Both the position numbers and the translations under genes were made by a program. Below are positions 1 through 33,651 of a DNA stretch of 33,651 nucleotides, one piece after another. The DNA is taken from contig JAZDJX010000035.1 of the NCBI GenBank assembly GCA_043803505.1, forward strand, positions 1-33,651. Direction: 5' to 3'. Numbering within the stretch: position 1 is the first letter of the stretch; every line of letters begins with the position of its first letter. Source of the stretch: Candidatus Aenigmatarchaeota archaeon (GTDB lineage Archaea > Aenigmatarchaeota > Aenigmatarchaeia > GW2011-AR5). The notes under the pieces are model-generated. The model was not told the origin of the DNA and did no database searches. It saw only the letters and a list, made by a program, of their open reading frames with translations.

Positions 1-386
1 AATCCCTGTGGCACCTGCGGAGTCATAAACTCCCATTGTGCTGCCTTTATATCCCCTTCGAGATTCCTTTCAGACGCAGGAGGTCTCATGCTGCCAAAAG
101 ACTGTTTTTGTGTGGAGCCAATGAGATTGCCATTTACATCCCTCCATTGGCCCTCTATTCCAAACAGATCAACCTCAACATTTTTTGCTGTTGTTCCGCC
201 AACATTTTGCACTTCAAGGTCAAACAAAACGGTTTCACCTGACTGGACCTCTGTCAGCGACGGCGTTGTTATGAAAGAATCTATCAGAACCCCTTTTCCT
301 GTTCCTACACCAACAACATTTTCCTGGCCAACACATCCAGAAATAATAATAAGAGCCATGACGCCAAAAAGTAAATACTTGTCCAC
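1..386 (-). CDS. Secreted lipoprotein-like surface protein, N-terminal part (gene runs off the left edge)
   Basis: Absent from the ORF track because it stays open to position 1. Reverse-strand translation from GTG 386 (alternative ATG 359; TAA lies immediately upstream) reads MDKYLLFGVMALIIISGCVGQ, a signal peptide with lipobox-like ISGC. It continues with FDLEVQNVGGTTAKNVEVDLFG, a CARDB/DUF11-like beta-sandwich signature. Confidence 0.55.
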   Translation of the reverse strand, partial: MDKYLLFGVMALIIISGCVGQENVVGVGTGKGVLIDSFITTPSLTEVQSGETVLFDLEVQNVGGTTAKNVEVDLFGIEGQWRDVNGNLIGSTQKQSFGSMRPPASERNLEGDIKAAQWEFMTPQVPQG

Positions 387-554
387 TTATGTCACCTTCT
401 AACTAATTCTTCTCCGTCTATTTAAATATTTGTTATTTTCAATGTTTCCGGAAACCATGACATTTATGTCATAAATAAGGGCGAAATTTGAAAATAAACG
501 CACAGATGGTTATACATGACATTCATTTTTGAATTCCAGGCAAAATCTGTCTAA

Positions 555-1364
555 TTATCTTACAATTTCCACGTTTGCTTTTTCCCTTACTTGGTATGAA
601 TAATCCAAGTCAATGGCTACACTATAAGTCACATATGGGCTGATGGCAGATATACTAGCCCTGTCTAAATTGAGTTTGCATGTAATCCTTGAAAATTTTT
701 TTTCTATAGCATTAAGCTCGTCAAAACTTTCGCATTCTATTATGTTGCTGTTATCCCTTATACCCAAATCCGTGTTTTTTATAGGTCCTACAAACCCATT
801 GCCGATATTTTTTATTGTTAAATAAATATACGTCTCCCTGTTGCGGACAACAAGCGGCAGGCCATCGCTGAATTCAACATCAAGGGCAATATTGCTGTCG
901 CTGTAAGAATATGATTTTGGTTTTGTCTGTATTTTGCCTATACGTCTGTTGTATTCATTCTCTGAAATTATCTCAACGGTTTGTATGGCGCTTAATGTTG
1001 CATCAAAACTTGCTTTTGTCTGTATTTCAGACGTTATACTATTCTGCTCTATTTTTTGCGGGGCAACCAACTCACATATCATGCTCTTCAATTCACCTGG
1101 CTTCATTTCTGTCAGTTGCATCTTGCATTCTTCCTTTTTATCCAAAATGCCTGTTTCAAACACTTCTATATCGATATTTCTGTATGCTTTCACATCATTG
1201 TTCATAACATCAACAAACAGATTCATTGGTTTGCCCTGGAAAACCTTTTCAGGATCTGGCTGAAGGCTTATTTCCAATCCCTTTCCACCAAACGTAGAAA
1301 CGCATGCGCCCAGAAAAATCAAGATAGCTAGAAAAAGACCGCTTTTATGCATCTGAAAAATCAT
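555..1364 (-). CDS. Secreted lipoprotein-like CARDB-type surface protein
   Basis: The track frame starts at TTG 1370. ATG 1364 or ATG 1352 (MHKSGLFLAILIFLGAC) is more plausible. It has a signal peptide with lipobox-like LGAC, a CARDB-like strand YIYLTIKNIGNGFVGPIKN, and a C-terminal motif AIDLDYSYQVRE shared with the neighbouring gene. Confidence 0.7.
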   Translation of the reverse strand: MIFQMHKSGLFLAILIFLGACVSTFGGKGLEISLQPDPEKVFQGKPMNLFVDVMNNDVKAYRNIDIEVFETGILDKKEECKMQLTEMKPGELKSMICELVAPQKIEQNSITSEIQTKASFDATLSAIQTVEIISENEYNRRIGKIQTKPKSYSYSDSNIALDVEFSDGLPLVVRNRETYIYLTIKNIGNGFVGPIKNTDLGIRDNSNIIECESFDELNAIEKKFSRITCKLNLDRASISAISPYVTYSVAIDLDYSYQVREKANVEIVR

Positions 1365-1462
1365 TTTCAAAACACCATATTGATTTCAGTTTTGAATTGA
1401 GATGCACATGAATACTATTTTTTATTGTTATGTAGGGCATCTCATCTCGTATTTTTAACATT

Positions 1463-2464
1463 TTAACGCGGGCTTATCTTCACACTTTCCGAGCCGCGCA
1501 CTTCATATGTATAATCCAGTGTAGCTGTTATATCATAAGACTGAAAAGGCACGGTTATTGGTTCTGGACTGACTTCAAACCTGAGTGATGTCTTTGTTTC
1601 GCCTTTGTAAAGAGAAATGGGCTGTTGATTTGTCCATACATCCAAGTCTTGTTCTGCTTCGCCACCAAAGGGTATTTTGGTGGAATAGTCATTATTAAAT
1701 ATCTTGTCGCTATGTTTTGAATTCAAGATTTTTGGAATTTTTATTGTCATGGAACCAATTGGTATTACTGACCCCTCAATTGTGCCGGCTTCGCTGCCTG
1801 TTTTCTTTATTTTGAAGTTTATCACAGAAGTATATCCTTCAAGCATGTAAGGCGCGCCTACAATCTCAGCATCTATTTTCACAGGTCCAGAGCCATGAAT
1901 CTTTGAAATGTCTATTGTTGTTTTTGCTCCAGCGCGCTGGCGTGCAAGCACTTCTTCCATGTCGACAACAGGAACTATGAAAATCAATGATGTATCATAG
2001 TCATAATTTACCTTGAAGTTAAGCTTTGTCGGCGTTTCAAGGTCGACTATATCAGTTTTGCTTGGTGCCTTTAGCTTATATGTTATGACCTTCTCATCAC
2101 CCGGAGGCAATTCACACACATGACCTTCATAACAAATGTCAGGTATGCACTTGCTTCCAGCTGAATTACATAGGGTTCCCTCCCTGTCCTTGAATGTCGG
2201 TGCATCAAAAAGGCTGACAGCAACATTTTCTGCCGGTTTCTGGTCATCCTTGTTTTCAATGGAAAAAAAGAATTCAATATCTCTATCAGGCAGCATTGGC
2301 GATGTCGGTATTGTTTGTACGTTTTTTATTACTACACTATCTTTTGGTCCTTCCTGGTTGATGATTGTATTTATGTTAAGCACGTCGCCACCGAAGATAT
2401 TTGGTAGACCAGTACATGCTGTCACAAGCACAATCAACGGAAGAATTATGTAATAAAGCTTCAT
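1463..2464 (-). CDS. Secreted lipoprotein-like CARDB-type surface protein (paralog of 555..1364)
   Basis: The track frame starts at GTG 2473. ATG 2464 gives MKLYYIILPLIVLVTACTG, a signal peptide with lipobox-like VTAC. CARDB-like segments are FFFSIENKDDQKPAENVAVSLFD and INFKIKKTGSEAGTIEG. It ends with ATLDYTYEVRG. Confidence 0.7.
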   Translation of the reverse strand: MKLYYIILPLIVLVTACTGLPNIFGGDVLNINTIINQEGPKDSVVIKNVQTIPTSPMLPDRDIEFFFSIENKDDQKPAENVAVSLFDAPTFKDREGTLCNSAGSKCIPDICYEGHVCELPPGDEKVITYKLKAPSKTDIVDLETPTKLNFKVNYDYDTSLIFIVPVVDMEEVLARQRAGAKTTIDISKIHGSGPVKIDAEIVGAPYMLEGYTSVINFKIKKTGSEAGTIEGSVIPIGSMTIKIPKILNSKHSDKIFNNDYSTKIPFGGEAEQDLDVWTNQQPISLYKGETKTSLRFEVSPEPITVPFQSYDITATLDYTYEVRGSESVKISPR

Positions 2465-2553
2465 CAAAATCACATTCTAATATGTTTATTAACATAACCG
2501 ATATTAAAAAGTTGTTTTCAATTGGTATTCATTAGATAAAGCAGGAGATAACA

Positions 2554-3393
2554 GTGTTTCAGGACTTTTTTCAGACATATTATATTGACCCGATAAAATA
2601 TGGAACAGGATACAATATTGTCAATACATTGACCTATGCTATAATTCTTATTCTTGCTGCCTTTGGCACATACAAACTGCTGAAAAAAATGCAGATAAAA
2701 ATCGACAAGAAATTCTTTTTTGCTATAATGCCATTCATTGCGCTTGGTGGCATGTTGCGGGCTTTTGAAGATTTATCAGAGACAATTGCAGCTGCAAAAA
2801 ATCCCTTTCTGATAACACCGTTGATTTATTTCACAGTATTTGCAATAGCTTTGCTATCCCTCATCGTGTCAATAATTGTCAGACGGTATGCAAAGATAGG
2901 CTATCACAAAACATGGTTTTCTATTGGCACTCTGTCATGCATCGTTGTTTTGTTGTCAATGGCAATGAATGCCAGACAAATTCAGCCAAATGCGCTGCTG
3001 ATTATGGCAGGCATATCAGTTATGTGGCTTGCTGTGCTTTATGGTGTGAAGCTGGTAACGTCAAAAACAAGGATGAAAGGCTTCATGAGCACAGAAAATT
3101 TTTTTCTTCTTTTTGTTCATATGTTTGACGCTACAACAACCTTTACCGCCCTGCAGTTTTTCCCGAATTATTTTGAGCAGCATGTTTTGCCAGGTTTCTT
3201 TATCAACATGTTCGGGCCTGCAGTAATATTCGTTCTCAAATTTGCGATTGTCGGTGCTGTTCTTTACTTTCTCGATAAAGATTTGAGCAAGCCGCAAGAC
3301 ATAGAAAAGCGCAATTTCTTGAAGATTGTCATTATGATTCTTGGTCTTGGTCCTGGGCTGCGTAATTTCTTCAGGCTGGTGTTGGGCGTGTGA
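2554..3393 (+). CDS. Polytopic membrane protein (possibly archaeal DUF63-like)
   Basis: GTG start with AGGAG at 2543-2547, 6 nt upstream. About 8 hydrophobic helices. The N-terminus YYIDPIKYGTGYNIVNTLTYAIIL matches my recollection of the DUF63 family; this cannot be verified here. Confidence 0.7.
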   Translation: MFQDFFQTYYIDPIKYGTGYNIVNTLTYAIILILAAFGTYKLLKKMQIKIDKKFFFAIMPFIALGGMLRAFEDLSETIAAAKNPFLITPLIYFTVFAIALLSLIVSIIVRRYAKIGYHKTWFSIGTLSCIVVLLSMAMNARQIQPNALLIMAGISVMWLAVLYGVKLVTSKTRMKGFMSTENFFLLFVHMFDATTTFTALQFFPNYFEQHVLPGFFINMFGPAVIFVLKFAIVGAVLYFLDKDLSKPQDIEKRNFLKIVIMILGLGPGLRNFFRLVLGV

Positions 3394-3450
3394 TTATTTG
3401 CGCATTACATTTGAATTACAATTTGTAGCTATTTTTGAGTAACCCAAAGC

Positions 3451-3458
3451 TTTAAATA
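3451..3458 (+). promoter_or_regulatory. Candidate archaeal TATA box (TTTAAATA) for the 3503 gene
   Basis: AAAGC-TTTAAATA lies about 45-50 nt upstream of the start codons at 3500-3509. That position fits a TATA box about 25 nt upstream of a transcription start with a short leader. Confidence 0.4.
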
Positions 3459-3502
3459 ATTATCGGTGTATTAATTACTTCAAAGTAAGTAAAAATAATG
3501 TG

Positions 3503-5110
3503 ATGATTATGAAAAAAGGATTTAGACTTTTCAAAAACTTTGAAGAAGAATCAAAGACGGAAAAAGATTTAGATACATCGCCAAAATTACCACAAGAATA
3601 TTTAGATTGGAGGAAAAATAGAAAATCGTTAGGGCATATACCAAGACCGATAGAATATTTAAAGAAAATGCCAAAATCAGAAAAATATTCTGCACTTTCA
3701 TTTTTAGGAATAACCGCACTAGCGTTCTCGTTGTCATATCTTCATCCATTTTCACAATCCAAAAAAACAGTAGCATTGCAAACAAAGCCCATAGTTGCTG
3801 AAGAAAGTGTCGCTGGTGGATATAGAGATTCATCGGAATATCCTACTACTGATGACATGGTTGCTACTCTTGGAGATACCGCAGCTTTAGATACATCGAA
3901 GATTGCCGTTGAAAATATACCAATAAACCAATCATCAGCAGCTTATGATACTGCAGCCATCGATACTACATCGAAGATTGCTATTGGAGACACATTGACA
4001 TATCCTGCTGCAGAAGGACAATATATATTTAAGAAAGGTGACAAGGCCGAAAAAATTATAAAAAATCTTTATCCTGACCTGAAAACCCCTAAAAACATAC
4101 GTGACATGGTAAATTATTTGGCAGAATTAAATGCATCAGGATTTAACAGAAAGCATTTTCTTGTAGACAATAGAACTGTTGTAGCAGAAAAGGATTCAAC
4201 AGGCATTACTGTTCGCCGTGTTTTAGAAAAACCTGATGGTGAAAAATTAGACGCAATATTTGTTGGAGACACTTTGAATTATGTGTTGGTAACACCGCCT
4301 TTAGCAGTGCCAATAAACCAATCACCAGCAGCTTATGATACTGCAGCCATTAATGTTCCAGCCGCAGATACGTCTGCAAAAGCAGCTGCCGATACATCAA
4401 TCAGTTTTACAGAAGCCTATTTCGATACAGCAGCTTCCGACTCATTATTGCCTGATGGAGTGATTTACGTATTCAAGAAAGGTGACAAGGCTGAAAATGT
4501 TATAGGAAAAATTTATGAGTTAAAAACCCCAAAAGAAAAGCGTAAAATGGTAAACTATCTTGCAAATCTGAATGCACAAAGACCGAATAGAAAGCATTTT
4601 CTTGTAGACAATAGAACTGTTGTAGCAGAAAAGGATTCAACAGGTCATGTTATTTATAGTGTTTCAAACAAACCTGACGGTGAGATGTTTGATGTGATAT
4701 TTCCAGGGGACACATTATCTTTACCTTATCCTACAGACATCGATACTACAGCCTTTGCTGTCCCAGCTGTAGATACATTATCTCATCCCGTAGATGTTAA
4801 TAAAATATATAGTTCACCTGTAAAATCAGATAGTATAAAGGTTGATACAACAAAATCGATAACATCGTCTGTAAAACCAGATAGCACAATATCTTCATAT
4901 TCAACAAAAAACGGAGACGCTTCTTATGCATCTGCTGCAGACAAAAACAACGATCATTATAAAGCTGCTTATGGAAAAAATCATGCAGATGTTATGAACT
5001 CATACAATACGTTTGTTTCACAGGGCAAGAGCGTTGAAGATGCATACAGGCTTGCAGTTGGCATGAATGAAACAAAATGGAATGCTGCACTTAATCCTAA
5101 GAACTTGTAA
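3503..5110 (+). CDS. Membrane-anchored surface protein with an internally duplicated ~130-147 aa module (LysM-like ends)
   Basis: Start is ambiguous (GTG 3500, ATG 3503, ATG 3509). One TM helix (YSALSFLGITALAFSLSYL). Two copies of PINQS.AAYDTAAI...Y.FKKGDKAE..I...Y..KTPK..R.MVNYLA.LNA...NRKHFLVDNRTVVAEKDSTG...KPDGE..D.IF.GDTL. The tail is Ser/Thr/Asp-rich. Confidence 0.8.
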   Translation: MIMKKGFRLFKNFEEESKTEKDLDTSPKLPQEYLDWRKNRKSLGHIPRPIEYLKKMPKSEKYSALSFLGITALAFSLSYLHPFSQSKKTVALQTKPIVAEESVAGGYRDSSEYPTTDDMVATLGDTAALDTSKIAVENIPINQSSAAYDTAAIDTTSKIAIGDTLTYPAAEGQYIFKKGDKAEKIIKNLYPDLKTPKNIRDMVNYLAELNASGFNRKHFLVDNRTVVAEKDSTGITVRRVLEKPDGEKLDAIFVGDTLNYVLVTPPLAVPINQSPAAYDTAAINVPAADTSAKAAADTSISFTEAYFDTAASDSLLPDGVIYVFKKGDKAENVIGKIYELKTPKEKRKMVNYLANLNAQRPNRKHFLVDNRTVVAEKDSTGHVIYSVSNKPDGEMFDVIFPGDTLSLPYPTDIDTTAFAVPAVDTLSHPVDVNKIYSSPVKSDSIKVDTTKSITSSVKPDSTISSYSTKNGDASYASAADKNNDHYKAAYGKNHADVMNSYNTFVSQGKSVEDAYRLAVGMNETKWNAALNPKNL

Positions 5111-5136
5111 AGCCGAAAAAATTTTTGGGTGTTAAA

Positions 5137-5550
5137 ATGAGTAACAAAAAAGTCAGGACAGCTCTTGATGGATATGAAAGACAACTTTTTCCTGAGAAAT
5201 TAGACGAATTAAATAAAGTTTATGATGAAGTTGGGTCTAATGGATTTGCACTTGAAAAATCGGGTACAATAATTGACGGTTATGAACTAAGAGATAGACC
5301 AACTACAAAAGATAGATATACATGGTTCTGGGGACTTCATTTCAGGACTGAAAAAGGAAAAATAGCAACATTATTTCCATGGGCACAGGACTGGGATAAA
5401 AGAGATGGAATTCAATTGGATAGGTCTATTGCAATTTATACAAAAGGCAAAGTTGATACACAAGATGTAGATAGTCTTATTGAAAAACTCTACCAAGGGT
5501 TTCTTGTGGAGAGGAAAAAAGAAACTCCAATAAGTCTTCAATCACAGTGA
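5137..5550 (+). CDS. Hypothetical soluble protein
   Basis: 137-aa ORF from ATG 5137 (the track lists TTG 5125). No motif recognised. Composition looks coding, and it converges on the giant gene. Confidence 0.55.
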   Translation: MSNKKVRTALDGYERQLFPEKLDELNKVYDEVGSNGFALEKSGTIIDGYELRDRPTTKDRYTWFWGLHFRTEKGKIATLFPWAQDWDKRDGIQLDRSIAIYTKGKVDTQDVDSLIEKLYQGFLVERKKETPISLQSQ

Positions 5551-5620
5551 TTTTGAATTCTTGAATTTTTAAAATATATTATACTAGTAATAACTCACAG
5601 CTTATGATTTAAGCATCTTA

Positions 5621-8600
5621 TTATCCACTACCAAAATGTTTGTCAAGCAAATTTTTGTAACCCCCGACATCATTATTTTTGATATTTTCTACATAATCGT
5701 AAATATCATTTGTACATCCTAGTCCATTATATGCACGGAGCGCAGCATCCATTCCATCATAATGTTTTGGAGGCTTACCAGTGCAATCTTGGTATCCATC
5801 GCCAGGTACATTATAGTCTAATCCACCATTTGCATACTGTCCTTCAAGTTTCTTCAGCCACTGTACGCCAAGCCATATGTTACAATCTACGTCATAGGAT
5901 GTTTTTTTACCTGCTTCACAATTTGCAGAATATATCATCCCGCACTCTACATCCTGATTGCTTTTTGGTGTCTTATAATATTTGCTTTTGCATTCGCTCA
6001 AACTGCTATATGGGTTATACCATGCTGGATGTACTTTTTTATTCAGCTGCATGACGCCAAAGCTGCTTCCATCATAGCTCATAAGTATGTTTGTTTCCGG
6101 ACATGTTTTCCACAATTCTGCAACCTGTTTGCATGAGCCAGCTTTTCTTTGTCCGGCAACAGCACAACAGTGTCTGAATCCACTTTCCTGTTGTACGAGT
6201 TTCAGTATAGTTTCTGTGTCTTCTCTTGAAAACCCAGTAAGTTCTGCAGCAGCAATAACATTTTCTATAATATTATCTCCTGTTACAACCTCTTTCGATA
6301 CGCAAGCCCCTATCTTCTCAACATTGTTTTCAACCCTTTTGGCGTTCGGGTCCCACTGGCATGGCAGCCCGCATACTCTACTTGCATCCCCACATTGTTC
6401 ATCGCTCAGGAAATTCTCGCACTTGGCGTTTGCGCAGGATTTGCACTCTCCAGGAAGCATCGGATGTTCAATGAAATAGCATTTTGCACCTTTCATGCTT
6501 TCGCATTTGCTTCTGGTGCATGGCATTATCCCTTTTCCGCAGCTTTCACATGTTTTTTCATCAGCATCAGCATAAGGGCCGAGAGGCGGTGTGACAAGTA
6601 TCTGCTTGTCCTTCATCACATTGACTTCGAACTTTTCCATGCTCGCTGTTACAAGTCCTGTCTTGACATCCTGCACAGCAGCTGTATGAAATTTGCACGT
6701 GAAGAAAAATATTGACTGGAATTTGTACTGGAGTATTTCTATTGCCTTGTCTTCATCAGGCAAAACAGTGCAGGTTACATCTTCCTTTTTGTCATCCGTA
6801 AATTCACATGAAACCTTTCCTGTGCAGTCCACTTTTTTGTCATCATTCCCTTCAGTAAGAAATGTGCCGATAATGCTCGGGAAATGAAGTAATATCTGGT
6901 CGCCTTTATAGAGCCTTATCGTTGCATCAGGCCTTGTGTTAAGAACAGAAATAAGCAATATGGCATTCTTGTTGCCTTCCAGTGGCTGCGGCCCCACATT
7001 CATGGAAATCTGCGCAGGCGTTGACTTGCCTACAGCACCAACAGGGCGGTATACAGTCTTTCCTTCAGATTCTCTTCTCTTTATTTCATCCCTTGACATC
7101 ACTTCAACGAAAATCGAGCTGTCTGTTGAGTATAGATATGTCATGTTGACACTGACCTTTGCAAATCTGACTTCAGCCTGCCGCTCTTCCTGCAAAGACA
7201 GCGCAAGAAAGCCTTCATATGTGATTCTGTCGCTCGCCTCTGTTGGAATATTAAATTTTTCATTTTTATCTATCTTTACATTTTTTTCCTCGCAGAATGT
7301 GTTGCAGCTGGCGCTGACCCTTATGTCTTTTGCTTCATAATCCTTGCCCTCATTTTTTATTACAGTGATAACAGAAAATTCCTCCCAGCCTGGCACGCTC
7401 TCAGGAAGTGCATCTATGCTCATAAACTCAAGCGCCTTGGGGTAATCCAGTGGATTCTCTGGCCTTACATTTCTCATCTGCTGTCGAGCATAAAACTCAG
7501 TTGGGTTTGTCGCGAGGAGCCACACATCACCGACTGCGCCTTTCAGGGCATTGAAGGCAATGGAAACCGGAGCCTTTACTTGTTCCTTGATAATCTGGTA
7601 ATAGCCTGAATACGGGCCGAGCGCAACGTAGCCGAAAACAAGCACCACAACAGCAAGTGTCCTAACGCTTTTGTAGCCGCCGACCTGGTAAATCTGGAAA
7701 ACGCCTACGAACAGGAATAATATCAGGCCGCCCAGAACAAAGAACCATGTGTTGCCTATGTTTGCCTGGGTAAGCCCGAACGAATACATGAAAATTATCA
7801 CAGCATACGCTAGCATTGCGCCTGATGCAAGATGCGTTATAAAGTCAAATGGCTGTTGTACAGCCTCTATATTTATTATAAACAAGATGACAGCACCCAT
7901 TGCCGGCATTATAAGCAGCAGCAGCGGATAATATCCAATCCACGAAAGCACAAAATAAAACTGAATTATGACTATGGCAGTGCCTACTGTCCACGGCCCG
8001 ATGACTATGTTTATGATGTTATGCAGCAGGTTCTCATAGACATCACCCACTGTCATCATACCGCGGCTCATGGACTTAAGAAAGCGCAATCCCCTAAATG
8101 CAGTTGTTCTGCCCCTTGTAACAAAATCCTCGGCTATTTCACTGGCATAACCTTTCAGTTCGTTTTTAAGGGCTTCTTGATCATCTGAATTAAGTGGAAT
8201 TTTCCAGCGTCTTGCAACGCCTATTGTAACAGTTTCTGCCTTGTCTTCAAGATATTTTTTGAGTTGTGCAGATGCTGCATTCAGGTCATTGTTAAAATTT
8301 TTTTCAAAATCGTCCCGTGCCTTAATAAATTCACTTAATATAATACTTTCCTGTTTCATTGCATTCAGCATAGCCGGATCTATAGCATTGGCACCACCTG
8401 CCGCGCTTTCGTGCTTGCCAACCTGGTTTAGCATGTCCATTGAATTCATGCCACTTCCTTTCCATAACCCGTGTTGCTTCCGCATAAGCCTTTTCAATTC
8501 TTTTTCTGCGTCCTTTGCATTTTTTTTCAATCCCTCTAAACGCACAACCTCTGTACCTTTTTTGCCAATTTTTGAGTTGGCGTATTTCAGATTAAAGTCC

Positions 8601-10114
8601 CATTCAAACAGCCTTCTAAATTCTGCCTGTGCATAACCATCAAGAATGCGCTTGCCTTTGTTTATCGCAGAACGAAGATGGGGATTGTCAACATCAACCC
8701 AACCTTCTTTTGTCTTCATTTTTCCATGTTGGGCATGTTCTGTATCCCTTTCAATCTTCCCTTTCAGCAGGCTTGTGCGCAGCAATCCATGCGCAGTGTC
8801 GCCTGCTCCTTGCGCCCCGCCTTGATAAGGGCTTCCAATACGGGGGCGGTCAGTATGTACTACATCATCATATTTTTTATAAAAAGCTGTTATCTTCATA
8901 TCTTTATCTTCTATAGTAACAGTCCTTTTTCCCTTTTCTCCACCATCTTCCCATTTCTCAAAAACCCATAATATTTTTTTCCCATCTAAATGTGATTTTG
9001 GAACTTCAACTTCATATGTTGTATTTTCTATAGCTGGATGAATGTAACGAGTTCGTCCAACAATTTGTTTATCTATTGCTACCTTAACACCATCGATTGG
9101 TGTTGAATCAATAATAAGATTAAGTGTTTCAAAATATGCAGTAATTGTCATGAGTTCAACAACCTGCACATATCTTCTTGGGTCTGTAGAGCCATCATCC
9201 CATTTTGAAAATCTGTATTTAATATATGCACTGCCTTTTCGAAATGTTTTTTCAAGCTCAAGAACCTCGACTAAAAGTGTATCACCTTTCTTACACAGTT
9301 CACGTGTCGTAGTTACATAAGGTTCGCCTTTTTCATTCTTTTCTTTATCGTTTATTTTTATTTTAACACCGTGAAACGGTTGTGATACAACCTTAAGTGA
9401 CACCTCACTTTCATGGCCGGATGTTTTGTACACAGCTGTAATTGAATGATTCTGGTCCATAATTATCTCATAATATGTGCCGTCAGCTGCACCACTCCCA
9501 ACCGACATTCCTGATCCAACATTTTTGTTATCCAGTTCCCAGTGGTCAAATACAGATCCAGGATTTGGCATTTGCTTTATAGTTACACTTTTATTTGGTG
9601 GATATGAATGGCTGGTGTACGCAGATGGTGTTGTTATACCCGCTTTTTTTGGATGCACAGCCACAGCTAGAACATACCAGTCAGAACTTCCTTTATCCTC
9701 AGTTTTCCCAGGGGGCAAGGCATATTTCCACGGCTCACCAGCCGTCAAAAGCTTTCTTTCCGGTCCAGGCAGTAATTGTTTTCTTTCAGGTCCAGCCGTC
9801 AAAAGCTTTCTTTCCGGTCCAGGCAGTAATTGTTTTCGTTCAGGACCTGTTGTCAAAAGTTTTTGCGAACCTGAATCTCCAATAAAAATGAATTGTTTTC
9901 CACAATGGTCACATTGGTAGACATGTCTTCTTGGTGGATTGTAATTTGTTGGAGTCCGTATATTCATGTTGTATAAGATTCCAGGTCCGCCGCTGTCGCA
10001 GTCCGGGCAATCAATGCCTTCCAGTCTCGCCTCAAGGCCGGTTTTTCTTGTTACCCTTTCGACAGTATGTTCTTTATTTGTGATGTAGTCGCGGATTTTC
10101 AGTTTTTCAGCCAT
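5621..10114 (-). CDS. Giant (1,497 aa) five-TM surface protein: zinc ribbon + repeats / 5 TM / CARDB-like + Cys-rich + SLT-type lytic transglycosylase domain
   Basis: A 4,494-nt uninterrupted ORF in AT-rich DNA. Segments read from the translation: aa 36-71 CPDC...CDHC; aa 84-126 GPERK(Q/L)LL repeats; aa ~145-413 three beta-rich repeats ending F..W[ED][DN]G...ITA[VFY][YF]; aa 440-690 charged helical region; aa 700-835 five hydrophobic helices; aa ~905-1175 CARDB-like (VITVIKNEGKDYEAKDIRV); aa 1188-1252 Cys-rich; aa 1283-1485 the SLT motifs QQESGF, SSFGVMQL, NIWLGVQWL, ALRAYNGLG. Confidence 0.85.
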   Translation of the reverse strand: MAEKLKIRDYITNKEHTVERVTRKTGLEARLEGIDCPDCDSGGPGILYNMNIRTPTNYNPPRRHVYQCDHCGKQFIFIGDSGSQKLLTTGPERKQLLPGPERKLLTAGPERKQLLPGPERKLLTAGEPWKYALPPGKTEDKGSSDWYVLAVAVHPKKAGITTPSAYTSHSYPPNKSVTIKQMPNPGSVFDHWELDNKNVGSGMSVGSGAADGTYYEIIMDQNHSITAVYKTSGHESEVSLKVVSQPFHGVKIKINDKEKNEKGEPYVTTTRELCKKGDTLLVEVLELEKTFRKGSAYIKYRFSKWDDGSTDPRRYVQVVELMTITAYFETLNLIIDSTPIDGVKVAIDKQIVGRTRYIHPAIENTTYEVEVPKSHLDGKKILWVFEKWEDGGEKGKRTVTIEDKDMKITAFYKKYDDVVHTDRPRIGSPYQGGAQGAGDTAHGLLRTSLLKGKIERDTEHAQHGKMKTKEGWVDVDNPHLRSAINKGKRILDGYAQAEFRRLFEWDFNLKYANSKIGKKGTEVVRLEGLKKNAKDAEKELKRLMRKQHGLWKGSGMNSMDMLNQVGKHESAAGGANAIDPAMLNAMKQESIILSEFIKARDDFEKNFNNDLNAASAQLKKYLEDKAETVTIGVARRWKIPLNSDDQEALKNELKGYASEIAEDFVTRGRTTAFRGLRFLKSMSRGMMTVGDVYENLLHNIINIVIGPWTVGTAIVIIQFYFVLSWIGYYPLLLLIMPAMGAVILFIINIEAVQQPFDFITHLASGAMLAYAVIIFMYSFGLTQANIGNTWFFVLGGLILFLFVGVFQIYQVGGYKSVRTLAVVVLVFGYVALGPYSGYYQIIKEQVKAPVSIAFNALKGAVGDVWLLATNPTEFYARQQMRNVRPENPLDYPKALEFMSIDALPESVPGWEEFSVITVIKNEGKDYEAKDIRVSASCNTFCEEKNVKIDKNEKFNIPTEASDRITYEGFLALSLQEERQAEVRFAKVSVNMTYLYSTDSSIFVEVMSRDEIKRRESEGKTVYRPVGAVGKSTPAQISMNVGPQPLEGNKNAILLISVLNTRPDATIRLYKGDQILLHFPSIIGTFLTEGNDDKKVDCTGKVSCEFTDDKKEDVTCTVLPDEDKAIEILQYKFQSIFFFTCKFHTAAVQDVKTGLVTASMEKFEVNVMKDKQILVTPPLGPYADADEKTCESCGKGIMPCTRSKCESMKGAKCYFIEHPMLPGECKSCANAKCENFLSDEQCGDASRVCGLPCQWDPNAKRVENNVEKIGACVSKEVVTGDNIIENVIAAAELTGFSREDTETILKLVQQESGFRHCCAVAGQRKAGSCKQVAELWKTCPETNILMSYDGSSFGVMQLNKKVHPAWYNPYSSLSECKSKYYKTPKSNQDVECGMIYSANCEAGKKTSYDVDCNIWLGVQWLKKLEGQYANGGLDYNVPGDGYQDCTGKPPKHYDGMDAALRAYNGLGCTNDIYDYVENIKNNDVGGYKNLLDKHFGSG
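9741..9848 (-). repeat. Tandem 54-bp coding repeat (two units, each two 27-bp sub-repeats) encoding GPERK(Q/L)LL(P/TA)
   Basis: Units 9741-9794 and 9795-9848 are identical over their first 43 nt and differ at a few 3' positions. Confidence 0.9.
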
Positions 10115-10151
10115 TTAACCACTCGAATGACAAATATTCGATACCAACATC

Positions 10152-10246
10152 TATAGTGAAACAAGAAAATAATACCTACATTACAACTTGTTTCACATAT
10201 AGTCACAAAAGGTGTAATATAATAATTATTTCTTTTGATGACTATA
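10152..10246. repeat. Paired long-hairpin intergenic element (type A/D)
   Basis: hp1 pairs GTGAAACAAG (10156-10165) with CTTGTTTCAC (10187-10196) around a 21-nt loop. hp2 pairs TATAG-TCACAAAAG (10198-10211) with CTTTTGaTGA-CTATA (10232-10246) and has one bulge. The architecture matches 31942-32038. Confidence 0.7.
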
Positions 10247-10341
10247 ACTAATAATTATTGAATTGACCGTAATAAAAAGATTTTTAAGAAAAATCAAAAC
10301 GTTCAGCAATGCTGCCGAATTACGTTTGGTGACATGTTATT

Positions 10342-10572
10342 TTATCCTATATACTCAATGCTCTTGAACTCTTTCCTAAGATTATAGAAATTTCTCTCAT
10401 CCTCAGGCAGTTCATTTAGCAGTGAATTCAGAATGACAGAAAGTGTTTTTATTTTTGTCTTGACTTCCTTGTAGCTTATGCCGCCTACTCCATAGAGGGT
10501 CTTTAGCTGACGTAACTCACGCTCTATCTTGTATATTTCCTCGTAGGCATCCTTGCCTTTTGGTGTAAGCAT
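10342..10572 (-). CDS. Small helical hypothetical protein (76 aa)
   Basis: ATG-initiated ORF on the same strand, between the 370-aa anchored protein and the giant gene. The sequence is charged and helical with no recognised motif. Confidence 0.5.
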   Translation of the reverse strand: MLTPKGKDAYEEIYKIERELRQLKTLYGVGGISYKEVKTKIKTLSVILNSLLNELPEDERNFYNLRKEFKSIEYIG

Positions 10573-10619
10573 GAATATTATTTTTATGCGGCTGAATAAA
10601 AAGGTTTTTTAGAAAGAAA

Positions 10620-11732
10620 CTAGACCTTTACCTTCACGCCTATGTTCTTCACATAGAATCCTGAGTCATCCAGGCCCTTTATGATAAGAGAATTTGTGCC
10701 CTCTTTGACATCCTGCTTGCTGAAATAAAATGTATATGACTTTTCCTCAGCCCTGTCAAAGTCGCTGTAGGTTGTTTCTGCTACCCTGACAGAAAAGCCA
10801 CCGCTCTTTTTCACTCTCGGTACATCAAAGCTTATGATGCCAACCTTCATGCTATTATATTGTGCATTGCTGATTCTGAATTCTGTAATAAGTTCAGTTT
10901 CTATGTTTTTGACGAAGAATATATTGATAAATGCATTACCTGAAATCTTTGTATCTTTTCCTGGCTTGAATAGAAGAACATTATTGTCACGTACCATGTC
11001 AGATTTTTTTAGTGTCAGTGTCTGCATGTCGCGCACTGCGCCTGAATATATGGTCTTCCCGTTAAGCTCAAGATTCAGTATGCCAATGCTTTGATTCAAT
11101 CTTAGAACTATGTTGCCTTCCCTGAAAGTATCATATTCCACGCCAAGAGAAAATTTGTAGTCTGTTGTGTCCTGATATGTCGAAAAAAGAGTGATACTGG
11201 CATCTGTGAGCCCGTACAGCGACGGAGCCCACAATCTTATACCAGAGCTCATGGTTTCTATTTCAACAAGCATATCATCTGACAATCCCTCGCTTATTGA
11301 AAATTCATATCTGCCTGGTTCTAAAATCTTCTCCACTGCTGTTTTGCCGTTTATCCTGATCACAAGCGGCGCATAAGAGTTTGTCCTGTTGACAGAAAAA
11401 CTTATCTTCATCTCGTTTATGTTCCCGCCAATCCTGTATACAATGCTGCTTTTTCCTGAGAGCAGCCCGTTGTATACATCCTTGTTTCCCAATTCAATCT
11501 TTTTTGAATCAGCAAGATCTGATGCCTTAAACTCTGTTTTCAGCGTATCCGCCCTGTCAGCGCTACTCATACCAACAAATTGTGAACCAGCCGTATCACT
11601 GCTGATGTTCAACGGTACATATCCGCCGTTTCCTGCGCCAATAGCTGTGTCAATGCTGACACCGTTGGTTATAACAATCAATGCAGCGAGTATAACCAGC
11701 CCTGCTACAAGAAATGCTATAAATTCATCCAT
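10620..11732 (-). CDS. N-terminally anchored surface protein (M-D-E-F N-terminus)
   Basis: The track starts at GTG 11741. ATG 11732 gives MDEFIAFLVAGLVILAALIVITNG, a hydrophobic helix directly after an acidic residue. The remainder is beta-rich. It lies upstream of and co-oriented with the giant gene. Confidence 0.7.
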   Translation of the reverse strand: MDEFIAFLVAGLVILAALIVITNGVSIDTAIGAGNGGYVPLNISSDTAGSQFVGMSSADRADTLKTEFKASDLADSKKIELGNKDVYNGLLSGKSSIVYRIGGNINEMKISFSVNRTNSYAPLVIRINGKTAVEKILEPGRYEFSISEGLSDDMLVEIETMSSGIRLWAPSLYGLTDASITLFSTYQDTTDYKFSLGVEYDTFREGNIVLRLNQSIGILNLELNGKTIYSGAVRDMQTLTLKKSDMVRDNNVLLFKPGKDTKISGNAFINIFFVKNIETELITEFRISNAQYNSMKVGIISFDVPRVKKSGGFSVRVAETTYSDFDRAEEKSYTFYFSKQDVKEGTNSLIIKGLDDSGFYVKNIGVKVKV

Positions 11733-11887
11733 ATTAATCACTCAAAATATATTACTTTAGAGTAACTATAATACATAGATTTTTAAAGCTTTCCTTTCCA
11801 TGAAAACAAAAGGGTTAAAAACTTTTGAGGCTTATGTTAAATACCATAAACAATCAAAAAATTCAGCAAAACTGGAGGTGTAAAAGA

Positions 11888-12169
11888 ATGTCAGAAAAAG
11901 CAGCGGAAAACGTAATCTTCGTTGGAAAGAAACCGTTAATGGTCTACGTCCTTTCAGTCATGACACAGTTTAGCAACGGACAGGATGAAATAATGTTGAA
12001 GGCAAGGGGCAAGTCAGTAGGAAAGGCTGTTGACATAGCAGAAATCGTAAGAAACAAGTTCCTGACAAACGCATCAGTCAAAAACATAAAAATAGGTACA
12101 GAGCAGATAGTGGCTGAAAACAAGGACAAATTCAACGTTTCAACCATCGAAATAACAATGAAGAAGTAA
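11888..12169 (+). CDS. albA: Alba DNA/RNA-binding protein
   Basis: 93 aa from ATG 11888, with GGAGGTG (11874-11880) 7 nt upstream. Sequence NVIFVGKKPLMVYVLSVMTQF...KARGKSVGKAVDIAEIVRNKF is typical of Alba. The upstream part of the track's longer frame is probably not translated. Confidence 0.9.
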   Translation: MSEKAAENVIFVGKKPLMVYVLSVMTQFSNGQDEIMLKARGKSVGKAVDIAEIVRNKFLTNASVKNIKIGTEQIVAENKDKFNVSTIEITMKK

Positions 12170-12179
12170 AAATCTGAAC

Positions 12180-12198
12180 TTTTTTTCTTTTTTTTTTG
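12180..12198 (+). terminator. Oligo-T terminator after albA
   Basis: T8-C-T10 tract starts 11 nt after the albA stop. Archaeal RNA polymerase terminates at oligo-T tracts. Confidence 0.55.
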
Positions 12199-12273
12199 AA
12201 TTCTAAGTCATTCAAAGGATGTCATTTCCCAATTTTCTATTTTTGTTGTGAAAAGCCCCAATAAAAAGTTAGC

Positions 12274-12281
12274 TTTATATA
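12274..12281 (+). promoter_or_regulatory. Candidate TATA box (TTTATATA) for the pilin-like gene at 12313
   Basis: Consensus-like TTTATATA lies about 35 nt upstream of ATG 12313. It is flanked by a direct repeat AAAAGTTAG (12264-12272 and 12294-12302). Confidence 0.4.
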
Positions 12282-12312
12282 TTACTGCTAATAAAAGTTA
12301 GATAGTGATTTG

Positions 12313-12639
12313 ATGAAGGGTTTAGAACTTCCTATAAGCATGATTGTGGTCATTGCCATAGCAGTGCTGGTTCTTGTGATTGTCGCAGCATTCTTCACAA
12401 ATATTTTCGGAGGCACTGTCAACGATATCAACCTAGACAGCGCCATACAGAGTGCATGCAGCAACCTGCAGTTCACATACAATTGCAATATAGACAGATG
12501 GAATGAAGTATATTCAATGTACAAGGCGCCTGGAAAAGATGAAGAGCAGAGAACAAGCCTTGAGGAACTGTGTGACCTGAAAGGCATGGATATCAAGGCA
12601 TGTGCAGGAAAATGTGGATGCCCTATACCAAATATATAG
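12313..12639 (+). CDS. Class-III signal peptide (type IV pilin-like) protein, Cys-rich
   Basis: MKG|LELPISMIVVIAIAVLVLVIVAAFF has a basic residue plus Gly followed by a long hydrophobic helix. The C-terminal half contains 7 Cys. Confidence 0.75.
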   Translation: MKGLELPISMIVVIAIAVLVLVIVAAFFTNIFGGTVNDINLDSAIQSACSNLQFTYNCNIDRWNEVYSMYKAPGKDEEQRTSLEELCDLKGMDIKACAGKCGCPIPNI

Positions 12640-12676
12640 TGTGAAACAAATTCTTCAGCGTCAAGGAATAGATTAA

Positions 12677-13684
12677 TTATCCCCACTTGTCAAGCGATTT
12701 TTGCTCGCCTCTGCTTTCATCAAGTTTTTTTAATGCATTTTCAATGCGCTCTTCTGAAAACTCATGCTCATCGCATAGAATCTGCTTTACTTTTTCCGGA
12801 TAAGGCTCATGAAATTTTATGTCATAGCTGCATTTGAGAGGCTTGCGGAAAAACTCGTATATCTCTTCCATGGAAATATCAAAATCCCATATAACAGATT
12901 TCTTGACGGCATTCAGGGTTTTTTCTTTCACAAGCTCAAGCGCCTTTTTTGGCCCGTATCCTGTTACGCCACCAGGATTATAATCTGTGCCTGCAAGAAT
13001 GCCTATGAGTATAAGCTGGCTTTGATTTATGTCAAGTTCCCTGAGGGCATCATTGAGTATTATTATCTCAGGATTTATTGTAACATAACCGCCAGCTCTC
13101 TTTCGCCTTCCGCTTATGGAAAGGTTTCTCACAACCCTCGGGCAGCCAAAAAGCAGTGCATCATAATCCTGTGTTGCAGCAGCATAGGCATCGCCTTTCA
13201 TTGTTATCAGTGTGCACAACGCCTCACCTTCTGATGGCGCCTGAATATTTGGTATGCCCATGGCATCAAGCAACTGCTTGCTGTCGTCTATAATTTCATC
13301 AGTTATCGTTGCTGAGCGCTGTGCATATTTTCTTGCACCCTCAAAATCCTCTTTTTGTAACGCTTCCTTCCATGCATGCAAAGCCTCAAGCCGTATATCA
13401 CGCCTTTTTTCAGTAGTTTCTTTTTTAAGAACAGGTGGCTCGCCGTCAAAAACATATATGGGTTTTATGCCTGTCTCAAGCAGTCTCATATTTCTGTAAA
13501 ACAAGCCTGAAAGATGTGATGTTACCCTTCCTTTTGAATCCTCTAATGGTTTTCCATCCTTCTGTCTTATTATCGTGAGAAACTGGTAAATCCAGTTAAA
13601 TGCATCTATTGCAATGCGTTTTCCAGAAAGTTGTTCTAATCCTATCTCATTTGCCTTTATGATGTCACCGAGCTGGACACCCAT
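12677..13684 (-). CDS. fen: Flap endonuclease 1
   Basis: From ATG 13684: MGVQLGDII...KRIAIDAFNWIYQFL...GIKPIYVFDGEPP...GTDYNPGG. These are the canonical archaeal FEN-1/XPG N and I regions. The track frame starts 3 codons earlier at GTG. Confidence 0.92.
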   Translation of the reverse strand: MGVQLGDIIKANEIGLEQLSGKRIAIDAFNWIYQFLTIIRQKDGKPLEDSKGRVTSHLSGLFYRNMRLLETGIKPIYVFDGEPPVLKKETTEKRRDIRLEALHAWKEALQKEDFEGARKYAQRSATITDEIIDDSKQLLDAMGIPNIQAPSEGEALCTLITMKGDAYAAATQDYDALLFGCPRVVRNLSISGRRKRAGGYVTINPEIIILNDALRELDINQSQLILIGILAGTDYNPGGVTGYGPKKALELVKEKTLNAVKKSVIWDFDISMEEIYEFFRKPLKCSYDIKFHEPYPEKVKQILCDEHEFSEERIENALKKLDESRGEQKSLDKWG

Positions 13685-13777
13685 ACATAACACTATAATA
13701 TTTGGCTTATGTTAATAAAAAGTTATCATAAAACACGATATAGCCAAGATGTTTGGCTCTGTAGAAAGCGGCATAGA

Positions 13778-13811
13778 CTTTTCTTTGTTTCCCCATTTCA
13801 TAGAGGAAAAG
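13778..13811 (-). terminator. T/A-rich inverted repeat (CTTTTC...GAAAAG) downstream of the pilin-like gene at 13865..14236
   Basis: CTTTTCTTT (13778-13786) and GAAAAGAAAG (13806-13815) are separated by about 20 nt. The same motif occurs as three tandem copies at 26129-26268. It gives oligo-T stretches on both strands. Confidence 0.4.
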
Positions 13812-13864
13812 AAAGAAAAACACGGATAAACAGATTTTTTGTTTCCTGTAGAGATGTTTCGTAT

Positions 13865-14236
13865 TCATCTCATACAATACATGCTGCAGCAGCTTCGTAT
13901 GCAATTTATATCACCGATTTTTGTAGGGTCAAGCGTTGTTTTGCCTTTGCACTGAGGATATCCGCCTCCCTTGTTTGCATCAGCAAGCCTCTTGCATGTA
14001 TCAGCCAGACCTTTAAGTGTTTCTTCTGCTTCGCCTTTCTTATCTGCTGTCAGACCATCGCAGCTGCCGTCAAATCTTGCATATGCAGAGCAGTAAACAG
14101 CCTGTCTCTCAGTAAGTTTTGTGAAATCTTCAGTCGGAATGGATATCATCCTGAAATATACCAGAAGCGAGCTCATGACAGTCACTGCGATTATGATAAA
14201 CACAATGGTTTCTATTGCAAGCGAAACTCCTTTCAT
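13865..14236 (-). CDS. Class-III signal peptide (type IV pilin-like) protein, Cys-rich
   Basis: MKG|VSLAIETIVFIIIAVTVMSSLLVYF. The extracellular part has 9 Cys. Its layout resembles the 12313 gene. Confidence 0.75.
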   Translation of the reverse strand: MKGVSLAIETIVFIIIAVTVMSSLLVYFRMISIPTEDFTKLTERQAVYCSAYARFDGSCDGLTADKKGEAEETLKGLADTCKRLADANKGGGYPQCKGKTTLDPTKIGDINCIRSCCSMYCMR

Positions 14237-14282
14237 ATTACAGCACCATAATCAGTTTATTTTGGTTATATAAAAAATTATT

Positions 14283-14435
14283 CTACGGTGACATGCCCCT
14301 GAAAAAATTGCTTATGAACGACAGTCCCTTGTTAAGAAACTGGCCCTGGTTTGTCACAAATAATATCAAAACAACAAGAACCGACATGCCGAAAATTAGG
14401 CCTATCACAGCGATATGAGGAAGTTCATATTCCAT
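14283..14435 (-). CDS. Small hydrophobic protein (50 aa), not in the ORF track
   Basis: My reverse-strand translation: MEYELPHIAVIGLIFGMSVLVVLILFVTNQGQFLNKGLSFISNFFRGMSP*. One TM helix. It sits inside the pilin-like operon. Confidence 0.4.
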   Translation of the reverse strand: MEYELPHIAVIGLIFGMSVLVVLILFVTNQGQFLNKGLSFISNFFRGMSP

Positions 14436-14460
14436 GGATATAATTATTGTCAAGGACATA

Positions 14461-14610
14461 TATAGTTAACCAGCAAAAGAATTGGAATATGTTTGTTGGT
14501 TAACTTATACATGGTGAAGCAAAGCTTCACCTGTACAAGTGGAACTTTGTTCCACTATGTAGCAGTCAACTTTTATAATTTCTTCCGATTGTTAAGTTGA
14601 CTAGCTATAA
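14461..14610. repeat. Four-hairpin intergenic element (type B/C)
   Basis: hp0 pairs AGTTAACCA (14464-72) with TGGTTAACT (14497-505). After CAT, hp1 pairs GGTGAAGC with GCTTCACC around an aaa loop (14513-31). After TGTACA, hp2 pairs AGTGGAAC with GTTCCACT around a ttt loop (14538-56). After ATGTAGC, hp3 pairs AGTCAACTT (14564-72) with AAGTTGACT (14594-602), followed by AGCTATAA. Confidence 0.75.
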
Positions 14611-14648
14611 ATTTCTGGTTAAAGTGAAATTTCCGGAAAAAATAAAGA

Positions 14649-15215
14649 TTATTCTATAGGAACCTCTTTGCCGCATTTTCCATTCAGCCTTACACCGCCA
14701 ATCAATCTTTTTACACACTGCTTGACAAATGTGTTTTTATCTGCGTTAATGTCATGTGAAAGATCCACGCAAAGTTCGTTGCTCTTGAAGAATCCTATAA
14801 AAAATGATTCATTTGTGCCCCATCCTGTATTGGAATAGACAGTCACAGTCATGCTGAAAACATTTTTTCCATCCTTCTCAAGTTTAACGGTGTCGCTGCC
14901 TGCAATTTTTTCCTTGAAGAATACAACTGGTATGGCATCAACATTTTGAGTTCCATCATAGACTATTCCGAGGTTTGTGATTAAAATTTCAAACTTGAAA
15001 TTGCCTTCATAGTTTGCTATCTCATCGGCTGTCGCCTGTATGCATGTAAGATTTATTGTACCCTTATATTTTGGCGAAAGTGTGAAAAACATGTCTTCAT
15101 CGGGCTTTCCGAGCCATTTGTAAACAATGTCCTTGCCAGCTGCGAAAATCGTAATCACTAAAGCAAGCGTAATAATCATTGTAAGAAACTTGAACGTCGT
15201 GGTAATTTCAACCAT
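14649..15215 (-). CDS. N-terminally anchored pilin-like/surface protein (M-V-E-I N-terminus)
   Basis: MVEITTTFKFLTMIITLALVITIFAAGK is followed by a beta-rich 160-aa domain with 4 Cys. It belongs to the minus-strand operon. Confidence 0.7.
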   Translation of the reverse strand: MVEITTTFKFLTMIITLALVITIFAAGKDIVYKWLGKPDEDMFFTLSPKYKGTINLTCIQATADEIANYEGNFKFEILITNLGIVYDGTQNVDAIPVVFFKEKIAGSDTVKLEKDGKNVFSMTVTVYSNTGWGTNESFFIGFFKSNELCVDLSHDINADKNTFVKQCVKRLIGGVRLNGKCGKEVPIE

Positions 15216-15245
15216 AAGTACTATTTGTTCTTGGTATTAAAATAT

Positions 15246-16202
15246 CTAAACAGGGCAGTTATCGCATGTCACCTGTTCAGGTAGCACCCTGAAAGAATAT
15301 ATACCCAGCAACATGTCATAGCATCTCTTGTCAAAATCCACCATATCTCTTTCCCAGCAGTCATTGACACCTTCAGCGGGTTTTTTCCATAAGGATATTA
15401 ACATTTCATCACCAGCATCTTTCCATTCGCCGCCCATTTCAATGAGTTCAATGATGAATTTAGGTTCCCTTACCTCGCATCCTTTTTCAGGGTATGTAAA
15501 ACCTTCAAGCGTTATTTTAACCTCACCTTTACACAAATCAAAACTTTTTTCGCATTTTGACATGTCTTCTCCCTGTTTATCGCAATCAATACTTTTATCC
15601 TTCAGACGAAACCACGACTCAATGTATTTCACAGCTTTGTCATCTTTGCATTCAATAGTCATGACAGCAAGGCATTCTACAATGTCTTTTTCAATGAATT
15701 CCAGATTATTCAGTTGTTTTAGCCTCATGACAGCAAAGCTGTCAAGCACAATACCCTCACCCTCGCTCAGTTTTCCTTGGTATAATGCGCTTCTTTGTGT
15801 TCCTATCCGTCTGTTGGTTGTCAGCGGTGCCTCTTTGCTTCTTAGAGTAAATTTTCCAAGATAAAAGGCAGCATCATTTTTTTTGAGATTTATTATATCT
15901 GGATTATGCACTTTGGTGCCTTTGAACAGCATAGAAACAGTTGCTTCTGTGTCCTGTGAAGACTTGAAGCCTGCTGAAAGATTTATTTCATATGAATAAT
16001 CCGATACAAATCTGCTAGCTTTCATATTTGCTGATGGAGTGCCGACAAGCTTGACAATGCCTGAAAATTTCTCTACAACACCTATTGCTTTTGGGTCTTT
16101 GATTGGCTGATTAAAGCCCTCGGCAAACAGGACGGTTGCAATGACGAGAACAATAAGGACTGTTATGATACTTACCAGAACTTTTTGAATTATCTCAACC
16201 AT
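15246..16202 (-). CDS. N-terminally anchored pilin-like/surface protein (M-V-E-I N-terminus), Cys-rich
   Basis: The track starts at TTG 16217. ATG 16202 gives MVEIIQKVLVSIITVLIVLVIATVLF. The C-terminal part is Cys-rich (about 12 Cys). Confidence 0.7.
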   Translation of the reverse strand: MVEIIQKVLVSIITVLIVLVIATVLFAEGFNQPIKDPKAIGVVEKFSGIVKLVGTPSANMKASRFVSDYSYEINLSAGFKSSQDTEATVSMLFKGTKVHNPDIINLKKNDAAFYLGKFTLRSKEAPLTTNRRIGTQRSALYQGKLSEGEGIVLDSFAVMRLKQLNNLEFIEKDIVECLAVMTIECKDDKAVKYIESWFRLKDKSIDCDKQGEDMSKCEKSFDLCKGEVKITLEGFTYPEKGCEVREPKFIIELIEMGGEWKDAGDEMLISLWKKPAEGVNDCWERDMVDFDKRCYDMLLGIYSFRVLPEQVTCDNCPV

Positions 16203-16206
16203 TACA

Positions 16207-16374
16207 TCAGCCGCCAAATATTCTCGCTATAAGGTCCATCAGTCCGAAACCAGTGCGCGAGGCATGGCTTGACATGTCAGCATAGGCATTGCTCGCCACC
16301 ATAATCATGACAGCAGCGACTATGATAGCCAACAATATTTTATATACAGCAGCAATCATAATTCCCTTTTGCAT
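16207..16374 (-). CDS. Small pilin-like protein (55 aa), not in the ORF track
   Basis: My translation: MQKG|IMIAAVYKILLAIIVAAVMIMVASNAYADMSSHASRTGFGLMDLIARIFGG*. It has a class-III-like KG followed by a hydrophobic helix. Its stop lies 4 nt before the next ATG. Confidence 0.45.
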   Translation of the reverse strand: MQKGIMIAAVYKILLAIIVAAVMIMVASNAYADMSSHASRTGFGLMDLIARIFGG

Positions 16375-16375
16375 G

Positions 16376-16528
16376 TTATCTACCCCTTATAACAGCGGTT
16401 ACGTTTCCAAAGAATGCCTCTGTATTTTTTGATGTAAAAGCTACCATAAGTACAAGCGCAAATAAAAAAAACAGAATCCAGATTATCTGTGTCTGACTAA
16501 GACCAAGTACTTCAGCAGCTTCACTCAT
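16376..16528 (-). CDS. Small hydrophobic protein (50 aa), not in the ORF track
   Basis: My translation: MSEAAEVLGLSQTQIIWILFFLFALVLMVAFTSKNTEAFFGNVTAVIRGR*. First gene of the minus-strand operon. Its stop is 1 nt from the next ATG. Confidence 0.4.
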   Translation of the reverse strand: MSEAAEVLGLSQTQIIWILFFLFALVLMVAFTSKNTEAFFGNVTAVIRGR

Positions 16529-16645
16529 ATTACCTATATGATTTCGGTTTTATTAATGCTTTTTCTGTCGCTGTCATAAAAAAATAAGCCTAATCCAACT
16601 GAACATACTATAACTTTATTTATGCGGTTCGCTATATATTGATTC

Positions 16646-16777
16646 ATGAGAATGGAATATATTGTTATAAGTTTCATCCTGATGCTTGTTGTGCTTGTGG
16701 CACTCGTTTCATTTGGAAAAAACATTGTTCCAATGTTTTCTCAGGCAATGAAAGGTTTCATTGACATGATAGGCTAG
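16646..16777 (+). CDS. Small hydrophobic protein (43 aa), not in the ORF track
   Basis: My translation: MRMEYIVISFILMLVVLVALVSFGKNIVPMFSQAMKGFIDMIG*. First gene of the plus-strand operon. Its stop abuts the next gene. Confidence 0.4.
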   Translation: MRMEYIVISFILMLVVLVALVSFGKNIVPMFSQAMKGFIDMIG

Positions 16778-16786
16778 GTGAATACC

Positions 16787-18349
16787 ATGAAAGGCGGAGA
16801 ATATGCAATGGTAGAATTTTTTGTAGAGATGGTATTCATTGTTCTGCTCTTTCTTTTCGTTTACAATATTGTTTTAACGCTTGCAAATCCGGACATGCAG
16901 ATCGCCTTTCTGAATTCAGAACTTCTTGCATCAAAAATGGGCGAAGCATGTACAAACGACAAAGCAACACTTGACGGCTTCCAGCTTTCACAACCAAAAC
17001 CGTCAAACACGGTTACATCGGTGCTCAACATGGCTTCCAGCGGCGCAGCCACTGAGTTTTTTTCAAAGATAATGCTTGCAAGGTCATCAGATCCACACTT
17101 CCTGCTTTATTACGAGGCATTTCCATTTGGTGAATCTGTCGGATGGGATGTCTACCAGAACAATCGTAATATATTGTTCGCACCATTTGAGGTCGATGGG
17201 ACAGAAATAAAATCAAGCGTTTTTGAAGACAGGTTGTGGAGGAATTCTGATTATAATTTTCTGAACAGGACGTATACATCAGCCAAGGAAAAGATTTCTA
17301 ATGTAGGAGAAGAATTCAAAGAAGATAATGCTGAGTCAGTAGGTGCTGATATAATGGTTTATACTACAAATATAATGCTTGACGACAGACTCAACGCAAT
17401 ACCCACAGAGGAGCCCGAGCAGCTCTCCAAGACGTTCAAGAGGGAAGAAACAGGCAACCTTGGAAAATGGCAGAATGACGATTTCTATAAATTTTTCGGC
17501 TATGCAAGTCTCAAGACAGAAGAACAGATGGCTGTCAAGTACAGACCATGCGGTGTTAATTCTCTTTGTTTAAAAACAAGGGAAGGTGTCCATAGATTCA
17601 AGCTTGATGATGCATGTAAGAATATAAAATATGTGGAATTGGTTTATGATTCAACACACGCAACCATGAGCATAGTTAATGCATTGGAGGGTGGAGGGTC
17701 ATTAATAGCTGGAACGACCGTGACTATTGCGCTTCTTCTCAGATGGCAACCAAGAGCAGCTTCATTAATGGCCGCGCTCACGACATATGCTGGAGCAAAA
17801 TACGGCAAAGAAATGTTTTCAAACATACTAGGATACAAGAACTCTGATTTTTATTCAGCAAGCCCATGCAACATTAAGAGCAAGATAGAGATAAAGAAAA
17901 TAAGCTGTGCTGATATCAAGTGCAGCAAACTCATGAAATATCCTATATACAAGTACAGTAATGATGGGCAGAATGTAAATAAGGTTGGCGAACATTATAC
18001 ATGCATGCAGAACATAGGTGAAAATTTCGATTATGATAAATTAGACTCACAAAATATAGATGGCGACTGCATGCAGATAAAGGTCAGTGAGGTATACAAT
18101 GACTTCTGCTGGACGCCAGACCCATATTCACCAGCTTTATGGTCTAGCTTAAAAGATACTTTTAAAACACTAACAGGAAACATAGTTCATTCATTTCCAG
18201 TAAAAAAGAACACAGAATTCATGTTACTTGATGGTGTGAGCGCTGTTATGCTCAAGCCAGTTCCAGAAAGTTTTTCAAAAGCAGGTTTCTGGAAGACAAC
18301 TTTTGACCTTGACTGGCGCTGGCCCATGGGATATCTAGCACCAGGATGA
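16787..18349 (+). CDS. Large pilin-like/surface protein (class-III-like MKGG signal, then MVEFF helix)
   Basis: The track starts at GTG 16778. ATG 16787 gives MKGGEYAMVEFFVEMVFIVLLFLFVYNIVL. The ~490-aa extracellular part has a second hydrophobic stretch (GGGSLIAGTTVTIALLL) and many Cys. Confidence 0.75.
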   Translation: MKGGEYAMVEFFVEMVFIVLLFLFVYNIVLTLANPDMQIAFLNSELLASKMGEACTNDKATLDGFQLSQPKPSNTVTSVLNMASSGAATEFFSKIMLARSSDPHFLLYYEAFPFGESVGWDVYQNNRNILFAPFEVDGTEIKSSVFEDRLWRNSDYNFLNRTYTSAKEKISNVGEEFKEDNAESVGADIMVYTTNIMLDDRLNAIPTEEPEQLSKTFKREETGNLGKWQNDDFYKFFGYASLKTEEQMAVKYRPCGVNSLCLKTREGVHRFKLDDACKNIKYVELVYDSTHATMSIVNALEGGGSLIAGTTVTIALLLRWQPRAASLMAALTTYAGAKYGKEMFSNILGYKNSDFYSASPCNIKSKIEIKKISCADIKCSKLMKYPIYKYSNDGQNVNKVGEHYTCMQNIGENFDYDKLDSQNIDGDCMQIKVSEVYNDFCWTPDPYSPALWSSLKDTFKTLTGNIVHSFPVKKNTEFMLLDGVSAVMLKPVPESFSKAGFWKTTFDLDWRWPMGYLAPG

Positions 18350-18386
18350 AAATATTAACAAGAAATTCATACAAAAATTTTATTCT

Positions 18387-18529
18387 ATAGCCATCCAAAG
18401 AAATAAACATGATAAGATACCTTTGGTGACTACATGACGAAACTTTGTTTCGTCTGTACAGGTAAAGCCATGCTTTACCATGTATATGTGAACCAAATAA
18501 ATAATACCGACAAAACTTATTTGATTCAC
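18387..18529. repeat. Four-hairpin intergenic element (type B/C)
   Basis: hp0 pairs CCAAAG (18395-400) with CTTTGG (18421-26), with outer CA/TG and TAG/CTA pairs. After CAT, hp1 pairs GACGAAAC with GTTTCGTC around a ttt loop (18436-54). After TGTACA, hp2 pairs GGTAAAGC with GCTTTACC around a cat loop (18461-79). After ATGTATAT, hp3 pairs GTGAACCAAATAA (18488-500) with TTATTTGATTCAC (18517-29). Confidence 0.75.
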
Positions 18530-18588
18530 ATTATCTGTTTCACAAACTTTATTTATCAAGTTCTCCATATAGCATTACAGGTATACTA

Positions 18589-18996
18589 ATGAAAGGCATG
18601 ATGCTCAGCGCGCTGATTGTAATCGTGGTTGTAGGACTACTGCTGATTTATTTGGTATCGAGTATATTCGGCTCTGTTGCCTTGGTGACACAGACTTCTG
18701 CAAGGCTGAATGCCGAGAACGTCGCAGGCATAATAAACATGCTCATGACATCCTCAGAGCAAGCCACACAAAAATATATCATGCCAAAAATAGACTGCAC
18801 ACTCTCAATAAAAAACGGGTTTGTGGATTTTACTGTTAGAGGAAAACAGAATGAAATATGGATAATGCCGTATCTTAGGAGCAACATAGCTGTAGGAGAG
18901 CTGATAGAAAATTGCAATGCCCAGGCAGAAAAAGAACTGTATTTTACAAAATGTACAGATATGATTTTTATAGGATCCAGTCCTGTCGTATGTTGA
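18589..18996 (+). CDS. Class-III signal peptide (type IV pilin-like) protein
   Basis: MKG|MMLSALIVIVVVGLLLIYLVSSIFG, followed by a ~105-aa globular part with 4 Cys. Confidence 0.75.
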   Translation: MKGMMLSALIVIVVVGLLLIYLVSSIFGSVALVTQTSARLNAENVAGIINMLMTSSEQATQKYIMPKIDCTLSIKNGFVDFTVRGKQNEIWIMPYLRSNIAVGELIENCNAQAEKELYFTKCTDMIFIGSSPVVC

Positions 18997-19019
18997 AATC
19001 ATAATTGATGTGATGATGA

Positions 19020-19916
19020 ATGAAAAGACCGACATTCGTAGAAATTATGTCCTGGGTGCTGATTGTAATGGTAGTCATTATAGTCATGTTTTCTCTTATC
19101 GGCATCATGATAGACTTAAGGCCGACTGTTCAGTACAACATGGCTGAAAAATCTGTAGCCGAGATTTCTGAGAATTTGCTAAGCTCAGAATTAACAAATT
19201 CATATTCTGTTTTCAGCAGCGAAAAACTTTCAGCCCTGCATGGAAAAAATATAGAGACGGCAAGGGACTGCAGATATGGTTATGAAGTAACTTTTATTTG
19301 CCTTGACAAAAATAAGTGCAAAAGCCTTGATGTTGATGGAAATGACATTAACGGCAAATACAGTTTCGGATACAAAGAGGGATGGAGTTCCGGTATAATA
19401 GAGTCCATTGATCCTGTATCAAGAAGCGAGTACATTGTTGCCATCGAGGCACATGATGAAATTATACCGGCAAAAATGACCATTGAAATTTACGATACGC
19501 CACTGACAAGAACAGCCTGCATGATAGAAACAGCATATTCATTAAGGAAAACCCAGGAGGCAAGATGTGTCAGGTTTGACAAGGGCGGTGCATGCATAAT
19601 GCCTGCAGAAATAGGATTTGTACCAGGAATCGATATCAATTCATATGCAAAAGATGGCGATAAATTATGCGTTGTGAAGGATGTTAAAAAACGCAACTAC
19701 GAATTTGATGCATGCAGATACATGCCTGGTGTTGATTATTTAAATTTCATAATTGTGGAGCAGGTATCCAACATAAAAAAGATAAAGGCAGTTCCATTGA
19801 AAAACGTGCCTGATATTAACAGCAAGGTTACAAGTATACTGTGCAAAAATATTCCTGCCGATGTTTTGGCAGCTGAAACAGACTCGGATATTATTATTGC
19901 TTTGTGTGTGGAGTGA
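19020..19916 (+). CDS. N-terminally anchored pilin-like/surface protein (KRPTFVEIM N-terminus), Cys-rich
   Basis: MKRPTFVEIMSWVLIVMVVIIVMFSLIGIM. The extracellular part has about 10 Cys. It sits 23 nt after the previous gene. Confidence 0.7.
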   Translation: MKRPTFVEIMSWVLIVMVVIIVMFSLIGIMIDLRPTVQYNMAEKSVAEISENLLSSELTNSYSVFSSEKLSALHGKNIETARDCRYGYEVTFICLDKNKCKSLDVDGNDINGKYSFGYKEGWSSGIIESIDPVSRSEYIVAIEAHDEIIPAKMTIEIYDTPLTRTACMIETAYSLRKTQEARCVRFDKGGACIMPAEIGFVPGIDINSYAKDGDKLCVVKDVKKRNYEFDACRYMPGVDYLNFIIVEQVSNIKKIKAVPLKNVPDINSKVTSILCKNIPADVLAAETDSDIIIALCVE

Positions 19917-19920
19917 TTTC

Positions 19921-20754
19921 ATGGGAGTAATACTTCCGGTAATGTCGCTGACGCTTGTGCTGGTAATAGGCATATCAAGCCTGCTTGTCGGCATGATAGG
20001 CTACATTATATTTTCTCTGCCGTCAACAGGAGGCGGAAAAACAACATATAGTTTTGAATTTCTTGGCATGATTTCAAGGTCATTCTCAATTGCAAATATA
20101 ATTTCTGATGTGAATATTTATGATAGAACATTTCTTGAGCAGGCAATAGAATCAATGGCAACAGGCTCCACAGAAAATGGGAATGCAAATCCAATGTCAA
20201 TATCAGTTTTTATTGACAAATACGACATGCGTTTTTATAGCATTTCAATAGAAAAAGGTGGTAATGAAATATTTAACACAGACAATCTACCAAGAAAATG
20301 TGGAGGAAATGGCATATGTGTTCCTCAGTATGACGATGTAGAAAATTGCGGTGTCGGCAGGATAAAAATAGACGACAAAGAAACGTGCAAGAAATCAGAG
20401 CTTTGTTGCGAGGAAAATGAAAAAGCATATACGGAAACCAAAAATTCTTACACTATAGTCAAATGTGGCATAGGTGGAATCTGCACAACTGGTTATCATA
20501 TGGAAACGCTTACAGAAGCAGGCATAGAATATTCAGAAAGTTTTTGCGAGCCAGGCAGGATACCTATCGAAGAAAAAAGTAATGAATGTCATGTTGCCAA
20601 TAATGGTAATACACCTTTGTGCTGCAGGCCATTGACATTAATTACAAGTGCTTCAGAAACAGGAAATCTGGCACAGATTCCACTGCTTTTCAGGGGAATA
20701 AATGCACCCGAGCCATCATTTGGTTATGTGAATGTTATTACAGATGATAGATGA
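19921..20754 (+). CDS. N-terminally anchored surface protein with two Cys-knot-like repeats (KCG..GIC...GRI.I...C...LCC)
   Basis: The track frame starts at 19861 inside the previous gene. ATG 19921, 4 nt after the upstream stop, gives MGVILPVMSLTLVLVIGISSLLVGMIGYIIF. The two Cys modules are at aa 126-163 and 181-235. Confidence 0.7.
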   Translation: MGVILPVMSLTLVLVIGISSLLVGMIGYIIFSLPSTGGGKTTYSFEFLGMISRSFSIANIISDVNIYDRTFLEQAIESMATGSTENGNANPMSISVFIDKYDMRFYSISIEKGGNEIFNTDNLPRKCGGNGICVPQYDDVENCGVGRIKIDDKETCKKSELCCEENEKAYTETKNSYTIVKCGIGGICTTGYHMETLTEAGIEYSESFCEPGRIPIEEKSNECHVANNGNTPLCCRPLTLITSASETGNLAQIPLLFRGINAPEPSFGYVNVITDDR

Positions 20755-22595
20755 TTGTAATGAACAGCAATAAAGGTGATGCTAACATAATGCTCGCATT
20801 GGTCGGCATAATCTTCATAATTTTCATGCTTATCATTGTGCTGTCATCAGCATTTGGCGAGAACATAAAAAGGCACAAGATGATTTTTGACGAAGTCGGC
20901 ATAATGAAAGCAAAAAATACATTTGTTCTGTTAAACAGAAGCCTTACCGAGACATGGCGCATCTCATCAGCACAGGCAATTTACAATACAGGCGATGAAA
21001 GCATCGGCTGCGGGGCTGATGGTGATTTGGCTAAGGGCGATTTGGTTTATGGCTATTGGTATCAGTATAATCCTGCATCTGAAAAAACACCTTCATGCGC
21101 TGATAAAAATCCAGATGGAACAAACGATTGCAAGCTAAATGATGACGGAACAAACCGCTATCCTTATCCGAGATTGTCAGATGAAAAATACAATTATGCT
21201 GGTTATAATCCAAGAATATGTTTTCCACATGCCACACATCTTGTAAGTTATCTGGATGAAAAATTCAAGCCATACAAAAACATATCAAAAGAATTCGAGG
21301 CCAATAGTGCTAATGTAAAAATATCAAATATAAACAACAAATTCATCCTCACAGAAAACAATAAACTTGTAAATGATGTAACACAGGACATTTCCATAGA
21401 GCTTGGAAAGACAACAATAAAATCAAGCCCAGAATATAAAATAATTTTTGGTCCAGAGGTCTCAGACATTCTCTATGGTGGATGGATGGCAACACAACTT
21501 TTCCTGTCATTCTCAGATTCAATAACAGATGACAAAAATTTTTATAATGATGAAAGGACAAAAGATCCAGCCTATAATTATGGTTTGAGATATCAGAGTA
21601 TTTATGATGACAATCCCGATACAAAGGACTCATATGAAAAAAGAATTAAAGACGAAATCATCAACAAATCAATACTGCTGGAAAAAACACCACAAGCCAA
21701 GTTTAGTATTGATTTCAATGATTTTGAACTCATAGCGCACAATGAAAGCTATAAAATTTTAAGTTCCGTTACCCCGCCTTCAGGAACCACATATAAAACT
21801 GGTTTGATTCTTCATTATGATGCAACAGTCAGAATAACAGGAGAAAAAGGTATTGAAGCTGCAAATTGCATTGAGCCTAGCGATGACACAAAGAGCACCC
21901 TAGATGAAAAAGTAAATGGTGTTGACAATGCATGGCAGTTTGGAGATAAAAAATATACAAATGAAGAAATTGTCCAGCTTGTTGAGGCAATAATGCAGGT
22001 GAAGGATGGGCGATTTAATATGGATAGTAACAGGGAATCAAGCAACATAAAAGCAGCTATTGAATATATCCACGATTTATTTGATAAGTTGAAAAATGAT
22101 GCAAACAATGAAGAGAATATGATAAAGTTCGTTATCGCTGCATATGATTCTAACTGCGGTGAAGACTGCGTCAATAACGCTCGTGATATTGCAAGGGATG
22201 CCGGAAAAACAGACATATGGAATTACAATGAGATAAGCTCATTTTTGCCAGCAGAAACGCAGAATTATGTTGCAAAGGTACTCGGAAATTACATATGCTA
22301 CGGCGGCTTTGTAAGTTCCTCAGCAAATTATTATTTCAACGAGGAAAAGAATAAATTTTACAAAAAACCGTTTTCTCTTGTATTCAAAGTAGAGGACTAC
22401 CTGCCTGCCATTGATTGCAATATGCCGGCAACATATTTTTCATATATTACTGAAAATAGAAATGACCTGCTCTGCTGTGACGGCGTATTCTACTCTTGCA
22501 ATGTAGAAGGATTAGGAGGCAATAATATTCCTGTTGGCAATTCAGCTGATTGCATTGACGGTCAGTTTCAATGCAATGATAATGGCTTCGCCTAA
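20751..22595 (+). CDS. Large (614 aa) pilin-like protein with a degenerate SLT-like module
   Basis: ATGA overlap with the upstream stop. N-terminus is MIVMNSNKG|DANIMLALVGIIFIIFMLIIVL. At aa ~403-515: LVEAIMQVKDGRFN...NIKAAIEYIHDL...VIAAYDSNCG...LPAETQNYVAKVLGNY. The C-terminus is Cys-rich with LLCC. Confidence 0.8.
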   Translation: MIVMNSNKGDANIMLALVGIIFIIFMLIIVLSSAFGENIKRHKMIFDEVGIMKAKNTFVLLNRSLTETWRISSAQAIYNTGDESIGCGADGDLAKGDLVYGYWYQYNPASEKTPSCADKNPDGTNDCKLNDDGTNRYPYPRLSDEKYNYAGYNPRICFPHATHLVSYLDEKFKPYKNISKEFEANSANVKISNINNKFILTENNKLVNDVTQDISIELGKTTIKSSPEYKIIFGPEVSDILYGGWMATQLFLSFSDSITDDKNFYNDERTKDPAYNYGLRYQSIYDDNPDTKDSYEKRIKDEIINKSILLEKTPQAKFSIDFNDFELIAHNESYKILSSVTPPSGTTYKTGLILHYDATVRITGEKGIEAANCIEPSDDTKSTLDEKVNGVDNAWQFGDKKYTNEEIVQLVEAIMQVKDGRFNMDSNRESSNIKAAIEYIHDLFDKLKNDANNEENMIKFVIAAYDSNCGEDCVNNARDIARDAGKTDIWNYNEISSFLPAETQNYVAKVLGNYICYGGFVSSSANYYFNEEKNKFYKKPFSLVFKVEDYLPAIDCNMPATYFSYITENRNDLLCCDGVFYSCNVEGLGGNNIPVGNSADCIDGQFQCNDNGFA

Positions 22596-22640
22596 AAAAA
22601 TTTATATCGCAGTCCAAATAAATTAGTATTTTTTTGTGCT

Positions 22641-23288
22641 CTACTGGTAGCTTTCAATCGCCATGCCCTGTTTTTCCTTCATCTCATGTATCATATGAGA
22701 AAGCGATTCGATGTTTTTTGTCAGCGATGGCAAAAATTGTCTGAATGCCTTTTCAAGCCCGCCTATGCGCGCTTCAAGTTCATCAAGCCTTGTAAGCAAT
22801 TCATCTGACGGCCCCTGCATCGTAATAGGCTCTTTTTTTATGTTTTCTATCTTCAGGTCATATTGTTTTACGCCAGATTGCAGAGCATTCATGTTGTCCT
22901 CAATCCTTTTCATTCTATCCTCGAATTTTACCCATTTTTCTTCTATGACACCTTCAACAAGATCTTCTATAATAGCTTCAGGTGACTCTGTTTCTTCTTC
23001 CAATTCAGACAATCCCATCTCTTCAATTAGTTCTGATTTCTTTGGCTCCCCGAACAATTCTTCTTCCGGGGTTTTCATTTGTTCAATTCTCGGAGGTTCA
23101 AATCTTTGTTCCTGCGATGAAACACCCTTTCTGACAGCCTCGAGCATTGCACTTTCTATGCTCTCGTACGAATAGCCCTTCTTTTTCATCATTTTTATTA
23201 TCTCTTTGTCAGCCATGCCCTTCTGCATCATTTGTTGTATTTCCTCAGGCGAAACAGACCCGATGCTCTTTTTCTTTCCAAATAACAT
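22641..23288 (-). CDS. Acidic coiled-coil protein, hypothetical
   Basis: 215 aa with a Lys-rich N-terminus, a Glu-rich linker and heptad-like C-terminal half (LTRLDELEARIGGLEKAFRQF). It is divergent from the ATPase operon. No family recognised. Confidence 0.6.
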   Translation of the reverse strand: MLFGKKKSIGSVSPEEIQQMMQKGMADKEIIKMMKKKGYSYESIESAMLEAVRKGVSSQEQRFEPPRIEQMKTPEEELFGEPKKSELIEEMGLSELEEETESPEAIIEDLVEGVIEEKWVKFEDRMKRIEDNMNALQSGVKQYDLKIENIKKEPITMQGPSDELLTRLDELEARIGGLEKAFRQFLPSLTKNIESLSHMIHEMKEKQGMAIESYQ

Positions 23289-23430
23289 GCTATCACTTCA
23301 AACAATACATTATTTTGTCTACTATTTATTTGTTTGCTTGTGCCATAAAAACTTAATAAACGGGCTTAATGAATAATTATTATAGTAAGGGAATGATGAT
23401 TTACCAAGAGTATAACAGTTAGATTTATGA

Positions 23431-23868
23431 ATGGTGATTTTTGTGCCTGCACAGGATGAAAAATTTCAGATAATACTTCAGGAACTGGTGCGCAGGACAA
23501 ACGACGGCGTAAGAAGGCTAAGGGGCATTGAGCAGCGCGTTCAGGCAGTAGAGTCAAGACTCAATTCACTTGAGGAATCAGGACTTGCGCGCATAAAAAA
23601 AATAAATGAAAAATTTACAGAGAGCGATATACAGACGAGGAACATAAATGACGAGATGATGAAAATAAAAAACAGCCTTGAAAAAATAACAAGGCAGCTT
23701 TCAACTGTTGCATACAAAAAAGACATAAAGGAGATAGAGAACATGTTTGATCTTCTAAGTCCTGTAAAACAGGAATTTGTAACAAGGGATGAGTTGAAAG
23801 AGTTGGAAGAAGGCCGTTACGAATACAGGCCCGAGAGAAAACAGGAGAAGAAGCCAGAAATGGCATGA
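23431..23868 (+). CDS. Coiled-coil protein, hypothetical (first gene of the ATPase operon)
   Basis: 145 aa, helical and charged throughout (RLRGIEQRVQAVESRLNSLEE). Its stop at 23866-68 is immediately followed by the next ORF. Confidence 0.6.
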   Translation: MVIFVPAQDEKFQIILQELVRRTNDGVRRLRGIEQRVQAVESRLNSLEESGLARIKKINEKFTESDIQTRNINDEMMKIKNSLEKITRQLSTVAYKKDIKEIENMFDLLSPVKQEFVTRDELKELEEGRYEYRPERKQEKKPEMA

Positions 23869-23911
23869 TGTGGTCTTATCAAAACATTTATTTTTAGTCC
23901 TGGTGTACCGC

Positions 23912-24397
23912 ATGGTTTATGAATATGAATATGATGATGAGACACAAACAATAAAGATAAATGCAATGCACTCAATCTACGAATCCAGTATTGAAGACTA
24001 TGATGTTGTCATGGCAACAGCAATCGACAAGCTGCTTGAGGTGAAAAGGCCTGCAAGGATATTATTTTCGGGCTCAAGGGAAGTTGAATATGACTTTGTT
24101 GAATCAAGGCTTCTTCTCGAGATTGCGCTTGCGCTTGAAAAGATAATGAATGAAAAAATTGTCTCGTTAAAAAATGTTTCAATAGAAGGATGTGAACGTG
24201 ACATAAGGCCAAGATTTGTATTCATGCAAAGGGTTGTAAGCGATATCCGCTATGACCCGATAAAGGCCTATAGGAAATTGCTGCGCGAGATAAGGCATAC
24301 GACAGCCGATGAACAAAAAGAAACAGACGAGTGGCATAAAAAATGTTATGTGCACTATAAGGAAAACACACTGCTGCCAGTAAAAAAAAATACTTGA
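23912..24397 (+). CDS. Either the detached N-terminal part of the secretion ATPase or a separate small protein; it stops 5 codons after an A9 tract
   Basis: ATG 23912 (the track uses GTG 23870) gives MVYEYEYDDETQTIKINAM... The frame ends ...LLPVKKNT* just after the A9 run at 24382-24390. The ATPase frame opens inside that same run. Confidence 0.55.
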   Translation: MVYEYEYDDETQTIKINAMHSIYESSIEDYDVVMATAIDKLLEVKRPARILFSGSREVEYDFVESRLLLEIALALEKIMNEKIVSLKNVSIEGCERDIRPRFVFMQRVVSDIRYDPIKAYRKLLREIRHTTADEQKETDEWHKKCYVHYKENTLLPVKKNT

Positions 24398-24497
24398 AAA
24401 TTGTGAGCTCATACAGATAGCAAAGCCGAATCTTTCCCAGCACAGGAATCGTGAGCTTTACAGGAAAATCTTCCATCCAAGCGTAAGGCCGAACTTC

Positions 24498-26141
24498 ATG
24501 TACACAAGGTTCATGTCAATACCTCCTGAAAATGCAGAGCTGCTTGACAGGTATAAGATTGCTGATGCGACAGTGGAAATATTCCAGATTCCAGGGAAAA
24601 CAAGAAAACTCTATCATATTGTGCCACAGGAATTTCGTCTGGGTGACGATGAATACGTACTTCTCGACACAGCAAGAAGGTACCTTGGAAAACATGAACC
24701 GAGGCAGGCAGAGCTTTTAGAACCAGAAAGGATGCGCGATAATCTTTACAGGATTGGACTGGACATGCTGCGCGACATAGCAAAATCAGATGAAATAGAC
24801 TTGTCTGAGCGCAGGCTTCAGGAACTAGGTAACATACTGACGCGTTATACAGCCGGCCTCGGCACACTTGAATTGCTGCTTCAGGATGATAATATACAGG
24901 ATATCACAATAAATTCTCCTGTAGGTTTTGCTCCAATATATATCTATCATGGCACGCACAGCGAATGCGAAACAAATCTTATACCGACAAAGGAGGATGC
25001 GGAAAGCTGGGCAACAAGATTCAGGCTGCTGAGCGGAAGACCACTAGACGAGGCAAACCCAGTGCTTGATACTGAGCTTAATGTTCCTGGTGGTCGAGCT
25101 AGAGTAGCAGCAATAACACGGACGCTCTCGCCGGACGGTCTTGGATTTGCACTGAGAAGACACAGAGATAAGCCATGGACATTTCCGCTGTTTATAAGAA
25201 CAGGTATGTTCGACAGTTTTTCTGCAGGCTTGCTTTGGTTTATACTGGACGGCGCAAGGACAATTCTTATTGCAGGAACAAGGAGTTCTGGTAAGACATC
25301 ATTTCTCGGCTCATTGATGGTACAGATAATGCCGCATATCAGGATTGTCACTGTTGAAGACACGCTTGAGCTACCTGTAGAGGCTCTGCGAAAGCTTGGA
25401 TATAATATTGAGCGTCTCAAGTCGCGCAGCGTGATAACAAGGGTTGAAACAGAACTTCCTGCTGAAGAAGCTCTTAGAACAGCACTCCGCCTTGGAGATT
25501 CTGCATTGATTGTGGGCGAAGTCAGAAGCAAAGAGGCTTTAGCTCTCTATGAGGCAATGAGAATCGGCGCGCTTGCAAATGTGGTTGCAGGAACAATACA
25601 CGGAGAGAGTGCATATGGTGTATTCGACAGGGTTGTGAATGATCTCGGCGTGCCTGCAACATCATTCAAAGCAACGGATATTGTGCTCATAGCAAACATG
25701 TTGCGCTCTCCTGATGGACTGCATTCATTCAGGCGTGTTGTCGAGCTAACAGAAGTGAGAAAACACTGGAAATCTGACCCCGCAGAGGAAGGAGGATTCG
25801 TTAATCTTCTTGAATACTCTGCAAAAGATGACATTCTCAAGCCATCAAAGACATTACTCACAGGCGAAAGTACAGTCCTTAATGACATCGCCTCGCGTGT
25901 GCGCGACTGGAAAGGCTCGTGGGATGCTGTATGGGATAACGTAAATCTTCGTGCAAAAATACTTCAGACAGTTACCGATTCCGGGAAGGCGAAGCCGGAT
26001 TTGCTTGAGGCTACAAGCGTCATTGCATCAAATTCAATGTTTCATCTCATAAGCGACGATGTGAAAAAAGAGGTCGGCAGTCTTGACAGCAAGATGATTT
26101 ATGAGCGATGGAATGATTGGTACAAGAAGGCTTTTCTTTGA
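24498..26141 (+). CDS. Type II/IV secretion-family ATPase (archaeal FlaI/PilB/TadA/VirB11-like)
   Basis: Walker A is LIAGTRSSGKTSFLGSL. Walker B/Asp box is SALIVGEVRSKEA. His box is VAGTIHGESAYG. The first ATG is at 24498, but the frame is open and coding-like from 24384 (KKILENCELIQIAKPNLSQHRNRELYRKIFHPSVRPNF-M). Confidence 0.9.
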   Translation: MYTRFMSIPPENAELLDRYKIADATVEIFQIPGKTRKLYHIVPQEFRLGDDEYVLLDTARRYLGKHEPRQAELLEPERMRDNLYRIGLDMLRDIAKSDEIDLSERRLQELGNILTRYTAGLGTLELLLQDDNIQDITINSPVGFAPIYIYHGTHSECETNLIPTKEDAESWATRFRLLSGRPLDEANPVLDTELNVPGGRARVAAITRTLSPDGLGFALRRHRDKPWTFPLFIRTGMFDSFSAGLLWFILDGARTILIAGTRSSGKTSFLGSLMVQIMPHIRIVTVEDTLELPVEALRKLGYNIERLKSRSVITRVETELPAEEALRTALRLGDSALIVGEVRSKEALALYEAMRIGALANVVAGTIHGESAYGVFDRVVNDLGVPATSFKATDIVLIANMLRSPDGLHSFRRVVELTEVRKHWKSDPAEEGGFVNLLEYSAKDDILKPSKTLLTGESTVLNDIASRVRDWKGSWDAVWDNVNLRAKILQTVTDSGKAKPDLLEATSVIASNSMFHLISDDVKKEVGSLDSKMIYERWNDWYKKAFL

Positions 26142-26268
26142 AAAAGAAAACCCTGGAAAAGAAAGTTTTAACGAAATGATGGGCTTTTCTTTAGTGAGAA
26201 CTTTGAAAAGAAAATAATAAATGGAAAGTGGGCTTTTCTTTGAGAAAAAAAACTCTTGAAAAGAAAAA
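26129..26268. terminator. Three tandem ~50-bp copies of a T/A-rich inverted repeat in a convergent gap (candidate bidirectional terminator)
   Basis: The units GGGCTTTTCTTT-N(10-16)-CT(T/G)GAAAAGAAA occur at 26129-26165, 26181-26214 and 26230-26268. The first overlaps the last ATPase codons. The third nearly reaches the stop codon of the prenyl synthase. Confidence 0.5.
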
Positions 26269-26269
26269 T

Positions 26270-27274
26270 TTATTTCCTTCTCTTCATCACATAATCTGCA
26301 AAGAAATCAAGCACTTCCTTAAGTTCGGGCGGCAAATTCTTTATGGCATCTTTTGCCTTTTCTACCAATTCTTCTGCCTTTTTACGCGCATAATCAATAG
26401 AGCCATATTTTTCGAAAAGTTCTTTTGCATAATCCACTTCATTTTCTGCTGTTTTATCGGCAGGTTTTGACAGTATCTGCAGCAATCTTTTCCTCTCGTC
26501 ATTATTGCATCTTGAGAGACAATGAACAACCATTATGCTTCTTTTACCTTCCTTGATGTCCCTGCCTATTTCATTCCTGCCCTTGCCTTCTGTCATGTCA
26601 AGAATGTCATCTGCAATCTGGAATGCAGGTCCTGCGTTCATGCCGAATTTAATTATGCTGTCAATAATCTTGCTGTCAGCACCTGCTATTATCGCGCCTC
26701 CTACAATTGGTATTGTGAAATAATATGCAGTTTTTCCGGTAATCGTTTTCATGTAGTCATCTTCTGTCGGATTGTTGTTTGTTCTCATGTTTATATCCAT
26801 AGTTTGTCCTTCTGCTGTTTTGGATATAGTTATTGTCAAAGCCTCAATAAGTCTGAAGACAGTTTCATTATCAGCGCCATTATCCTTGCAGCGAAGAACA
26901 AGCTCAAAAACTTTATGTGCCATGTAGTCTCCAACATTTATTCCATGTGCAAGACCATATTTTGACCAGACTGTTGGCTGGTTTCGTCTGACTACATCTC
27001 CGTCTTCTATGTCATCATGAATAAGAAGCCAGTTGTGAAGTATTTCGCATGCAGCTGCAAATGGCAATACTTTTTTTATTTCTCCATCAAGTGCCTTGCA
27101 TGTCAGGATAGCCAATATAGGTCTTATCCTTTTTCCGCCAGTGCCGAGATGATACCATATGGCATCATTAAGGTTTTTTATGCCATCTTTAGGGAAAACA
27201 CTTTCTATCTCCTTGTCAATAAGATGCGAATTTTCCGAAATAATTTTTTCTATATCCATAAAATCACTATACAT
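26270..27274 (-). CDS. trans-Prenyl diphosphate synthase (GGPP/short-chain type)
   Basis: First Asp-rich motif LLIHDDIEDGD and second Asp-rich motif FQIADDILD. Length and spacing are typical of archaeal polyprenyl synthetases. Confidence 0.9.
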   Translation of the reverse strand: MYSDFMDIEKIISENSHLIDKEIESVFPKDGIKNLNDAIWYHLGTGGKRIRPILAILTCKALDGEIKKVLPFAAACEILHNWLLIHDDIEDGDVVRRNQPTVWSKYGLAHGINVGDYMAHKVFELVLRCKDNGADNETVFRLIEALTITISKTAEGQTMDINMRTNNNPTEDDYMKTITGKTAYYFTIPIVGGAIIAGADSKIIDSIIKFGMNAGPAFQIADDILDMTEGKGRNEIGRDIKEGKRSIMVVHCLSRCNNDERKRLLQILSKPADKTAENEVDYAKELFEKYGSIDYARKKAEELVEKAKDAIKNLPPELKEVLDFFADYVMKRRK

Positions 27275-27325
27275 AGATAGTTTTAAAACATCTTTTTATC
27301 TATGTCGTATGCAAATAGATATTAT

Positions 27326-27613
27326 ATGAAAAACATGAAAAAAATCGATGTCAGGCATGTAGCGAAGATCGCAAGACTTGATCTCACTGATGAAGAGGCA
27401 AAAAAATTCCAGAAAAATCTTGATGAAATACTTGCTGCGTTTTCTGAGCTTGATAAAGCTGATGTTAAAGGTGTTGAACCTGCATTGCAGCCAATCCCTA
27501 CAAAGAACGTATTGCGCAGCGACACACCTGAGCAGTCACTGACGCAGGAAGAAGCACTGAAAAATACAAAGCACAAAAAAGACGGCTTCTTTAAAGGTCC
27601 GCGGGCTGTTTGA
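27326..27613 (+). CDS. gatC: Asp/Glu-tRNA amidotransferase subunit C
   Basis: MKNMKKIDVRHVAKIARLDLTDEEAKKFQKNLDEILAAFSELDKADVKGVEP is the GatC signature. The start is ambiguous (27302, 27326 or 27335). Confidence 0.85.
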   Translation: MKNMKKIDVRHVAKIARLDLTDEEAKKFQKNLDEILAAFSELDKADVKGVEPALQPIPTKNVLRSDTPEQSLTQEEALKNTKHKKDGFFKGPRAV

Positions 27614-27620
27614 CAAATTA

Positions 27621-27628
27621 TTTATATA
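27621..27628 (+). promoter_or_regulatory. Candidate TATA box (TTTATATA) upstream of the 27731 pilin gene and its mini-ORF leader
   Basis: Consensus-like TTTATATA begins 8 nt after the gatC stop, about 58 nt before the mini-ORF ATG (27679) and 110 nt before ATG 27731. Confidence 0.4.
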
Positions 27629-27730
27629 CCCCGAAGGCATAGTGTTGATTGTAATAAACAAATGAGGTTTCAAAAATAATGGGCAAAGCCATCTTTTCGA
27701 AACCAATGTAAATTATATGAGGTTTCAAAA

Positions 27731-28141
27731 ATGAAAGGTATTTCACCGCTTATTGCATCTGCCTTGCTTATCGTCATCACGATAGTTATAGCAGGTCTGA
27801 TAGCAAACTGGGCAACAACGCTTTCAAAAGGACAACTCGAGGAAGCCAACAAACAGACAGAATGCGCAAAAGGAACCATCGATATAATAAGTCTAGGTTA
27901 CACAGATGCTGTTAATAACAAGAATGTTACTGTAAGCTTGAGAAATATAGGCAAGACAGCTCTTACAGGAATAAGGGCAACATTGATTTACGACAATGAA
28001 ACATACGACAAAGAAATAATTGCATCTCTGAATTCGCTTGAAGCAAAAACCGAGAGAATAGATTCTGAAAGAAAGCCATTGAAGATCGAGATTATTTCTT
28101 TAACATGTCCTCAAAGCCCTGTTTCACGTACATTCCCGTAA
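27731..28141 (+). CDS. Archaeal type IV pilin (Pilin_N / DUF1628-type N-terminus)
   Basis: MKG|ISPLIASALLIVITIVIAGLIANWATT closely matches the archaeal pilin/flagellin N-terminal consensus (G-[IV]-SPVIA..LLI.IT...A). An Ig-like C-terminal part follows. Confidence 0.85.
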   Translation: MKGISPLIASALLIVITIVIAGLIANWATTLSKGQLEEANKQTECAKGTIDIISLGYTDAVNNKNVTVSLRNIGKTALTGIRATLIYDNETYDKEIIASLNSLEAKTERIDSERKPLKIEIISLTCPQSPVSRTFP

Positions 28142-28864
28142 GTGATTTCTATGATTTTTGAAAGCAATATCATTTTATTTAGCCTCTTGGCTGCTTTGGC
28201 AACCATACTTGGTGGCATTTTGCCATTGCTGACGAAGAAGGCCGATTCAAGACTGTTTGCTGCACTTGCTGCAGGAATTCTTATTTCAACTGCGTTTCTT
28301 GAAATCATACCAGAAGGTCTAAGTCTCGGCAATACTGCATTTGGCATTGCCATGGGATTTGTTTTGATGTACCTTCTCGAGCATGCGCTTATGATACATT
28401 CCAGCGCTGAACATGGCTGCAAGATACACAGGATAGGAATGGTGGGTATATGTGGCATAACATTTCACAGCTTGATAGATGGCATAGCTATTGCAGGCGG
28501 TTTTCTCGTTTCTCCTGTTCTTGGCATAGTGATTACAGTCAGCGTGATTGCGCATGAATTCCCTGAAGGGCTGGCAACAAGCTCACTGCTCCTTGCATCA
28601 AAGTACAGTAAAAAAGCAACTGTTATCGGATTTGTGATCGTTGCGCTCGCAACACCGATAGCAGCAATTGTAACAATGTCATATTCCCAATTCATAACAA
28701 GCTATGTTCTCGGGCTTGCACTTACATTTTCAGCAGGAACATTCATTTATATCGGAGCCACTGACCTGCTACCGTATGTGCATACGCAGAGAAGAAAGAA
28801 ATTCATGCTCGCATTTCTTGCTGGCTTCCTGGCAATAGTTCTACTTTCTGTTTATTTGGGATGA
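28142..28864 (+). CDS. ZIP-family divalent metal transporter (ZupT-like)
   Basis: About 8 TM helices. Contains the HEFPEGLATS motif and HSLIDGIAIA. Start is GTG 28142, directly after the pilin stop, or ATG 28151. Confidence 0.85.
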   Translation: MISMIFESNIILFSLLAALATILGGILPLLTKKADSRLFAALAAGILISTAFLEIIPEGLSLGNTAFGIAMGFVLMYLLEHALMIHSSAEHGCKIHRIGMVGICGITFHSLIDGIAIAGGFLVSPVLGIVITVSVIAHEFPEGLATSSLLLASKYSKKATVIGFVIVALATPIAAIVTMSYSQFITSYVLGLALTFSAGTFIYIGATDLLPYVHTQRRKKFMLAFLAGFLAIVLLSVYLG

Positions 28865-28920
28865 TGCTGTATAAGATGTTTGAACCAGCATTAGAAGCCG
28901 CTAGTTACTAATACTAGAAA

Positions 28921-29385
28921 TTATTCAACTCCAAGCTGTTTGTTCAGGGGCGGATTTGAAAAATATGCTCTTACACCGAATTGAGGATCTACAAGTTCAA
29001 TCATCTCAAAGTTTTTACGAACTATTAAGCTAAACCCTTTTTGTGATAAATATTTCCTCTTGAATTCAGGATAATTTGTAACTGTAAAATCAGCATCACC
29101 CAACTCTGGTCTTGTTGCATCTGGTTTTCGGATTTTCAATAACCGAAGCTTTCCTGAAACAGTATCTAACGATTGAATATGAAACAGCGGACCTTTAGTA
29201 GTTTCTTCAATTACTTTACCAATCTTTTGCGTAACTACCACCAAATTATTGTATTGTTCATTATTTTGACAAAAAATACAAGCGTAATTAACAAGCGCTT
29301 TTTCTTCAGAAGTGTATTTATTCTTCAGGGTGTCTGCTTTCTTTACAATTTCCTGCACAAATTGTTTCAAGTTCTTAACATCCAT
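28921..29385 (-). CDS. Hypothetical soluble protein (154 aa)
   Basis: ATG-initiated ORF with coding-like composition and no family recognised. Confidence 0.55.
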   Translation of the reverse strand: MDVKNLKQFVQEIVKKADTLKNKYTSEEKALVNYACIFCQNNEQYNNLVVVTQKIGKVIEETTKGPLFHIQSLDTVSGKLRLLKIRKPDATRPELGDADFTVTNYPEFKRKYLSQKGFSLIVRKNFEMIELVDPQFGVRAYFSNPPLNKQLGVE

Positions 29386-29422
29386 AATACAGCCTTATTT
29401 TTACCACTTGTTTACCAGATAA

Positions 29423-29586
29423 TGCGGGAGGCAGGATTCGAACCTGCGAAGGCACTAAGCCACTAGGTTTCTTAAAATGTTTCTGAGCATGGCCCTTAGG
29501 AACTTACCTAAGCCTAGCCCCTTTGACCGCTTGGGTTTAGGGGTCACTTATCATCTCAAATTATATGATGCAGTGACTACCCCCGC
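29423..29586 (-). tRNA. tRNA-Leu(UAG), type II, with two predicted introns (~41 nt near the D arm, ~38 nt at 37/38)
   Basis: The reverse strand reads GCGGGGG-TA-G[TCACTGC...CCCTAAA]CCCAAGCGGTCAAAGGGG-CTAGG-CTTAGG[TAAGTTCCTAAGGGCC...TTTAAGAA]A-CCTAG-TGGCTTAGTGCCTTC-GCAGG-TTCGAAT-CCTGC-CTCCCGC-A. The acceptor stem has 7 bp (one G-U), with a T arm, a long variable arm and the D-loop GG. No CCA is encoded. Confidence 0.75.
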
Positions 29587-29621
29587 CCGAGACCCGCAAT
29601 AAACAAATACAATGTACAGAA

Positions 29622-29629
29622 TTTATAAA
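29622..29629. promoter_or_regulatory. Palindromic TATA box (TTTATAAA) between the divergent tRNA genes
   Basis: It is the only consensus-like TATA element in the 73-nt gap. It lies 31 nt before tRNA-Glu and 36 nt before tRNA-Leu on the other strand. Confidence 0.4.
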
Positions 29630-29659
29630 CCTTCAGCAAATAGATTATACAAGAAATAT

Positions 29660-29763
29660 GCTCCTGTAGTCTAGCCCGGTTAAGATAAGTGCAAAACACT
29701 TCTTTGTTGTTAGGATGCGGCCCTCTCGAGGCCGAGACCTGGGTTCGAATCCCAGCAGGAGCA
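29660..29763 (+). tRNA. tRNA-Glu(CUC) with a ~30-nt non-canonical intron at the 3' side of the D arm
   Basis: GCTCCTG-TA-GTCT-AGCCCGGTTA-AGAT[AAGTGCAAAACACTTCTTTGTTGTTAGGAT]G-CGGCC-CTCTCGA-GGCCG-AGAC-CTGGG-TTCGAAT-CCCAG-CAGGAGC-A. The splice point is ambiguous because TTAAGAT and TTAGGAT are near-duplicates. Confidence 0.8.
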
Positions 29764-29797
29764 TTTCTTTTCTTAAAAATCTCAGTAGAAGAAATAA

Positions 29798-29998
29798 TCA
29801 TGCAGCTTTTTCTGCAGGTGGCAATCTGCTTTTGTATGGTGTTACATAAATGCAATTGCATTGCATTAAAATACCATCCAAATAAGTGAACGAGTCGTCG
29901 CCACGTATTCTCATATATTCAGGTGAGCCGATTTGTGGGCACTTATCAGGCTTCATATAGTCGTCTCCACGCCTGCGCTGCTGATTGTTGCCTTTCAT
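29798..29998 (-). CDS. Possible small protein (66 aa), weak
   Basis: An internal ATG of the 108-aa track ORF gives MKGNNQQRRRGDDYMKPDKCPQIGSPEYMRIRG... No homology recognised. It competes with the plus-strand ORF only upstream of this ATG. Confidence 0.25.
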   Translation of the reverse strand: MKGNNQQRRRGDDYMKPDKCPQIGSPEYMRIRGDDSFTYLDGILMQCNCIYVTPYKSRLPPAEKAA

Positions 29999-30056
29999 TA
30001 TTATCGTTTCTTTTTGGATTGCAAACAATAAAAAGATTTTTGTGCTTACTGGTGTC

Positions 30057-30272
30057 ATGAAAAACATGTCAATAACCCACAAGGGATATGAAAAATTAGA
30101 TAACTTGGTTGGAAGAAATGCCACACTTTACAGAGAGAACACAATTGACGGGAAAATACAGCCAGAACACTATTTTGGTGAACTCAAAAAAATCGGAAAA
30201 AAATATGTTCTTTTAAATACCCGTTTAGAACAGAAAATTGAAATCATGCCAAATGATACAATAATGTGCTAA
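30057..30272 (+). CDS. Possible small protein (71 aa), weak
   Basis: An internal ATG of the 95-aa track ORF gives MKNMSITHKGYEKLDNLVGRNATLYRENTIDGKIQPEHYFGELKKIGKKYVLL... Composition is plausible for a soluble protein, but no family is recognised. Confidence 0.3.
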   Translation: MKNMSITHKGYEKLDNLVGRNATLYRENTIDGKIQPEHYFGELKKIGKKYVLLNTRLEQKIEIMPNDTIMC

Positions 30273-30288
30273 AGATTGCAACCTAAGA

Positions 30289-31893
30289 TCACGCCAGTTT
30301 TTCAATCATCTTCCTGACGTATTCTTTTCCCACAGATACTATAAACGGCCCGAGCCTCGGACCTGATTCCCTGCTTATCAGCAGTTTGTATATTGTGCTG
30401 AAGAGATGCTTTGGTTCAATCCCATGCGAGCGGGCAATATCAAAAACAGATGACTGCATTTCCTCCTCGCTCAGGTCTTTTTTCAGCTCATTCGCAAGGG
30501 AATGAAGAGCACTTTTCATATTATCCTGCAAATCCATTCTTGGTGGCTCTTTGTTCAATGTTATCCGGGTTTCAGGCGTTGCATAAAGTCTTGCCCAATT
30601 CGCTGCAAGCGTAAGGCGTTTTTTTATTCTTTGCTTGTCAGATGCACTGACCTTGTCGACATGACCAGTGAATTTCAACAGGTTTAGTGCCCGTTCGATA
30701 TCGCCTGTCTGTCCTATAAGCGCTGCAAACTGGTATGGTATGCGCACAGGCAGCCGCTTCGGCACGGCTGAAAAACACATCTCATATGAGCGGCTGAGAC
30801 TTTCCTTGTCAGTTACGTTTTTTTCTTCTTCCTTGGAAAAGTAAATGCGTTCAGCGCGCTCAAAGTCGTCCACGATCTGATAAATATGTGACAAGTCAAG
30901 GTTGCGCTGCATGCCAGGTCTTTTCGTGTAATAAAACATGAACACTTCAGGCTCGACTATTTTAAGCATGTCCTGGACGATGTAGACATTTCCGACGCTT
31001 GCTGACATCTTTTCGCTGTTCACAAGGAAAAACTCATAGACAAATGGGATAGGAGGCTCGATATCGAAAATATTTCTTGCAATCTCCTGTCCTGATTGCC
31101 ACGAACCCTCTGCGTGATCCTTGCCGAACGGCTCGTATGTTGTATTGAACATTGTCCACAACGCAGGCCATTCAAAACGCCACTGGAGTTTGCCTTCTGC
31201 GATAGGTGCTTCACCTTTGTAGCCGCAACCCTCGCTTTTTCTCTTCTTTATTGCCTTGCCACCGCACACGAAAAAAACTTTTTTTGCTTTCATATCAAAT
31301 GAGCTTATGTTTGCAAGCCTGCCACAGCTCGGGCATATTGCATCGAATGGGATGTAATCATCTCCCTTTGTCTGCTGGTATTTTGCTACCAATTTCCCGG
31401 CTTCCTCTATTTTCTCAAAGACCATCTTTATGTATGGGTCGAATTTTCCCTGCTCGTATAATTCATTTACAGAATACAGCTTTGGCTTCATGCCAAGCGC
31501 ATTCACACCGTCCATCCATACCTGCGTGAAATGGCTGCTCCATGATTTGCAGCAGCCAAACGGGTCAGGAATCCTGCACAGCGGCATGCCAAGATATTTT
31601 TCCATGCTTGGTAGTGTTTCTTTTAAATGCCATTTTCCGTCAAGGTCCGCAAGCTTTTTCGGTATATCTTTCAGCGGGTCCCTGTCGTCTGTTGTGTGCA
31701 CAAACGTGCATTTGGTCCCACGTTCAATCACTGATTTATACGGAAAATAAGCCCGCACAACATCGTTCAGGTTTCCGATATGCTTTGCGCCTGACGGTGT
31801 CTGCTGGCATTTTATGTTCGGCGTTCTTTTTTCCTTTTTGCTGCGCTCGATTATCTGAGTCGCTATTTTATCTGCCCAGAATATATCTGACAT
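30289..31893 (-). CDS. lysS: Lysine--tRNA ligase, class I (archaeal type)
   Basis: HIGH-type motif SGAKHIGNLND and KMSKS-type motif SEKMSASVGN. The ~530 aa length and CPSCG zinc-knuckle insertion are typical of class I LysRS. Confidence 0.9.
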   Translation of the reverse strand: MSDIFWADKIATQIIERSKKEKRTPNIKCQQTPSGAKHIGNLNDVVRAYFPYKSVIERGTKCTFVHTTDDRDPLKDIPKKLADLDGKWHLKETLPSMEKYLGMPLCRIPDPFGCCKSWSSHFTQVWMDGVNALGMKPKLYSVNELYEQGKFDPYIKMVFEKIEEAGKLVAKYQQTKGDDYIPFDAICPSCGRLANISSFDMKAKKVFFVCGGKAIKKRKSEGCGYKGEAPIAEGKLQWRFEWPALWTMFNTTYEPFGKDHAEGSWQSGQEIARNIFDIEPPIPFVYEFFLVNSEKMSASVGNVYIVQDMLKIVEPEVFMFYYTKRPGMQRNLDLSHIYQIVDDFERAERIYFSKEEEKNVTDKESLSRSYEMCFSAVPKRLPVRIPYQFAALIGQTGDIERALNLLKFTGHVDKVSASDKQRIKKRLTLAANWARLYATPETRITLNKEPPRMDLQDNMKSALHSLANELKKDLSEEEMQSSVFDIARSHGIEPKHLFSTIYKLLISRESGPRLGPFIVSVGKEYVRKMIEKLA

Positions 31894-31941
31894 AGTATCA
31901 CAAATAAAATATTCTATTTAGTATTATTTATTTGAATCATA

Positions 31942-32038
31942 TTATTGTGAACCAAGGAAATAATCAAGATATTATAACCTGGTTCACATATAGCAAACAA
32001 GAAAAATAATATATGGGTTCTTTTCTTGTTTAGCTATA
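31942..32038. repeat. Paired long-hairpin intergenic element (type A/D)
   Basis: hp1 pairs GTGAACCAaGG (31947-57) with CCTGGTTCAC (31978-87). hp2 pairs TATAGC-AAACAAGAAAA (31989-32005) with TTTTCTTGTTT-a-GCTATA (32021-38). It lies in the divergent lysS / site-2 protease promoter gap. Confidence 0.7.
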
Positions 32039-32070
32039 ACGCTTAAAAACTACTGACATAAATTAATGTC

Positions 32071-33330
32071 ATGATTTATGTTTTATTACTTGTTGCATTA
32101 GTAGCCGGCTGGTTTGGCATTGTGTCTGCAGGATTCATGCAGGCTGACATTGCTTATTTCCTCATGTTCATTTCCGTGATTGTGCTCATCCTCTACGCAG
32201 ACAGGAAAAAAATAAAGCTGCACGGAATCGTCTTCATGAGAAGAACGAAAAAAGGAAAAGATTTCATTACTTCTGTTGCAAATAGAAGCCCAAAATTGTG
32301 GAGCACGCTTGGCACAATTGGTGTTGTTGTCGCAATATTTGCTCTTGTTATAAGCTCGTACCTTATGATTAAAATAGCGTCATCAATTATCATAGAAAAA
32401 GCCAAAATAGGTGCTGCCTTTATCTTACCAGGTCCCGTTTCATCGCCTACATTAATATCTGGTGCTTTAATTTTTCCATGGTGGATATGGGTTATTGGTG
32501 TCATGGCTGTCATGATACCGCATGAATTCTTCCACGGCATAATGTTCAGGCTTTATAAAATAAGGATAAAATCAGTTGGCTGGCTGCTTCTAGCAATACT
32601 TCCAGGCGCTTTTGTAGAGCCTGATGAAAGGCAGCTGAAAGCAGCAAAGCGCTCCGTAAAGCTTAAGGCATATGCTGCAGGGTCATTTGCCAATCTCATT
32701 GTTGCATTTATTTTTATGTTAATTGTGATATTGCTGTCATTTGCAAAACCAGCCCCCATGGGACTGTTTTATTTCAGGGTGAATGACTCACCAGCATATT
32801 ATGCAAACATGACAGGATTCATCACAGAAATCGGTGGCATGAAGATTGTTTCTTTCAATGATATATCATCTTCGCTTTCTATGTACAAACCTGGTGATGA
32901 AATAATAATAAAAACAATGCAAAATTCATCTATGTACGCCAGCTTCAATGGTGAGTTTGATCTTATAACACCAAAGTCTGCGATTATTTCAAATCTTGGC
33001 GAAACCAGAGAATATAAAATAATGCTTGCCAAGCATCCGGATAATGGTGGTCCATATATAGGCATTGCCAATCCTGCGCCTGTGTACGAGGCAAAATCAT
33101 CGCTTCTGTTTCAGACAATATACATTCTTGTATGGGTGTTTCTATTCTCACTCGGCATCGGTATAATAAATCTACTGCCATTAAAACCGCTCGATGGTGG
33201 TCTGCTGTTCGAGGAAATCCTTTCAAAATTCACTACAAGGTCTGCTATAATAACAAAAGTAGTTTCAATAGTTATGCTTGCATTGCTGGTATTTGCCATT
33301 ATCGGGCCTTTTGTGATAGGTTTGTTTTGA
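32071..33330 (+). CDS. Site-2 protease family (M50) membrane metalloprotease with PDZ-like insert
   Basis: HEFFHG (HExxH) lies in a TM segment. The second motif is INLLPLKPLDGG. There are multiple TM helices and a central soluble, PDZ-like region. Confidence 0.85.
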   Translation: MIYVLLLVALVAGWFGIVSAGFMQADIAYFLMFISVIVLILYADRKKIKLHGIVFMRRTKKGKDFITSVANRSPKLWSTLGTIGVVVAIFALVISSYLMIKIASSIIIEKAKIGAAFILPGPVSSPTLISGALIFPWWIWVIGVMAVMIPHEFFHGIMFRLYKIRIKSVGWLLLAILPGAFVEPDERQLKAAKRSVKLKAYAAGSFANLIVAFIFMLIVILLSFAKPAPMGLFYFRVNDSPAYYANMTGFITEIGGMKIVSFNDISSSLSMYKPGDEIIIKTMQNSSMYASFNGEFDLITPKSAIISNLGETREYKIMLAKHPDNGGPYIGIANPAPVYEAKSSLLFQTIYILVWVFLFSLGIGIINLLPLKPLDGGLLFEEILSKFTTRSAIITKVVSIVMLALLVFAIIGPFVIGLF

Positions 33331-33357
33331 GAAAGAATAATGAAATCATAAATGCAA

Positions 33358-33651
33358 TTATTTTAAAAATACTCTGTTAGGATTCAACTCCCCACGTATG
33401 ATTGGTTCTTGTTCTTTCTTTTTTGTCCATTTATGTCGCCCTTTGGCATATTCAAATGCTTCCCGTATGCTTACTCTCCCGTCTTCATTTGTGTCTGATT
33501 TGTTTTTATCCCTGAATGCCAGCATGAAATAACCACCAAATGTGTTATTGGTTTTGCCATAACCTCCCTGATATGGTTTTGCAGAGGCAACAGCTATGTA
33601 TCTTTCCTTGCCAATTTCTTCTGCAAATCCCCCACCGTAGCATTGGTCAAA
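33358..33651 (-). CDS. C-terminal part of a clan CD (caspase/legumain-like) cysteine peptidase; the gene continues beyond the right edge
   Basis: Absent from the track because it stays open to the window end. My reverse translation is FDQCYGGGFAEEIGKERYIAVASAKPYQ...DTNEDGRVSIREAFEYAK...RVFLK*. DxCxxGxF followed by a DG.VS..EAF.Y segment resembles C13/C14-type peptidases. Confidence 0.45.
   Translation of the reverse strand, partial: FDQCYGGGFAEEIGKERYIAVASAKPYQGGYGKTNNTFGGYFMLAFRDKNKSDTNEDGRVSIREAFEYAKGRHKWTKKKEQEPIIRGELNPNRVFLK

Follow-up and report, generated by a model that had tools for sequence, protein, structure and literature searches.

Why should an archaeon of a kind that has no murein carry a giant membrane protein tipped with a predicted murein-cleaving enzyme? 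The question is raised by an open reading frame (ORF) in the 33,651-nt stretch of Candidatus Aenigmatarchaeota DNA analyzed here (hereafter, the window). The ORF occupies positions 5621..10114 of the minus strand, on which all of its segments described below also lie, and encodes from an ATG start the 1,497 aa reported in an earlier note on the same DNA. We interpret its product as a multi-pass membrane protein with a predicted extracellular peptidoglycan-hydrolase head; its N-terminal ~700 aa are hydrophilic and Cys-poor. In our reading, which we consider probable, it is a surface-displayed, multi-pass-anchored murein hydrolase of a DPANN archaeon, and it is aimed at bacteria.

The word-index homolog search returned only two relatives of this protein, also when the 30-sequence alignment served as the query. 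The family was revealed by an exhaustive search of representatives, in which at least 105 protein clusters match its core at E ≤ 1e-30; the ORF is therefore not a chance product. The overall layout is kept in all 30 full-length relatives examined, and the genomes of the located relatives (five genome loci only) all belong to Aenigmatarchaeota, including GW2011_AR5, or to unclassified archaea. An exact-sequence look-up found no contigs carrying the window protein or its relative P0002. Among Pfam, PHROGs and NCBIfam models, the sole match of the full protein is a sub-threshold InlB B-repeat, and phmmer found no match for the full protein in PDB. The core (the helical, five-TM, hairpin and β segments) has no match in Pfam, PHROGs, NCBIfam, PDB sequences or PDB folds. 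For the core, the initial impression that no characterized family has this whole architecture thus holds across these resources, and this core may be a new membrane module that presents exchangeable enzymes.

An ORF of this kind could also be an assembly chimera or a gene of a virus or mobile element, for example one for a tape-measure-like protein that includes a lytic domain. Among phage proteins, SLT-bearing tape-measure and internal virion proteins (9b45 gp41, T7 gp16) breach the bacterial wall from outside; like our protein, they are long and α-helical and join membrane-active segments to an SLT domain. The tape-measure protein 9b45 is also among the SLT matches of the family profile in PDB, and Foldseek comparison of the N-terminal/helical/TM model with BFVD gave tape-measure and minor tail matches, which are weak (E 0.005–0.1, probability ≤0.33; matches to tape-measure proteins, E 0.04–0.4, probability ≤0.25). 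The same model has a best E-value of 0.17 in PDB, and three unnamed BFVD matches (E 4e-5 to 8e-3, probability ~1.0) may correspond to the β-domains. GC and GC3 vary across the ORF as well (GC3 0.16–0.56). However, the GC3 profile tracks protein conservation with no single step, the end-to-end architecture recurs in independent assemblies and in every full-length relative, the core has no PHROGs counterpart, and 2.9 million viral contigs yielded no relatives. A chimeric or foreign origin is barely credible on this evidence. Chromosomal location and vertical inheritance of the gene are supported by the conserved synteny and by the absence of relatives from these viral contigs.

The membrane block consists of five predicted TM helices (aa 699–838, 7601..8020), recognized by hydropathy, modeled with pLDDT ~90 and conserved in the family (conservation 0.57); the five helices counted earlier at aa 700–835 are the same segments. 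Upstream of the block, the maximum 19-aa Kyte-Doolittle mean within aa 1–680 is 1.18, i.e. there is no N-terminal hydrophobic segment, in agreement with the earlier view that this part lacks a signal peptide. The orientation was deduced from hydropathy, charge and Cys statistics. In 30 relatives, K+R versus D+E residues amount to 5.2/1.8 before TM1, 0.8/0 in loop 4–5 and 0.2/0.63 in loop 3–4. Cys residues are distributed asymmetrically: 28 of the 33 in our protein follow aa 937, and their content is 4.2% in aa 839–1497 versus 0.7% in aa 1–698. The same asymmetry characterizes 27 of the 30 relatives (0–0.4% on the N side, 2.6–6% on the C side); the exceptions, with 0.5–1.1% on the N side, are P0020, the window protein and P0011, the latter two having N-terminal CxxC pairs.

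The earlier note had also asked whether the segments are normally separate genes. This applies to one clade, in which a natural split within the TM4/TM5 loop has given two adjacent genes, and the C-terminal half begins with a short basic peptide followed by TM5, which makes a type II signal anchor. A frameshift artifact was considered for the two-ORF state at locus L005 and ruled out, as seven to eight independent clusters begin or end at exactly that loop. The position of the split therefore supports the proposed topology and does not refute it. Together, the charge bias, the Cys asymmetry and the split-gene clade strongly support a predicted N-in/C-out arrangement in which TM5 leads from the cytoplasm to the exterior, and with it the original placement of the Cys-rich C-terminal part outside the cell. 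On its predicted cytoplasmic side, the bundle has conserved polar residues (N748, D757, H761, Q807, Y809 and Q810).

The extracellular part begins with a juxtamembrane helical hairpin (aa 839–895, 7430..7600), which forms two helices in the AF2 model. No segment of the family is more strongly conserved than this hairpin (WLLATNPTEWYARQQ..NVRPE.P; conservation 0.69). A candidate NPTH-like autocleavage site within it, TNPTE at aa 869–873, was rejected, since N870 is conserved at less than 90% and the modeled structure is a helix-turn-helix. The hairpin is followed by a first Ig-like β-sandwich (aa 896–1006, 7097..7429) and by a short helix with a second Ig-like β-sandwich (aa 1007–1175, 6590..7096), both modeled with pLDDT ~90 and recognized by Foldseek. 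Their structural matches are the Cna and SdrD adhesins, integrin α legs and RbmA (E 1e-5 to 1e-3). These domains had initially been called CARDB-like. No CARDB (PF07705) match was found on the protein at E ≤ 1, in the β-region of the query and four to five orthologs at E ≤ 10, or among 30 relatives at E ≤ 0.001, and the name was abandoned. Judging by the models, both β-domains are best described as generic Ig-like β-sandwiches, a fold feature that is not specific to CARDB. The next segment is a Cys-rich mini-domain (aa 1184–1275, 6290..6565; pLDDT 75–90) with 12 Cys at family-conserved positions. Its densest 65-aa span (aa 1188–1252) contains 11 Cys, the maximum found, and not 13 as first counted. 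The AF2 model of the ectodomain (mean pLDDT 84) shows a helical head and a Cys-rich knot in addition to the two β-sandwiches.

We predict the head (aa 1281–1497, 5624..6274) to be a GH23/SLT lytic transglycosylase on the basis of its motifs, a head HMM and the family profile. The motifs are E1310-S1311, G1353-x-M-Q1356 and A-Y1462-N-G; all 30 aligned family sequences agree at E1310 and G1353, and conservation is at least 90% at S1311, Q1356 and Y1462. The query scores 92.5 bits (E = 2e-30) against a head HMM from which it had been left out, and the family profile matches MltC (4.6e-12), Slt70 (2.9e-9), MltE and goose lysozyme (4e-6) in PDB. Pfam SLT is found at E ≤ 0.001 in 19 of the 30 relatives, for example in P0011 (51.9 bits), P0003 (45.9), P0002 (33.4) and L004 (30.9) against a cut-off of 21.3. 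The SLT-type domain claimed earlier is thus recovered through relatives, family profile and motifs; the protein taken alone gives no Pfam SLT (PF01464) match at E ≤ 1, and phmmer with aa 1279–1497 finds nothing relevant in PDB. Pfam misses the domain because of two Cys-containing insertions of ~27 and ~32 aa. One of them separates the catalytic Glu from the GVMQ motif and the other directly follows this motif; they could also impair the activity of the head. In the Foldseek search of the ectodomain, the Ig-like tandem dominates and no lysozyme-like match is among the top 50, so that the SLT fold is unconfirmed by fold search.

The divergence of the head and its two insertions would also fit two other readings: the target is not bacterial murein and might, for example, be pseudomurein or a different glycan on an archaeal host, or the SLT head is a catalytically dead binding module. 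The known hosts of DPANN are archaea, and in some relatives an esterase replaces the murein hydrolase. Nevertheless, the catalytic Glu does not vary among the 30 aligned sequences, and the companion modules of the relatives are murein-specific (MurNAc-L-Ala amidase, the D-Ala-D-Ala carboxypeptidase VanY and M23). Pseudomurein contains neither MurNAc nor D-amino acids. We consider a non-murein target or a dead head very unlikely here, and in view of the esterases some family members may have a target other than peptidoglycan.

The heads found at the C-terminus across the family are SLT, Amidase_2, M23, VanY, glucosaminidase and esterase. Wall-degrading modules are C-terminal to the TM block in every relative with listed module positions, and the zinc ribbon and AIG2/GGACT modules are N-terminal to it. 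What the family presents, therefore, is a conserved chromosomal surface machine with a variable tip that is nearly always a murein hydrolase. Its presence in archaea without murein points to bacteria as partners, prey or food, and swappable wall-cutting heads in an organism without a bacterial-type wall suggest attack or feeding on bacteria.

Feeding or killing could, however, proceed without intimate contact. The same protein with the same topology might serve a free-living or loosely associated archaeon that scavenges wall debris, a source of amino sugars and amino acids, or kills competitor bacteria, and the ectodomain might first be shed by proteolysis. The family's SLT, glucosaminidase, Amidase_2, M23 and VanY modules cover many murein bonds, as a degradative toolkit would, and the γ-glutamyl-cyclotransferase-like module found in the cytoplasmic part of one relative could fit the processing of imported peptides. 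In other archaea, peptidoglycan hydrolases have been found in experiments to kill bacteria (PMC12352652). We hold this role to be on the unlikely side, though worth serious consideration: the multi-pass anchor, the 700-aa cytoplasmic part and the conserved juxtamembrane core would be expensive for a diffusible or purely digestive enzyme, no cleavage site was identified in this protein, and the tether limits action to objects that touch the cell.

The predicted cytoplasmic region is mosaic. Near its start, CPDC (aa 36–39) and CDHC (aa 68–71) form a pair with ribbon-like spacing (aa 36–71, 9902..10009). This zinc-ribbon-like pair is present as the earlier note described it, but it is not conserved, being missing from the closest relatives P0002 and P0003 and from 28 of the 30 aligned sequences (the query is counted among the 30); no zinc-ribbon model of Pfam matches this protein, and the pair lies in a region with pLDDT <45 (33–42 over aa 20–140). 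The relative P0011 has a double zinc ribbon at its N-terminus (Pfam DZR, 32.6 bits versus a cut-off of 27.3). The zinc-ribbon-like pair of the window protein is, by its distribution, a variable N-terminal add-on. It is followed by tandem copies of a proline-rich PERK(Q)LLP(G) unit (aa ~84–126, 9737..9863), a predicted disordered linker (pLDDT <45) that was detected by TRF at the DNA level (period 54, 2.4 copies, 90% matches). Similar proline-rich repeats are present in L002, P0004, P0006 and P0024.

Next comes a predicted cytoplasmic β-domain (aa 146–232, 9419..9679; pLDDT ~90), which is responsible for the sub-threshold InlB B-repeat match (Flg_new_2, E = 1.4e-4, 22.2 bits versus a cut-off of 23.6). 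Flg_new_2 is matched at E ≤ 0.001 in 4 of 30 relatives, and PEGA is found in the N-terminal region of one relative. In bacteria, InlB B-repeat-like and PEGA β-domains are usually extracellular; they are odd for a cytoplasmic region, an observation that counts against the topology. A second β-rich region (aa 233–415, 8870..9418) is poorly conserved and confidently modeled only at aa ~365–415. The conserved cytoplasmic segment (aa 421–698, 8021..8854) has invariant columns and contains the motifs RPxxxSPY, NKGKR, NSDD, RGRT and SRG; from there a long α-helical bundle (helices at aa 478–704, pLDDT 80–95) and then a basic stretch lead up to TM1.

Conservation of the genomic context was assessed in the loci of relatives. 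Two upstream genes mentioned in the earlier note are indeed encoded on the same minus strand: a 76-aa charged helical protein (10342..10572), also present upstream of the L002 relative, and a 373-aa N-terminally anchored protein starting with M-D-E-F (10620..11741), conserved upstream of the L002 and L004 relatives. On the other side, a convergent DUF63 gene (2554..3393, plus strand) is syntenic in L001, L002, L004 and L005; DUF63 AliA/AliB is an archaeal lipoprotein lipidation family (PMC12462473). Besides this gene and the 373-aa and 76-aa genes upstream, the conserved neighborhood contains two proteins that have lipobox-like signal peptides, and the synteny of the DUF63, lipobox and 373-aa genes extends over four to five independent assemblies at 30–40% identity, including a 399-kb GW2011_AR5 contig.

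The window also holds N-anchored Cys-rich proteins at 14649–22595, one of them with a sub-threshold SLT match (E = 0.007), and a T2SSE-family ATPase at 24498–26141. These genes would fit a structural role of the giant protein in a pilus, secretion or conjugation-like apparatus built with pilin-like genes and a T2SSE/FlaI-type ATPase, in which it would be an analog of VirB1/VirB6, PrgK or F-TraG. Conjugation systems include multi-TM proteins with a large external domain. The context does not bear this out. The N-anchored "pilin-like" genes (14649–16217) start 4.5 kb from the ORF start, rather than ~2 kb as first estimated, and Alba-like and FEN1 genes intervene; the ATPase is 14 kb away and not syntenic. 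At five other loci, neither the ATPase nor any of the pilin-like cluster genes lies within 10 kb of the relatives, and the association looked for in the earlier note is thus not conserved in any related locus. No T4SS genes are present in the window or in the related loci. Moreover, the core resembles neither VirB6/TrbL nor any secretion component of known structure in sequence or fold, and the archaeon, itself free of murein, has no such wall to pierce. A part in such an apparatus is, in our view, highly improbable.

The use of large SLT proteins by DPANN archaea against bacterial walls is an idea already in the literature: such proteins, proposed to bind or degrade bacterial walls, are on record from DPANN lineages other than this one (PMC8204110; Vigneron et al. 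2022, PMC9723730). Those of fam00969 were reported to be specific to Woese-/Pacearchaeota, reach up to 3,000 aa and were described as extracellular (PMC8204110). Like them, our protein is a very large DPANN protein with an SLT/GH23 domain predicted outside the cell of an organism without murein. By description, it differs in the occurrence of its located relatives in Aenigmatarchaeota, its multi-pass anchor and its ~700-aa cytoplasmic region, as well as in the conservation of an unannotated helical/five-TM/hairpin/β core with a variable enzymatic head. With the GH23 enzymes MltC, Slt70, MltE/EmtA and goose-type lysozyme it shares the E-S, GLMQ and AYNGG motifs and a profile-level structure match. 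The bacterial members are periplasmic lipoproteins or soluble enzymes that remodel their own wall, whereas here the domain terminates an archaeal multi-pass protein of 1,497 aa, carries two insertions and falls below Pfam detection.

Another comparison is with the hydrolases of Gram-positive conjugation, PrgK (pCF10), TraG (pIP501) and CwlT (ICEBs1), in which an N-terminal anchor is combined with stacked modules (SLT plus a peptidase or amidase) for local wall opening at the cell-cell junction. They are much smaller, have a single anchor and are encoded within T4SS operons, in contrast to the five TM helices, large cytoplasmic region and T4SS-free loci described here. Pfam and Foldseek PDB searches revealed no sequence or fold similarity to them beyond the hydrolase modules. 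The SPEARE proteins of Nanohaloarchaeota are reportedly giant multi-domain surface proteins that combine adhesion-type and degradative domains, with a proposed role at the host interface. As far as descriptions can be compared, SPEARE proteins have protease or nuclease domains and the hosts of Nanohaloarchaeota are archaea, whereas the present family has murein hydrolases. The secreted archaeal peptidoglycan hydrolases of PMC12352652 resemble our protein, in the passages considered, as archaeal enzymes directed at bacterial murein. These passages mention DPANN only by citing Woesearchaeota reports, and the multi-pass anchored architecture is not among them.

For the surface-displayed murein hydrolase that we favor, the following mode of action can be proposed. 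The first ~700 aa would remain in the cytoplasm, with the variable module, the proline-rich linker, the β-domains and the conserved helical bundle, and the C-terminal 659 aa would extend outward as the helical hairpin, the two Ig-like β-sandwiches, the Cys-rich mini-domain and the terminal GH23 head. The β-sandwiches may serve as spacers and the Cys-rich domain may be disulfide-locked, and together they would position the enzyme past the envelope of the archaeon itself. Since archaea of this kind have no murein, the substrate would be the peptidoglycan of a neighboring bacterium, and since the enzyme is tethered to the membrane, it would act only where the archaeal surface touches the bacterial wall. 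Glycan strands would be cut locally at the contact site; the amidase, M23, VanY and glucosaminidase modules of the relatives would cut stem peptides and cross-links. The archaeon could thereby reach a bacterial partner or prey, to attach to it, to feed on it or to salvage its wall material. We know of no bacterial host of Aenigmatarchaeota.

Anchoring the enzyme is probably not the only task of the very conserved TM/hairpin core and of the large cytoplasmic part: they may oligomerize, regulate, or couple to cytoplasmic partners. A bolder version, which we consider doubtful, is that the bundle and hairpin oligomerize into a channel or contact-site organizer, forming a two-sided "wall-breaching conduit" throughout the phylum Aenigmatarchaeota. 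It is likewise only a tentative suggestion that murein digestion outside could be coupled to import and processing of wall peptides in the cytoplasm or to formation of a cell-cell bridge. The polar residues at the cytoplasmic face of the bundle and the γ-glutamyl-cyclotransferase-like module of one relative hint at such a conduit. If it exists, a whole archaeal phylum would be episymbionts or predators of bacteria; to our knowledge, a relationship with a bacterial host has been demonstrated for no cultivated DPANN archaeon. The family described here offers a concrete molecular pointer to the hosts and lifestyles of DPANN archaea such as the Aenigmatarchaeota. Its practical handles are the family profile for genome surveys, the ectodomain for antibodies or probes, and the enzyme head for assays.

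The giant ORF (5621-10114, minus strand) is real, as the earlier note held; it starts at an ATG and is 1,497 codons long. The N-terminus of the encoded protein is hydrophilic, with a 19-residue Kyte-Doolittle mean of at most 1.18 throughout residues 1-680, which bears out the proposed lack of an N-terminal signal peptide. A pair of CxxC motifs (CPDC at residues 36-39 and CDHC at residues 68-71) is present and is followed by a 54-nt tandem repeat encoding PERK(Q)LLP (9737-9863); however, the weight previously placed on this zinc ribbon is unsupported. The five predicted transmembrane (TM) helices correspond to five hydrophobic segments found within residues 699-838. Among the 33 cysteines of the protein, 28 are located beyond residue 937; the densest 65-residue stretch contains 11 cysteines and not 13. 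The GC3 content along the ORF ranges from 0.16 (residues 301-400) to 0.56 (residues 801-900) and follows protein conservation instead of changing in one step. The window is GC-rich at one other place, the ATPase gene. The AT-rich 227-nt spacer between the giant ORF and the gene for a 76-aa protein contains an inverted repeat with perfect 10-bp arms, GTGAAACAAG (21 nt) CTTGTTTCAC (approximately 10156-10196), located 40-80 nt 5' of the start codon, which may serve as an operator or form a terminator hairpin.

A word-index homologue search retrieved only two relatives of the giant protein, P0002 (1,840 aa, with Flg_new_2, SLT and Amidase_2 domains) and P0003 (1,508 aa, with an SLT domain). An exhaustive search of 1.84 billion representatives with a profile of the conserved core (residues 421-1290) identified 143 clusters at E≤1e-3, including 105 at E≤1e-30; lengths of 1,300-1,970 aa are common among them. 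The GTDB species representatives contain five loci with relatives, labeled as Aenigmatarchaeota (two), archaeon GW2011_AR5 (one, on a 399-kb contig) and unclassified archaea (two), and none was found in the viral contigs searched. Our literature search found no published description of this Aenigmatarchaeota family or of its architecture.

The N-in/C-out topology of the protein, which leaves a region of 700 aa in the cytoplasm, is strongly supported by four independent lines of sequence evidence. Hydropathy peak-picking gives five peaks in the query and in 19 of the 30 relatives, and fewer in the remaining ones. Averaged over the 30 relatives, the 38 residues preceding TM1 contain 5.2 K+R versus 1.8 D+E, the corresponding values being 0.8 versus 0 for loop 4-5 and 0.2 versus 0.63 for loop 3-4; these charges fit the positive-inside rule. 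Cysteines account for 0-0.4% of residues before TM1 versus 2.6-6% after TM5 in 27 of 30 relatives; the exceptions, which concern the N-terminal side, are P0020, P0011 and the query, the latter two possessing N-terminal CxxC pairs. Finally, in one sub-clade the giant protein is divided between two neighboring genes, and the cut falls exactly within the cytoplasmic TM4/TM5 loop. Eight clusters (P0061, P0070, P0075, P0082, P0086, P0092, P0100, P0118) represent the N-halves and terminate at '...FQFYQ(T/S)G(D/E)', and seven (P0031, P0034, P0036, P0040, P0041, P0091, P0107) represent the C-halves and start with 'M..(Y/F)K..LQGSVVIL.FAYIALGPYS'; in the locus L005 both halves are found on one strand, 2 nt apart (2115-4730 and 4733-7717). 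On its own the C-half has the classical layout of a type II signal-anchor protein, and the ectodomain is accordingly placed outside the cell. This cut looks like a natural boundary of gene fission or fusion. As for the possibility that the segments are normally separate genes, only a minority of relatives have them apart, and there as adjacent halves of one unit. The TM bundle also carries conserved polar residues (N748, P755, D757, H761, Q807, Y809, Q810, G812 and G813), all located where TM2, TM3 and TM4 are predicted to end on the cytoplasmic side, a placement suggestive of a functional site more than of a passive anchor.

The AlphaFold2 model of the ectodomain (residues 841-1497, built from 35 aligned sequences, mean pLDDT 84) begins with a helical hairpin, continues with two large β-sandwiches and a small Cys-rich domain, and ends in a helical head. 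Its Foldseek matches in the PDB are Ig-like domains arranged in tandem, from adhesins and integrin legs (E from 1e-5 to 1e-3), including Cna, SdrD, RbmA and transglutaminase barrels. CARDB domains, proposed for this region in the earlier note, were detected neither in the β-region of the query and four orthologues, even at E≤10, nor among the 30 relatives at E≤0.001; thus, the modeled 'CARDB-like' domains should be read as generic Ig-like β-sandwiches.

The SLT-type head (residues 1281-1497) is strongly evidenced through the relatives, although both phmmer and Pfam searches with the giant protein miss it, Pfam detecting neither CARDB nor SLT. The equivalent segment of the relatives exceeds the SLT gathering score, with 19 of 30 matching at E≤0.001. 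The family profile matches MltC (4.6e-12), Slt70, MltE and goose lysozyme in the PDB and, beyond these lytic transglycosylases and lysozyme, coiled-coil noise only. E1310 is invariant, the GxMQ and YNG motifs are retained, and a head HMM built without the query scores it at 92.5 bits. In the alignment the query head carries two insertions, one of about 27 aa and the other of about 32 aa, which account for the Pfam miss. The topological and muralytic reading of the earlier note is largely right.

The heads of the family are diverse. Besides SLT (19), the Pfam modules in the 30 full-length relatives include Peptidase_M23 and Amidase_2 (three each) and VanY, glucosaminidase and esterase (two each). 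Wherever coordinates are listed, the enzymes are C-terminal to the TM block, and SLT is often paired with a second enzyme. The cytoplasmic N-terminal modules vary from relative to relative: P0011 contains a double zinc ribbon (residues 53-100) that exceeds the Pfam threshold, and P0010 an AIG2/GGACT γ-glutamyl-cyclotransferase-like domain (residues 4-139). The fusion of a γ-glutamyl-acting enzyme to murein hydrolases could hint at the processing of wall peptides.

The juxtamembrane hairpin is the best conserved part (0.69), ahead of the TM bundle, at 0.57, and the β-sandwiches, at about 0.5; the head (0.28) and the N-terminus (0.16) are the least conserved. These values point to the membrane and stalk core as the conserved unit of the family, with the enzymes as exchangeable cargo. 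The core has no match in Pfam, PHROGs, NCBIfam or PDB sequences. An AlphaFold2 model of residues 1-860 is confident over residues 478-860; its best match among PDB folds has E=0.17, and the BFVD matches are weak and tape-measure-like only. Large murein hydrolases of DPANN archaea are already known; what is new here is a previously undescribed conserved membrane core with polymorphic heads.

There is strong support for the giant protein as a multi-pass, N-in/C-out anchor whose extracellular part combines an Ig-like stalk with a Cys-rich module and a GH23 head. The archaeon itself presumably lacks murein, and the companion modules of the relatives (MurNAc-L-Ala amidase, D-Ala-D-Ala carboxypeptidase and M23) suit the chemistry of murein and not of pseudomurein; on these grounds the probable substrate is bacterial peptidoglycan. 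The tether would confine the enzyme to bacterial walls in touch with the archaeal surface. The use of large SLT proteins by DPANN archaea against bacteria was proposed earlier for Woese- and Pacearchaeota (PMC8204110, PMC9723730, PMC10936187), and the family extends these proposals. With lower probability, the family indicates that a whole archaeal phylum has bacteria as hosts or prey, which would be considerably more interesting, if true.

By its content the window is archaeal, encoding FEN1 (XPG_N/XPG_I), a DUF63 membrane protein, class I lysyl-tRNA synthetase and a T2SSE/FlaI-type ATPase. The giant gene is convergent with the DUF63 gene (2554-3393, plus strand), a member of the AliA/AliB archaeal lipoprotein-lipidation family (Pfam name; PMC12462473), and this arrangement is kept across related assemblies at 30-40% protein identity. 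Past DUF63 these assemblies encode homologues of the window's 336-aa and 271-aa lipobox-like signal-peptide proteins (1463-2473, '...LVTAC', and 555-1370, '...FLGAC', both on the minus strand), and the whole block 555-3393 is syntenic with the giant gene in the loci L001, L002, L004 and L005. Homologues of the 373-aa anchored protein are located 5' of the giant gene, with a homologue of the 76-aa protein in L002. The proposed link to a pilin-like cluster about 2 kb away is unsupported: the 'pilin-like' N-anchored genes begin 4.5 kb from the giant gene, beyond Alba-like and FEN1 genes, and neither they nor the ATPase have counterparts near the relatives in related loci. The conserved neighborhood and this absence indicate that the giant gene is chromosomal and vertically inherited and sits among cell-surface genes; they argue against membership of a pilus-like cluster, a mobile origin and a chimeric join.

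Between DUF63 and the giant gene (3500-5550), two plus-strand ORFs of 536 and 141 aa have no Pfam match and no counterpart in related loci; the former contains an internal duplication of ~170 aa rich in 'AAYDTAA...KKGDKAE...NRKHFLVDNRTVVAEKDSTG'. A plus-strand run of N-terminally anchored, Cys-rich proteins (16778-22595) ends with a 614-aa protein (20751-22595), residues 430-486 of which match SLT below the threshold (E=0.007), and beyond it lies the T2SSE/FlaI-type ATPase gene (24498-26141). A PDB sequence search gave no match; the run and the ATPase may form a second wall-directed surface or pilus system. The clearest pilin candidate of the window is a 136-aa protein encoded far from the giant gene (27731-28141), whose start, MKGISPLIASALLIVITIVIAG, resembles the class III signal peptide of archaeal type IV pilins.

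Follow-up and report, generated by a model that had tools for sequence, protein, structure and literature searches.

Described transglycosylase proteins

Large extracellular proteins carrying a murein transglycosylase domain are known in DPANN archaea (fam00969 of Castelle 2021, PMC8204110; Vigneron 2022, PMC9723730; PMC10936187), and these reports propose that they bind or degrade bacterial walls. The idea of an archaeal lytic transglycosylase is therefore not new, because it has already been published for DPANN archaea. The protein described here resembles the published ones in being archaeal, in exceeding 1000 residues, in having a predicted extracellular SLT/GH23 domain, and in its proposed role. 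It differs from them in several respects. The published proteins are those of Pace- and Woesearchaeota, whereas the nearest genome for our protein is from Aenigmatarchaeota. Our copy is also too divergent for Pfam or CAZy-style annotation from a single sequence. Its polytopic anchor, its cytoplasmic region and its conserved Cys-rich insertion find no mention in the available parts of the published accounts.

The bacterial enzymes Slt70 and MltC (PF01464, GH23 family 1) share with our protein a lysozyme-like fold, predicted in our case, and the same order of motifs, namely ES, GLMQ, N-I..G..L and AYNxG. They are periplasmic proteins or lipoproteins, whereas the archaeal domain is tethered to a protein with five transmembrane (TM) helices, has three insertions (together about 75 residues) and 11 Cys, scores below the Pfam cut-off, and is found in an archaeon, in which no self substrate is expected. 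VirB1, EtgA, TraG/PrgK, T7 gp16 and PRD1 P7 each represent an SLT-type domain on a larger envelope-penetrating device. In contrast to VirB1, EtgA and phage LT_GEWL proteins, our gene has no adjacent secretion or virion genes, and its product has no sequence similarity to them beyond the SLT domain. Goose-type lysozymes, which are GH23 hydrolases, have the predicted fold class and the position of the catalytic Glu in common with it; they give weak profile and fold matches, much weaker than those to transglycosylases.

Organisation of the protein

The gene lies in a 33.6-kb stretch of DNA that was analysed as a whole and is called the window below (Table 1). The window also encodes class I LysRS, FEN1, DUF63 and an archaeal pilin, and from these we infer an archaeal origin. 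This bears out the initial annotation, which had treated the protein as archaeal, as do the archaeal contigs on which orthologues are found. A full-length orthologue is present in a Ca. Aenigmatarchaeota MAG together with a syntenic DUF63 gene, and another relative lies on a contig carrying TFIIB, S3Ae and Kae1. The gene product reads as a polytopic membrane protein, and the DPANN-type archaeon that makes it has a Ca. Aenigmatarchaeota MAG as its nearest available relative.

About 700 N-terminal residues would be cytoplasmic and include a Zn-ribbon, the repeats and the conserved helical stretch. The five TM helices would then form the membrane anchor, and about 650 C-terminal residues would lie outside, with two β-sandwich stalk domains and a Cys-rich linker leading to the SLT/GH23 domain at the tip. 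This topology, N-terminus in and C-terminus out with an extracellular SLT domain, is predicted on the basis of an Arg/Lys-rich segment before the first TM helix and of the Cys distribution: the translation has no Cys in residues 275–935 and 28 in residues 937–1497.

The individual parts are modelled and conserved to different degrees. The zinc-ribbon-like CxxC...CxxC motif is not kept in the orthologue alignment, and the helical cytoplasmic region has no significant match in Pfam or NCBIfam. In the AlphaFold (AF2) prediction the juxtamembrane motif is poorly modelled, and the Cys-rich linker has a pLDDT of only 60–70. The stalk model gives only generic tandem Ig-like matches in Foldseek, all with low TM-scores, which include integrin alpha legs, transglutaminase C-terminal barrels and the CNA adhesin.

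Table 1 Features of the gene and its product, in order from the N-terminus. All nucleotide positions refer to the window.
Feature	Residues	Nucleotides	Strand	Basis
Whole gene, multidomain membrane protein	1497 aa	5621..10114 (stop codon included)	(-)	ORF list and translation
CxxC...CxxC zinc-ribbon-like motif, N-terminal, cytoplasmic	C36, C39, C68, C71	9902..10009	(-)	Translation
In-frame 54-nt tandem repeat, 2.4 copies, encoding GPERKQLLPGPERKLLTA		9737..9863	(-)	Tandem Repeats Finder and translation
Conserved helical, coiled-coil-like cytoplasmic region	~470-698	8021..8707	(-)	Alignment of P0005, P0033, P0043, P0058
Five predicted transmembrane helices	~699-839	7598..8020	(-)	Hydropathy scan; kept in orthologues
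Highly conserved juxtamembrane motif DVWLLATNPTE(F/W)YARQQ.NVRPE		7457..7528	(-)	Invariant columns in 7-8 orthologues
Two tandem β-sandwich domains, ectodomain stalk	~895-1175	6590..7432	(-)	AF2 secondary structure, pLDDT ~80
Cys-rich linker module, stalk to SLT	~1189-1265	6320..6550	(-)	At least 15 Cys; orthologues share invariant Cys columns
Divergent SLT / GH23 lysozyme-like domain, ~220 aa, predicted extracellular	1277-1497	5624..6286	(-)	Alignment, profiles, AF2, Foldseek
QQESGF	1308-1313	6185-6187 (E1310)	(-)	Translation
Predicted catalytic Glu1310-Ser1311, C-terminal end of helix	1310-1311	6182..6187	(-)	Alignment to Slt70/MltC and model
Cys-rich insertion RHCC...C...C, β-lobe, between ES and GVMQ	1314-1340	6095..6175	(-)	Alignment, model
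GVMQL, GLMQ equivalent	1353-1357	6044..6058	(-)	Aligns with GLMQ of MltC and Slt70
Second insertion, Cys-containing helical stretch	~1363-1395	5930..6028	(-)	phmmer alignments split there
NIWLGVQWL, N-I-x-x-G-x-x-x-L helix	1412-1420	5855..5881	(-)	Aligns with NIDTG, NINIG of MltC, Slt70
AYNGLG, AYNxG equivalent	1461-1466	5717..5734	(-)	Translation

The SLT domain and its insertions

The initial annotation had proposed a complete set of SLT motifs, and the translation does contain QQ-ES, GVMQL, NIWLGVQWL and AYNGLG where they had been placed, in the order of an SLT domain. The four-Cys insert noted between ES and the GLMQ equivalent is also present: the segment RHCCAVAG...WKTC (residues 1314–1338) holds C1316, C1317, C1328 and C1338. 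The order and spacing had been considered normal apart from this one insert. The order is indeed as expected, but the spacing departs from the canonical SLT domain in three places. In the profile alignment, E and G(V)MQ are separated by 43 residues here compared with 15 in Slt70, and GVMQ and NI by 59 compared with 33. The second insertion is shorter or missing in most relatives, with domain positions 99–131 unmatched in many phmmer alignments, and it is also visible in a further family alignment and in the hmmsearch alignment. A third extra stretch lies between the NI..G..L helix and AYNG. The Cys-rich insertion was modelled with pLDDT values of 86–97, implying that it is ordered, and the Cys residues of the domain presumably form disulfides.

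Relatives and conservation

An exhaustive phmmer search of 1.84 billion protein representatives gave 63 relatives of the domain with E<1e-3, making a family of 64 sequences when the query is counted in. PF01464 (SLT) is matched by 53 of the 64 (best 7.5e-13). For the query itself, the SLT profile match foreseen in the initial annotation was obtained by an indirect route only. On its own the domain scores 13.7 bits (E 0.048) against Pfam SLT, below the cut-off of 21.3 bits, but it is homologous to at least eight relatives that exceed this cut-off, among them P0013 (29.6 bits), P0018 (26.7 bits), P0020, P0021, P0029 (40.5 bits), P0036 and P0040. The query is linked to the above-cut-off relatives at phmmer E-values of 1e-12 to 1e-7 in the 1.84 billion sequences, with values of 1.4e-12 for P0013, 2.3e-11 for P0018 and 2.5e-9 for P0029.

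Searches with the single sequence, whether of the domain or of the whole protein, gave no above-cut-off SLT match in Pfam, NCBIfam, PHROGs or PDB (by phmmer). A word-indexed homologue search with the domain produced no match, and one with the family profile returned two short-contig proteins only, with uninformative context. An exact look-up of the 1497-aa protein found no record. Scanning genomes with a 6-member alignment gave a single GTDB locus plus two loci from metagenomes, including one duplicate.

In the family alignment (n=64), the residues E, S, G, Q, N and Y together with five Cys are conserved at a level of at least 90%. Within the GVMQL columns this applies to G and Q; in the NIWLGVQWL columns N is invariant, with G and L at 90% or more; and in the columns of 'ALRAYNGWGC' Y is invariant, with R, G and C at 90% or more. 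The pattern ES-x-x-HCC...C...C marks the clade, the HCC motif being found in 44 of the 64, and the spacing from ES to GxMQ has a family median of about 42, compared with 15 in Slt70 and in the orthologue P0043. Judged from the alignment, the Cys-rich insert is conserved, characterises the clade as a whole and is not private to this protein.

Four orthologues (P0005, P0033, P0043 and P0058) align from around residues 420–480 through to the C-terminus, with E-values of 1e-136 to 4.5e-199. The relatives are membrane-anchored or secreted proteins, some of them polytopic and others held by one N-terminal anchor, and a layout of 5–8 TM helices, ectodomain and SLT domain is common to about 20 of them. 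In one orthologue an esterase has been added at the C-terminus, which is what an exposed array of enzymes would lead one to expect.

Comparison with known structures

When the family profile was compared with the PDB, it matched MltC (3.6e-4 and 9.4e-4) and Slt70 (0.03), with EtgA also among the matches. In the profile alignment, the Glu-Ser pair falls on E478-S479 of Slt70 and on the ES of MltC. The AF2 model of the domain has a pLDDT of 87.2 and a pTM of 0.86, and its helix H38–52 (domain numbering) ends on E1310-S1311. The top PDB matches in Foldseek are Slt, LtgA, T7 gp16, MltF and g-type lysozymes, with probabilities up to 0.96, and the PRD1 transglycosylase is listed alongside the T7 core protein. 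In BFVD, the best 30 matches are almost all LT_GEWL/SLT proteins, with E-values from 1.7e-3 and probability 1.0.

The lysozyme-like fold suggested earlier is in part upheld by these results. The matches are mainly to transglycosylases and lysozymes, and in the model a helix ends on the ES pair, but Foldseek gives weak E-values (0.09 in PDB, 1.7e-3 in BFVD) and TM-scores of only 0.3–0.5, on account of the roughly 75 residues of insertions; the placing of Glu1310 in the substrate cleft is predicted from the alignment. That the C-terminal domain is a real, though very divergent, SLT/GH23 domain, with a resemblance exceeding chance, is confirmed, and its interpretation as a putative lytic transglycosylase is supported.

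Proposed function and substrate

On the basis of these observations we propose, with a probability of about 0.65, that the protein is an extracellular stalked SLT/GH23 enzyme carried on an archaeal membrane protein, which probably cuts bacterial peptidoglycan. Glu1310, located where the catalytic helix ends, would act as a single general acid/base and cleave the MurNAc-β-1,4-GlcNAc bond. Among the near-invariant columns of the family alignment no second conserved carboxylate stands out, nor does an acid comparable to the Asp residues of g-lysozyme. From this pattern of conservation, transglycosylase chemistry, yielding 1,6-anhydroMurNAc, would be more likely than lysozyme-type hydrolysis. The stalk would keep the enzyme at a distance from the surface of the cell that makes it. 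Since the producer is an archaeon, the likeliest substrate is the peptidoglycan of bacteria that it touches (as host, prey or competitor), or else scavenged wall debris, and such a bacterial-wall substrate is plausible.

GH23 also contains chitinases, and one of them (Ralstonia A-471; 3w6e/3w6b/3w6c) is among the fold matches, so that murein is not the sole possible substrate. The domain might be an active GH23 enzyme directed at another GlcNAc polymer, either chitin-like or part of the host envelope glycans, belonging to an archaeal host or to the environment, in which the Cys-rich β-lobe insertion has re-shaped the groove. The insertion is indeed large and conserved, it adjoins the catalytic Glu, and it belongs to the lobe that borders the groove in folds of the lysozyme type. 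Moreover, the cultured DPANN hosts known to us are archaea. However, the best solved relatives in the profile search, MltC, Slt70 and EtgA, are murein transglycosylases and not chitinases, and the whole family-1 motif set (ES, GLMQ, AYNxG) is kept, which makes a non-murein substrate unlikely. Pseudomurein has β-1,3 bonds to N-acetyltalosaminuronic acid, and we know of no GH23 enzyme that cuts these.

Genomic context

The SLT domain could also serve a cell-cell machine, in the manner of VirB1, EtgA or TraG/PrgK, by making a local hole in a partner's sacculus through which the archaeon could extend a pilus, bridge or channel; the machine would then include the polytopic and cytoplasmic parts of the protein. 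The profile match to EtgA fits this proposal, as do the large conserved cytoplasmic region and the polytopic layout seen in so many relatives, and the window also holds pilin-like proteins, the archaeal pilin and a PilB/VirB11-family ATPase (PF00437). The ATPase, however, is 14 kb from the gene, with housekeeping genes such as FEN1 between them, and DUF63 is the only neighbour conserved with the Aenigmatarchaeota locus, the immediate neighbours of the gene not being conserved. Neither the window nor nine polytopic relatives yielded a VirB4, a VirB6/TrbL or a coupling protein, a search of the TM region for VirB6/TrbL or any other machine domain found none in the protein or its relatives, and no T4SS or T3SS cluster lies next to the gene within the window. 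We consider it improbable that the domain works as part of such a machine.

Nothing in the 33.6-kb window points to a bacterial partner. A scan of viral contigs returned no relatives, and there is consequently no sign of a viral or proviral lysin. Weak Pfam hints (to E 1) for ten neighbouring ORFs gave nothing usable, and the ORF at 3500..5110 has no LysM. A second SLT-like ORF, at 20751..22595, was not counted as a transglycosylase; it is unrelated to the family and has no PDB relative.

Catalysis or adhesion

The position of the domain on top of an Ig-like stalk is typical of adhesins. Together with the strong divergence from characterised enzymes, it could indicate a catalytically inactive, glycan-binding module in what is mainly an adhesin. 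Against this, the catalytic Glu-Ser and all the other family-1 motifs are at least 90% conserved among the 64 representatives, which implies selection for catalysis, and an inactive domain is accordingly very unlikely. That the motifs resemble those of SLT by chance, in a domain that is not lysozyme-like, might be suggested by the lack of single-sequence matches in Pfam, NCBIfam, PHROGs and PDB, but is effectively refuted by transitive homology, profile-to-PDB matches and fold lists dominated by transglycosylases and lysozymes.

A wider and more speculative proposal can be made, which we regard as rather unlikely. The ES-x-x-HCC clade may be an archaeal invention, in which a re-shaped GH23 site braced by disulfides is carried on polytopic or pilin-like anchors. 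It might serve as a wall-breaching tool in episymbiosis or predation of archaea on bacteria, or have come to act on a glycan other than murein. The conserved cytoplasmic and 5-TM module could provide a link, across the archaeal membrane, from wall cleavage to uptake or signalling.

Significance

To our knowledge, no experiment has so far demonstrated a DPANN archaeon living on a bacterium or attacking one. Murein-cleaving enzymes exposed at the surface are the main genomic argument that some of these archaea do so, and the protein described here extends this argument to an Aenigmatarchaeota-like lineage. It also illustrates that such enzymes can escape routine Pfam/CAZy annotation, because conserved Cys-rich insertions push their scores below threshold. 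The clade of 64 representatives, with its diagnostic ES-x-x-HCC and conserved Glu, provides a concrete set of targets. Even if our reading is correct throughout, the published hypothesis would be refined and no new one opened.

The C-terminal SLT domain

The target protein is encoded by a single uninterrupted ORF of 1497 codons (5621..10114, minus strand). On translation, every SLT motif listed in the initial annotation was found, in order and at the residues given there. The domain is here placed at residues 1277–1497 (nt 5624–6286), while the annotated interval, 5660–6268, spans residues 1283–1485 approximately.

Run alone against Pfam, the query matches SLT at E 0.048. NCBIfam, PHROGs and the PDB (phmmer) gave nothing relevant for it, and a word-indexed homologue search with the domain gave no match. 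When phmmer was run exhaustively against 1.84 billion representatives, 63 relatives came up at E<1e-3, and 19 had E<1e-10. A match to the SLT profile PF01464 is found in 53 of the 64 family sequences (relatives plus query) scanned singly, the best at 7.5e-13, but the query alone scores 13.7 bits, below the gathering score of 21.3. Pfam's own cut-off is passed by P0013, P0018, P0020, P0021, P0029, P0032, P0036 and P0040, relatives which the query matches at 1e-12 to 1e-7 (phmmer, full library). An HMM of the aligned SLT-domain parts of the family (alignment A1), run against all PDB sequences, found MltC (3.6e-4, 9.4e-4), Slt70 (0.03) and EtgA, with g-type and c-type lysozymes ranking below them. 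It aligns the family ES onto E478-S479 of Slt70, GIMQ onto GLMQ, and CNIxxG onto NINIG.

AlphaFold2, run with A1, generated a confident model of the domain (pLDDT 87.2, pTM 0.86), in which a helix terminates exactly at E-S. Foldseek against the PDB listed Slt, LtgA, T7 core protein, MltF, g-lysozymes and one GH23 chitinase, with probability up to 0.96, E 0.09 or weaker and TM-scores of 0.3–0.4, these scores being low because of the insertions described below. Against BFVD, nearly all matches are LT_GEWL/SLT phage proteins (E from 1.7e-3, probability 1.0). Together, the sequence and fold results establish that the domain is homologous to the SLT/GH23 superfamily, which bears out the original identification. 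The fold is predicted to be lysozyme-like, and by alignment Glu1310 would lie in the cleft.

The spacing of the motifs had been described as normal except for one Cys-rich insert after the catalytic Glu. The insert is present in the query, and the A1 consensus is ES-x-F-R-H-C-C...G......C.......C.....L-S..G-S-S-x-G-I-M-Q, with HCC in 44 of 64 representatives. However, motif spacing in the query is widened at two more sites: by about 30 residues following GVMQL, a stretch that is missing in most relatives and at which many pairwise alignments split, and by about 20 ahead of AYNG. The distance from ES to GxMQ is usually about 40–45 residues in the family, compared to 15 in Slt70; the full-length orthologue P0043 lacks the insert and also has 15. 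The insert is modelled as short β-strands with pLDDT 86–97, and is therefore an ordered extension of the β-lobe. Five Cys columns of A1 are at least 90% conserved, which suggests disulfides and fits an extracellular location.

Features of the target protein, the window and locus L003 (nucleotide positions unless marked aa)
Feature	Position	Strand	Remarks
QQ-E1310-S-GF	target protein		predicted catalytic motif
RHCC...C...C	target SLT domain		25 residues, four Cys
GVMQL	aa 1353-1357		
NIWLGVQWL	aa 1412-1420		
AYNGLG	aa 1461-1466		
Juxtamembrane motif DVWLLATNPTEWYARQQ.NVRPE	7457..7528	-	DVWLLATNPTE(F/W)YARQQ.NVRPE; nearly invariant in all full-length orthologues
54-nt in-frame tandem repeat	9737..9863	-	2.4 copies, 90% match; codes GPERKQLLPGPERKLLTA; non-conserved cytoplasmic N-terminus
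Paralogous secreted proteins, adjacent	555..1370, 1463..2473	-	BLASTP E 6e-6
DUF63 membrane protein	2554..3393 (window); 10169..11083 (L003)	+; -	50% identity
536-aa ORF, internal duplication	3500..5110	+	…KKGDKAE.(I/V)I.(N/K).Y…NRKHFLVDNRTVVAEKDSTG… present twice
Unannotated proteins, N-terminal hydrophobic anchors	10620..11741, 14649..15215, 15246..16217	-	
614-aa ORF	20751..22595	+	pilin-like N-terminus (…NKG/DANIMLALVGIIFIIF…)
PilB/VirB11-family ATPase	24498..26141	+	PF00437
Archaeal type IV pilin	27731..28141	+	

Protein and family architecture

Hydropathy predicts five TM segments at residues ~699–839. The N-terminal 700 residues contain a CxxC...CxxC zinc-ribbon-like motif, a helical region and a weak, sub-threshold Pfam match to a β-repeat. 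There are no Cys at residues 275–935 and 28 in the last 560 residues, which, together with an Arg/Lys-rich segment before TM1, argues for an N-in, C-out topology. Residues 835–1268 are modelled (pLDDT 70) as two helices, two β-sandwiches and a poorly resolved Cys-rich module, and resemble generic tandem Ig-like stalks (Foldseek).

The full-length orthologues P0005, P0033, P0043 and P0058 align from residue ~420–480 through to the end, with orthologue E-values of 1e-136 to 4.5e-199; P0016, P0037 and P0064 are fragments. The juxtamembrane motif lies on the ectodomain side, matches no known family and is modelled poorly. P0005 (3603..9380 of L003, JBAZQV010000018.1, from a Ca. Aenigmatarchaeota MAG) has an extra PF00756 'putative esterase' domain C-terminal to SLT (E 3.9e-22), which suggests that the ectodomain tip can carry a second hydrolase. 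About 20 of the 64 representatives have a charged N-terminus, 5–8 TM helices, a ~450-aa ectodomain and SLT; in others SLT follows a lone N-terminal anchor, which in many cases looks like a class III (pilin-type) signal.

Genomic context

The window codes class I LysRS, FEN1, DUF63, GatC, polyprenyl synthase and many unannotated secreted proteins, at ~38% GC. The sole GTDB genome match in a scan with a 6-member alignment is the Ca. Aenigmatarchaeota MAG that has the P0005-type orthologue, and P0013 lies on a 94-kb contig alongside TFIIB, ribosomal S3Ae and Kae1. An archaeal, DPANN-like assignment is thus well supported. Relatives of the SLT family were not found in a viral contig scan.

The only conserved neighbour found is the DUF63 gene, which in the window and in L003 alike follows the SLT gene in convergent orientation. 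Cell-surface genes are abundant in the window, but none lies beside the SLT gene as part of an evident operon. The 536-aa ORF is convergent to the SLT gene and has no Pfam match up to E 1. The paralogous pair share lipoprotein-like signals (…AC/…) and a C-terminal LDY(S/T)Y(Q/E)VR, and neither has a Pfam match.

The 614-aa ORF matches Pfam SLT weakly (E 0.0073) and in part, over no more than the C-terminal half of the profile, and also matches a PHROG 'lytic tail fiber' (1.1e-5). It has no PDB relative, is unrelated to the target's SLT family and may be a degenerate lysozyme-like module. By eye, V-K-D stands where the catalytic Glu is expected.

Function

The findings are consistent with the target being a surface-displayed GH23 enzyme in which Glu1310 would serve alone as acid/base. 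Among the near-invariant columns of A1 no other conserved carboxylate was seen, which would point to the chemistry of a transglycosylase and not to that of a lysozyme. Since the characterised proteins nearest to the family are murein transglycosylases, the simplest reading is that the substrate would be the murein of contacted bacteria. It is possible that specificity has been re-targeted to another substrate: the GH23 chitinase found by Foldseek provides a precedent, and the conserved insertion adjoins the catalytic residue. The protein may instead serve a cell-cell apparatus in the manner of VirB1, but its gene context lends this no support; scans of the target and of relatives detected neither VirB6/TrbL nor any other machine domain.

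Murein transglycosylase proteins have been published for Pacearchaeota and Woesearchaeota (PMC8204110, itself citing Rinke 2013 and Castelle 2015), Arctic-lake Woesearchaeota (PMC9723730) and DPANN genomes of oxygen-deficient zones (PMC10936187), and are discussed for Pacearchaeota generally in PMC11537232, a study whose own vent-chimney genomes yielded none. The hypothesis common to these accounts is attack on, or attachment to, bacteria. Bacteria-killing archaeal peptidoglycan hydrolases of other enzyme classes have been demonstrated experimentally (PMC12352652). The target is thus an unusually divergent addition to a kind of protein already known from DPANN. In contrast to it, the passages of these accounts covered by our non-exhaustive survey describe neither a clade-wide Cys-rich insertion, nor a polytopic anchor accompanied by a cytoplasmic region that is conserved, nor a link to Aenigmatarchaeota. 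Any ecological role is hypothetical; at roughly one chance in five, it is unlikely that these proteins form a wall-breaching clade specific to archaea, with a re-shaped structure and perhaps an altered specificity.

What the first reader, a model, noticed from the sequence alone, without database searches (positions are those of the whole stretch)
12313..22595. Unusually large pilin-like gene supercluster: two divergent operons plus satellites, with no platform protein or prepilin peptidase in view
Seven proteins carry the class-III signal pattern, a basic residue plus Gly followed by a ~20-residue hydrophobic helix. They are MKG|LELP, MKG|VSLA, MQKG|IMIA, MKGG|EYAM, MKG|MMLS, NKG|DANI and, at 27731, MKG|ISPL. 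Four or five more start directly with a hydrophobic helix. Genes are tightly packed: gaps are 1-9 nt and one pair has an ATGA overlap. They diverge from a 117-nt promoter gap at 16529-16645. Products range from 43 to 614 aa and most are Cys-rich, which suggests disulfide-stabilised extracellular structures. fen (12677-13684) is wedged between two pilin genes, so this looks chromosomal rather than a mobile island. I see no TadC/PilC/FlaJ-type polytopic protein or A24-type peptidase in the window. The only ATPase lies 2 kb downstream. With the two SLT modules, this may be a pilus- or pseudopilus-like machine for contacting and breaching a murein-walled partner.
Basis: partly seen in the sequence, partly recalled or inferred. 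Interest (0 to 1): 0.8.

Follow-up and report, generated by a model that had tools for sequence, protein, structure and literature searches.

The report
Archaeal pilus cluster carrying wall-cutting enzymes
This is the core chromosomal type IV pilus-like gene cluster of Aenigmatarchaeota, a group of tiny DPANN archaea; its last pilin-like protein normally carries interchangeable enzymes that cut bacterial cell walls, which points to bacteria as partners or prey, although this genome's copy has lost the enzyme's catalytic core.

Summary
Thirteen consecutive ORFs (12313-22595) each have one N-terminal hydrophobic helix, and the larger ones have even, high cysteine counts. Ten of them are confirmed gene families with no Pfam, NCBIfam or PDB match. 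They occur in about 34 Aenigmatarchaeota species genomes in a fixed order: ATPase, platform, pilin-like genes, Alba, FEN. In 16 related loci a T2SSE ATPase and a T2SSF platform sit directly upstream, so this is a type IV filament system. The window is a rearranged version. One block is inverted, the platform gene is absent, and the ATPase is split by a frameshift in an A9 run. Two small proteins (109 and 123 aa) have near-invariant MKG|hydrophobic N-termini and are the likely major pilins. The 614-aa family is a scaffold whose middle module is swapped among murein hydrolases: SLT 32, M23 31, then amidases, CHAP, VanY and others, in 66 representatives. In this genome, however, the SLT module has lost its catalytic Glu-Ser/GLMQ core, and the second "SLT" (1497-aa protein) is recognisable by motifs only. 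I found no description of this linkage in the papers searched. Verdict: a new variant of a known kind.

The parts
12313..12639 (+). W109: 108-aa candidate major pilin. N-terminus is MKG|LELPISMIVVIAIAVLVLV, with 6 conserved Cys. Lies between Alba and FEN.
   Evidence: The N-terminal 25 aa are 87% identical across 14 homologs, against 31% for the rest; M1-P7 are invariant and all 6 Cys are invariant. The AF2 model (pLDDT 82) shows a helix at 8-55 plus a small head. There is no Pfam or NCBIfam hit. Orthologs occur in more than 20 loci.
13865..14236 (-). W123: 123-aa second candidate major pilin. N-terminus is MKG|VSLAIETIVFIIIAV, with 8 Cys. Paralog of W109.
   Evidence: Orthologs in 23 loci share MKG|ISLAIETIIYLILAV. 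The N-terminus is 56% identical against 28% for the rest. W109 and W123 cross-hit in BLAST.
14283..14459 (-). W58: small single-helix protein; one of four conserved slots for 40-60-aa proteins.
   Evidence: Positional counterparts exist in L001, L002, L003 and L005. All consist of one hydrophobic helix and a short Gly-rich tail.
14649..15215 (-). W188: bitopic protein with an N-terminal helix, no [KR]G motif and 4 Cys.
   Evidence: Orthologs were found by BLAST in L001, L002 and L005; the family HMM built from these sequences scores the window protein at E=3e-81. No Pfam hit.
15246..16217 (-). W323: bitopic protein with an N-terminal helix, no [KR]G motif and 10 Cys. The likely start is ATG 16202.
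   Evidence: Orthologs in 12 or more loci sit directly after the platform gene. No Pfam hit.
16207..16374 (-). W55: 55-aa protein, MQKG|IMIAAVYKILLAIIVAAV; a short pilin-like protein.
   Evidence: Slot counterparts have MAKKG|, MAKG|, GGKG| or SDSG| before the helix.
16376..16528 (-). W50: 50-aa single-helix protein; first gene of the leftward block.
   Evidence: Slot counterparts exist in four loci. A TATA-like TTAATAAAA lies about 25 nt upstream (inference).
16646..16777 (+). W43: 43-aa protein starting MRMEY; Flp-like in size and in the EY motif but with no leader.
   Evidence: Nine orthologs start MR[ILV]E[YH] and always sit directly upstream of the W523 gene. The N-terminus is 51% identical against 28% for the rest.
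16787..18349 (+). W523: 520-aa signature protein of the cluster. N-terminus is MKG|GEYAMVEFFVEMV, with 10 Cys and a central Gly/Ala-rich hydrophobic insert.
   Evidence: 16 database homologs and 35 genome loci, with Aenigmatarchaeota the only phylum named. The AF2 model has pTM 0.77 and a helix at 4-57; no PDB fold match with E<1. Domain relatives occur in Woesearchaeota and Nanoarchaeota loci.
18589..18996 (+). W135: 135-aa minor-pilin-like protein, MKG|MMLSALIVIVVVG, with 4 Cys.
   Evidence: Orthologs in about 20 loci, many with MKG or MRG. Weak ComGG minor-pilin match, E=0.0013, below cut-off.
19020..19916 (+). W298: bitopic protein with an N-terminal helix, no [KR]G motif and 10 Cys.
   Evidence: Orthologs in about 33 loci; none has a conserved KG motif. 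No Pfam hit.
19921..20754 (+). W297: 277-aa protein from ATG 19921 (MG|VILPVMSLTLVLV), with 12 Cys; minor-pilin-like.
   Evidence: Orthologs mostly have MKG or KKG before the helix. Start revised together with the ortholog N-termini.
20760..22595 (+). W614: 611-aa pilin-like scaffold (NKG|DANIMLALVG). It has a conserved N-terminal domain of about 380 aa, a degenerate SLT remnant (aa about 398-511) and a Cys-rich C-terminal domain.
   Evidence: The family has 83 representatives among 1.84 billion proteins. K5 of the [K]G motif is at least 90% conserved. The middle module is swapped among murein hydrolases. The window copy matches SLT model positions 2-22 and 92-165 only, so the catalytic ES and GLMQ motifs are absent.
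22641..23288 (-). W215: cytoplasmic coiled-coil protein that accompanies the ATPase.
   Evidence: Orthologs lie next to the ATPase in 16 or more loci. Weak DUF7491 coiled-coil match.
23431..23868 (+). W145: cytoplasmic coiled-coil protein that accompanies the ATPase.
   Evidence: Orthologs lie between W215 and the ATPase in 16 or more loci.
23870..26141 (+). Type IV filament assembly ATPase (FlaI/GspE/CpaF family). It is about 740 aa in relatives; here it is split by a +1 frameshift in an A9 run at 24382-24390.
   Evidence: Pfam T2SSE, 63 bits. PDB best matches are afGspE 2oap (3e-30), FlaI and CpaF. It is 74-78% identical to the single-ORF orthologs in L001 and L003; the two ORFs align to residues 3-156 and 155-739.
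27731..28141 (+). W136: canonical archaeal type IV pilin, outside the cluster.
   Evidence: TIGR02537 scores 26.8 bits against a cut-off of 20, with weaker UpsA/ArlF matches. Pfam Pilin_N E=2e-4. An ortholog sits between ATPase and platform in L016.
5621..10114 (-). W1497: 1497-aa membrane protein with about 6 TM helices and a Cys-rich exterior. Its C-terminus is SLT-like (QQESGF, GVMQL, AYNGLG). Association with the cluster is unproven.
   Evidence: TM prediction. SLT scores only 13.8 bits, E=0.043. Motifs were seen. No PDB match, no relatives in the loci and none in the metagenome scan.

Best explanation
The region is the Aenigmatarchaeota version of a type IV filament (pilus) system. It is a vertically inherited chromosomal cluster.

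Proposed mechanism:
- A FlaI/TadA-type ATPase works with a T2SSF platform. The platform gene is adjacent in relatives but missing from this contig.
- Together they would polymerise two small disulfide-stabilised pilins (W109 and W123) through their near-invariant hydrophobic N-terminal helices, after cleavage behind the conserved Lys-Gly by a prepilin peptidase encoded elsewhere.
- Four larger proteins with the same kind of N-terminus (W135, W297, W523, W614) would act as minor pilins that prime or cap the filament.
- The remaining bitopic and 40-60-aa proteins would be membrane-embedded assembly parts or leaderless short subunits.
- The W614 family is a modular carrier. A conserved N-terminal scaffold and a Cys-rich C-terminal domain flank a cassette that in most relatives is a murein hydrolase. 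The filament would therefore present a wall-cutting enzyme to a bacterial cell, letting the archaeon attach to, thin or pierce the murein of a bacterial host or prey.

In this genome the cassette has lost its catalytic core, so W614 can at most bind murein. Any lytic activity would have to come from elsewhere, possibly the SLT-like end of W1497.

Shown: gene families, synteny, N-terminal motif conservation, linkage to ATPase and platform, the hydrolase cassette census, and loss of the catalytic core here.

Inferred: signal cleavage, filament formation, tip location, and the bacterial target.
For: - Distribution. W523 homologs occur in 35 loci from about 34 species genomes, and Aenigmatarchaeota is the only phylum named in their titles.
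- Gene order. The fixed order is W215, W145, ATPase, T2SSF, small proteins, W323, W188, W43, W523, W135, W298, W297, W614, W123, (Alba), W109, FEN.
- Machine components. ATPase and T2SSF are adjacent to the cluster in 16 loci. T2SSF scores 33.8 bits against a GA of 25.2 in L001. The window ATPase resembles afGspE, FlaI and CpaF.
- Pilin hallmark. W109's N-terminal 25 aa are 87% identical against 31% for the rest, and MKGLELP is invariant. W123 shows 56% against 28%. [KR]G precedes the helix in orthologs of W135, W297, W523, W614 and W55.
- Shape. The AF2 model of W109 is one 48-residue N-terminal helix plus a small head. The W523 model starts with a helix at 4-57.
- Exported proteins. Even, high Cys counts suggest disulfide-bonded extracellular domains.
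- Hydrolase cassette. In 23 locus orthologs: M23 10, SLT 8, Amidase_3 2, Glucosaminidase 1. In 66 representatives: SLT 32, M23 31, Amidase_2 4, SLT_2 3, CHAP 2, Lysozyme_like 2, and VanY, Amidase_3, Glucosaminidase, NlpC/P60 and M15_4 one each. The flanking scaffold aligns across the SLT/M23 swap: residues 14-363 and 527-604 against L003.
- Peptidase implied. A canonical pilin (W136) in the same contig implies a class III signal peptidase in the genome.
- Wider pattern. Woesearchaeota loci with W523-like proteins and KKAQ|-type pilins include one whose cluster ends in a protein with an MltA-type 3D domain.
- Literature. Murein hydrolases in DPANN have been proposed as tools against bacteria, and archaeal peptidoglycan hydrolases have been shown to kill bacteria (PMC9723730, PMC12352652).
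Against: - No pilin HMM (Pfam Pilin_N, Class_IIIsignal, Flp_Fap; NCBIfam TIGR02537) recognises any of the 13 cluster proteins.
- Foldseek finds no pilin, or any other fold, for the W109 and W523 models.
- No platform gene and no prepilin peptidase is on this contig. No peptidase lies within 10 kb of the cluster in about 40 related loci.
- The ATPase reading frame is broken in this window.
- W614 lacks the SLT catalytic core here, so the breaching step is not supported for this organism itself.
- Six of the 13 families lack the [KR]G motif.
- No host is known for Aenigmatarchaeota. Cleavage, filament formation and tip location are all inferred.
Confidence: 0.6

Rival explanations
1. Pseudopilus or secretion reading. 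The same ATPase, platform and pilin set forms a short piston-like or surface-display structure, analogous to a type II secretion pseudopilus or the Sulfolobus bindosome. It exposes or releases murein hydrolases to kill competing bacteria or to scavenge murein fragments. There is no long pilus and no host penetration.
For: The hydrolase cassettes, the ATPase and the platform are the same evidence as for the main reading. Many bitopic proteins lack a cleavage motif, which fits a membrane-bound complex. Secreted archaeal peptidoglycan hydrolases that kill bacteria are documented (PMC12352652).
Against: W109 and W123 have the extreme N-terminal conservation typical of filament-forming subunits. 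The hydrolase carriers keep an N-terminal anchor rather than a Sec or Tat signal. With these tools, nothing separates a short filament from a long one.
Confidence: 0.2
2. Ordinary membrane-anchored envelope proteins. The N-terminal helices are uncleaved signal anchors, and the cluster encodes a cell-surface complex unrelated to type IV filaments. The neighbouring ATPase and platform serve only canonical pilins such as W136.
For: No pilin HMM or fold match for any cluster protein. Six families lack the [KR]G motif. A canonical pilin sits between ATPase and platform in L016. The cluster is separated from ATPase and platform in the window and in L002, L005 and L037.
Against: The platform gene is immediately followed by the cluster, in the same orientation, in 16 loci across the phylum. 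MKG is invariant directly before an invariant hydrophobic stretch in W109. A plain membrane anchor would not be the most conserved part of a protein.
Confidence: 0.1
3. A decaying system in this genome. The cluster is being lost or repurposed in this lineage: the ATPase is frameshifted, the platform gene is gone, the hydrolase cassette is gutted and the gene order is scrambled.
For: Frameshift in the A9 run. No T2SSF anywhere in the window. SLT catalytic core deleted. Inversion of the W50-W123 block relative to relatives.
Against: All 13 cluster ORFs are intact, and the W109 and W523 alignments show their conserved motifs and cysteines retained in this window. A single extra A in a homopolymer is a common assembly error. 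The platform may simply lie on another contig, since the window is the whole 33.6-kb contig. Relatives L002 and L005 also lack an adjacent platform yet keep intact SLT.
Confidence: 0.15
4. Self-wall remodelling. The hydrolases open the archaeon's own wall so that the filament can pass, as VirB1, FlgJ or BfpH do in bacteria.
For: Dedicated murein hydrolases inside operons for trans-envelope machines are the rule in bacteria (established knowledge).
Against: Archaea are not known to make murein. The cassette types found (MurNAc-L-Ala amidases, M23, VanY, CHAP, GH23) act on bacterial murein, not pseudomurein (established knowledge). No Mur ligase genes are in the window.
Confidence: 0.05

Closest known systems
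Archaeal type IV pili (Methanococcus Epd pili, Sulfolobus Aap/Ups pili, Haloferax PilA pili)
   Same: FlaI/TadA-family ATPase and T2SSF-family platform next to several genes whose products start with a short basic leader ending in Gly, followed by about 20 hydrophobic residues.
   Different: None of the 13 proteins matches pilin HMMs. There are 10-13 conserved N-terminally anchored proteins per locus, up to 614 aa, and Cys-rich. One carries murein hydrolase cassettes. The archaeal TFF surveys I read do not mention hydrolase-bearing pilins (PMC4858521; bioRxiv 10.64898/2026.04.22.720090).
Modular minor pilins of bacterial type IV filaments (S. sanguinis PilB/PilC, CofB, GspK; Raynaud et al. 2021, PMC8179133)
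   Same: A carrier with a pilin-type N-terminus onto which a functional module is grafted. Modules are exchanged between relatives. Presentation at the filament tip is expected.
   Different: Here the carrier is a 380-aa domain of unknown fold plus a C-terminal Cys-rich domain, with the module inserted between them. The modules are murein hydrolases of eight or more catalytic types, and the host is an archaeon. In the main text of that paper the words 'hydrolase', 'peptidoglycan' and 'archaea' do not occur.
Bacterial Tad/Flp pili
   Same: CpaF-like ATPase. Very short subunits of 40-60 aa. The W43 family begins MR-x-E-Y, which recalls the Flp 'EY' motif.
   Different: There is no Gly cleavage site before the EY motif and no Flp_Fap Pfam match. 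The platform is a single polypeptide of 650-700 aa rather than TadB plus TadC.
Machine-associated murein hydrolases (VirB1 of type IV secretion, FlgJ of flagella, BfpH and R64 PilT of type IVb pili)
   Same: A lytic transglycosylase or peptidase encoded inside the operon of an envelope-spanning filament machine.
   Different: Those enzymes open the producer's own wall. An archaeon has no murein, so the substrate must belong to another cell. Here the enzyme is also fused to a pilin-like anchor.
DPANN 'large lytic murein transglycosylases' and archaeal antibacterial peptidoglycan hydrolases (Vigneron 2022, PMC9723730; PLoS Biol 2025, PMC12352652)
   Same: Murein hydrolase domains in archaea, interpreted as tools against bacteria.
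   Different: Those reports treat the enzymes as stand-alone or Sec/Tat-secreted proteins. Neither mentions pili (the word 'pili' does not occur).
Type IV pili of Saccharibacteria/CPR episymbionts (PMC9894109, PMC11623550)
   Same: Ultrasmall episymbionts that use type IV pili to find and bind a bacterial host. I take this from the titles and abstracts listed; I did not read these papers in full.
   Different: Bacterial machinery and bacterial pilins. I did not check those papers for hydrolase-bearing pilins.

Membership tests
Type IV filament (TFF) system, archaeal type IV pilus | Secretion ATPase of the T2SSE/FlaI/TadA family | tested here: met
   Pfam T2SSE scores 63.4 bits against GA 24.9. 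PDB matches: afGspE 3e-30, FlaI 6e-22, CpaF 1e-17. The gene is frameshifted at 24382-24390.
Type IV filament (TFF) system, archaeal type IV pilus | Polytopic platform protein (T2SSF/FlaJ/TadC) | tested here: not met
   Absent from the window by Pfam, by tblastn with the L001 and L003 platforms and by family HMM. Present directly upstream of the cluster in 16 orthologous loci; L001 scores 33.8 bits against GA 25.2.
Type IV filament (TFF) system, archaeal type IV pilus | Subunits with a class III signal peptide: short basic leader ending in [KR]-[GAS], then about 20 hydrophobic residues | tested here: met
   By sequence, in W109, W123, W135, W523, W614 and W55, and conserved in their orthologs. 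Not present in W298, W323, W188, W58, W50 or W43.
Type IV filament (TFF) system, archaeal type IV pilus | Recognition by curated pilin models (Pfam Pilin_N / Class_IIIsignal, NCBIfam TIGR02537) | tested here: not met
   No hit for any of the 13 cluster proteins, nor for 15 W109-family members at E up to 10. Only W136, outside the cluster, passes TIGR02537.
Type IV filament (TFF) system, archaeal type IV pilus | Pilin fold: long N-terminal alpha-helix packed on a globular head | tested here: inconclusive
   The W109 AF2 model (pLDDT 82) has a helix at 8-55 plus a small alpha/beta head. Foldseek against the PDB gives no match with E<1.
Type IV filament (TFF) system, archaeal type IV pilus | Prepilin peptidase (A24: PibD/FlaK/EppA) in the genome, and cleavage after Gly | not testable with these tools
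   None in the window or among polytopic ORFs near the cluster in about 40 loci. The rest of the genome is not available. Cleavage needs an experiment.
SLT / GH23 lytic transglycosylase | Pfam SLT at or above the gathering score (21.3 bits) | tested here: not met
   W614 scores 16.3 bits. The W1497 C-terminus scores 13.8 bits. Orthologs of W614 reach E=2e-25.
SLT / GH23 lytic transglycosylase | Catalytic Glu-Ser motif and GLMQ motif (W614) | tested here: not met
   W614 aligns to SLT model positions 2-22 and 92-165 only. It has 'AIMQVK' where orthologs have 'AIIQxES', and about 70 model positions are replaced by 12 residues.
SLT / GH23 lytic transglycosylase | Catalytic Glu-Ser motif and GLMQ/AYNxG motifs (W1497 C-terminus) | tested here: inconclusive
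   The motifs QQESGF, GVMQL and AYNGLG are present. However, the profile scores are below threshold and there is no PDB match.
Tad/Flp pilins | Flp motif G/XXXXEY and a Flp_Fap profile match | tested here: not met
   The W43 family has MR[ILV]E[YH] with no preceding Gly. No Pfam match.
Modular type IV pilins | Pilin-type N-terminus plus an exchangeable functional module | tested here: met
   The K-G motif is at least 90% conserved in 66 W614 relatives. The module is swapped among at least eight murein-hydrolase Pfam families. The fold of the carrier was not tested.

The most novel reading that the evidence does not exclude
Aenigmatarchaeota, and in a related form Woesearchaeota and Nanoarchaeota, possess a dedicated 'murein-drilling' pilus. 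In this reading the filament tip complex combines an exchangeable murein hydrolase (W614 family) with a protein of novel fold that carries a variable Gly/Ala-rich hydrophobic insert able to enter a foreign membrane (W523 family). If so, these archaea would be episymbionts or predators of bacteria, a cross-domain association. The hydrolase cassette type would then report the host's wall chemistry.
Probability: 0.3. Interest if true: 0.85.

Novelty: new variant of a known kind. Interest (0 to 1): 0.68.

Why it matters
The hosts and attachment mechanisms of most DPANN archaea, Aenigmatarchaeota included, are unknown. This cluster is phylum-wide and vertically inherited. It links a type IV filament machine to a carrier protein whose cassette is almost always a bacterial-murein hydrolase. 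That gives a concrete, testable molecular handle on three questions. First, it predicts that the partners are bacteria rather than archaea. Second, it names the candidate filament subunits to look for by mass spectrometry and cryo-ET. Third, it offers a marker, the cassette type, for host wall chemistry. It also adds about ten protein families with no database annotation, one with a confidently predicted fold that has no PDB match, to the type IV filament repertoire. Finally, it shows that current pilin HMMs miss a whole phylum's pilins.

Tried and rejected
- Exact-sequence look-up of the 523-aa ORF from its GTG start found nothing. The database gene starts at the ATG three codons on.
- Pfam and NCBIfam on every cluster protein, also at E up to 1-10, gave no pilin, Flp or other meaningful family.
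- A PDB sequence search found nothing for W614, W1497 or the W1497 C-terminus.
- Foldseek of the W109 and W523 models against the PDB gave only chance-level matches, E>1.
- I looked for a hidden platform or peptidase in three ways: tblastn with the L001/L003 platforms, a family HMM against all window ORFs, and Pfam on all polytopic ORFs near the cluster in related loci. This found only glycosyltransferases, UbiA, CDP-OH transferase and PMT.
- Mobile or viral origin is not supported. tblastn of W523 against 50,697 phage records gave no match. Synteny with Alba and FEN is conserved. No tRNA or Rfam family is in the window.
- A metagenome scan for relatives of W1497 found none. BLAST of W1497 against all loci found none. 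Its link to the cluster therefore stays unproven.
- The homolog search for W614 returned only 3 relatives because of the word prefilter, too few for a structure prediction.
- I considered a FlaFind-type regular expression recalled from memory and dropped it. It would have rejected the canonical pilin W136, so it was not reliable.

Full report
**What the window is.** The 33.6-kb window is an archaeal chromosome fragment of about 38% G+C. It encodes Alba, FEN-1, DUF63, a polyprenyl synthetase, GatC, a ZIP transporter, class I LysRS and an M50 protease. According to the homolog table, the window is the whole contig. The families in the finding occur in genomes titled Candidatus Aenigmatarchaeota or left unclassified ('archaeon', 'uncultured archaeon'); no other phylum is named. 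The organism is therefore most likely a member of that DPANN phylum. It has no close sequenced relative: its W523 protein is at most 37% identical to any homolog.

**Checking the observation.** Between 12313 and 22595 there are 13 ORFs. I name them by length: W109, W123, W58, W188, W323, W55, W50, W43, W523, W135, W298, W297 and W614.
- Each has exactly one N-terminal hydrophobic helix.
- The larger ones have high and even cysteine counts, while the cytoplasmic proteins in the window have few.
It is conserved in the orthologs of W109, W123, W135, W297, W523, W614 and W55.
- It is absent from W298, W323, W188, W58, W50 and W43.

Several details need correction.
- Intergenic gaps run from 1 to 239 nt.
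- W297 most likely starts at 19921.
- The ATPase gene begins at 23870 and is split by a +1 frameshift in an A9 run at 24382-24390. Single-ORF orthologs of about 740 aa align across the break.
- Neither SLT module reaches Pfam's threshold.

**Comparative evidence.** W523 has 16 homologs in the protein database and 35 loci in a scan of one genome per species. Gene contexts and a BLAST/HMM orthology table over all loci show a fixed order:
- coiled-coil W215 and W145;
- a 740-aa T2SSE ATPase;
- a 650-700-aa T2SSF platform;
- two small proteins, W323, W188, a small protein, W43;
- W523, W135, W298, W297, W614, W123;
- Alba, W109, and FEN on the opposite strand.

ATPase and platform are both adjacent to the cluster in 16 loci, and the platform passes Pfam's threshold in L001. 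Alba and FEN flank the 3' end in 17 and 19 loci. The cluster is therefore a vertically inherited chromosomal locus of a type IV filament machine.

The window is a rearranged copy. The block W50-W55-W323-W188-W58-W123 is inverted, which creates the 'divergent operons'. The ATPase module lies downstream of W614. The platform gene is missing from the contig. Its closest relatives by W523 identity among the loci with gene context, L002 and L005, also lack an adjacent ATPase and platform. L005 has an IS110 transposase inside the cluster.

**Are they pilins?** Evidence in favour:
- The W109 family has an invariant MKGLELP followed by an almost invariant hydrophobic stretch. Its first 25 residues are 87% identical against 31% for the rest, and it has six invariant cysteines.
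- W123 behaves similarly, at 56% against 28%.
- This pattern is the hallmark of filament-forming type IV pilins (established knowledge).
- An AF2 model of W109 (pLDDT 82) is one 48-residue helix with a small head.
- A canonical pilin, W136, passes TIGR02537 on the same contig. Its ortholog sits between ATPase and platform in L016. The organism therefore very probably has a class III signal peptidase.

Evidence against:
- No pilin HMM recognises any cluster protein.
- Foldseek gives no match for W109 or W523.
- No peptidase gene lies in the window or near the cluster in relatives. For archaea, a peptidase gene elsewhere in the genome is usual (established knowledge).

**The hydrolase carrier.** W614 belongs to a small family of 83 representatives among 1.84 billion proteins. 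The family has a conserved K-G N-terminus, a scaffold of about 380 aa and a Cys-rich C-terminal domain. Between these lies a cassette that differs from relative to relative.
- Among 23 locus orthologs, Pfam finds M23 in 10, SLT in 8, Amidase_3 in 2 and Glucosaminidase in 1.
- Among 66 representatives, it finds SLT in 32, M23 in 31 and Amidase_2 in 4. It also finds SLT_2, CHAP, Lysozyme_like, VanY, Amidase_3, Glucosaminidase, NlpC/P60 and M15_4.
- Motif scans suggest that some orthologs carry both an SLT and an M23 module.
- The scaffold aligns on both sides of an SLT/M23 swap.

These domain types act on bacterial murein (established knowledge).

The window's own protein, however, matches the SLT profile of its orthologs only at positions 2-22 and 92-165. 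The catalytic Glu-Ser and GLMQ motifs are deleted in frame. The other 'SLT', at the C-terminus of the 1497-aa polytopic protein W1497, shows the three motifs but scores only 13.8 bits and has no detectable relatives.

**Beyond the phylum.** HMMs of the families detect W523-like domains in much larger proteins. These occur in Woesearchaeota and Nanoarchaeota contigs and in contigs binned as Methanosarcinales. In several of these loci they are surrounded by many small proteins with KKAQ|hydrophobic N-termini. One Woesearchaeota cluster ends with a protein carrying an MltA-type 3D domain. The theme may therefore be DPANN-wide.

**Mechanism proposed.** With the platform, the ATPase extracts W109 and W123 from the membrane after leader cleavage and polymerises them. 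W135, W297, W523 and W614 prime or cap the filament. W614 presents its cassette to a bacterial wall. The motif-less bitopic and 40-60-aa proteins are assembly parts or leaderless short subunits; W43 begins MR-x-E-Y, which is Flp-like.
- Shown: families, synteny, motifs, the cassette census, and degeneration of the cassette in this genome.
- Inferred: cleavage, polymerisation, tip location, and the bacterial target.

Rivals are a short pseudopilus or display system, plain membrane-anchored envelope proteins, decay of the system in this lineage, and self-wall remodelling. All are listed with their tests.

**Comparison with the literature.**
- Archaeal TFF surveys (PMC4858521; bioRxiv 10.64898/2026.04.22.720090) and an Aenigmarchaeota genomics paper (PMC8407114) do not describe this cluster or hydrolase-bearing pilins.
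- DPANN murein transglycosylases and archaeal antibacterial hydrolases are known, but they are not linked to pili (PMC9723730, PMC12352652).
- Modular pilins are known in bacteria (PMC8179133).

I therefore rate this as a new variant of a known kind.

**Seen in passing.** The two long gaps inside the cluster hold arrays of hairpins. Their core is two 7-8-bp hairpins with conserved flanks but different, compensating stem sequences. Such double hairpins occur 21 times in 685 kb of window plus related loci, against 0.6 in shuffles. They are mostly upstream of cluster genes. The gaps fold far better than shuffles, with z-scores of -4.3 and -7.6.

Noticed in passing
window 24382-24390 (within 23870-26141): The pilus ATPase gene is broken by a +1 frameshift in an A9 homopolymer; A8 would restore the single 740-aa ORF seen in relatives. 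This could be an assembly error, a pseudogene or slipped-strand phase variation.
   Followed up: partly
window 14508-14561 and 18431-18484 (inside gaps 14460-14648 and 18350-18588): A tandem double-hairpin element with conserved flanks (ACATG / CTGTACA / ATGTA) and different, compensating stem sequences. There are 21 such double hairpins in 685 kb of window plus Aenigmatarchaeota loci against 0.6 in shuffles. They are mostly intergenic and 50-300 nt upstream of cluster genes, sometimes in arrays of three. The gaps fold with z-scores of -4.3 and -7.6, and there is no Rfam match. It could be an operator, a terminator or processing site, or a REP-like element.
   Followed up: partly
window 10152-10202 and 31943-31993: Two copies (78% identical) of a 51-nt element: TATAG + 9-10-bp stem + 21-nt loop + stem + CATATAG. 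One lies upstream of the 1497-aa gene and the other between the LysRS and M50 genes. The pattern is expected 0.04 times by chance.
   Followed up: partly
window 5621-10114 (-), with 10342-10572 (-) and 10620-11741 (-): A giant 1497-aa protein with these parts: an N-terminal Zn-ribbon-like region, 27-nt tandem repeats (9738-9845) encoding PGPERK(Q)LL, an InlB B-repeat domain, about 6 TM helices, a Cys-rich exterior and an SLT-like C-terminus. It appears to form an operon with a 373-aa N-terminally anchored protein, whose ortholog lies next to FEN in L002. No relatives were found.
   Followed up: partly
window 27731-28141 (+); L016 4357 (-): A canonical archaeal type IV pilin (it passes TIGR02537) sits next to a ZIP transporter gene, away from the cluster. 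Its ortholog in L016 lies between the ATPase and platform genes.
   Followed up: partly
window 16787-18349, residues about 297-335 of W523: The W523 family has a central Gly/Ala/Val-rich hydrophobic insert of very variable length, up to about 150 aa in relatives. It has low pLDDT in the model. It could be a membrane hairpin or a membrane-inserting segment.
   Followed up: no
window 3500-5110 (+): A 536-aa Cys-free protein with no Pfam match contains an internal duplication of about 440 nt (direct repeats D1, D4 and D6 at 3920-4716).
   Followed up: no
L005 2350-3377: An IS110-family transposase (DEDD_Tnp_IS110 + Transposase_20) is inserted between the W323 and W188 genes of the cluster in a close relative. 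This is a plausible driver of the rearrangements seen in this lineage.
   Followed up: no
L041, L044, L045, L047 (Woesearchaeota and contigs binned as Methanosarcinales): Related multi-pilin clusters: many genes with KKAQ|/KKGQ|-type N-termini surround a 630-1560-aa protein with a W523-like domain. The L045 cluster ends with a 978-aa protein carrying an MltA-type 3D domain.
   Followed up: partly
window 26124-26272: Repeated GGGCTTTTCTTT / AAAGAAAA hairpin-forming motifs lie between the convergent ATPase and polyprenyl synthetase genes. They are probably terminators.
   Followed up: no
window 555-1370 (-) and 1463-2473 (-): Two adjacent proteins with no Pfam match have lipobox-like signal peptides (LGAC, VTAC). 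They may be archaeal lipoproteins.
   Followed up: no

Follow-up and report, generated by a model that had tools for sequence, protein, structure and literature searches.

Four-hairpin elements in an Aenigmatarchaeota pilus-like gene cluster: probable members of a miniature, palindromic, Correia/REP-like repeat family

What are the four-hairpin elements that stand twice between genes in an archaeal pilus-like cluster? The stretch of DNA analysed here (the window) comprises 33,651 nucleotides from a Candidatus Aenigmatarchaeota archaeon, and the original prediction, made by reading it, was of an RNA processing, stability or attenuation element that sets pilin stoichiometry. The window encodes Alba, FEN1, class I LysRS, DUF63 and a T2SSE-type ATPase, the last inside the pilus-like cluster, and a 523-aa protein with its nearest homologues in Aenigmatarchaeota metagenome-assembled genomes (best 37% identical). 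No close relatives of the window with an exact empty site were found in the collections searched. Our analysis points to a different answer, namely that each four-hairpin element is probably a copy of a Correia/REP-like family of miniature, non-coding, palindromic and mobile repeats of Aenigmatarchaeota.

The window contains the core frame ACAT-N19-TGTACA-N19-ATGT at exactly two places (14509-14560 and 18432-18483), and none of 100 shuffles contains it. All four short stems of the two copies form perfect hairpins of 8 bp with 3-nt loops, long-loop hairpins stand on both flanks, and single-strand folding resolves each copy into four hairpins on either strand (z = -7.7 to -9.0). The predicted layout with its linkers, in two copies, is thus borne out, as is the remark that the stems differ in sequence between the copies while staying complementary. 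The limits of both copies were set by the bounding TATAG...CTATA (Table 1), the 3' end of copy 2 being degenerate (CACATTA). The claim that orientation cannot be assigned was wrong, since the alignment between the copies is much better when copy 1 is taken from the minus strand and copy 2 from the plus strand, and the flanking hairpins can be told apart, X starting with TATAGC and Z ending in CACTATA. A bulged T had been described in each short hairpin; one hairpin has it, and the other carries a bulged A on the given strand. The two copies are only 68% identical, no more than either is to copies in other genomes, and so are old or come from different sublineages. Paralogous duplication of the flanking genes was considered as their source and rejected, the flanking proteins being unrelated, and no long target duplications were found around the two copies.

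As the original prediction had it, a pilin-like gene lies downstream of copy 1, but the gene upstream encodes 188 aa and is not large, and the pilin-like gene is not the next one, as an unannotated 50-aa ORF intervenes. The terminal CTATATAT of Z in copy 1 lies 25 nt upstream of the ATG of this ORF, which may, judging from the sequence, be a leaderless gene using the TATA at the terminus of copy 1. Called genes of 39-59 aa are also present in two related pilus loci (L002 and L003).

Some other features of the window are noted in their own right. Two parts of the pilus-like cluster that are unrelated to the repeat element are a 1497-aa protein (5621-10114, minus strand) with tandem LLT(A)GPERKQLLPGPERK repeats near its N-terminus and a 614-aa protein (20751-22595, plus strand) with a weak SLT-domain match, SLT being called in its counterparts in L001-L003. 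Along the window (1-33651) GC skew stays negative until about 16 kb and is positive beyond about 17 kb, the cumulative minimum lying near 17 kb; the turning point coincides with the divergence of two pilus-gene clusters (intergenic 16218-16777) and could reflect coding-strand bias or a replication origin or terminus. No orc1/cdc6 was seen among the window ORFs examined. Two isolated hairpins with a 12-bp stem and a 3-nt loop, both without the TACA/TGTA frame, lie at 16716-16742 (GAAAAAACATTG ttc CAATGTTTTCTC) and at 26128-26154 (AGGCTTTTCTTT gaa AAAGAAAACCCT), the latter at the 3' end of the T2SSE ATPase gene.

Table 1. Repeat elements, their parts and the adjoining short ORF (window coordinates unless a locus is named)
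Feature	Coordinates	Strand	Details
Full X-Y-Z element, copy 1	14461..14609	-	149 nt; TATAG 14609-14605, CTATA 14465-14461; DNA fold z -8.5 / -9.0
Copy 1, long hairpin X	14562..14609	-	TATAGCTAGTCAACTT...AAGTTGACTGC
Copy 1, Y doublet	14508..14561	-	TACAT-AGTGGAAC aaa GTTCCACT-TGTACA-GGTGAAGC ttt GCTTCACC-ATGTA
Copy 1, long hairpin Z	14461..14507	-	TAAGTTAACCAACAAA...TTTGCTGGTTAACTATA; A.C mismatch on gene-sense strand
Unannotated 50-aa ORF	14283..14435	-	Hydrophobic stretch (MEYELPHIAVIGLIFGMSVLVVLILFV... / MEYELPHIAVIGLIFGMSVLVVLILFVTNQGQF...); directly downstream of copy 1, before the pilin-like gene
Full X-Y-Z element, copy 2	18386..18533	+	148 nt; z -7.7 / -8.2
Copy 2, parts	X 18386-18430; Y core 18431-18484; Z 18485-18533		
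X-Z element without Y	10152..10246	-	95 nt; junction GACTA/TA/TGTGAA; z -5.5
X-Z element without Y	31943..32038	-	96 nt; divergent region between LysRS and M50 peptidase genes; z -8.7
CACG/CGTG-type arrays, examples	L010 4966-5010; L032 732-780; L037 4996-5045; L003 14833-14880		

From alignments of copies within and between genomes we derived a canonical form, which reads TATAG(C)-[X, about 47 nt]-CTA / TA / CAT-hpA-TG / TA / CA-hpB-ATG / TA / T-GTGAA..[Z]..TTCAC-TATA. X is approximately the reverse complement of Z over some 45 nt and mini-hairpin A resembles B, so that TGTACA forms the centre of an imperfect palindrome that takes in the whole element. In its basic form the element is about 96 bp long and consists of the two ~47-nt hairpins X and Z, bounded by TATAG...CTATA and meeting at a central TA joint; the Y doublet is a 52-nt optional insert at this TA and gives the ~148-bp form. 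Y itself is made of two 24-nt mini-hairpins, CA(T)-8 bp-3 nt-8 bp-(A)TG, each delimited by TA, an arrangement that yields the invariant linkers CAT / TG-TA-CA / ATG-TA. When the 52 nt CAT...ATGTA are taken out of copy 2, what remains is GACTATATGTGAA, the exact junction of the X-Z copy at 10152, and we therefore regard the doublet as an optional nested insert. This insertion or deletion is exact at TA, whether the X-Z form is compared with X-Y-Z or the doublet sits in the loop of another hairpin, Y-less copies reading ...GCTA-TA-TGTGAA..., and element lengths are tight (94-99 nt for X-Z, 145-155 nt for X-Y-Z).

Nesting is common. The loop of X may hold a second doublet or arrays of 4-6 mini-hairpins (CA..TG, TA-separated), one locus (L039) has an extra X nested within Z, and on contigs Ga0315289_10000005 and Ga0315289_10000006 the Y doublet lies in the loops of unrelated hairpins (CCACCGTC..GACGGTGG), empty forms of which occur elsewhere with TTTA/TAAA loops. 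A second type of doublet or array is built of mini-hairpins that share the 8-bp/3-nt geometry, have 5' arms rich in purines and are joined by the linkers CACG / GGTGCACC (GTGCAC) / CGTG; as these linkers lack TA, they do not fit a simple TA-duplication rule. One genome (L018) holds a whole set of TATAG/CTATA module types, with arrays of other ~47-nt hairpin modules bounded by TATAG/CTATA at 1924-2115 and 5560-5611 (for example TATAGCAGATTGTGG...ACAATCTGCTATA), one of which recurs inverted 3.7 kb away, around DUF1512 and TrmB genes. At another locus (L033, 369-3428, minus strand) a 1019-aa ORF crosses a truncated element (core 372-425; Z without CACTATA) and stops inside it, and the final codons of the gene seem to come from the element.

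The family extends far beyond the window. We searched with a pattern of 20 bases, made of the frame and the loop-closing C/G only, for which our own calculation gives about one chance match in 596 Gb. In reference genomes it found 49 further cores in 46 loci of 15 species-level genomes, the source records of which are all titled Aenigmatarchaeota or unclassified 'archaeon'; metagenomes gave 41 more cores and viral contigs none. All the cores (92/92) have 7-8 of 8 complementary positions in both stems, a pairing that the pattern does not demand. X-Z units without Y stand in about 20 places among the frame-pattern loci, and a scan for the X-Z junction added 50 further stretches, 48 of them in Aenigmatarchaeota or unclassified-archaeon records, including the original AR5 genome. 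The family totals more than 140 copies across more than 20 genomes and metagenomes. The element had not been recognised as a known RNA family, and this agrees with Rfam, which gave no match over the whole window at gathering score and, in a permissive search of 14300-18700, chance-level matches only (E = 0.65-9.2, including a weak SNORA20 (H/ACA)); no C/D boxes or bulge-helix-bulge motif were seen on reading the sequence. No description of such elements in Aenigmatarchaeota was found in the literature searched, which holds a large MITE census that included DPANN genomes (PMC11602168). The best reading is that the family is specific to the Aenigmatarchaeota lineage and new for archaea.

Several observations indicate that the element is dispersed by copying. 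Within genomes, copies are 88-100% identical and have unrelated flanks: two loci (L006 and L016) agree at all of 147 nt (100%) while their flanks are unrelated, and genome JACRMW holds copies with 88-97% identity to one another. Identical copies at unrelated sites, together with the nested insertions, indicate recent copying. In the window and in three syntenic relatives (L001-L003) the same pilus operon differs in which junctions hold an element: where the window has copy 2, the relatives have 127 nt without the element, 35 nt, or a pair of overlapping genes, and in L003 a related element separates the orthologues of two genes (19020-19916 and 19861-20754) that overlap one another in the window. 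Presence and absence were seen at the level of synteny, no nucleotide-exact empty orthologous site of a whole X-Z unit having been recovered. In L003 (11022-11280) an X-Z element also stands between direct repeats of 31-61 nt (ATGAGGTGTTTGCAAAATGAAGCATGAAAAA...), unlike the usual simple TA flank; what they duplicate is the downstream gene's ribosome-binding and start region, of which there is one copy on either side and a further one in tandem.

Which enzyme might move the element was approached from its neighbourhood. No autonomous element with matching TATAG ends was found in the ~1 Mb searched, where the genes between such ends were only those for DUF1512, TrmB, a Na/H exchanger, a rhomboid protein, a GHMP kinase and a NUDIX protein, and there is no recurrent transposase among 138 neighbouring ORFs. 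The sole transposase near a copy is an IS200-type Y1 gene, 110 nt from an orphan Y doublet. It raises the alternative that these are REP/REPIN-like elements moved as single-stranded DNA hairpins by a Y1 HUH enzyme of the IS200 or RAYT type, with insertion 3' of TA and no true duplication, which is a mechanistic variant of the mobile-repeat explanation and which we consider unlikely. Structure is indeed conserved while sequence is free, short tags (TACA/TGTA, TATAG) flank each hairpin, the inverted doublets and mosaic clusters recall those of BIMEs (PMC3733652), IS200-type Y1 genes do occur in these genomes, and insertion 3' of TA would explain the TA-[CAT..ATG-TA] layout just as well. The Y1 gene near the doublet, however, belongs to an ordinary IS200 with hairpins unrelated to X, Y or Z, and seven further Y1 relatives from Aenigmatarchaeota or unclassified archaea are also ordinary IS200, with hairpins of their own (CCACCAGTC..GACTGGTGG) and no X, Y or Z units beside them, so that a system of the REP-RAYT type is unsupported. 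No GTAG or CGTC tag accompanies the hairpins, and RAYT classes are unreported in Archaea (PMC6006769). Single-strand mechanisms usually leave an orientation bias relative to replication; relative to genes, the element shows none.

The insertion sequence itself (L036 5340-5975, the same as L090) encodes a 151-aa Y1 transposase with the HUH motif DHVHM and the tyrosine motif YVKDQ, and has subterminal hairpins CCACTGGTC-aca-GACCAGTGG; its relatives (L091-L096 and L105; 70-93% identity) lie in different contexts in several Aenigmatarchaeota MAGs. Hairpins like those of the IS200 (CCACCGNC..GNCGGTGG) also stand alone, and in the Ga0315289 contigs they host Y doublets.

The original prediction placed the function of the element in RNA, as a cis-acting processing, stability or attenuation signal, to which a small RNA gene may be added, with selection acting at the RNA level. 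For this the covariation would seem to speak strongly. Over a set of 51 cores from the window and the reference genomes (30 distinct sequences), pairing is found in 98.3% of stem cells (shuffles 80.1%, slid controls 33-46%), 12 of the 16 stem pairs show double-sided changes, and the covariation score of 0.518 (0.159 in shuffles) is reached by 0 of 500 shuffles, so that the check for compensatory change gave strong support to conserved pairing. Perfect covariation alone, however, is no proof of RNA structure. G.U pairs occupy only 4 of 480 cells (0.8%), fewer than the 8 outright non-pairs, and the stem mismatches are G.T on either strand about equally. Across whole elements the minimum free energy is better for the forward strand in 16 cases and for the reverse in 22, and in both window copies the antisense RNA folds better than the sense RNA, by 8.7 and 16.2 kcal/mol, because their Z stems carry A.C on the sense strand. 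Covariation that is Watson-Crick only, with no strand preference, is the signature of a DNA palindrome and not of an RNA helix selected on a single strand.

Genomic context points the same way. Both window copies do lie within co-directional gene clusters and X-Y-Z copies have a slight excess in the sense orientation, but the excess is weak and not significant: a bias of about 18:3 suggested by a heuristic fell, once elements were strictly defined, to 14:7 in the raw count and to about 12:7 without duplicates. X-Z units, the strand of which is fixed by the search pattern itself, are oriented as the genes in 9 cases and opposite in 10; their contexts are divergent in 11, convergent in 10 and tandem in 19, that is about 1:1:2, with roughly a quarter of copies between convergent genes and a quarter between divergent ones. 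The elements occupy intergenic sites beside varied housekeeping genes, among them those for aminoacyl-tRNA synthetases, SecY, proteasome, Nop and PPase, and ORFs with an N-terminal hydrophobic segment, taken as a proxy for pilins, are not enriched beside them (9/88 vs 48/308), so that an association with pilins was rejected and the proposed control of pilin stoichiometry is unsupported. The wider proposal of RNA processing or attenuation is not supported either, given the lack of orientation bias and of strand asymmetry, the near absence of G.U pairs and an operon junction that lacks the element in relatives, and a structured RNA of the kind catalogued in Rfam was rejected for want of a covariance-model match and of any strand-specific signature. 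Transcribed Correia and REP sequences are RNase III substrates and mRNA stabilisers (PMC2649163, PMC6006769), and stable folds are present here as well; selection at the RNA level is nonetheless very unlikely to be what maintains the element.

The termini of the element raise another alternative. The terminal inverted repeats TATAG...CTATA are invariant or nearly so, with T at -1 and A at +1, and the terminal TA could be a target duplication or part of the terminal repeat. Of the ends that face a gene start, 15/89 lie at 25-35 nt from the start codon, the position of a TATA box, compared with 3/81 of those that face a gene end (p = 0.006), and at many of them the ATG is preceded by no TATA-like sequence other than GCTATAAAA (...GCTATA+AAA). 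In the window, one end lies 25-37 nt upstream of a start codon in three of the four elements: besides copy 1, these are the X-Z copy at 10152-10246, whose Z end is 37 nt from the ATG (10114) of the downstream 1497-aa gene, and the one at 31943-32038, whose X end stands 32 nt before the ATG at 32071. In the native promoter of the pilin-like gene at 14236, the TATA box ends 30 nt from the ATG. One may thus ask whether the elements are host-domesticated DNA sites, either promoter modules that donate TATA boxes or sites for chromatin, topoisomerase or replication proteins, which the host selects and which are not mobile. The frame is conserved phylum-wide, persisting across genomes with 33-51% G+C and about 30-47% protein identity (pilus-locus orthologues compared), which is unusual for selfish MITEs and could mean a host-level function, and E. 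coli BIMEs bind IHF, gyrase and Pol I, as cited in PMC6006769. About half of the ends, however, look towards the 3' end of a gene, and convergent genes flank many copies; the hairpin sequences vary within one genome, so that no single sequence-specific protein can read them; and the identical copies at unrelated sites and the nested insertions point to recent copying. We judge host-selected, immobile sites very improbable.

We thus return to the miniature mobile repeat, for which the following course may be proposed. Modules would spread by insertion at TA, especially inside T-TA-TA promoter boxes, and a putative enzyme would recognise the structure of the hairpin or of the terminal repeats and not their sequence. 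The gene-proximal end would rebuild or supply a TATA box (CTATA+AA), which would make insertions near promoters tolerable or harmless. Perfect stems could result from the propagation of intact palindromes alone or from repair that uses the hairpin itself as template. Where RNA polymerase reads through a co-transcribed copy, the hairpins may alter mRNA stability, as an incidental side effect that would not be the element's reason to exist. A broader version, rather doubtful, holds that TA-delimited 47-nt and 24-nt hairpin modules form a phylum-wide 'grammar', an archaeal parallel to long-lived REPIN-like replicators, copied by a structure-reading enzyme and both targeting and rebuilding promoter TATA boxes; if it were true, elements would carry a sizeable part of the promoters of Aenigmatarchaeota.

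Experimental genetics hardly exists for DPANN archaea, whose genomes are tiny and gene-dense. In genomes of this kind a repeat that fills many intergenic regions matters for annotation, assembly and promoter prediction. It could also serve as a marker for strain typing, as REP and Correia do in bacteria, and it raises a question of enzymology, that of a protein copying 24-nt and 47-nt palindromes at archaeal TA sites. If the ends of the element act as TATA boxes, they would be an archaeal parallel to the promoter donation of Correia.

How does the family compare with known systems? Integron attC sites have RYYYAAC...GTTRRRY core sites in promoterless cassette arrays next to intI; here the ends are TATAG/CTATA and the neighbours housekeeping genes in all orientations, and this candidate was rejected. 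With MITEs the family shares its small size (<300 bp), non-coding nature, dispersal in multiple near-identical copies and terminal inverted repeats; an autonomous element with the same ends was not found within the ~1 Mb searched. Like the PATEs derived from IS200/IS605, it includes subterminal hairpins and occurs in archaea, with an IS200 near one orphan doublet; unlike them, the resident IS200 hairpins are unrelated to X, Y and Z, and there is no conserved target tetranucleotide on one flank. Elhai et al. reportedly described in 2008 very small nested dispersed repeats (SDRs) of cyanobacteria. SDRs and the double-hairpin elements of mitochondria are palindromes of about 20-30 nt, inserted within each other and within other repeats, just as the 24-nt CA..TG mini-hairpins nest and form arrays; hosts and sequences differ, and our mini-hairpins are TA-delimited and mostly inside a larger two-hairpin element.

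The likeness to REP, BIME and REPIN sequences is closer. The 20-40 bp imperfect palindromes in inverted doublets that define REP/REPIN are present, structure and not sequence is conserved between species, tags stand beside the stem, sites are intergenic and mosaic clusters occur as well (PMC3733652). In Anabaena, moreover, REP dimers are nested within longer TATAGG...CCTATA palindromes (PMC3733652). The tags, however, are TACA(T)/(A)TGTA and TATAG and not GTAG/CGTC, GTAG being sporadic only, as ATGTAG, and no single-copy Y1 (RAYT) gene flanked by units was found in the 7 further archaeal MAGs examined.

The element has its closest analogue in Correia/NEMIS, of which it is not a member. The Correia/NEMIS elements of Neisseria have TATAG[C/T] termini with TA at the ends and classes of 153-157 and 104-108 bp; the ends are able to provide a neighbouring gene with promoter elements, and RNAs transcribed from them form long hairpins (PMC2649163, PMC2229807). 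The archaeal family likewise has TATAG[CT] ends and TA flanks, is intergenic and multicopy, and falls into two size classes, the larger having an additional internal segment of about 50 bp. The 26-bp terminal repeat of Correia, TATAG[CT]GGATTAACAAAAA..., is found in Neisseria only (PMC2649163), and sequence likeness to it ends after the first 5-7 bases, only TATAG[CT] being common. In an archaeal host the promoter element in question would be a TATA box, in place of a sigma-70 -10 box. Each half of our element is itself a hairpin and its internal segment is a pair of mini-hairpins, not an IHF site; and whereas Correia is confined to one genus with a conserved sequence, the archaeal family is phylum-wide, with stems that covary.

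Follow-up and report, generated by a model that had tools for sequence, protein, structure and literature searches.

A secretion ATPase gene of an Aenigmatarchaeota archaeon, probably split by one surplus base in an A9 homopolymer

In a 33,651-nucleotide contig of a Candidatus Aenigmatarchaeota archaeon (the window: the whole stretch of DNA that was analysed), the reading frame of a secretion ATPase is interrupted at a run of adenines. The question is whether the locus holds two genes, one gene that is switched or recoded at the run, or one gene in which the run is one base too long. Read directly from the sequence, the homopolymer consists of exactly nine A's (24382-24390, plus strand, as are all features below unless stated) and separates two reading frames. 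The upstream frame enters it as ...CCA GTA AAA AAA AAT ACT TGA and is closed by a premature TGA (24395-24397), 4 nt past the run. This leaves an ORF of 161 codons from ATG 23912 whose product, as written, ends in ...LLPVKKNT. The ATPase frame is bounded by a TAA (24381-24383) directly 5' of the run; thereafter 38 codons (24384-24497, KKILENCELIQIAKPNLSQHRNRELYRKIFHPSVRPNF) pass without any ATG, GTG or TTG before the first ATG at 24498, and the frame stops at 26139-26141. An earlier note on this DNA had located the A9, both stops and the start-less stretch, and all its coordinates held on direct reading. Its expectation that a change from A9 to A8 would fuse both ORFs into a protein of about 750 aa was borne out as well: with one A removed, a single ORF of 742 aa (23912-26141) was obtained, with the junction peptide ...LLPVKKILENCELIQIAK, and the letters of the TAA were then read as (G)TA A(AA). 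The effect of the ninth A is a TGA five codons past the Val codon and the displacement of the other 583 codons to the +1 frame. The 5' fragment (23912-24397) thus holds ATPase residues 1-159, followed by out-of-frame N and T and the TGA. A start at GTG 23870, given by a mechanical listing, was set aside; ATG 23912 agrees with MVxEYEYD at the N-terminus of the orthologues and is preceded by GGTG at a distance of 8 nt, and many genes in the window carry an upstream GGTG or GTGAT.

The repaired protein was covered over 99-100% of its length by more than 100 orthologues from Aenigmarchaeota (DPANN), which were 735-758 aa long and 60-76% identical to it. At the junction, ...LLPVKK|ILENCELIQIAK... 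aligned with ...LLPIxxILENCxLIQxAK... of the orthologues, and the alignment was gapless and colinear. The earlier note had raised the check whether orthologous ATPases carry a homologous N-terminal domain of ~170 aa in one frame, and they do, in one ORF at every orthologous locus: the gene was in a single frame in 26 of 26 related loci, of which 23 span the junction and show no frameshift (0/23). It had also considered the start-less codons to look coding, and 30 of the 38 residues fit the orthologue consensus, the stretch ranking with the best conserved of the protein. These codons bridge the two ORFs and encode the last helices of the N-terminal domain together with the conserved motif NRxLYRKIFHPxxRPNF; in a model of an orthologue, the bridge residues sit in confident helices (H140-161, H164-175 and H180-185). 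Among the alignment columns conserved to at least 95%, the repaired protein keeps 22/22, 9/9 (bridge) and 232/235, in total 263 of 266, while intact orthologues miss a median of 2. Judged by these columns, the repaired ATPase appears to be free of decay, its conserved positions being kept as in intact orthologues. Taken together, the comparison indicates that 23912-26141 is one ATPase gene, whose product is conserved as one polypeptide in all of Aenigmarchaeota and in DPANN archaea related to them.

The protein is a member of the T2SSE (FlaI-GspE-VirB11) superfamily. Pfam PF00437 (T2SSE) matched residues 256-440 of the 585-aa translation of 24384-26138 with 63.2 bits (cut-off 24.9), and residues 305-631 matched afGspE (2OAP, E = 5e-30) and FlaI (4II7, E = 1e-21). 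The Walker A motif GTRSSGKT (residues 455-462; 25275-25298) is intact, and it is nearly invariant in the orthologues, as are ALIVGEVRS (531-539) and GTIHG (560-564). The two-domain (NTD plus CTD) fold was tested on the AF2 model of an orthologue 76% identical to the window protein. Foldseek matched this model to 2OAP (E = 2e-24, TMt 0.69-0.75) and to FlaI (TMt 0.60-0.70), and the fold match spanned about 550 columns with a TM of up to 0.75, target-normalised. However, against the FlaI/ArlI equivalog model (NCBIfam NF058587) the protein reached only 136.4 bits where the cut-off is 550. It is thus no orthologue of archaellum FlaI but belongs to a distinct subfamily with extensions at both termini: an N-terminal domain of about 190 aa, specific to the lineage, precedes the FlaI/afGspE-like core with its Walker A, and a helical extension follows it. 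It shares superfamily, fold and Walker A with afGspE of Archaeoglobus fulgidus (2OAP) and FlaI/ArlI of Sulfolobus acidocaldarius (4II7/4IHQ), but adds to them the N-terminal domain, which has no solved analogue, and a longer C-terminal helical extension. The N-terminal domain gave no Pfam match and no Foldseek match in the PDB at E <= 0.001; the AF2 model of the N-terminal fragment was confident (pLDDT 90.5). In the model, the break falls close to where a confident helix of the folded domain ends (pLDDT about 90), and outside the linker at residues 190-194.

The earlier note had spoken of a pilus system. What speaks for this, besides the FlaI/GspE-type protein itself, is an archaeal type IV pilin-like gene (MKGISPLIASALLIVITIV..., 27731-28141) 1.6 kb downstream of the ATPase, which scored 26.8 bits in TIGR02537 (cut-off 20) and matched Pfam Pilin_N with E = 2e-4. 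No other pilus substrate could be recognised close to the ATPase, and no ORF of the window matched a platform protein (FlaJ/TadC/PilC, PF00482), so that a pilus system has only loose support. Five upstream ORFs begin with an N-terminal hydrophobic helix and have no family match. Two genes for coiled-coil proteins are syntenic neighbours. One encodes 215 aa (22641-23288, minus strand) and has 39-44% identical homologues adjoining the ATPase in six loci. The other encodes 145 aa (23431-23868) and has 46-49% identical homologues upstream of the ATPase in nine loci; in the window it runs in the direction of the ATPase, in the other loci it is divergent. An in-frame stop between 27731-28141 and 28142-28864 was rejected as a second break, as the pilin gene is followed by a ZIP transporter gene from ATG 28151. 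Elsewhere in the window, the 56-nt overlap of 19020-19916 and 19861-20754 vanishes if the second gene starts at ATG 19921 (MGVILPV...).

With one gene at hand, it can be asked where the run came from. The in-frame A8 is the default-codon spelling of V-K-K-I (GTA AAA AAA ATA). In the window, AAA is preferred over AAG for Lys by 505 to 256, AAA-AAA is the commonest spelling of Lys-Lys (39 of 70 pairs), ATA is the commonest Ile codon, and AAT is the commoner Asn codon (299:157). The A9 sequence is not over-represented either, with 3 matches against 4.7 expected in shuffles. It is, at 24382-24390, the longest coding homopolymer of the window and the only homopolymer there at which altering the length by one base fuses two long stretches of open frame (194 + 582 open codons); for an A9 to sit just where the frame of a conserved gene switches is far beyond chance. 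Three other candidates for such a join (30478, 31279 and 17057) were noise that joins just 61-80 open codons inside intact ORFs, the first two within LysRS on the opposite strand and the third within a 523-aa ORF (16778-18349). The two Lys positions are variable in the orthologues, where AA, AV, EN, RD, KT, QQ, KI, HE and ES were found, and an A-run at the junction codons was present in none of the 14 loci whose codons there were read.

We consider it probable (about 0.85) that the locus is a single gene whose length changed by one base, unprogrammed, at a homopolymer that is there by chance, in other words through an ordinary homopolymer slip. Two variable positions would happen to be Lys-Lys in this lineage, default codons would make of them an A8 tract, and A8 would become A9 by miscount or slipped-strand insertion, with the loss of the frame. 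Polymerase slippage and sequencing miscounts both classically become appreciable once A/T homopolymers reach nine (PMC1088944). We infer that the change is unselected. It could have entered in two ways, as an artefact or as a genuine indel, both of them among the four readings between which the earlier note did not choose, and how they share the weight is our own reading of the evidence. There is almost an even chance that A9 is a sequencing or assembly miscount, or an A8/A9 mixture left unresolved. The break lies at a long homopolymer, and a one-base repair restores an undecayed orthologous protein. As in known homopolymer-length errors, a one-base discrepancy falls on the longest coding homopolymer of the contig in an otherwise perfectly conserved gene. 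However, the rest of the contig does not show homopolymer-associated breaks, and nothing points to a systematic mode of error. In the working gene map, the ORFs are uninterrupted at each of the 235 further coding A/T runs of 5-8 nt, which include four 8-mers and twenty-one 7-mers, so an error-prone homopolymer caller is not the source of the contig. Short-read assemblies seldom contain a majority-consensus miscall at an A9, and this too counts against an artefact. It is possible, at somewhat under even odds, that A9 is instead a very recent slipped-strand insertion in the sampled population, a null and readily revertible allele. The strong conservation of the gene counts against this, since a null allele should be selected against, and for such an allele to be the consensus would need relaxed or fluctuating selection. 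If A9 is real, some full-length protein may still arise, because nine A's in the template suffice for RNA polymerase to slip.

That A9 is genuine and also put to use, either as a reversible A8/A9 switch or by slippage read-through that yields an N-terminal fragment together with the full ATPase, is unlikely. The first of these possibilities, a selected contingency locus at which slipped-strand mispairing toggles a pilus/secretion-type ATPase between A8 (ON) and A9 (OFF), has little probability in our view. Such a switch would turn on and off, within the population, a surface structure that viruses may use as a receptor or that may attach the cell to its host. The tract is hypermutable and does lie within the first fifth of a gene for surface machinery, the gene is undecayed as expected with frequent OFF reversion, and nearby are the pilin-like gene and several others whose products have a hydrophobic helix at the N-terminus. 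Furthermore, it has been proposed that homopolymeric tracts serve prokaryotes in general as ON/OFF regulators (PMC2831843), and in bacterial slipped-strand contingency genes, with poly-G or poly-A in pilus and surface genes, it is likewise the length of a coding tract that sets ON or OFF (PMC2831843). However, the tract here bears no sign of maintenance, polymorphism or over-representation: it is spelled in default V-K-K-I codons, is neither longer nor commoner than composition predicts, and has no counterpart at this position in any orthologue, and four A8/T8 tracts occur in unrelated genes of the window. No near-identical sequence, in which a length polymorphism might show, was found in the genome and metagenome collections. 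There, the exact pattern allowing A6-A11 gave 0 matches in the contigs, and in protein-guided scans the nearest sequences were 70% (full length) or 83% (partial) identical in genomes and 76% in metagenomes. An exact-product look-up of the 547-aa ORF returned no record. In the literature searched, we found no demonstrated phase-variable homopolymer gene in DPANN archaea.

Equally improbable is that A9 is real and the relevant full-length ATPase is made by recoding, through slipping of RNA polymerase on T9 (giving A8 or A11 mRNAs) or a +1 slip of tRNA-Lys on AAA-AAA-A, in which case both the 161-aa N-terminal fragment and the full protein could possibly be produced. Several points agree with it. 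Productive transcriptional slippage is documented at nine A's, and selection against such runs is visible in many bacterial genomes (PMC1088944); a run of at least nine A or T at the frame junction, the threshold taken from the same study, is present here as A9. In addition, the run allows tRNA-Lys a perfect re-pairing in the +1 frame, and the gene is undecayed. A secretion-system gene rescued in this way is known, namely tssM (PMC4256274). The locus in fact resembles the A9 of Thermus thermophilus dnaX, the A11 of Citrobacter rodentium tssM and the poly(A) cases of endosymbionts in having at least nine A's at a frame change with an undecayed downstream frame (PMC1088944, PMC4256274), and it is again a gene of a secretion machinery that carries the run (PMC4256274). 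However, relatives of those genes share the run and the two-frame layout, or experiments have shown them, whereas here neither was found in a relative: none of the 23 loci that cover the junction is frameshifted, and none of the 14 loci read at these codons has the run. The correction needed here is also -1 or +2 nt, the less favoured direction, as transcription errors at homopolymers are mostly +1 insertions (PMC5574713). For ribosomal frameshifting, no cis stimulators were found, neither an RNA structure nor a Shine-Dalgarno-like motif. The flanks of the run do not fold better than shuffles (z = -0.37, +0.39 and +1.39), and the slip codon is directly followed by AAU, neither a stop nor an evidently rare codon. 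Moreover, the 161-aa product would be a truncated domain without its last helices. In Archaea, the only experimentally established programmed frameshift is the -1 event of fucA1 (PMC8211752, PMC8037382). The Sulfolobus solfataricus gene is similarly split at an A-rich heptamer (A-AAA-AAT) and has full-length homologues elsewhere (PMC8211752). However, fucA1 shifts by -1, its slippery site is conserved in related strains together with a putative stem-loop and rare codons, and the shift was experimentally verified; here a +1 shift is needed, and a conserved slippery site, a stem-loop and rare codons were not found. Programmed +1 frameshifting or transcriptional slippage, which the earlier note had listed among its readings, thus received no positive support from a site that is unconserved, unstructured in its flanks and built of default codons.

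The remaining reading of that note, two real genes with an untranslated spacer, in which a 161-aa protein is followed by a 547-aa ATPase initiated at ATG 24498 (24498-26141, as a gene caller would see it), is refuted by the single ORFs and the conserved coding 'spacer' of the orthologues, and we leave it next to no probability. ATG 24498 does lie just past the predicted inter-domain linker (pLDDT <50 at residues 190-194), so that the 547-aa product would hold the whole FlaI/afGspE-like core along with the C-terminal helical extension. However, this codon corresponds to a conserved internal Met (Met/Ile) of the NF[MI]YTRY motif in the orthologues, no SD-like motif was found upstream of it, and the upstream product would stop inside its own domain, before its last two helices. 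Candidates for stand-alone N-domain genes, matches of 150-270 aa to the 161-aa ORF among 1.84 billion protein representatives, were rejected as fragments: all of them run into the bridge motif, end abruptly, or end in unrelated sequence.

The reading of one gene with a surplus A has a direct bearing on annotation: records should give the locus as a single ATPase gene of about 742 aa with a frameshift, or corrected to A8 if reads bear this out, and not as a hypothetical protein and a 547-aa ATPase. As it stands, nothing in the sequence demands more than an ordinary homopolymer slip. Should an A9 switch or a rescue by slippage be true after all, it would be the first documented case of its kind in a DPANN archaeon. 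If the extra A is real, a DPANN archaeon would have a pilus/secretion motor that was inactivated spontaneously and could easily revert. As host contact in these archaea is thought to be made through surface appendages, the locus would then offer a convenient test, provided by nature, of how archaeal polymerases slip on homopolymers.

Direct reading of the window confirmed the earlier note's description of the sequence at the A-run. Nine A residues occupy 24382-24390, and the upstream frame reads CCA GTA AAA AAA AAT ACT TGA, with its stop at 24395-24397. The ATPase frame has a TAA at 24381-24383, followed by 38 codons (KKILENCELIQIAKPNLSQHRNRELYRKIFHPSVRPNF) free of ATG, GTG and TTG and then by ATG 24498, and it ends at 26141. 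Removal of one A fused the two frames as had been claimed, and the ORF from ATG 23912 then encoded 742 aa (about 750 aa had been estimated). The window is AT-rich, and A9 was matched three times vs 4.7 expected from dinucleotide shuffles. A9 as such is unremarkable for this composition; its position is the non-random part. When homopolymers on both strands were scanned, this was the sole run where changing one base connected two long open frames (of 194 and 582 codons), of which the upstream one is shut 4 nt past the run and the downstream one is open from it. The longest homopolymer of the window is a T10 run (12188-12197). It lies in unassigned sequence flanked by minus-strand ORFs 10620-11741 and 12288-12686, as does a 114-aa TTG ORF (11825-12169, plus strand).

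Orthologues carry this gene in one piece. The downstream part contained Pfam T2SSE (63.2 bits vs a cut-off of 24.9). In the protein database, the repaired 742-aa protein, in which A9 is read as A8, had more than 100 matches of 735-758 aa with 60-76% identity and 99-100% coverage. Those with a source name were mostly 'type II/IV secretion system ATPase subunit' of Candidatus Aenigmarchaeota/Aenigmatarchaeota, and the sole short match at 100% identity was the window's own 547-aa call. The alignment across the junction was gapless and colinear (LLPVKK followed by ILENCELIQIAK in the window, LLPIxxILENCxLIQxAK in the consensus). The ATPase gene was in a single frame in 26/26 related loci, drawn from GTDB genomes and from JGI/ENA metagenomes, and none of the 23 loci covering the junction had a frameshift there. 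The earlier note had asked whether orthologues include the N-terminal part in that frame, and all 23 loci spanning the junction did so; intein-separated pieces of orthologues were likewise in one frame. Inteins (Pfam PF14528 LAGLIDADG_3 and PF14890), one or two per protein, are present in many orthologues, for example at loci L009, L012, L013, L014, L018, L019, L021 and L022 and in proteins P0055, P0065, P0085 and others (1243-1251 aa). Site 1 is directly after Walker A, after residue 462 (GTRSSGKT/S; window equivalent 25298/25299), and site 2 is after ~residue 539 (ALIVGEVRS; ~25529); neither intein was present in the window's ATPase gene.

The nearest solved relatives were A. fulgidus GspE (2OAP, residues 121-429 corresponding to query 305-631, E = 5e-30) and FlaI (4II7/4IHQ). 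The AlphaFold model of an orthologue with 76% identity (P0001) superposed on GspE/FlaI structures over ~550 columns, with TM of at most 0.75 per target. Identity with the FlaI equivalog was ruled out by a score of 136 bits vs a cut-off of 550. It follows from these GspE/FlaI matches that the first ~190 residues form an extension peculiar to this DPANN family. The extension (23912-24497, residues 1-195 of the repaired protein) matched no Pfam family. The window's own 161 aa gave a confident model (pLDDT 90.5), and Foldseek returned no match of the extension to any solved structure in PDB at E <= 0.001. It is widely distributed, with 106 representative clusters at E <= 1e-3, and Cys94 and Cys145-x2-His148 are nearly invariant. 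The G+C of the ATPase gene is 0.44 overall and 0.48 in its 3' half, vs a window average of ~0.39 (interval 24001-26000); that of its orthologues ranges from 0.39 to 0.58. Two minus-strand ORFs inside the gene (24947-25531, 194 aa; 25547-25888, 113 aa) had 57-78% identity across orthologous loci; the simplest view is that they are shadow ORFs, not genes, and reflect a sense strand that is strongly conserved and comparatively GC-rich.

An old pseudogene was ruled out by undecayed conserved columns. At columns conserved at >=95% in 108 orthologues, the repaired protein kept 22/22 in the N part, 9/9 in the bridge (the 38 codons, 24384-24497) and 232/235 in the rest. The three departures were all conservative (F/Y, Q/P, V/I), and intact orthologues tested likewise missed a median of 2 columns (range 0-5). 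The lack of decay indicates that the extra A is absent from the organism, or very recent, or reversible. A sequencing or assembly artefact is put only marginally ahead, at a probability of roughly 45%; this figure and the gradings that follow are our own estimates, based on what is generally known about how often indels occur in assemblies and pseudogenes in genomes, and were not computed. Residual indels in modern assemblies gather at the longest homopolymers, A9 is the single longest coding homopolymer, and the ATPase gene is otherwise flawless. However, coding A/T runs of 5-8 nt elsewhere number 235, among them four 8-mers (696, 8520, 15877, 23595) and twenty-one 7-mers, and every one leaves its ORF unbroken, which argues against a systematic homopolymer error. 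A genuine, unselected and recent slipped-strand insertion is almost as probable: A9 consensus miscalls are uncommon in short reads, and the rate of mutation from A8 to A9 is high. No near-identical sequence was found in the genome and metagenome collections searched, and the top match to the repaired protein in the protein database was at 76%.

Functionally relevant recoding across A9, by programmed frameshifting or slippage, is improbable. No orthologue had an A-run at the junction codons (14 loci with codons read there), and the two Lys positions were variable (AA, AV, EN, RD, KT, QQ, KI, HE, ES). The A8 tract in frame is the outcome of default codon choice for V-K-K-I: AAA outnumbers AAG 505:256, Lys-Lys is most often spelled AAA-AAA (39/70) and Ile most often ATA. 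RNA flanking the run was no more stably folded than its shuffled versions (z = -0.37, +0.39, +1.39), and the zero-frame codon after it is AAT, the commoner Asn codon, neither stop nor rare. In many bacteria, slippage by RNA polymerase starts to be appreciable at nine A's, a length exploited by Thermus dnaX and IS elements (PMC1088944); Citrobacter tssM is rescued by an A11 run (PMC4256274). A genuine A9 would therefore be likely to yield some corrected mRNA. However, the mRNA would have to be corrected by -1 or +2 nt, whereas homopolymer slippage mostly adds one base (PMC5574713), and the fucA1 -1 frameshift is the sole established case in Archaea (PMC8211752). Selected phase variation of the A-tract is also quite unlikely. 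The likeness to slippage-rescued genes and contingency loci is limited to at least nine A's at a frame junction, while their defining features (conservation, stimulators, tract over-representation) were lacking wherever they could be checked.

Two real genes with an untranslated spacer, the ATPase being initiated at ATG 24498, can be rejected with near certainty: besides the single frame in all loci, the 'spacer' is among the family's best-conserved stretches (consensus matched at 30/38 residues), ATG 24498 falls on the conserved Met/Ile position of the NF[MI]YTRY motif, and it lacks the Shine-Dalgarno-like GGTG/GTGAT that precedes many window genes, including the true start 23912. A search of the 161-aa ORF against 1.84 billion representative proteins for a stand-alone N-domain returned many matches of 150-270 aa; on inspection they ran into the bridge motif or ended abruptly, and are thus contig-end or damaged fragments. 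In the structural model, the folded N-domain (pLDDT ~90) is broken close to where its helix 140-161 ends, two further helices of the domain lie downstream, and the true inter-domain linker is at 190-194 (pLDDT <50), so that a 161-aa product would be a truncated domain.

The ATPase had been assigned to a pilus system. A pilin-like gene was found nearby (27731-28141, plus strand) but no FlaJ/TadC platform protein was recognised among window ORFs, so the assignment is plausible, not demonstrated. In related genomes, synteny with the ATPase extends to two small coiled-coil genes, which lie in the window at 22641-23288 (minus strand) and 23431-23868 (plus strand, 145 aa). The 145-aa gene was divergent in all related loci examined (L002, L003, L006, L007, L009, L012-L014) and is co-directional here, pointing to a small local inversion in the window's lineage. 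Upstream, five co-directional plus-strand ORFs (16778-22595; 523, 135, 298, ~278 and 614 aa) each start with a hydrophobic helix, and several are Cys-rich. None had a Pfam family above the gathering threshold (the 614-aa ORF had a sub-threshold SLT match, 16.3 vs 21.3 bits), and the 135-aa ORF, the sole one searched against NCBIfam, had no match there; the five may represent divergent pilins or else surface proteins. A 1497-aa ORF (5621-10114, minus strand) with only a weak InlB B-repeat-like match probably encodes a giant surface protein; its region has raised G+C (0.41-0.45 vs ~0.38 around), and an in-frame 8-nt homopolymer (8520-8527) lies inside it.

Taken together, the frameshift belongs to a familiar class of homopolymer events and is nothing out of the ordinary, and the practical upshot is that the annotation should be corrected. 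The ATPase gene adds one more member to a DPANN subfamily of FlaI/GspE-type ATPases that is already known, though little studied.
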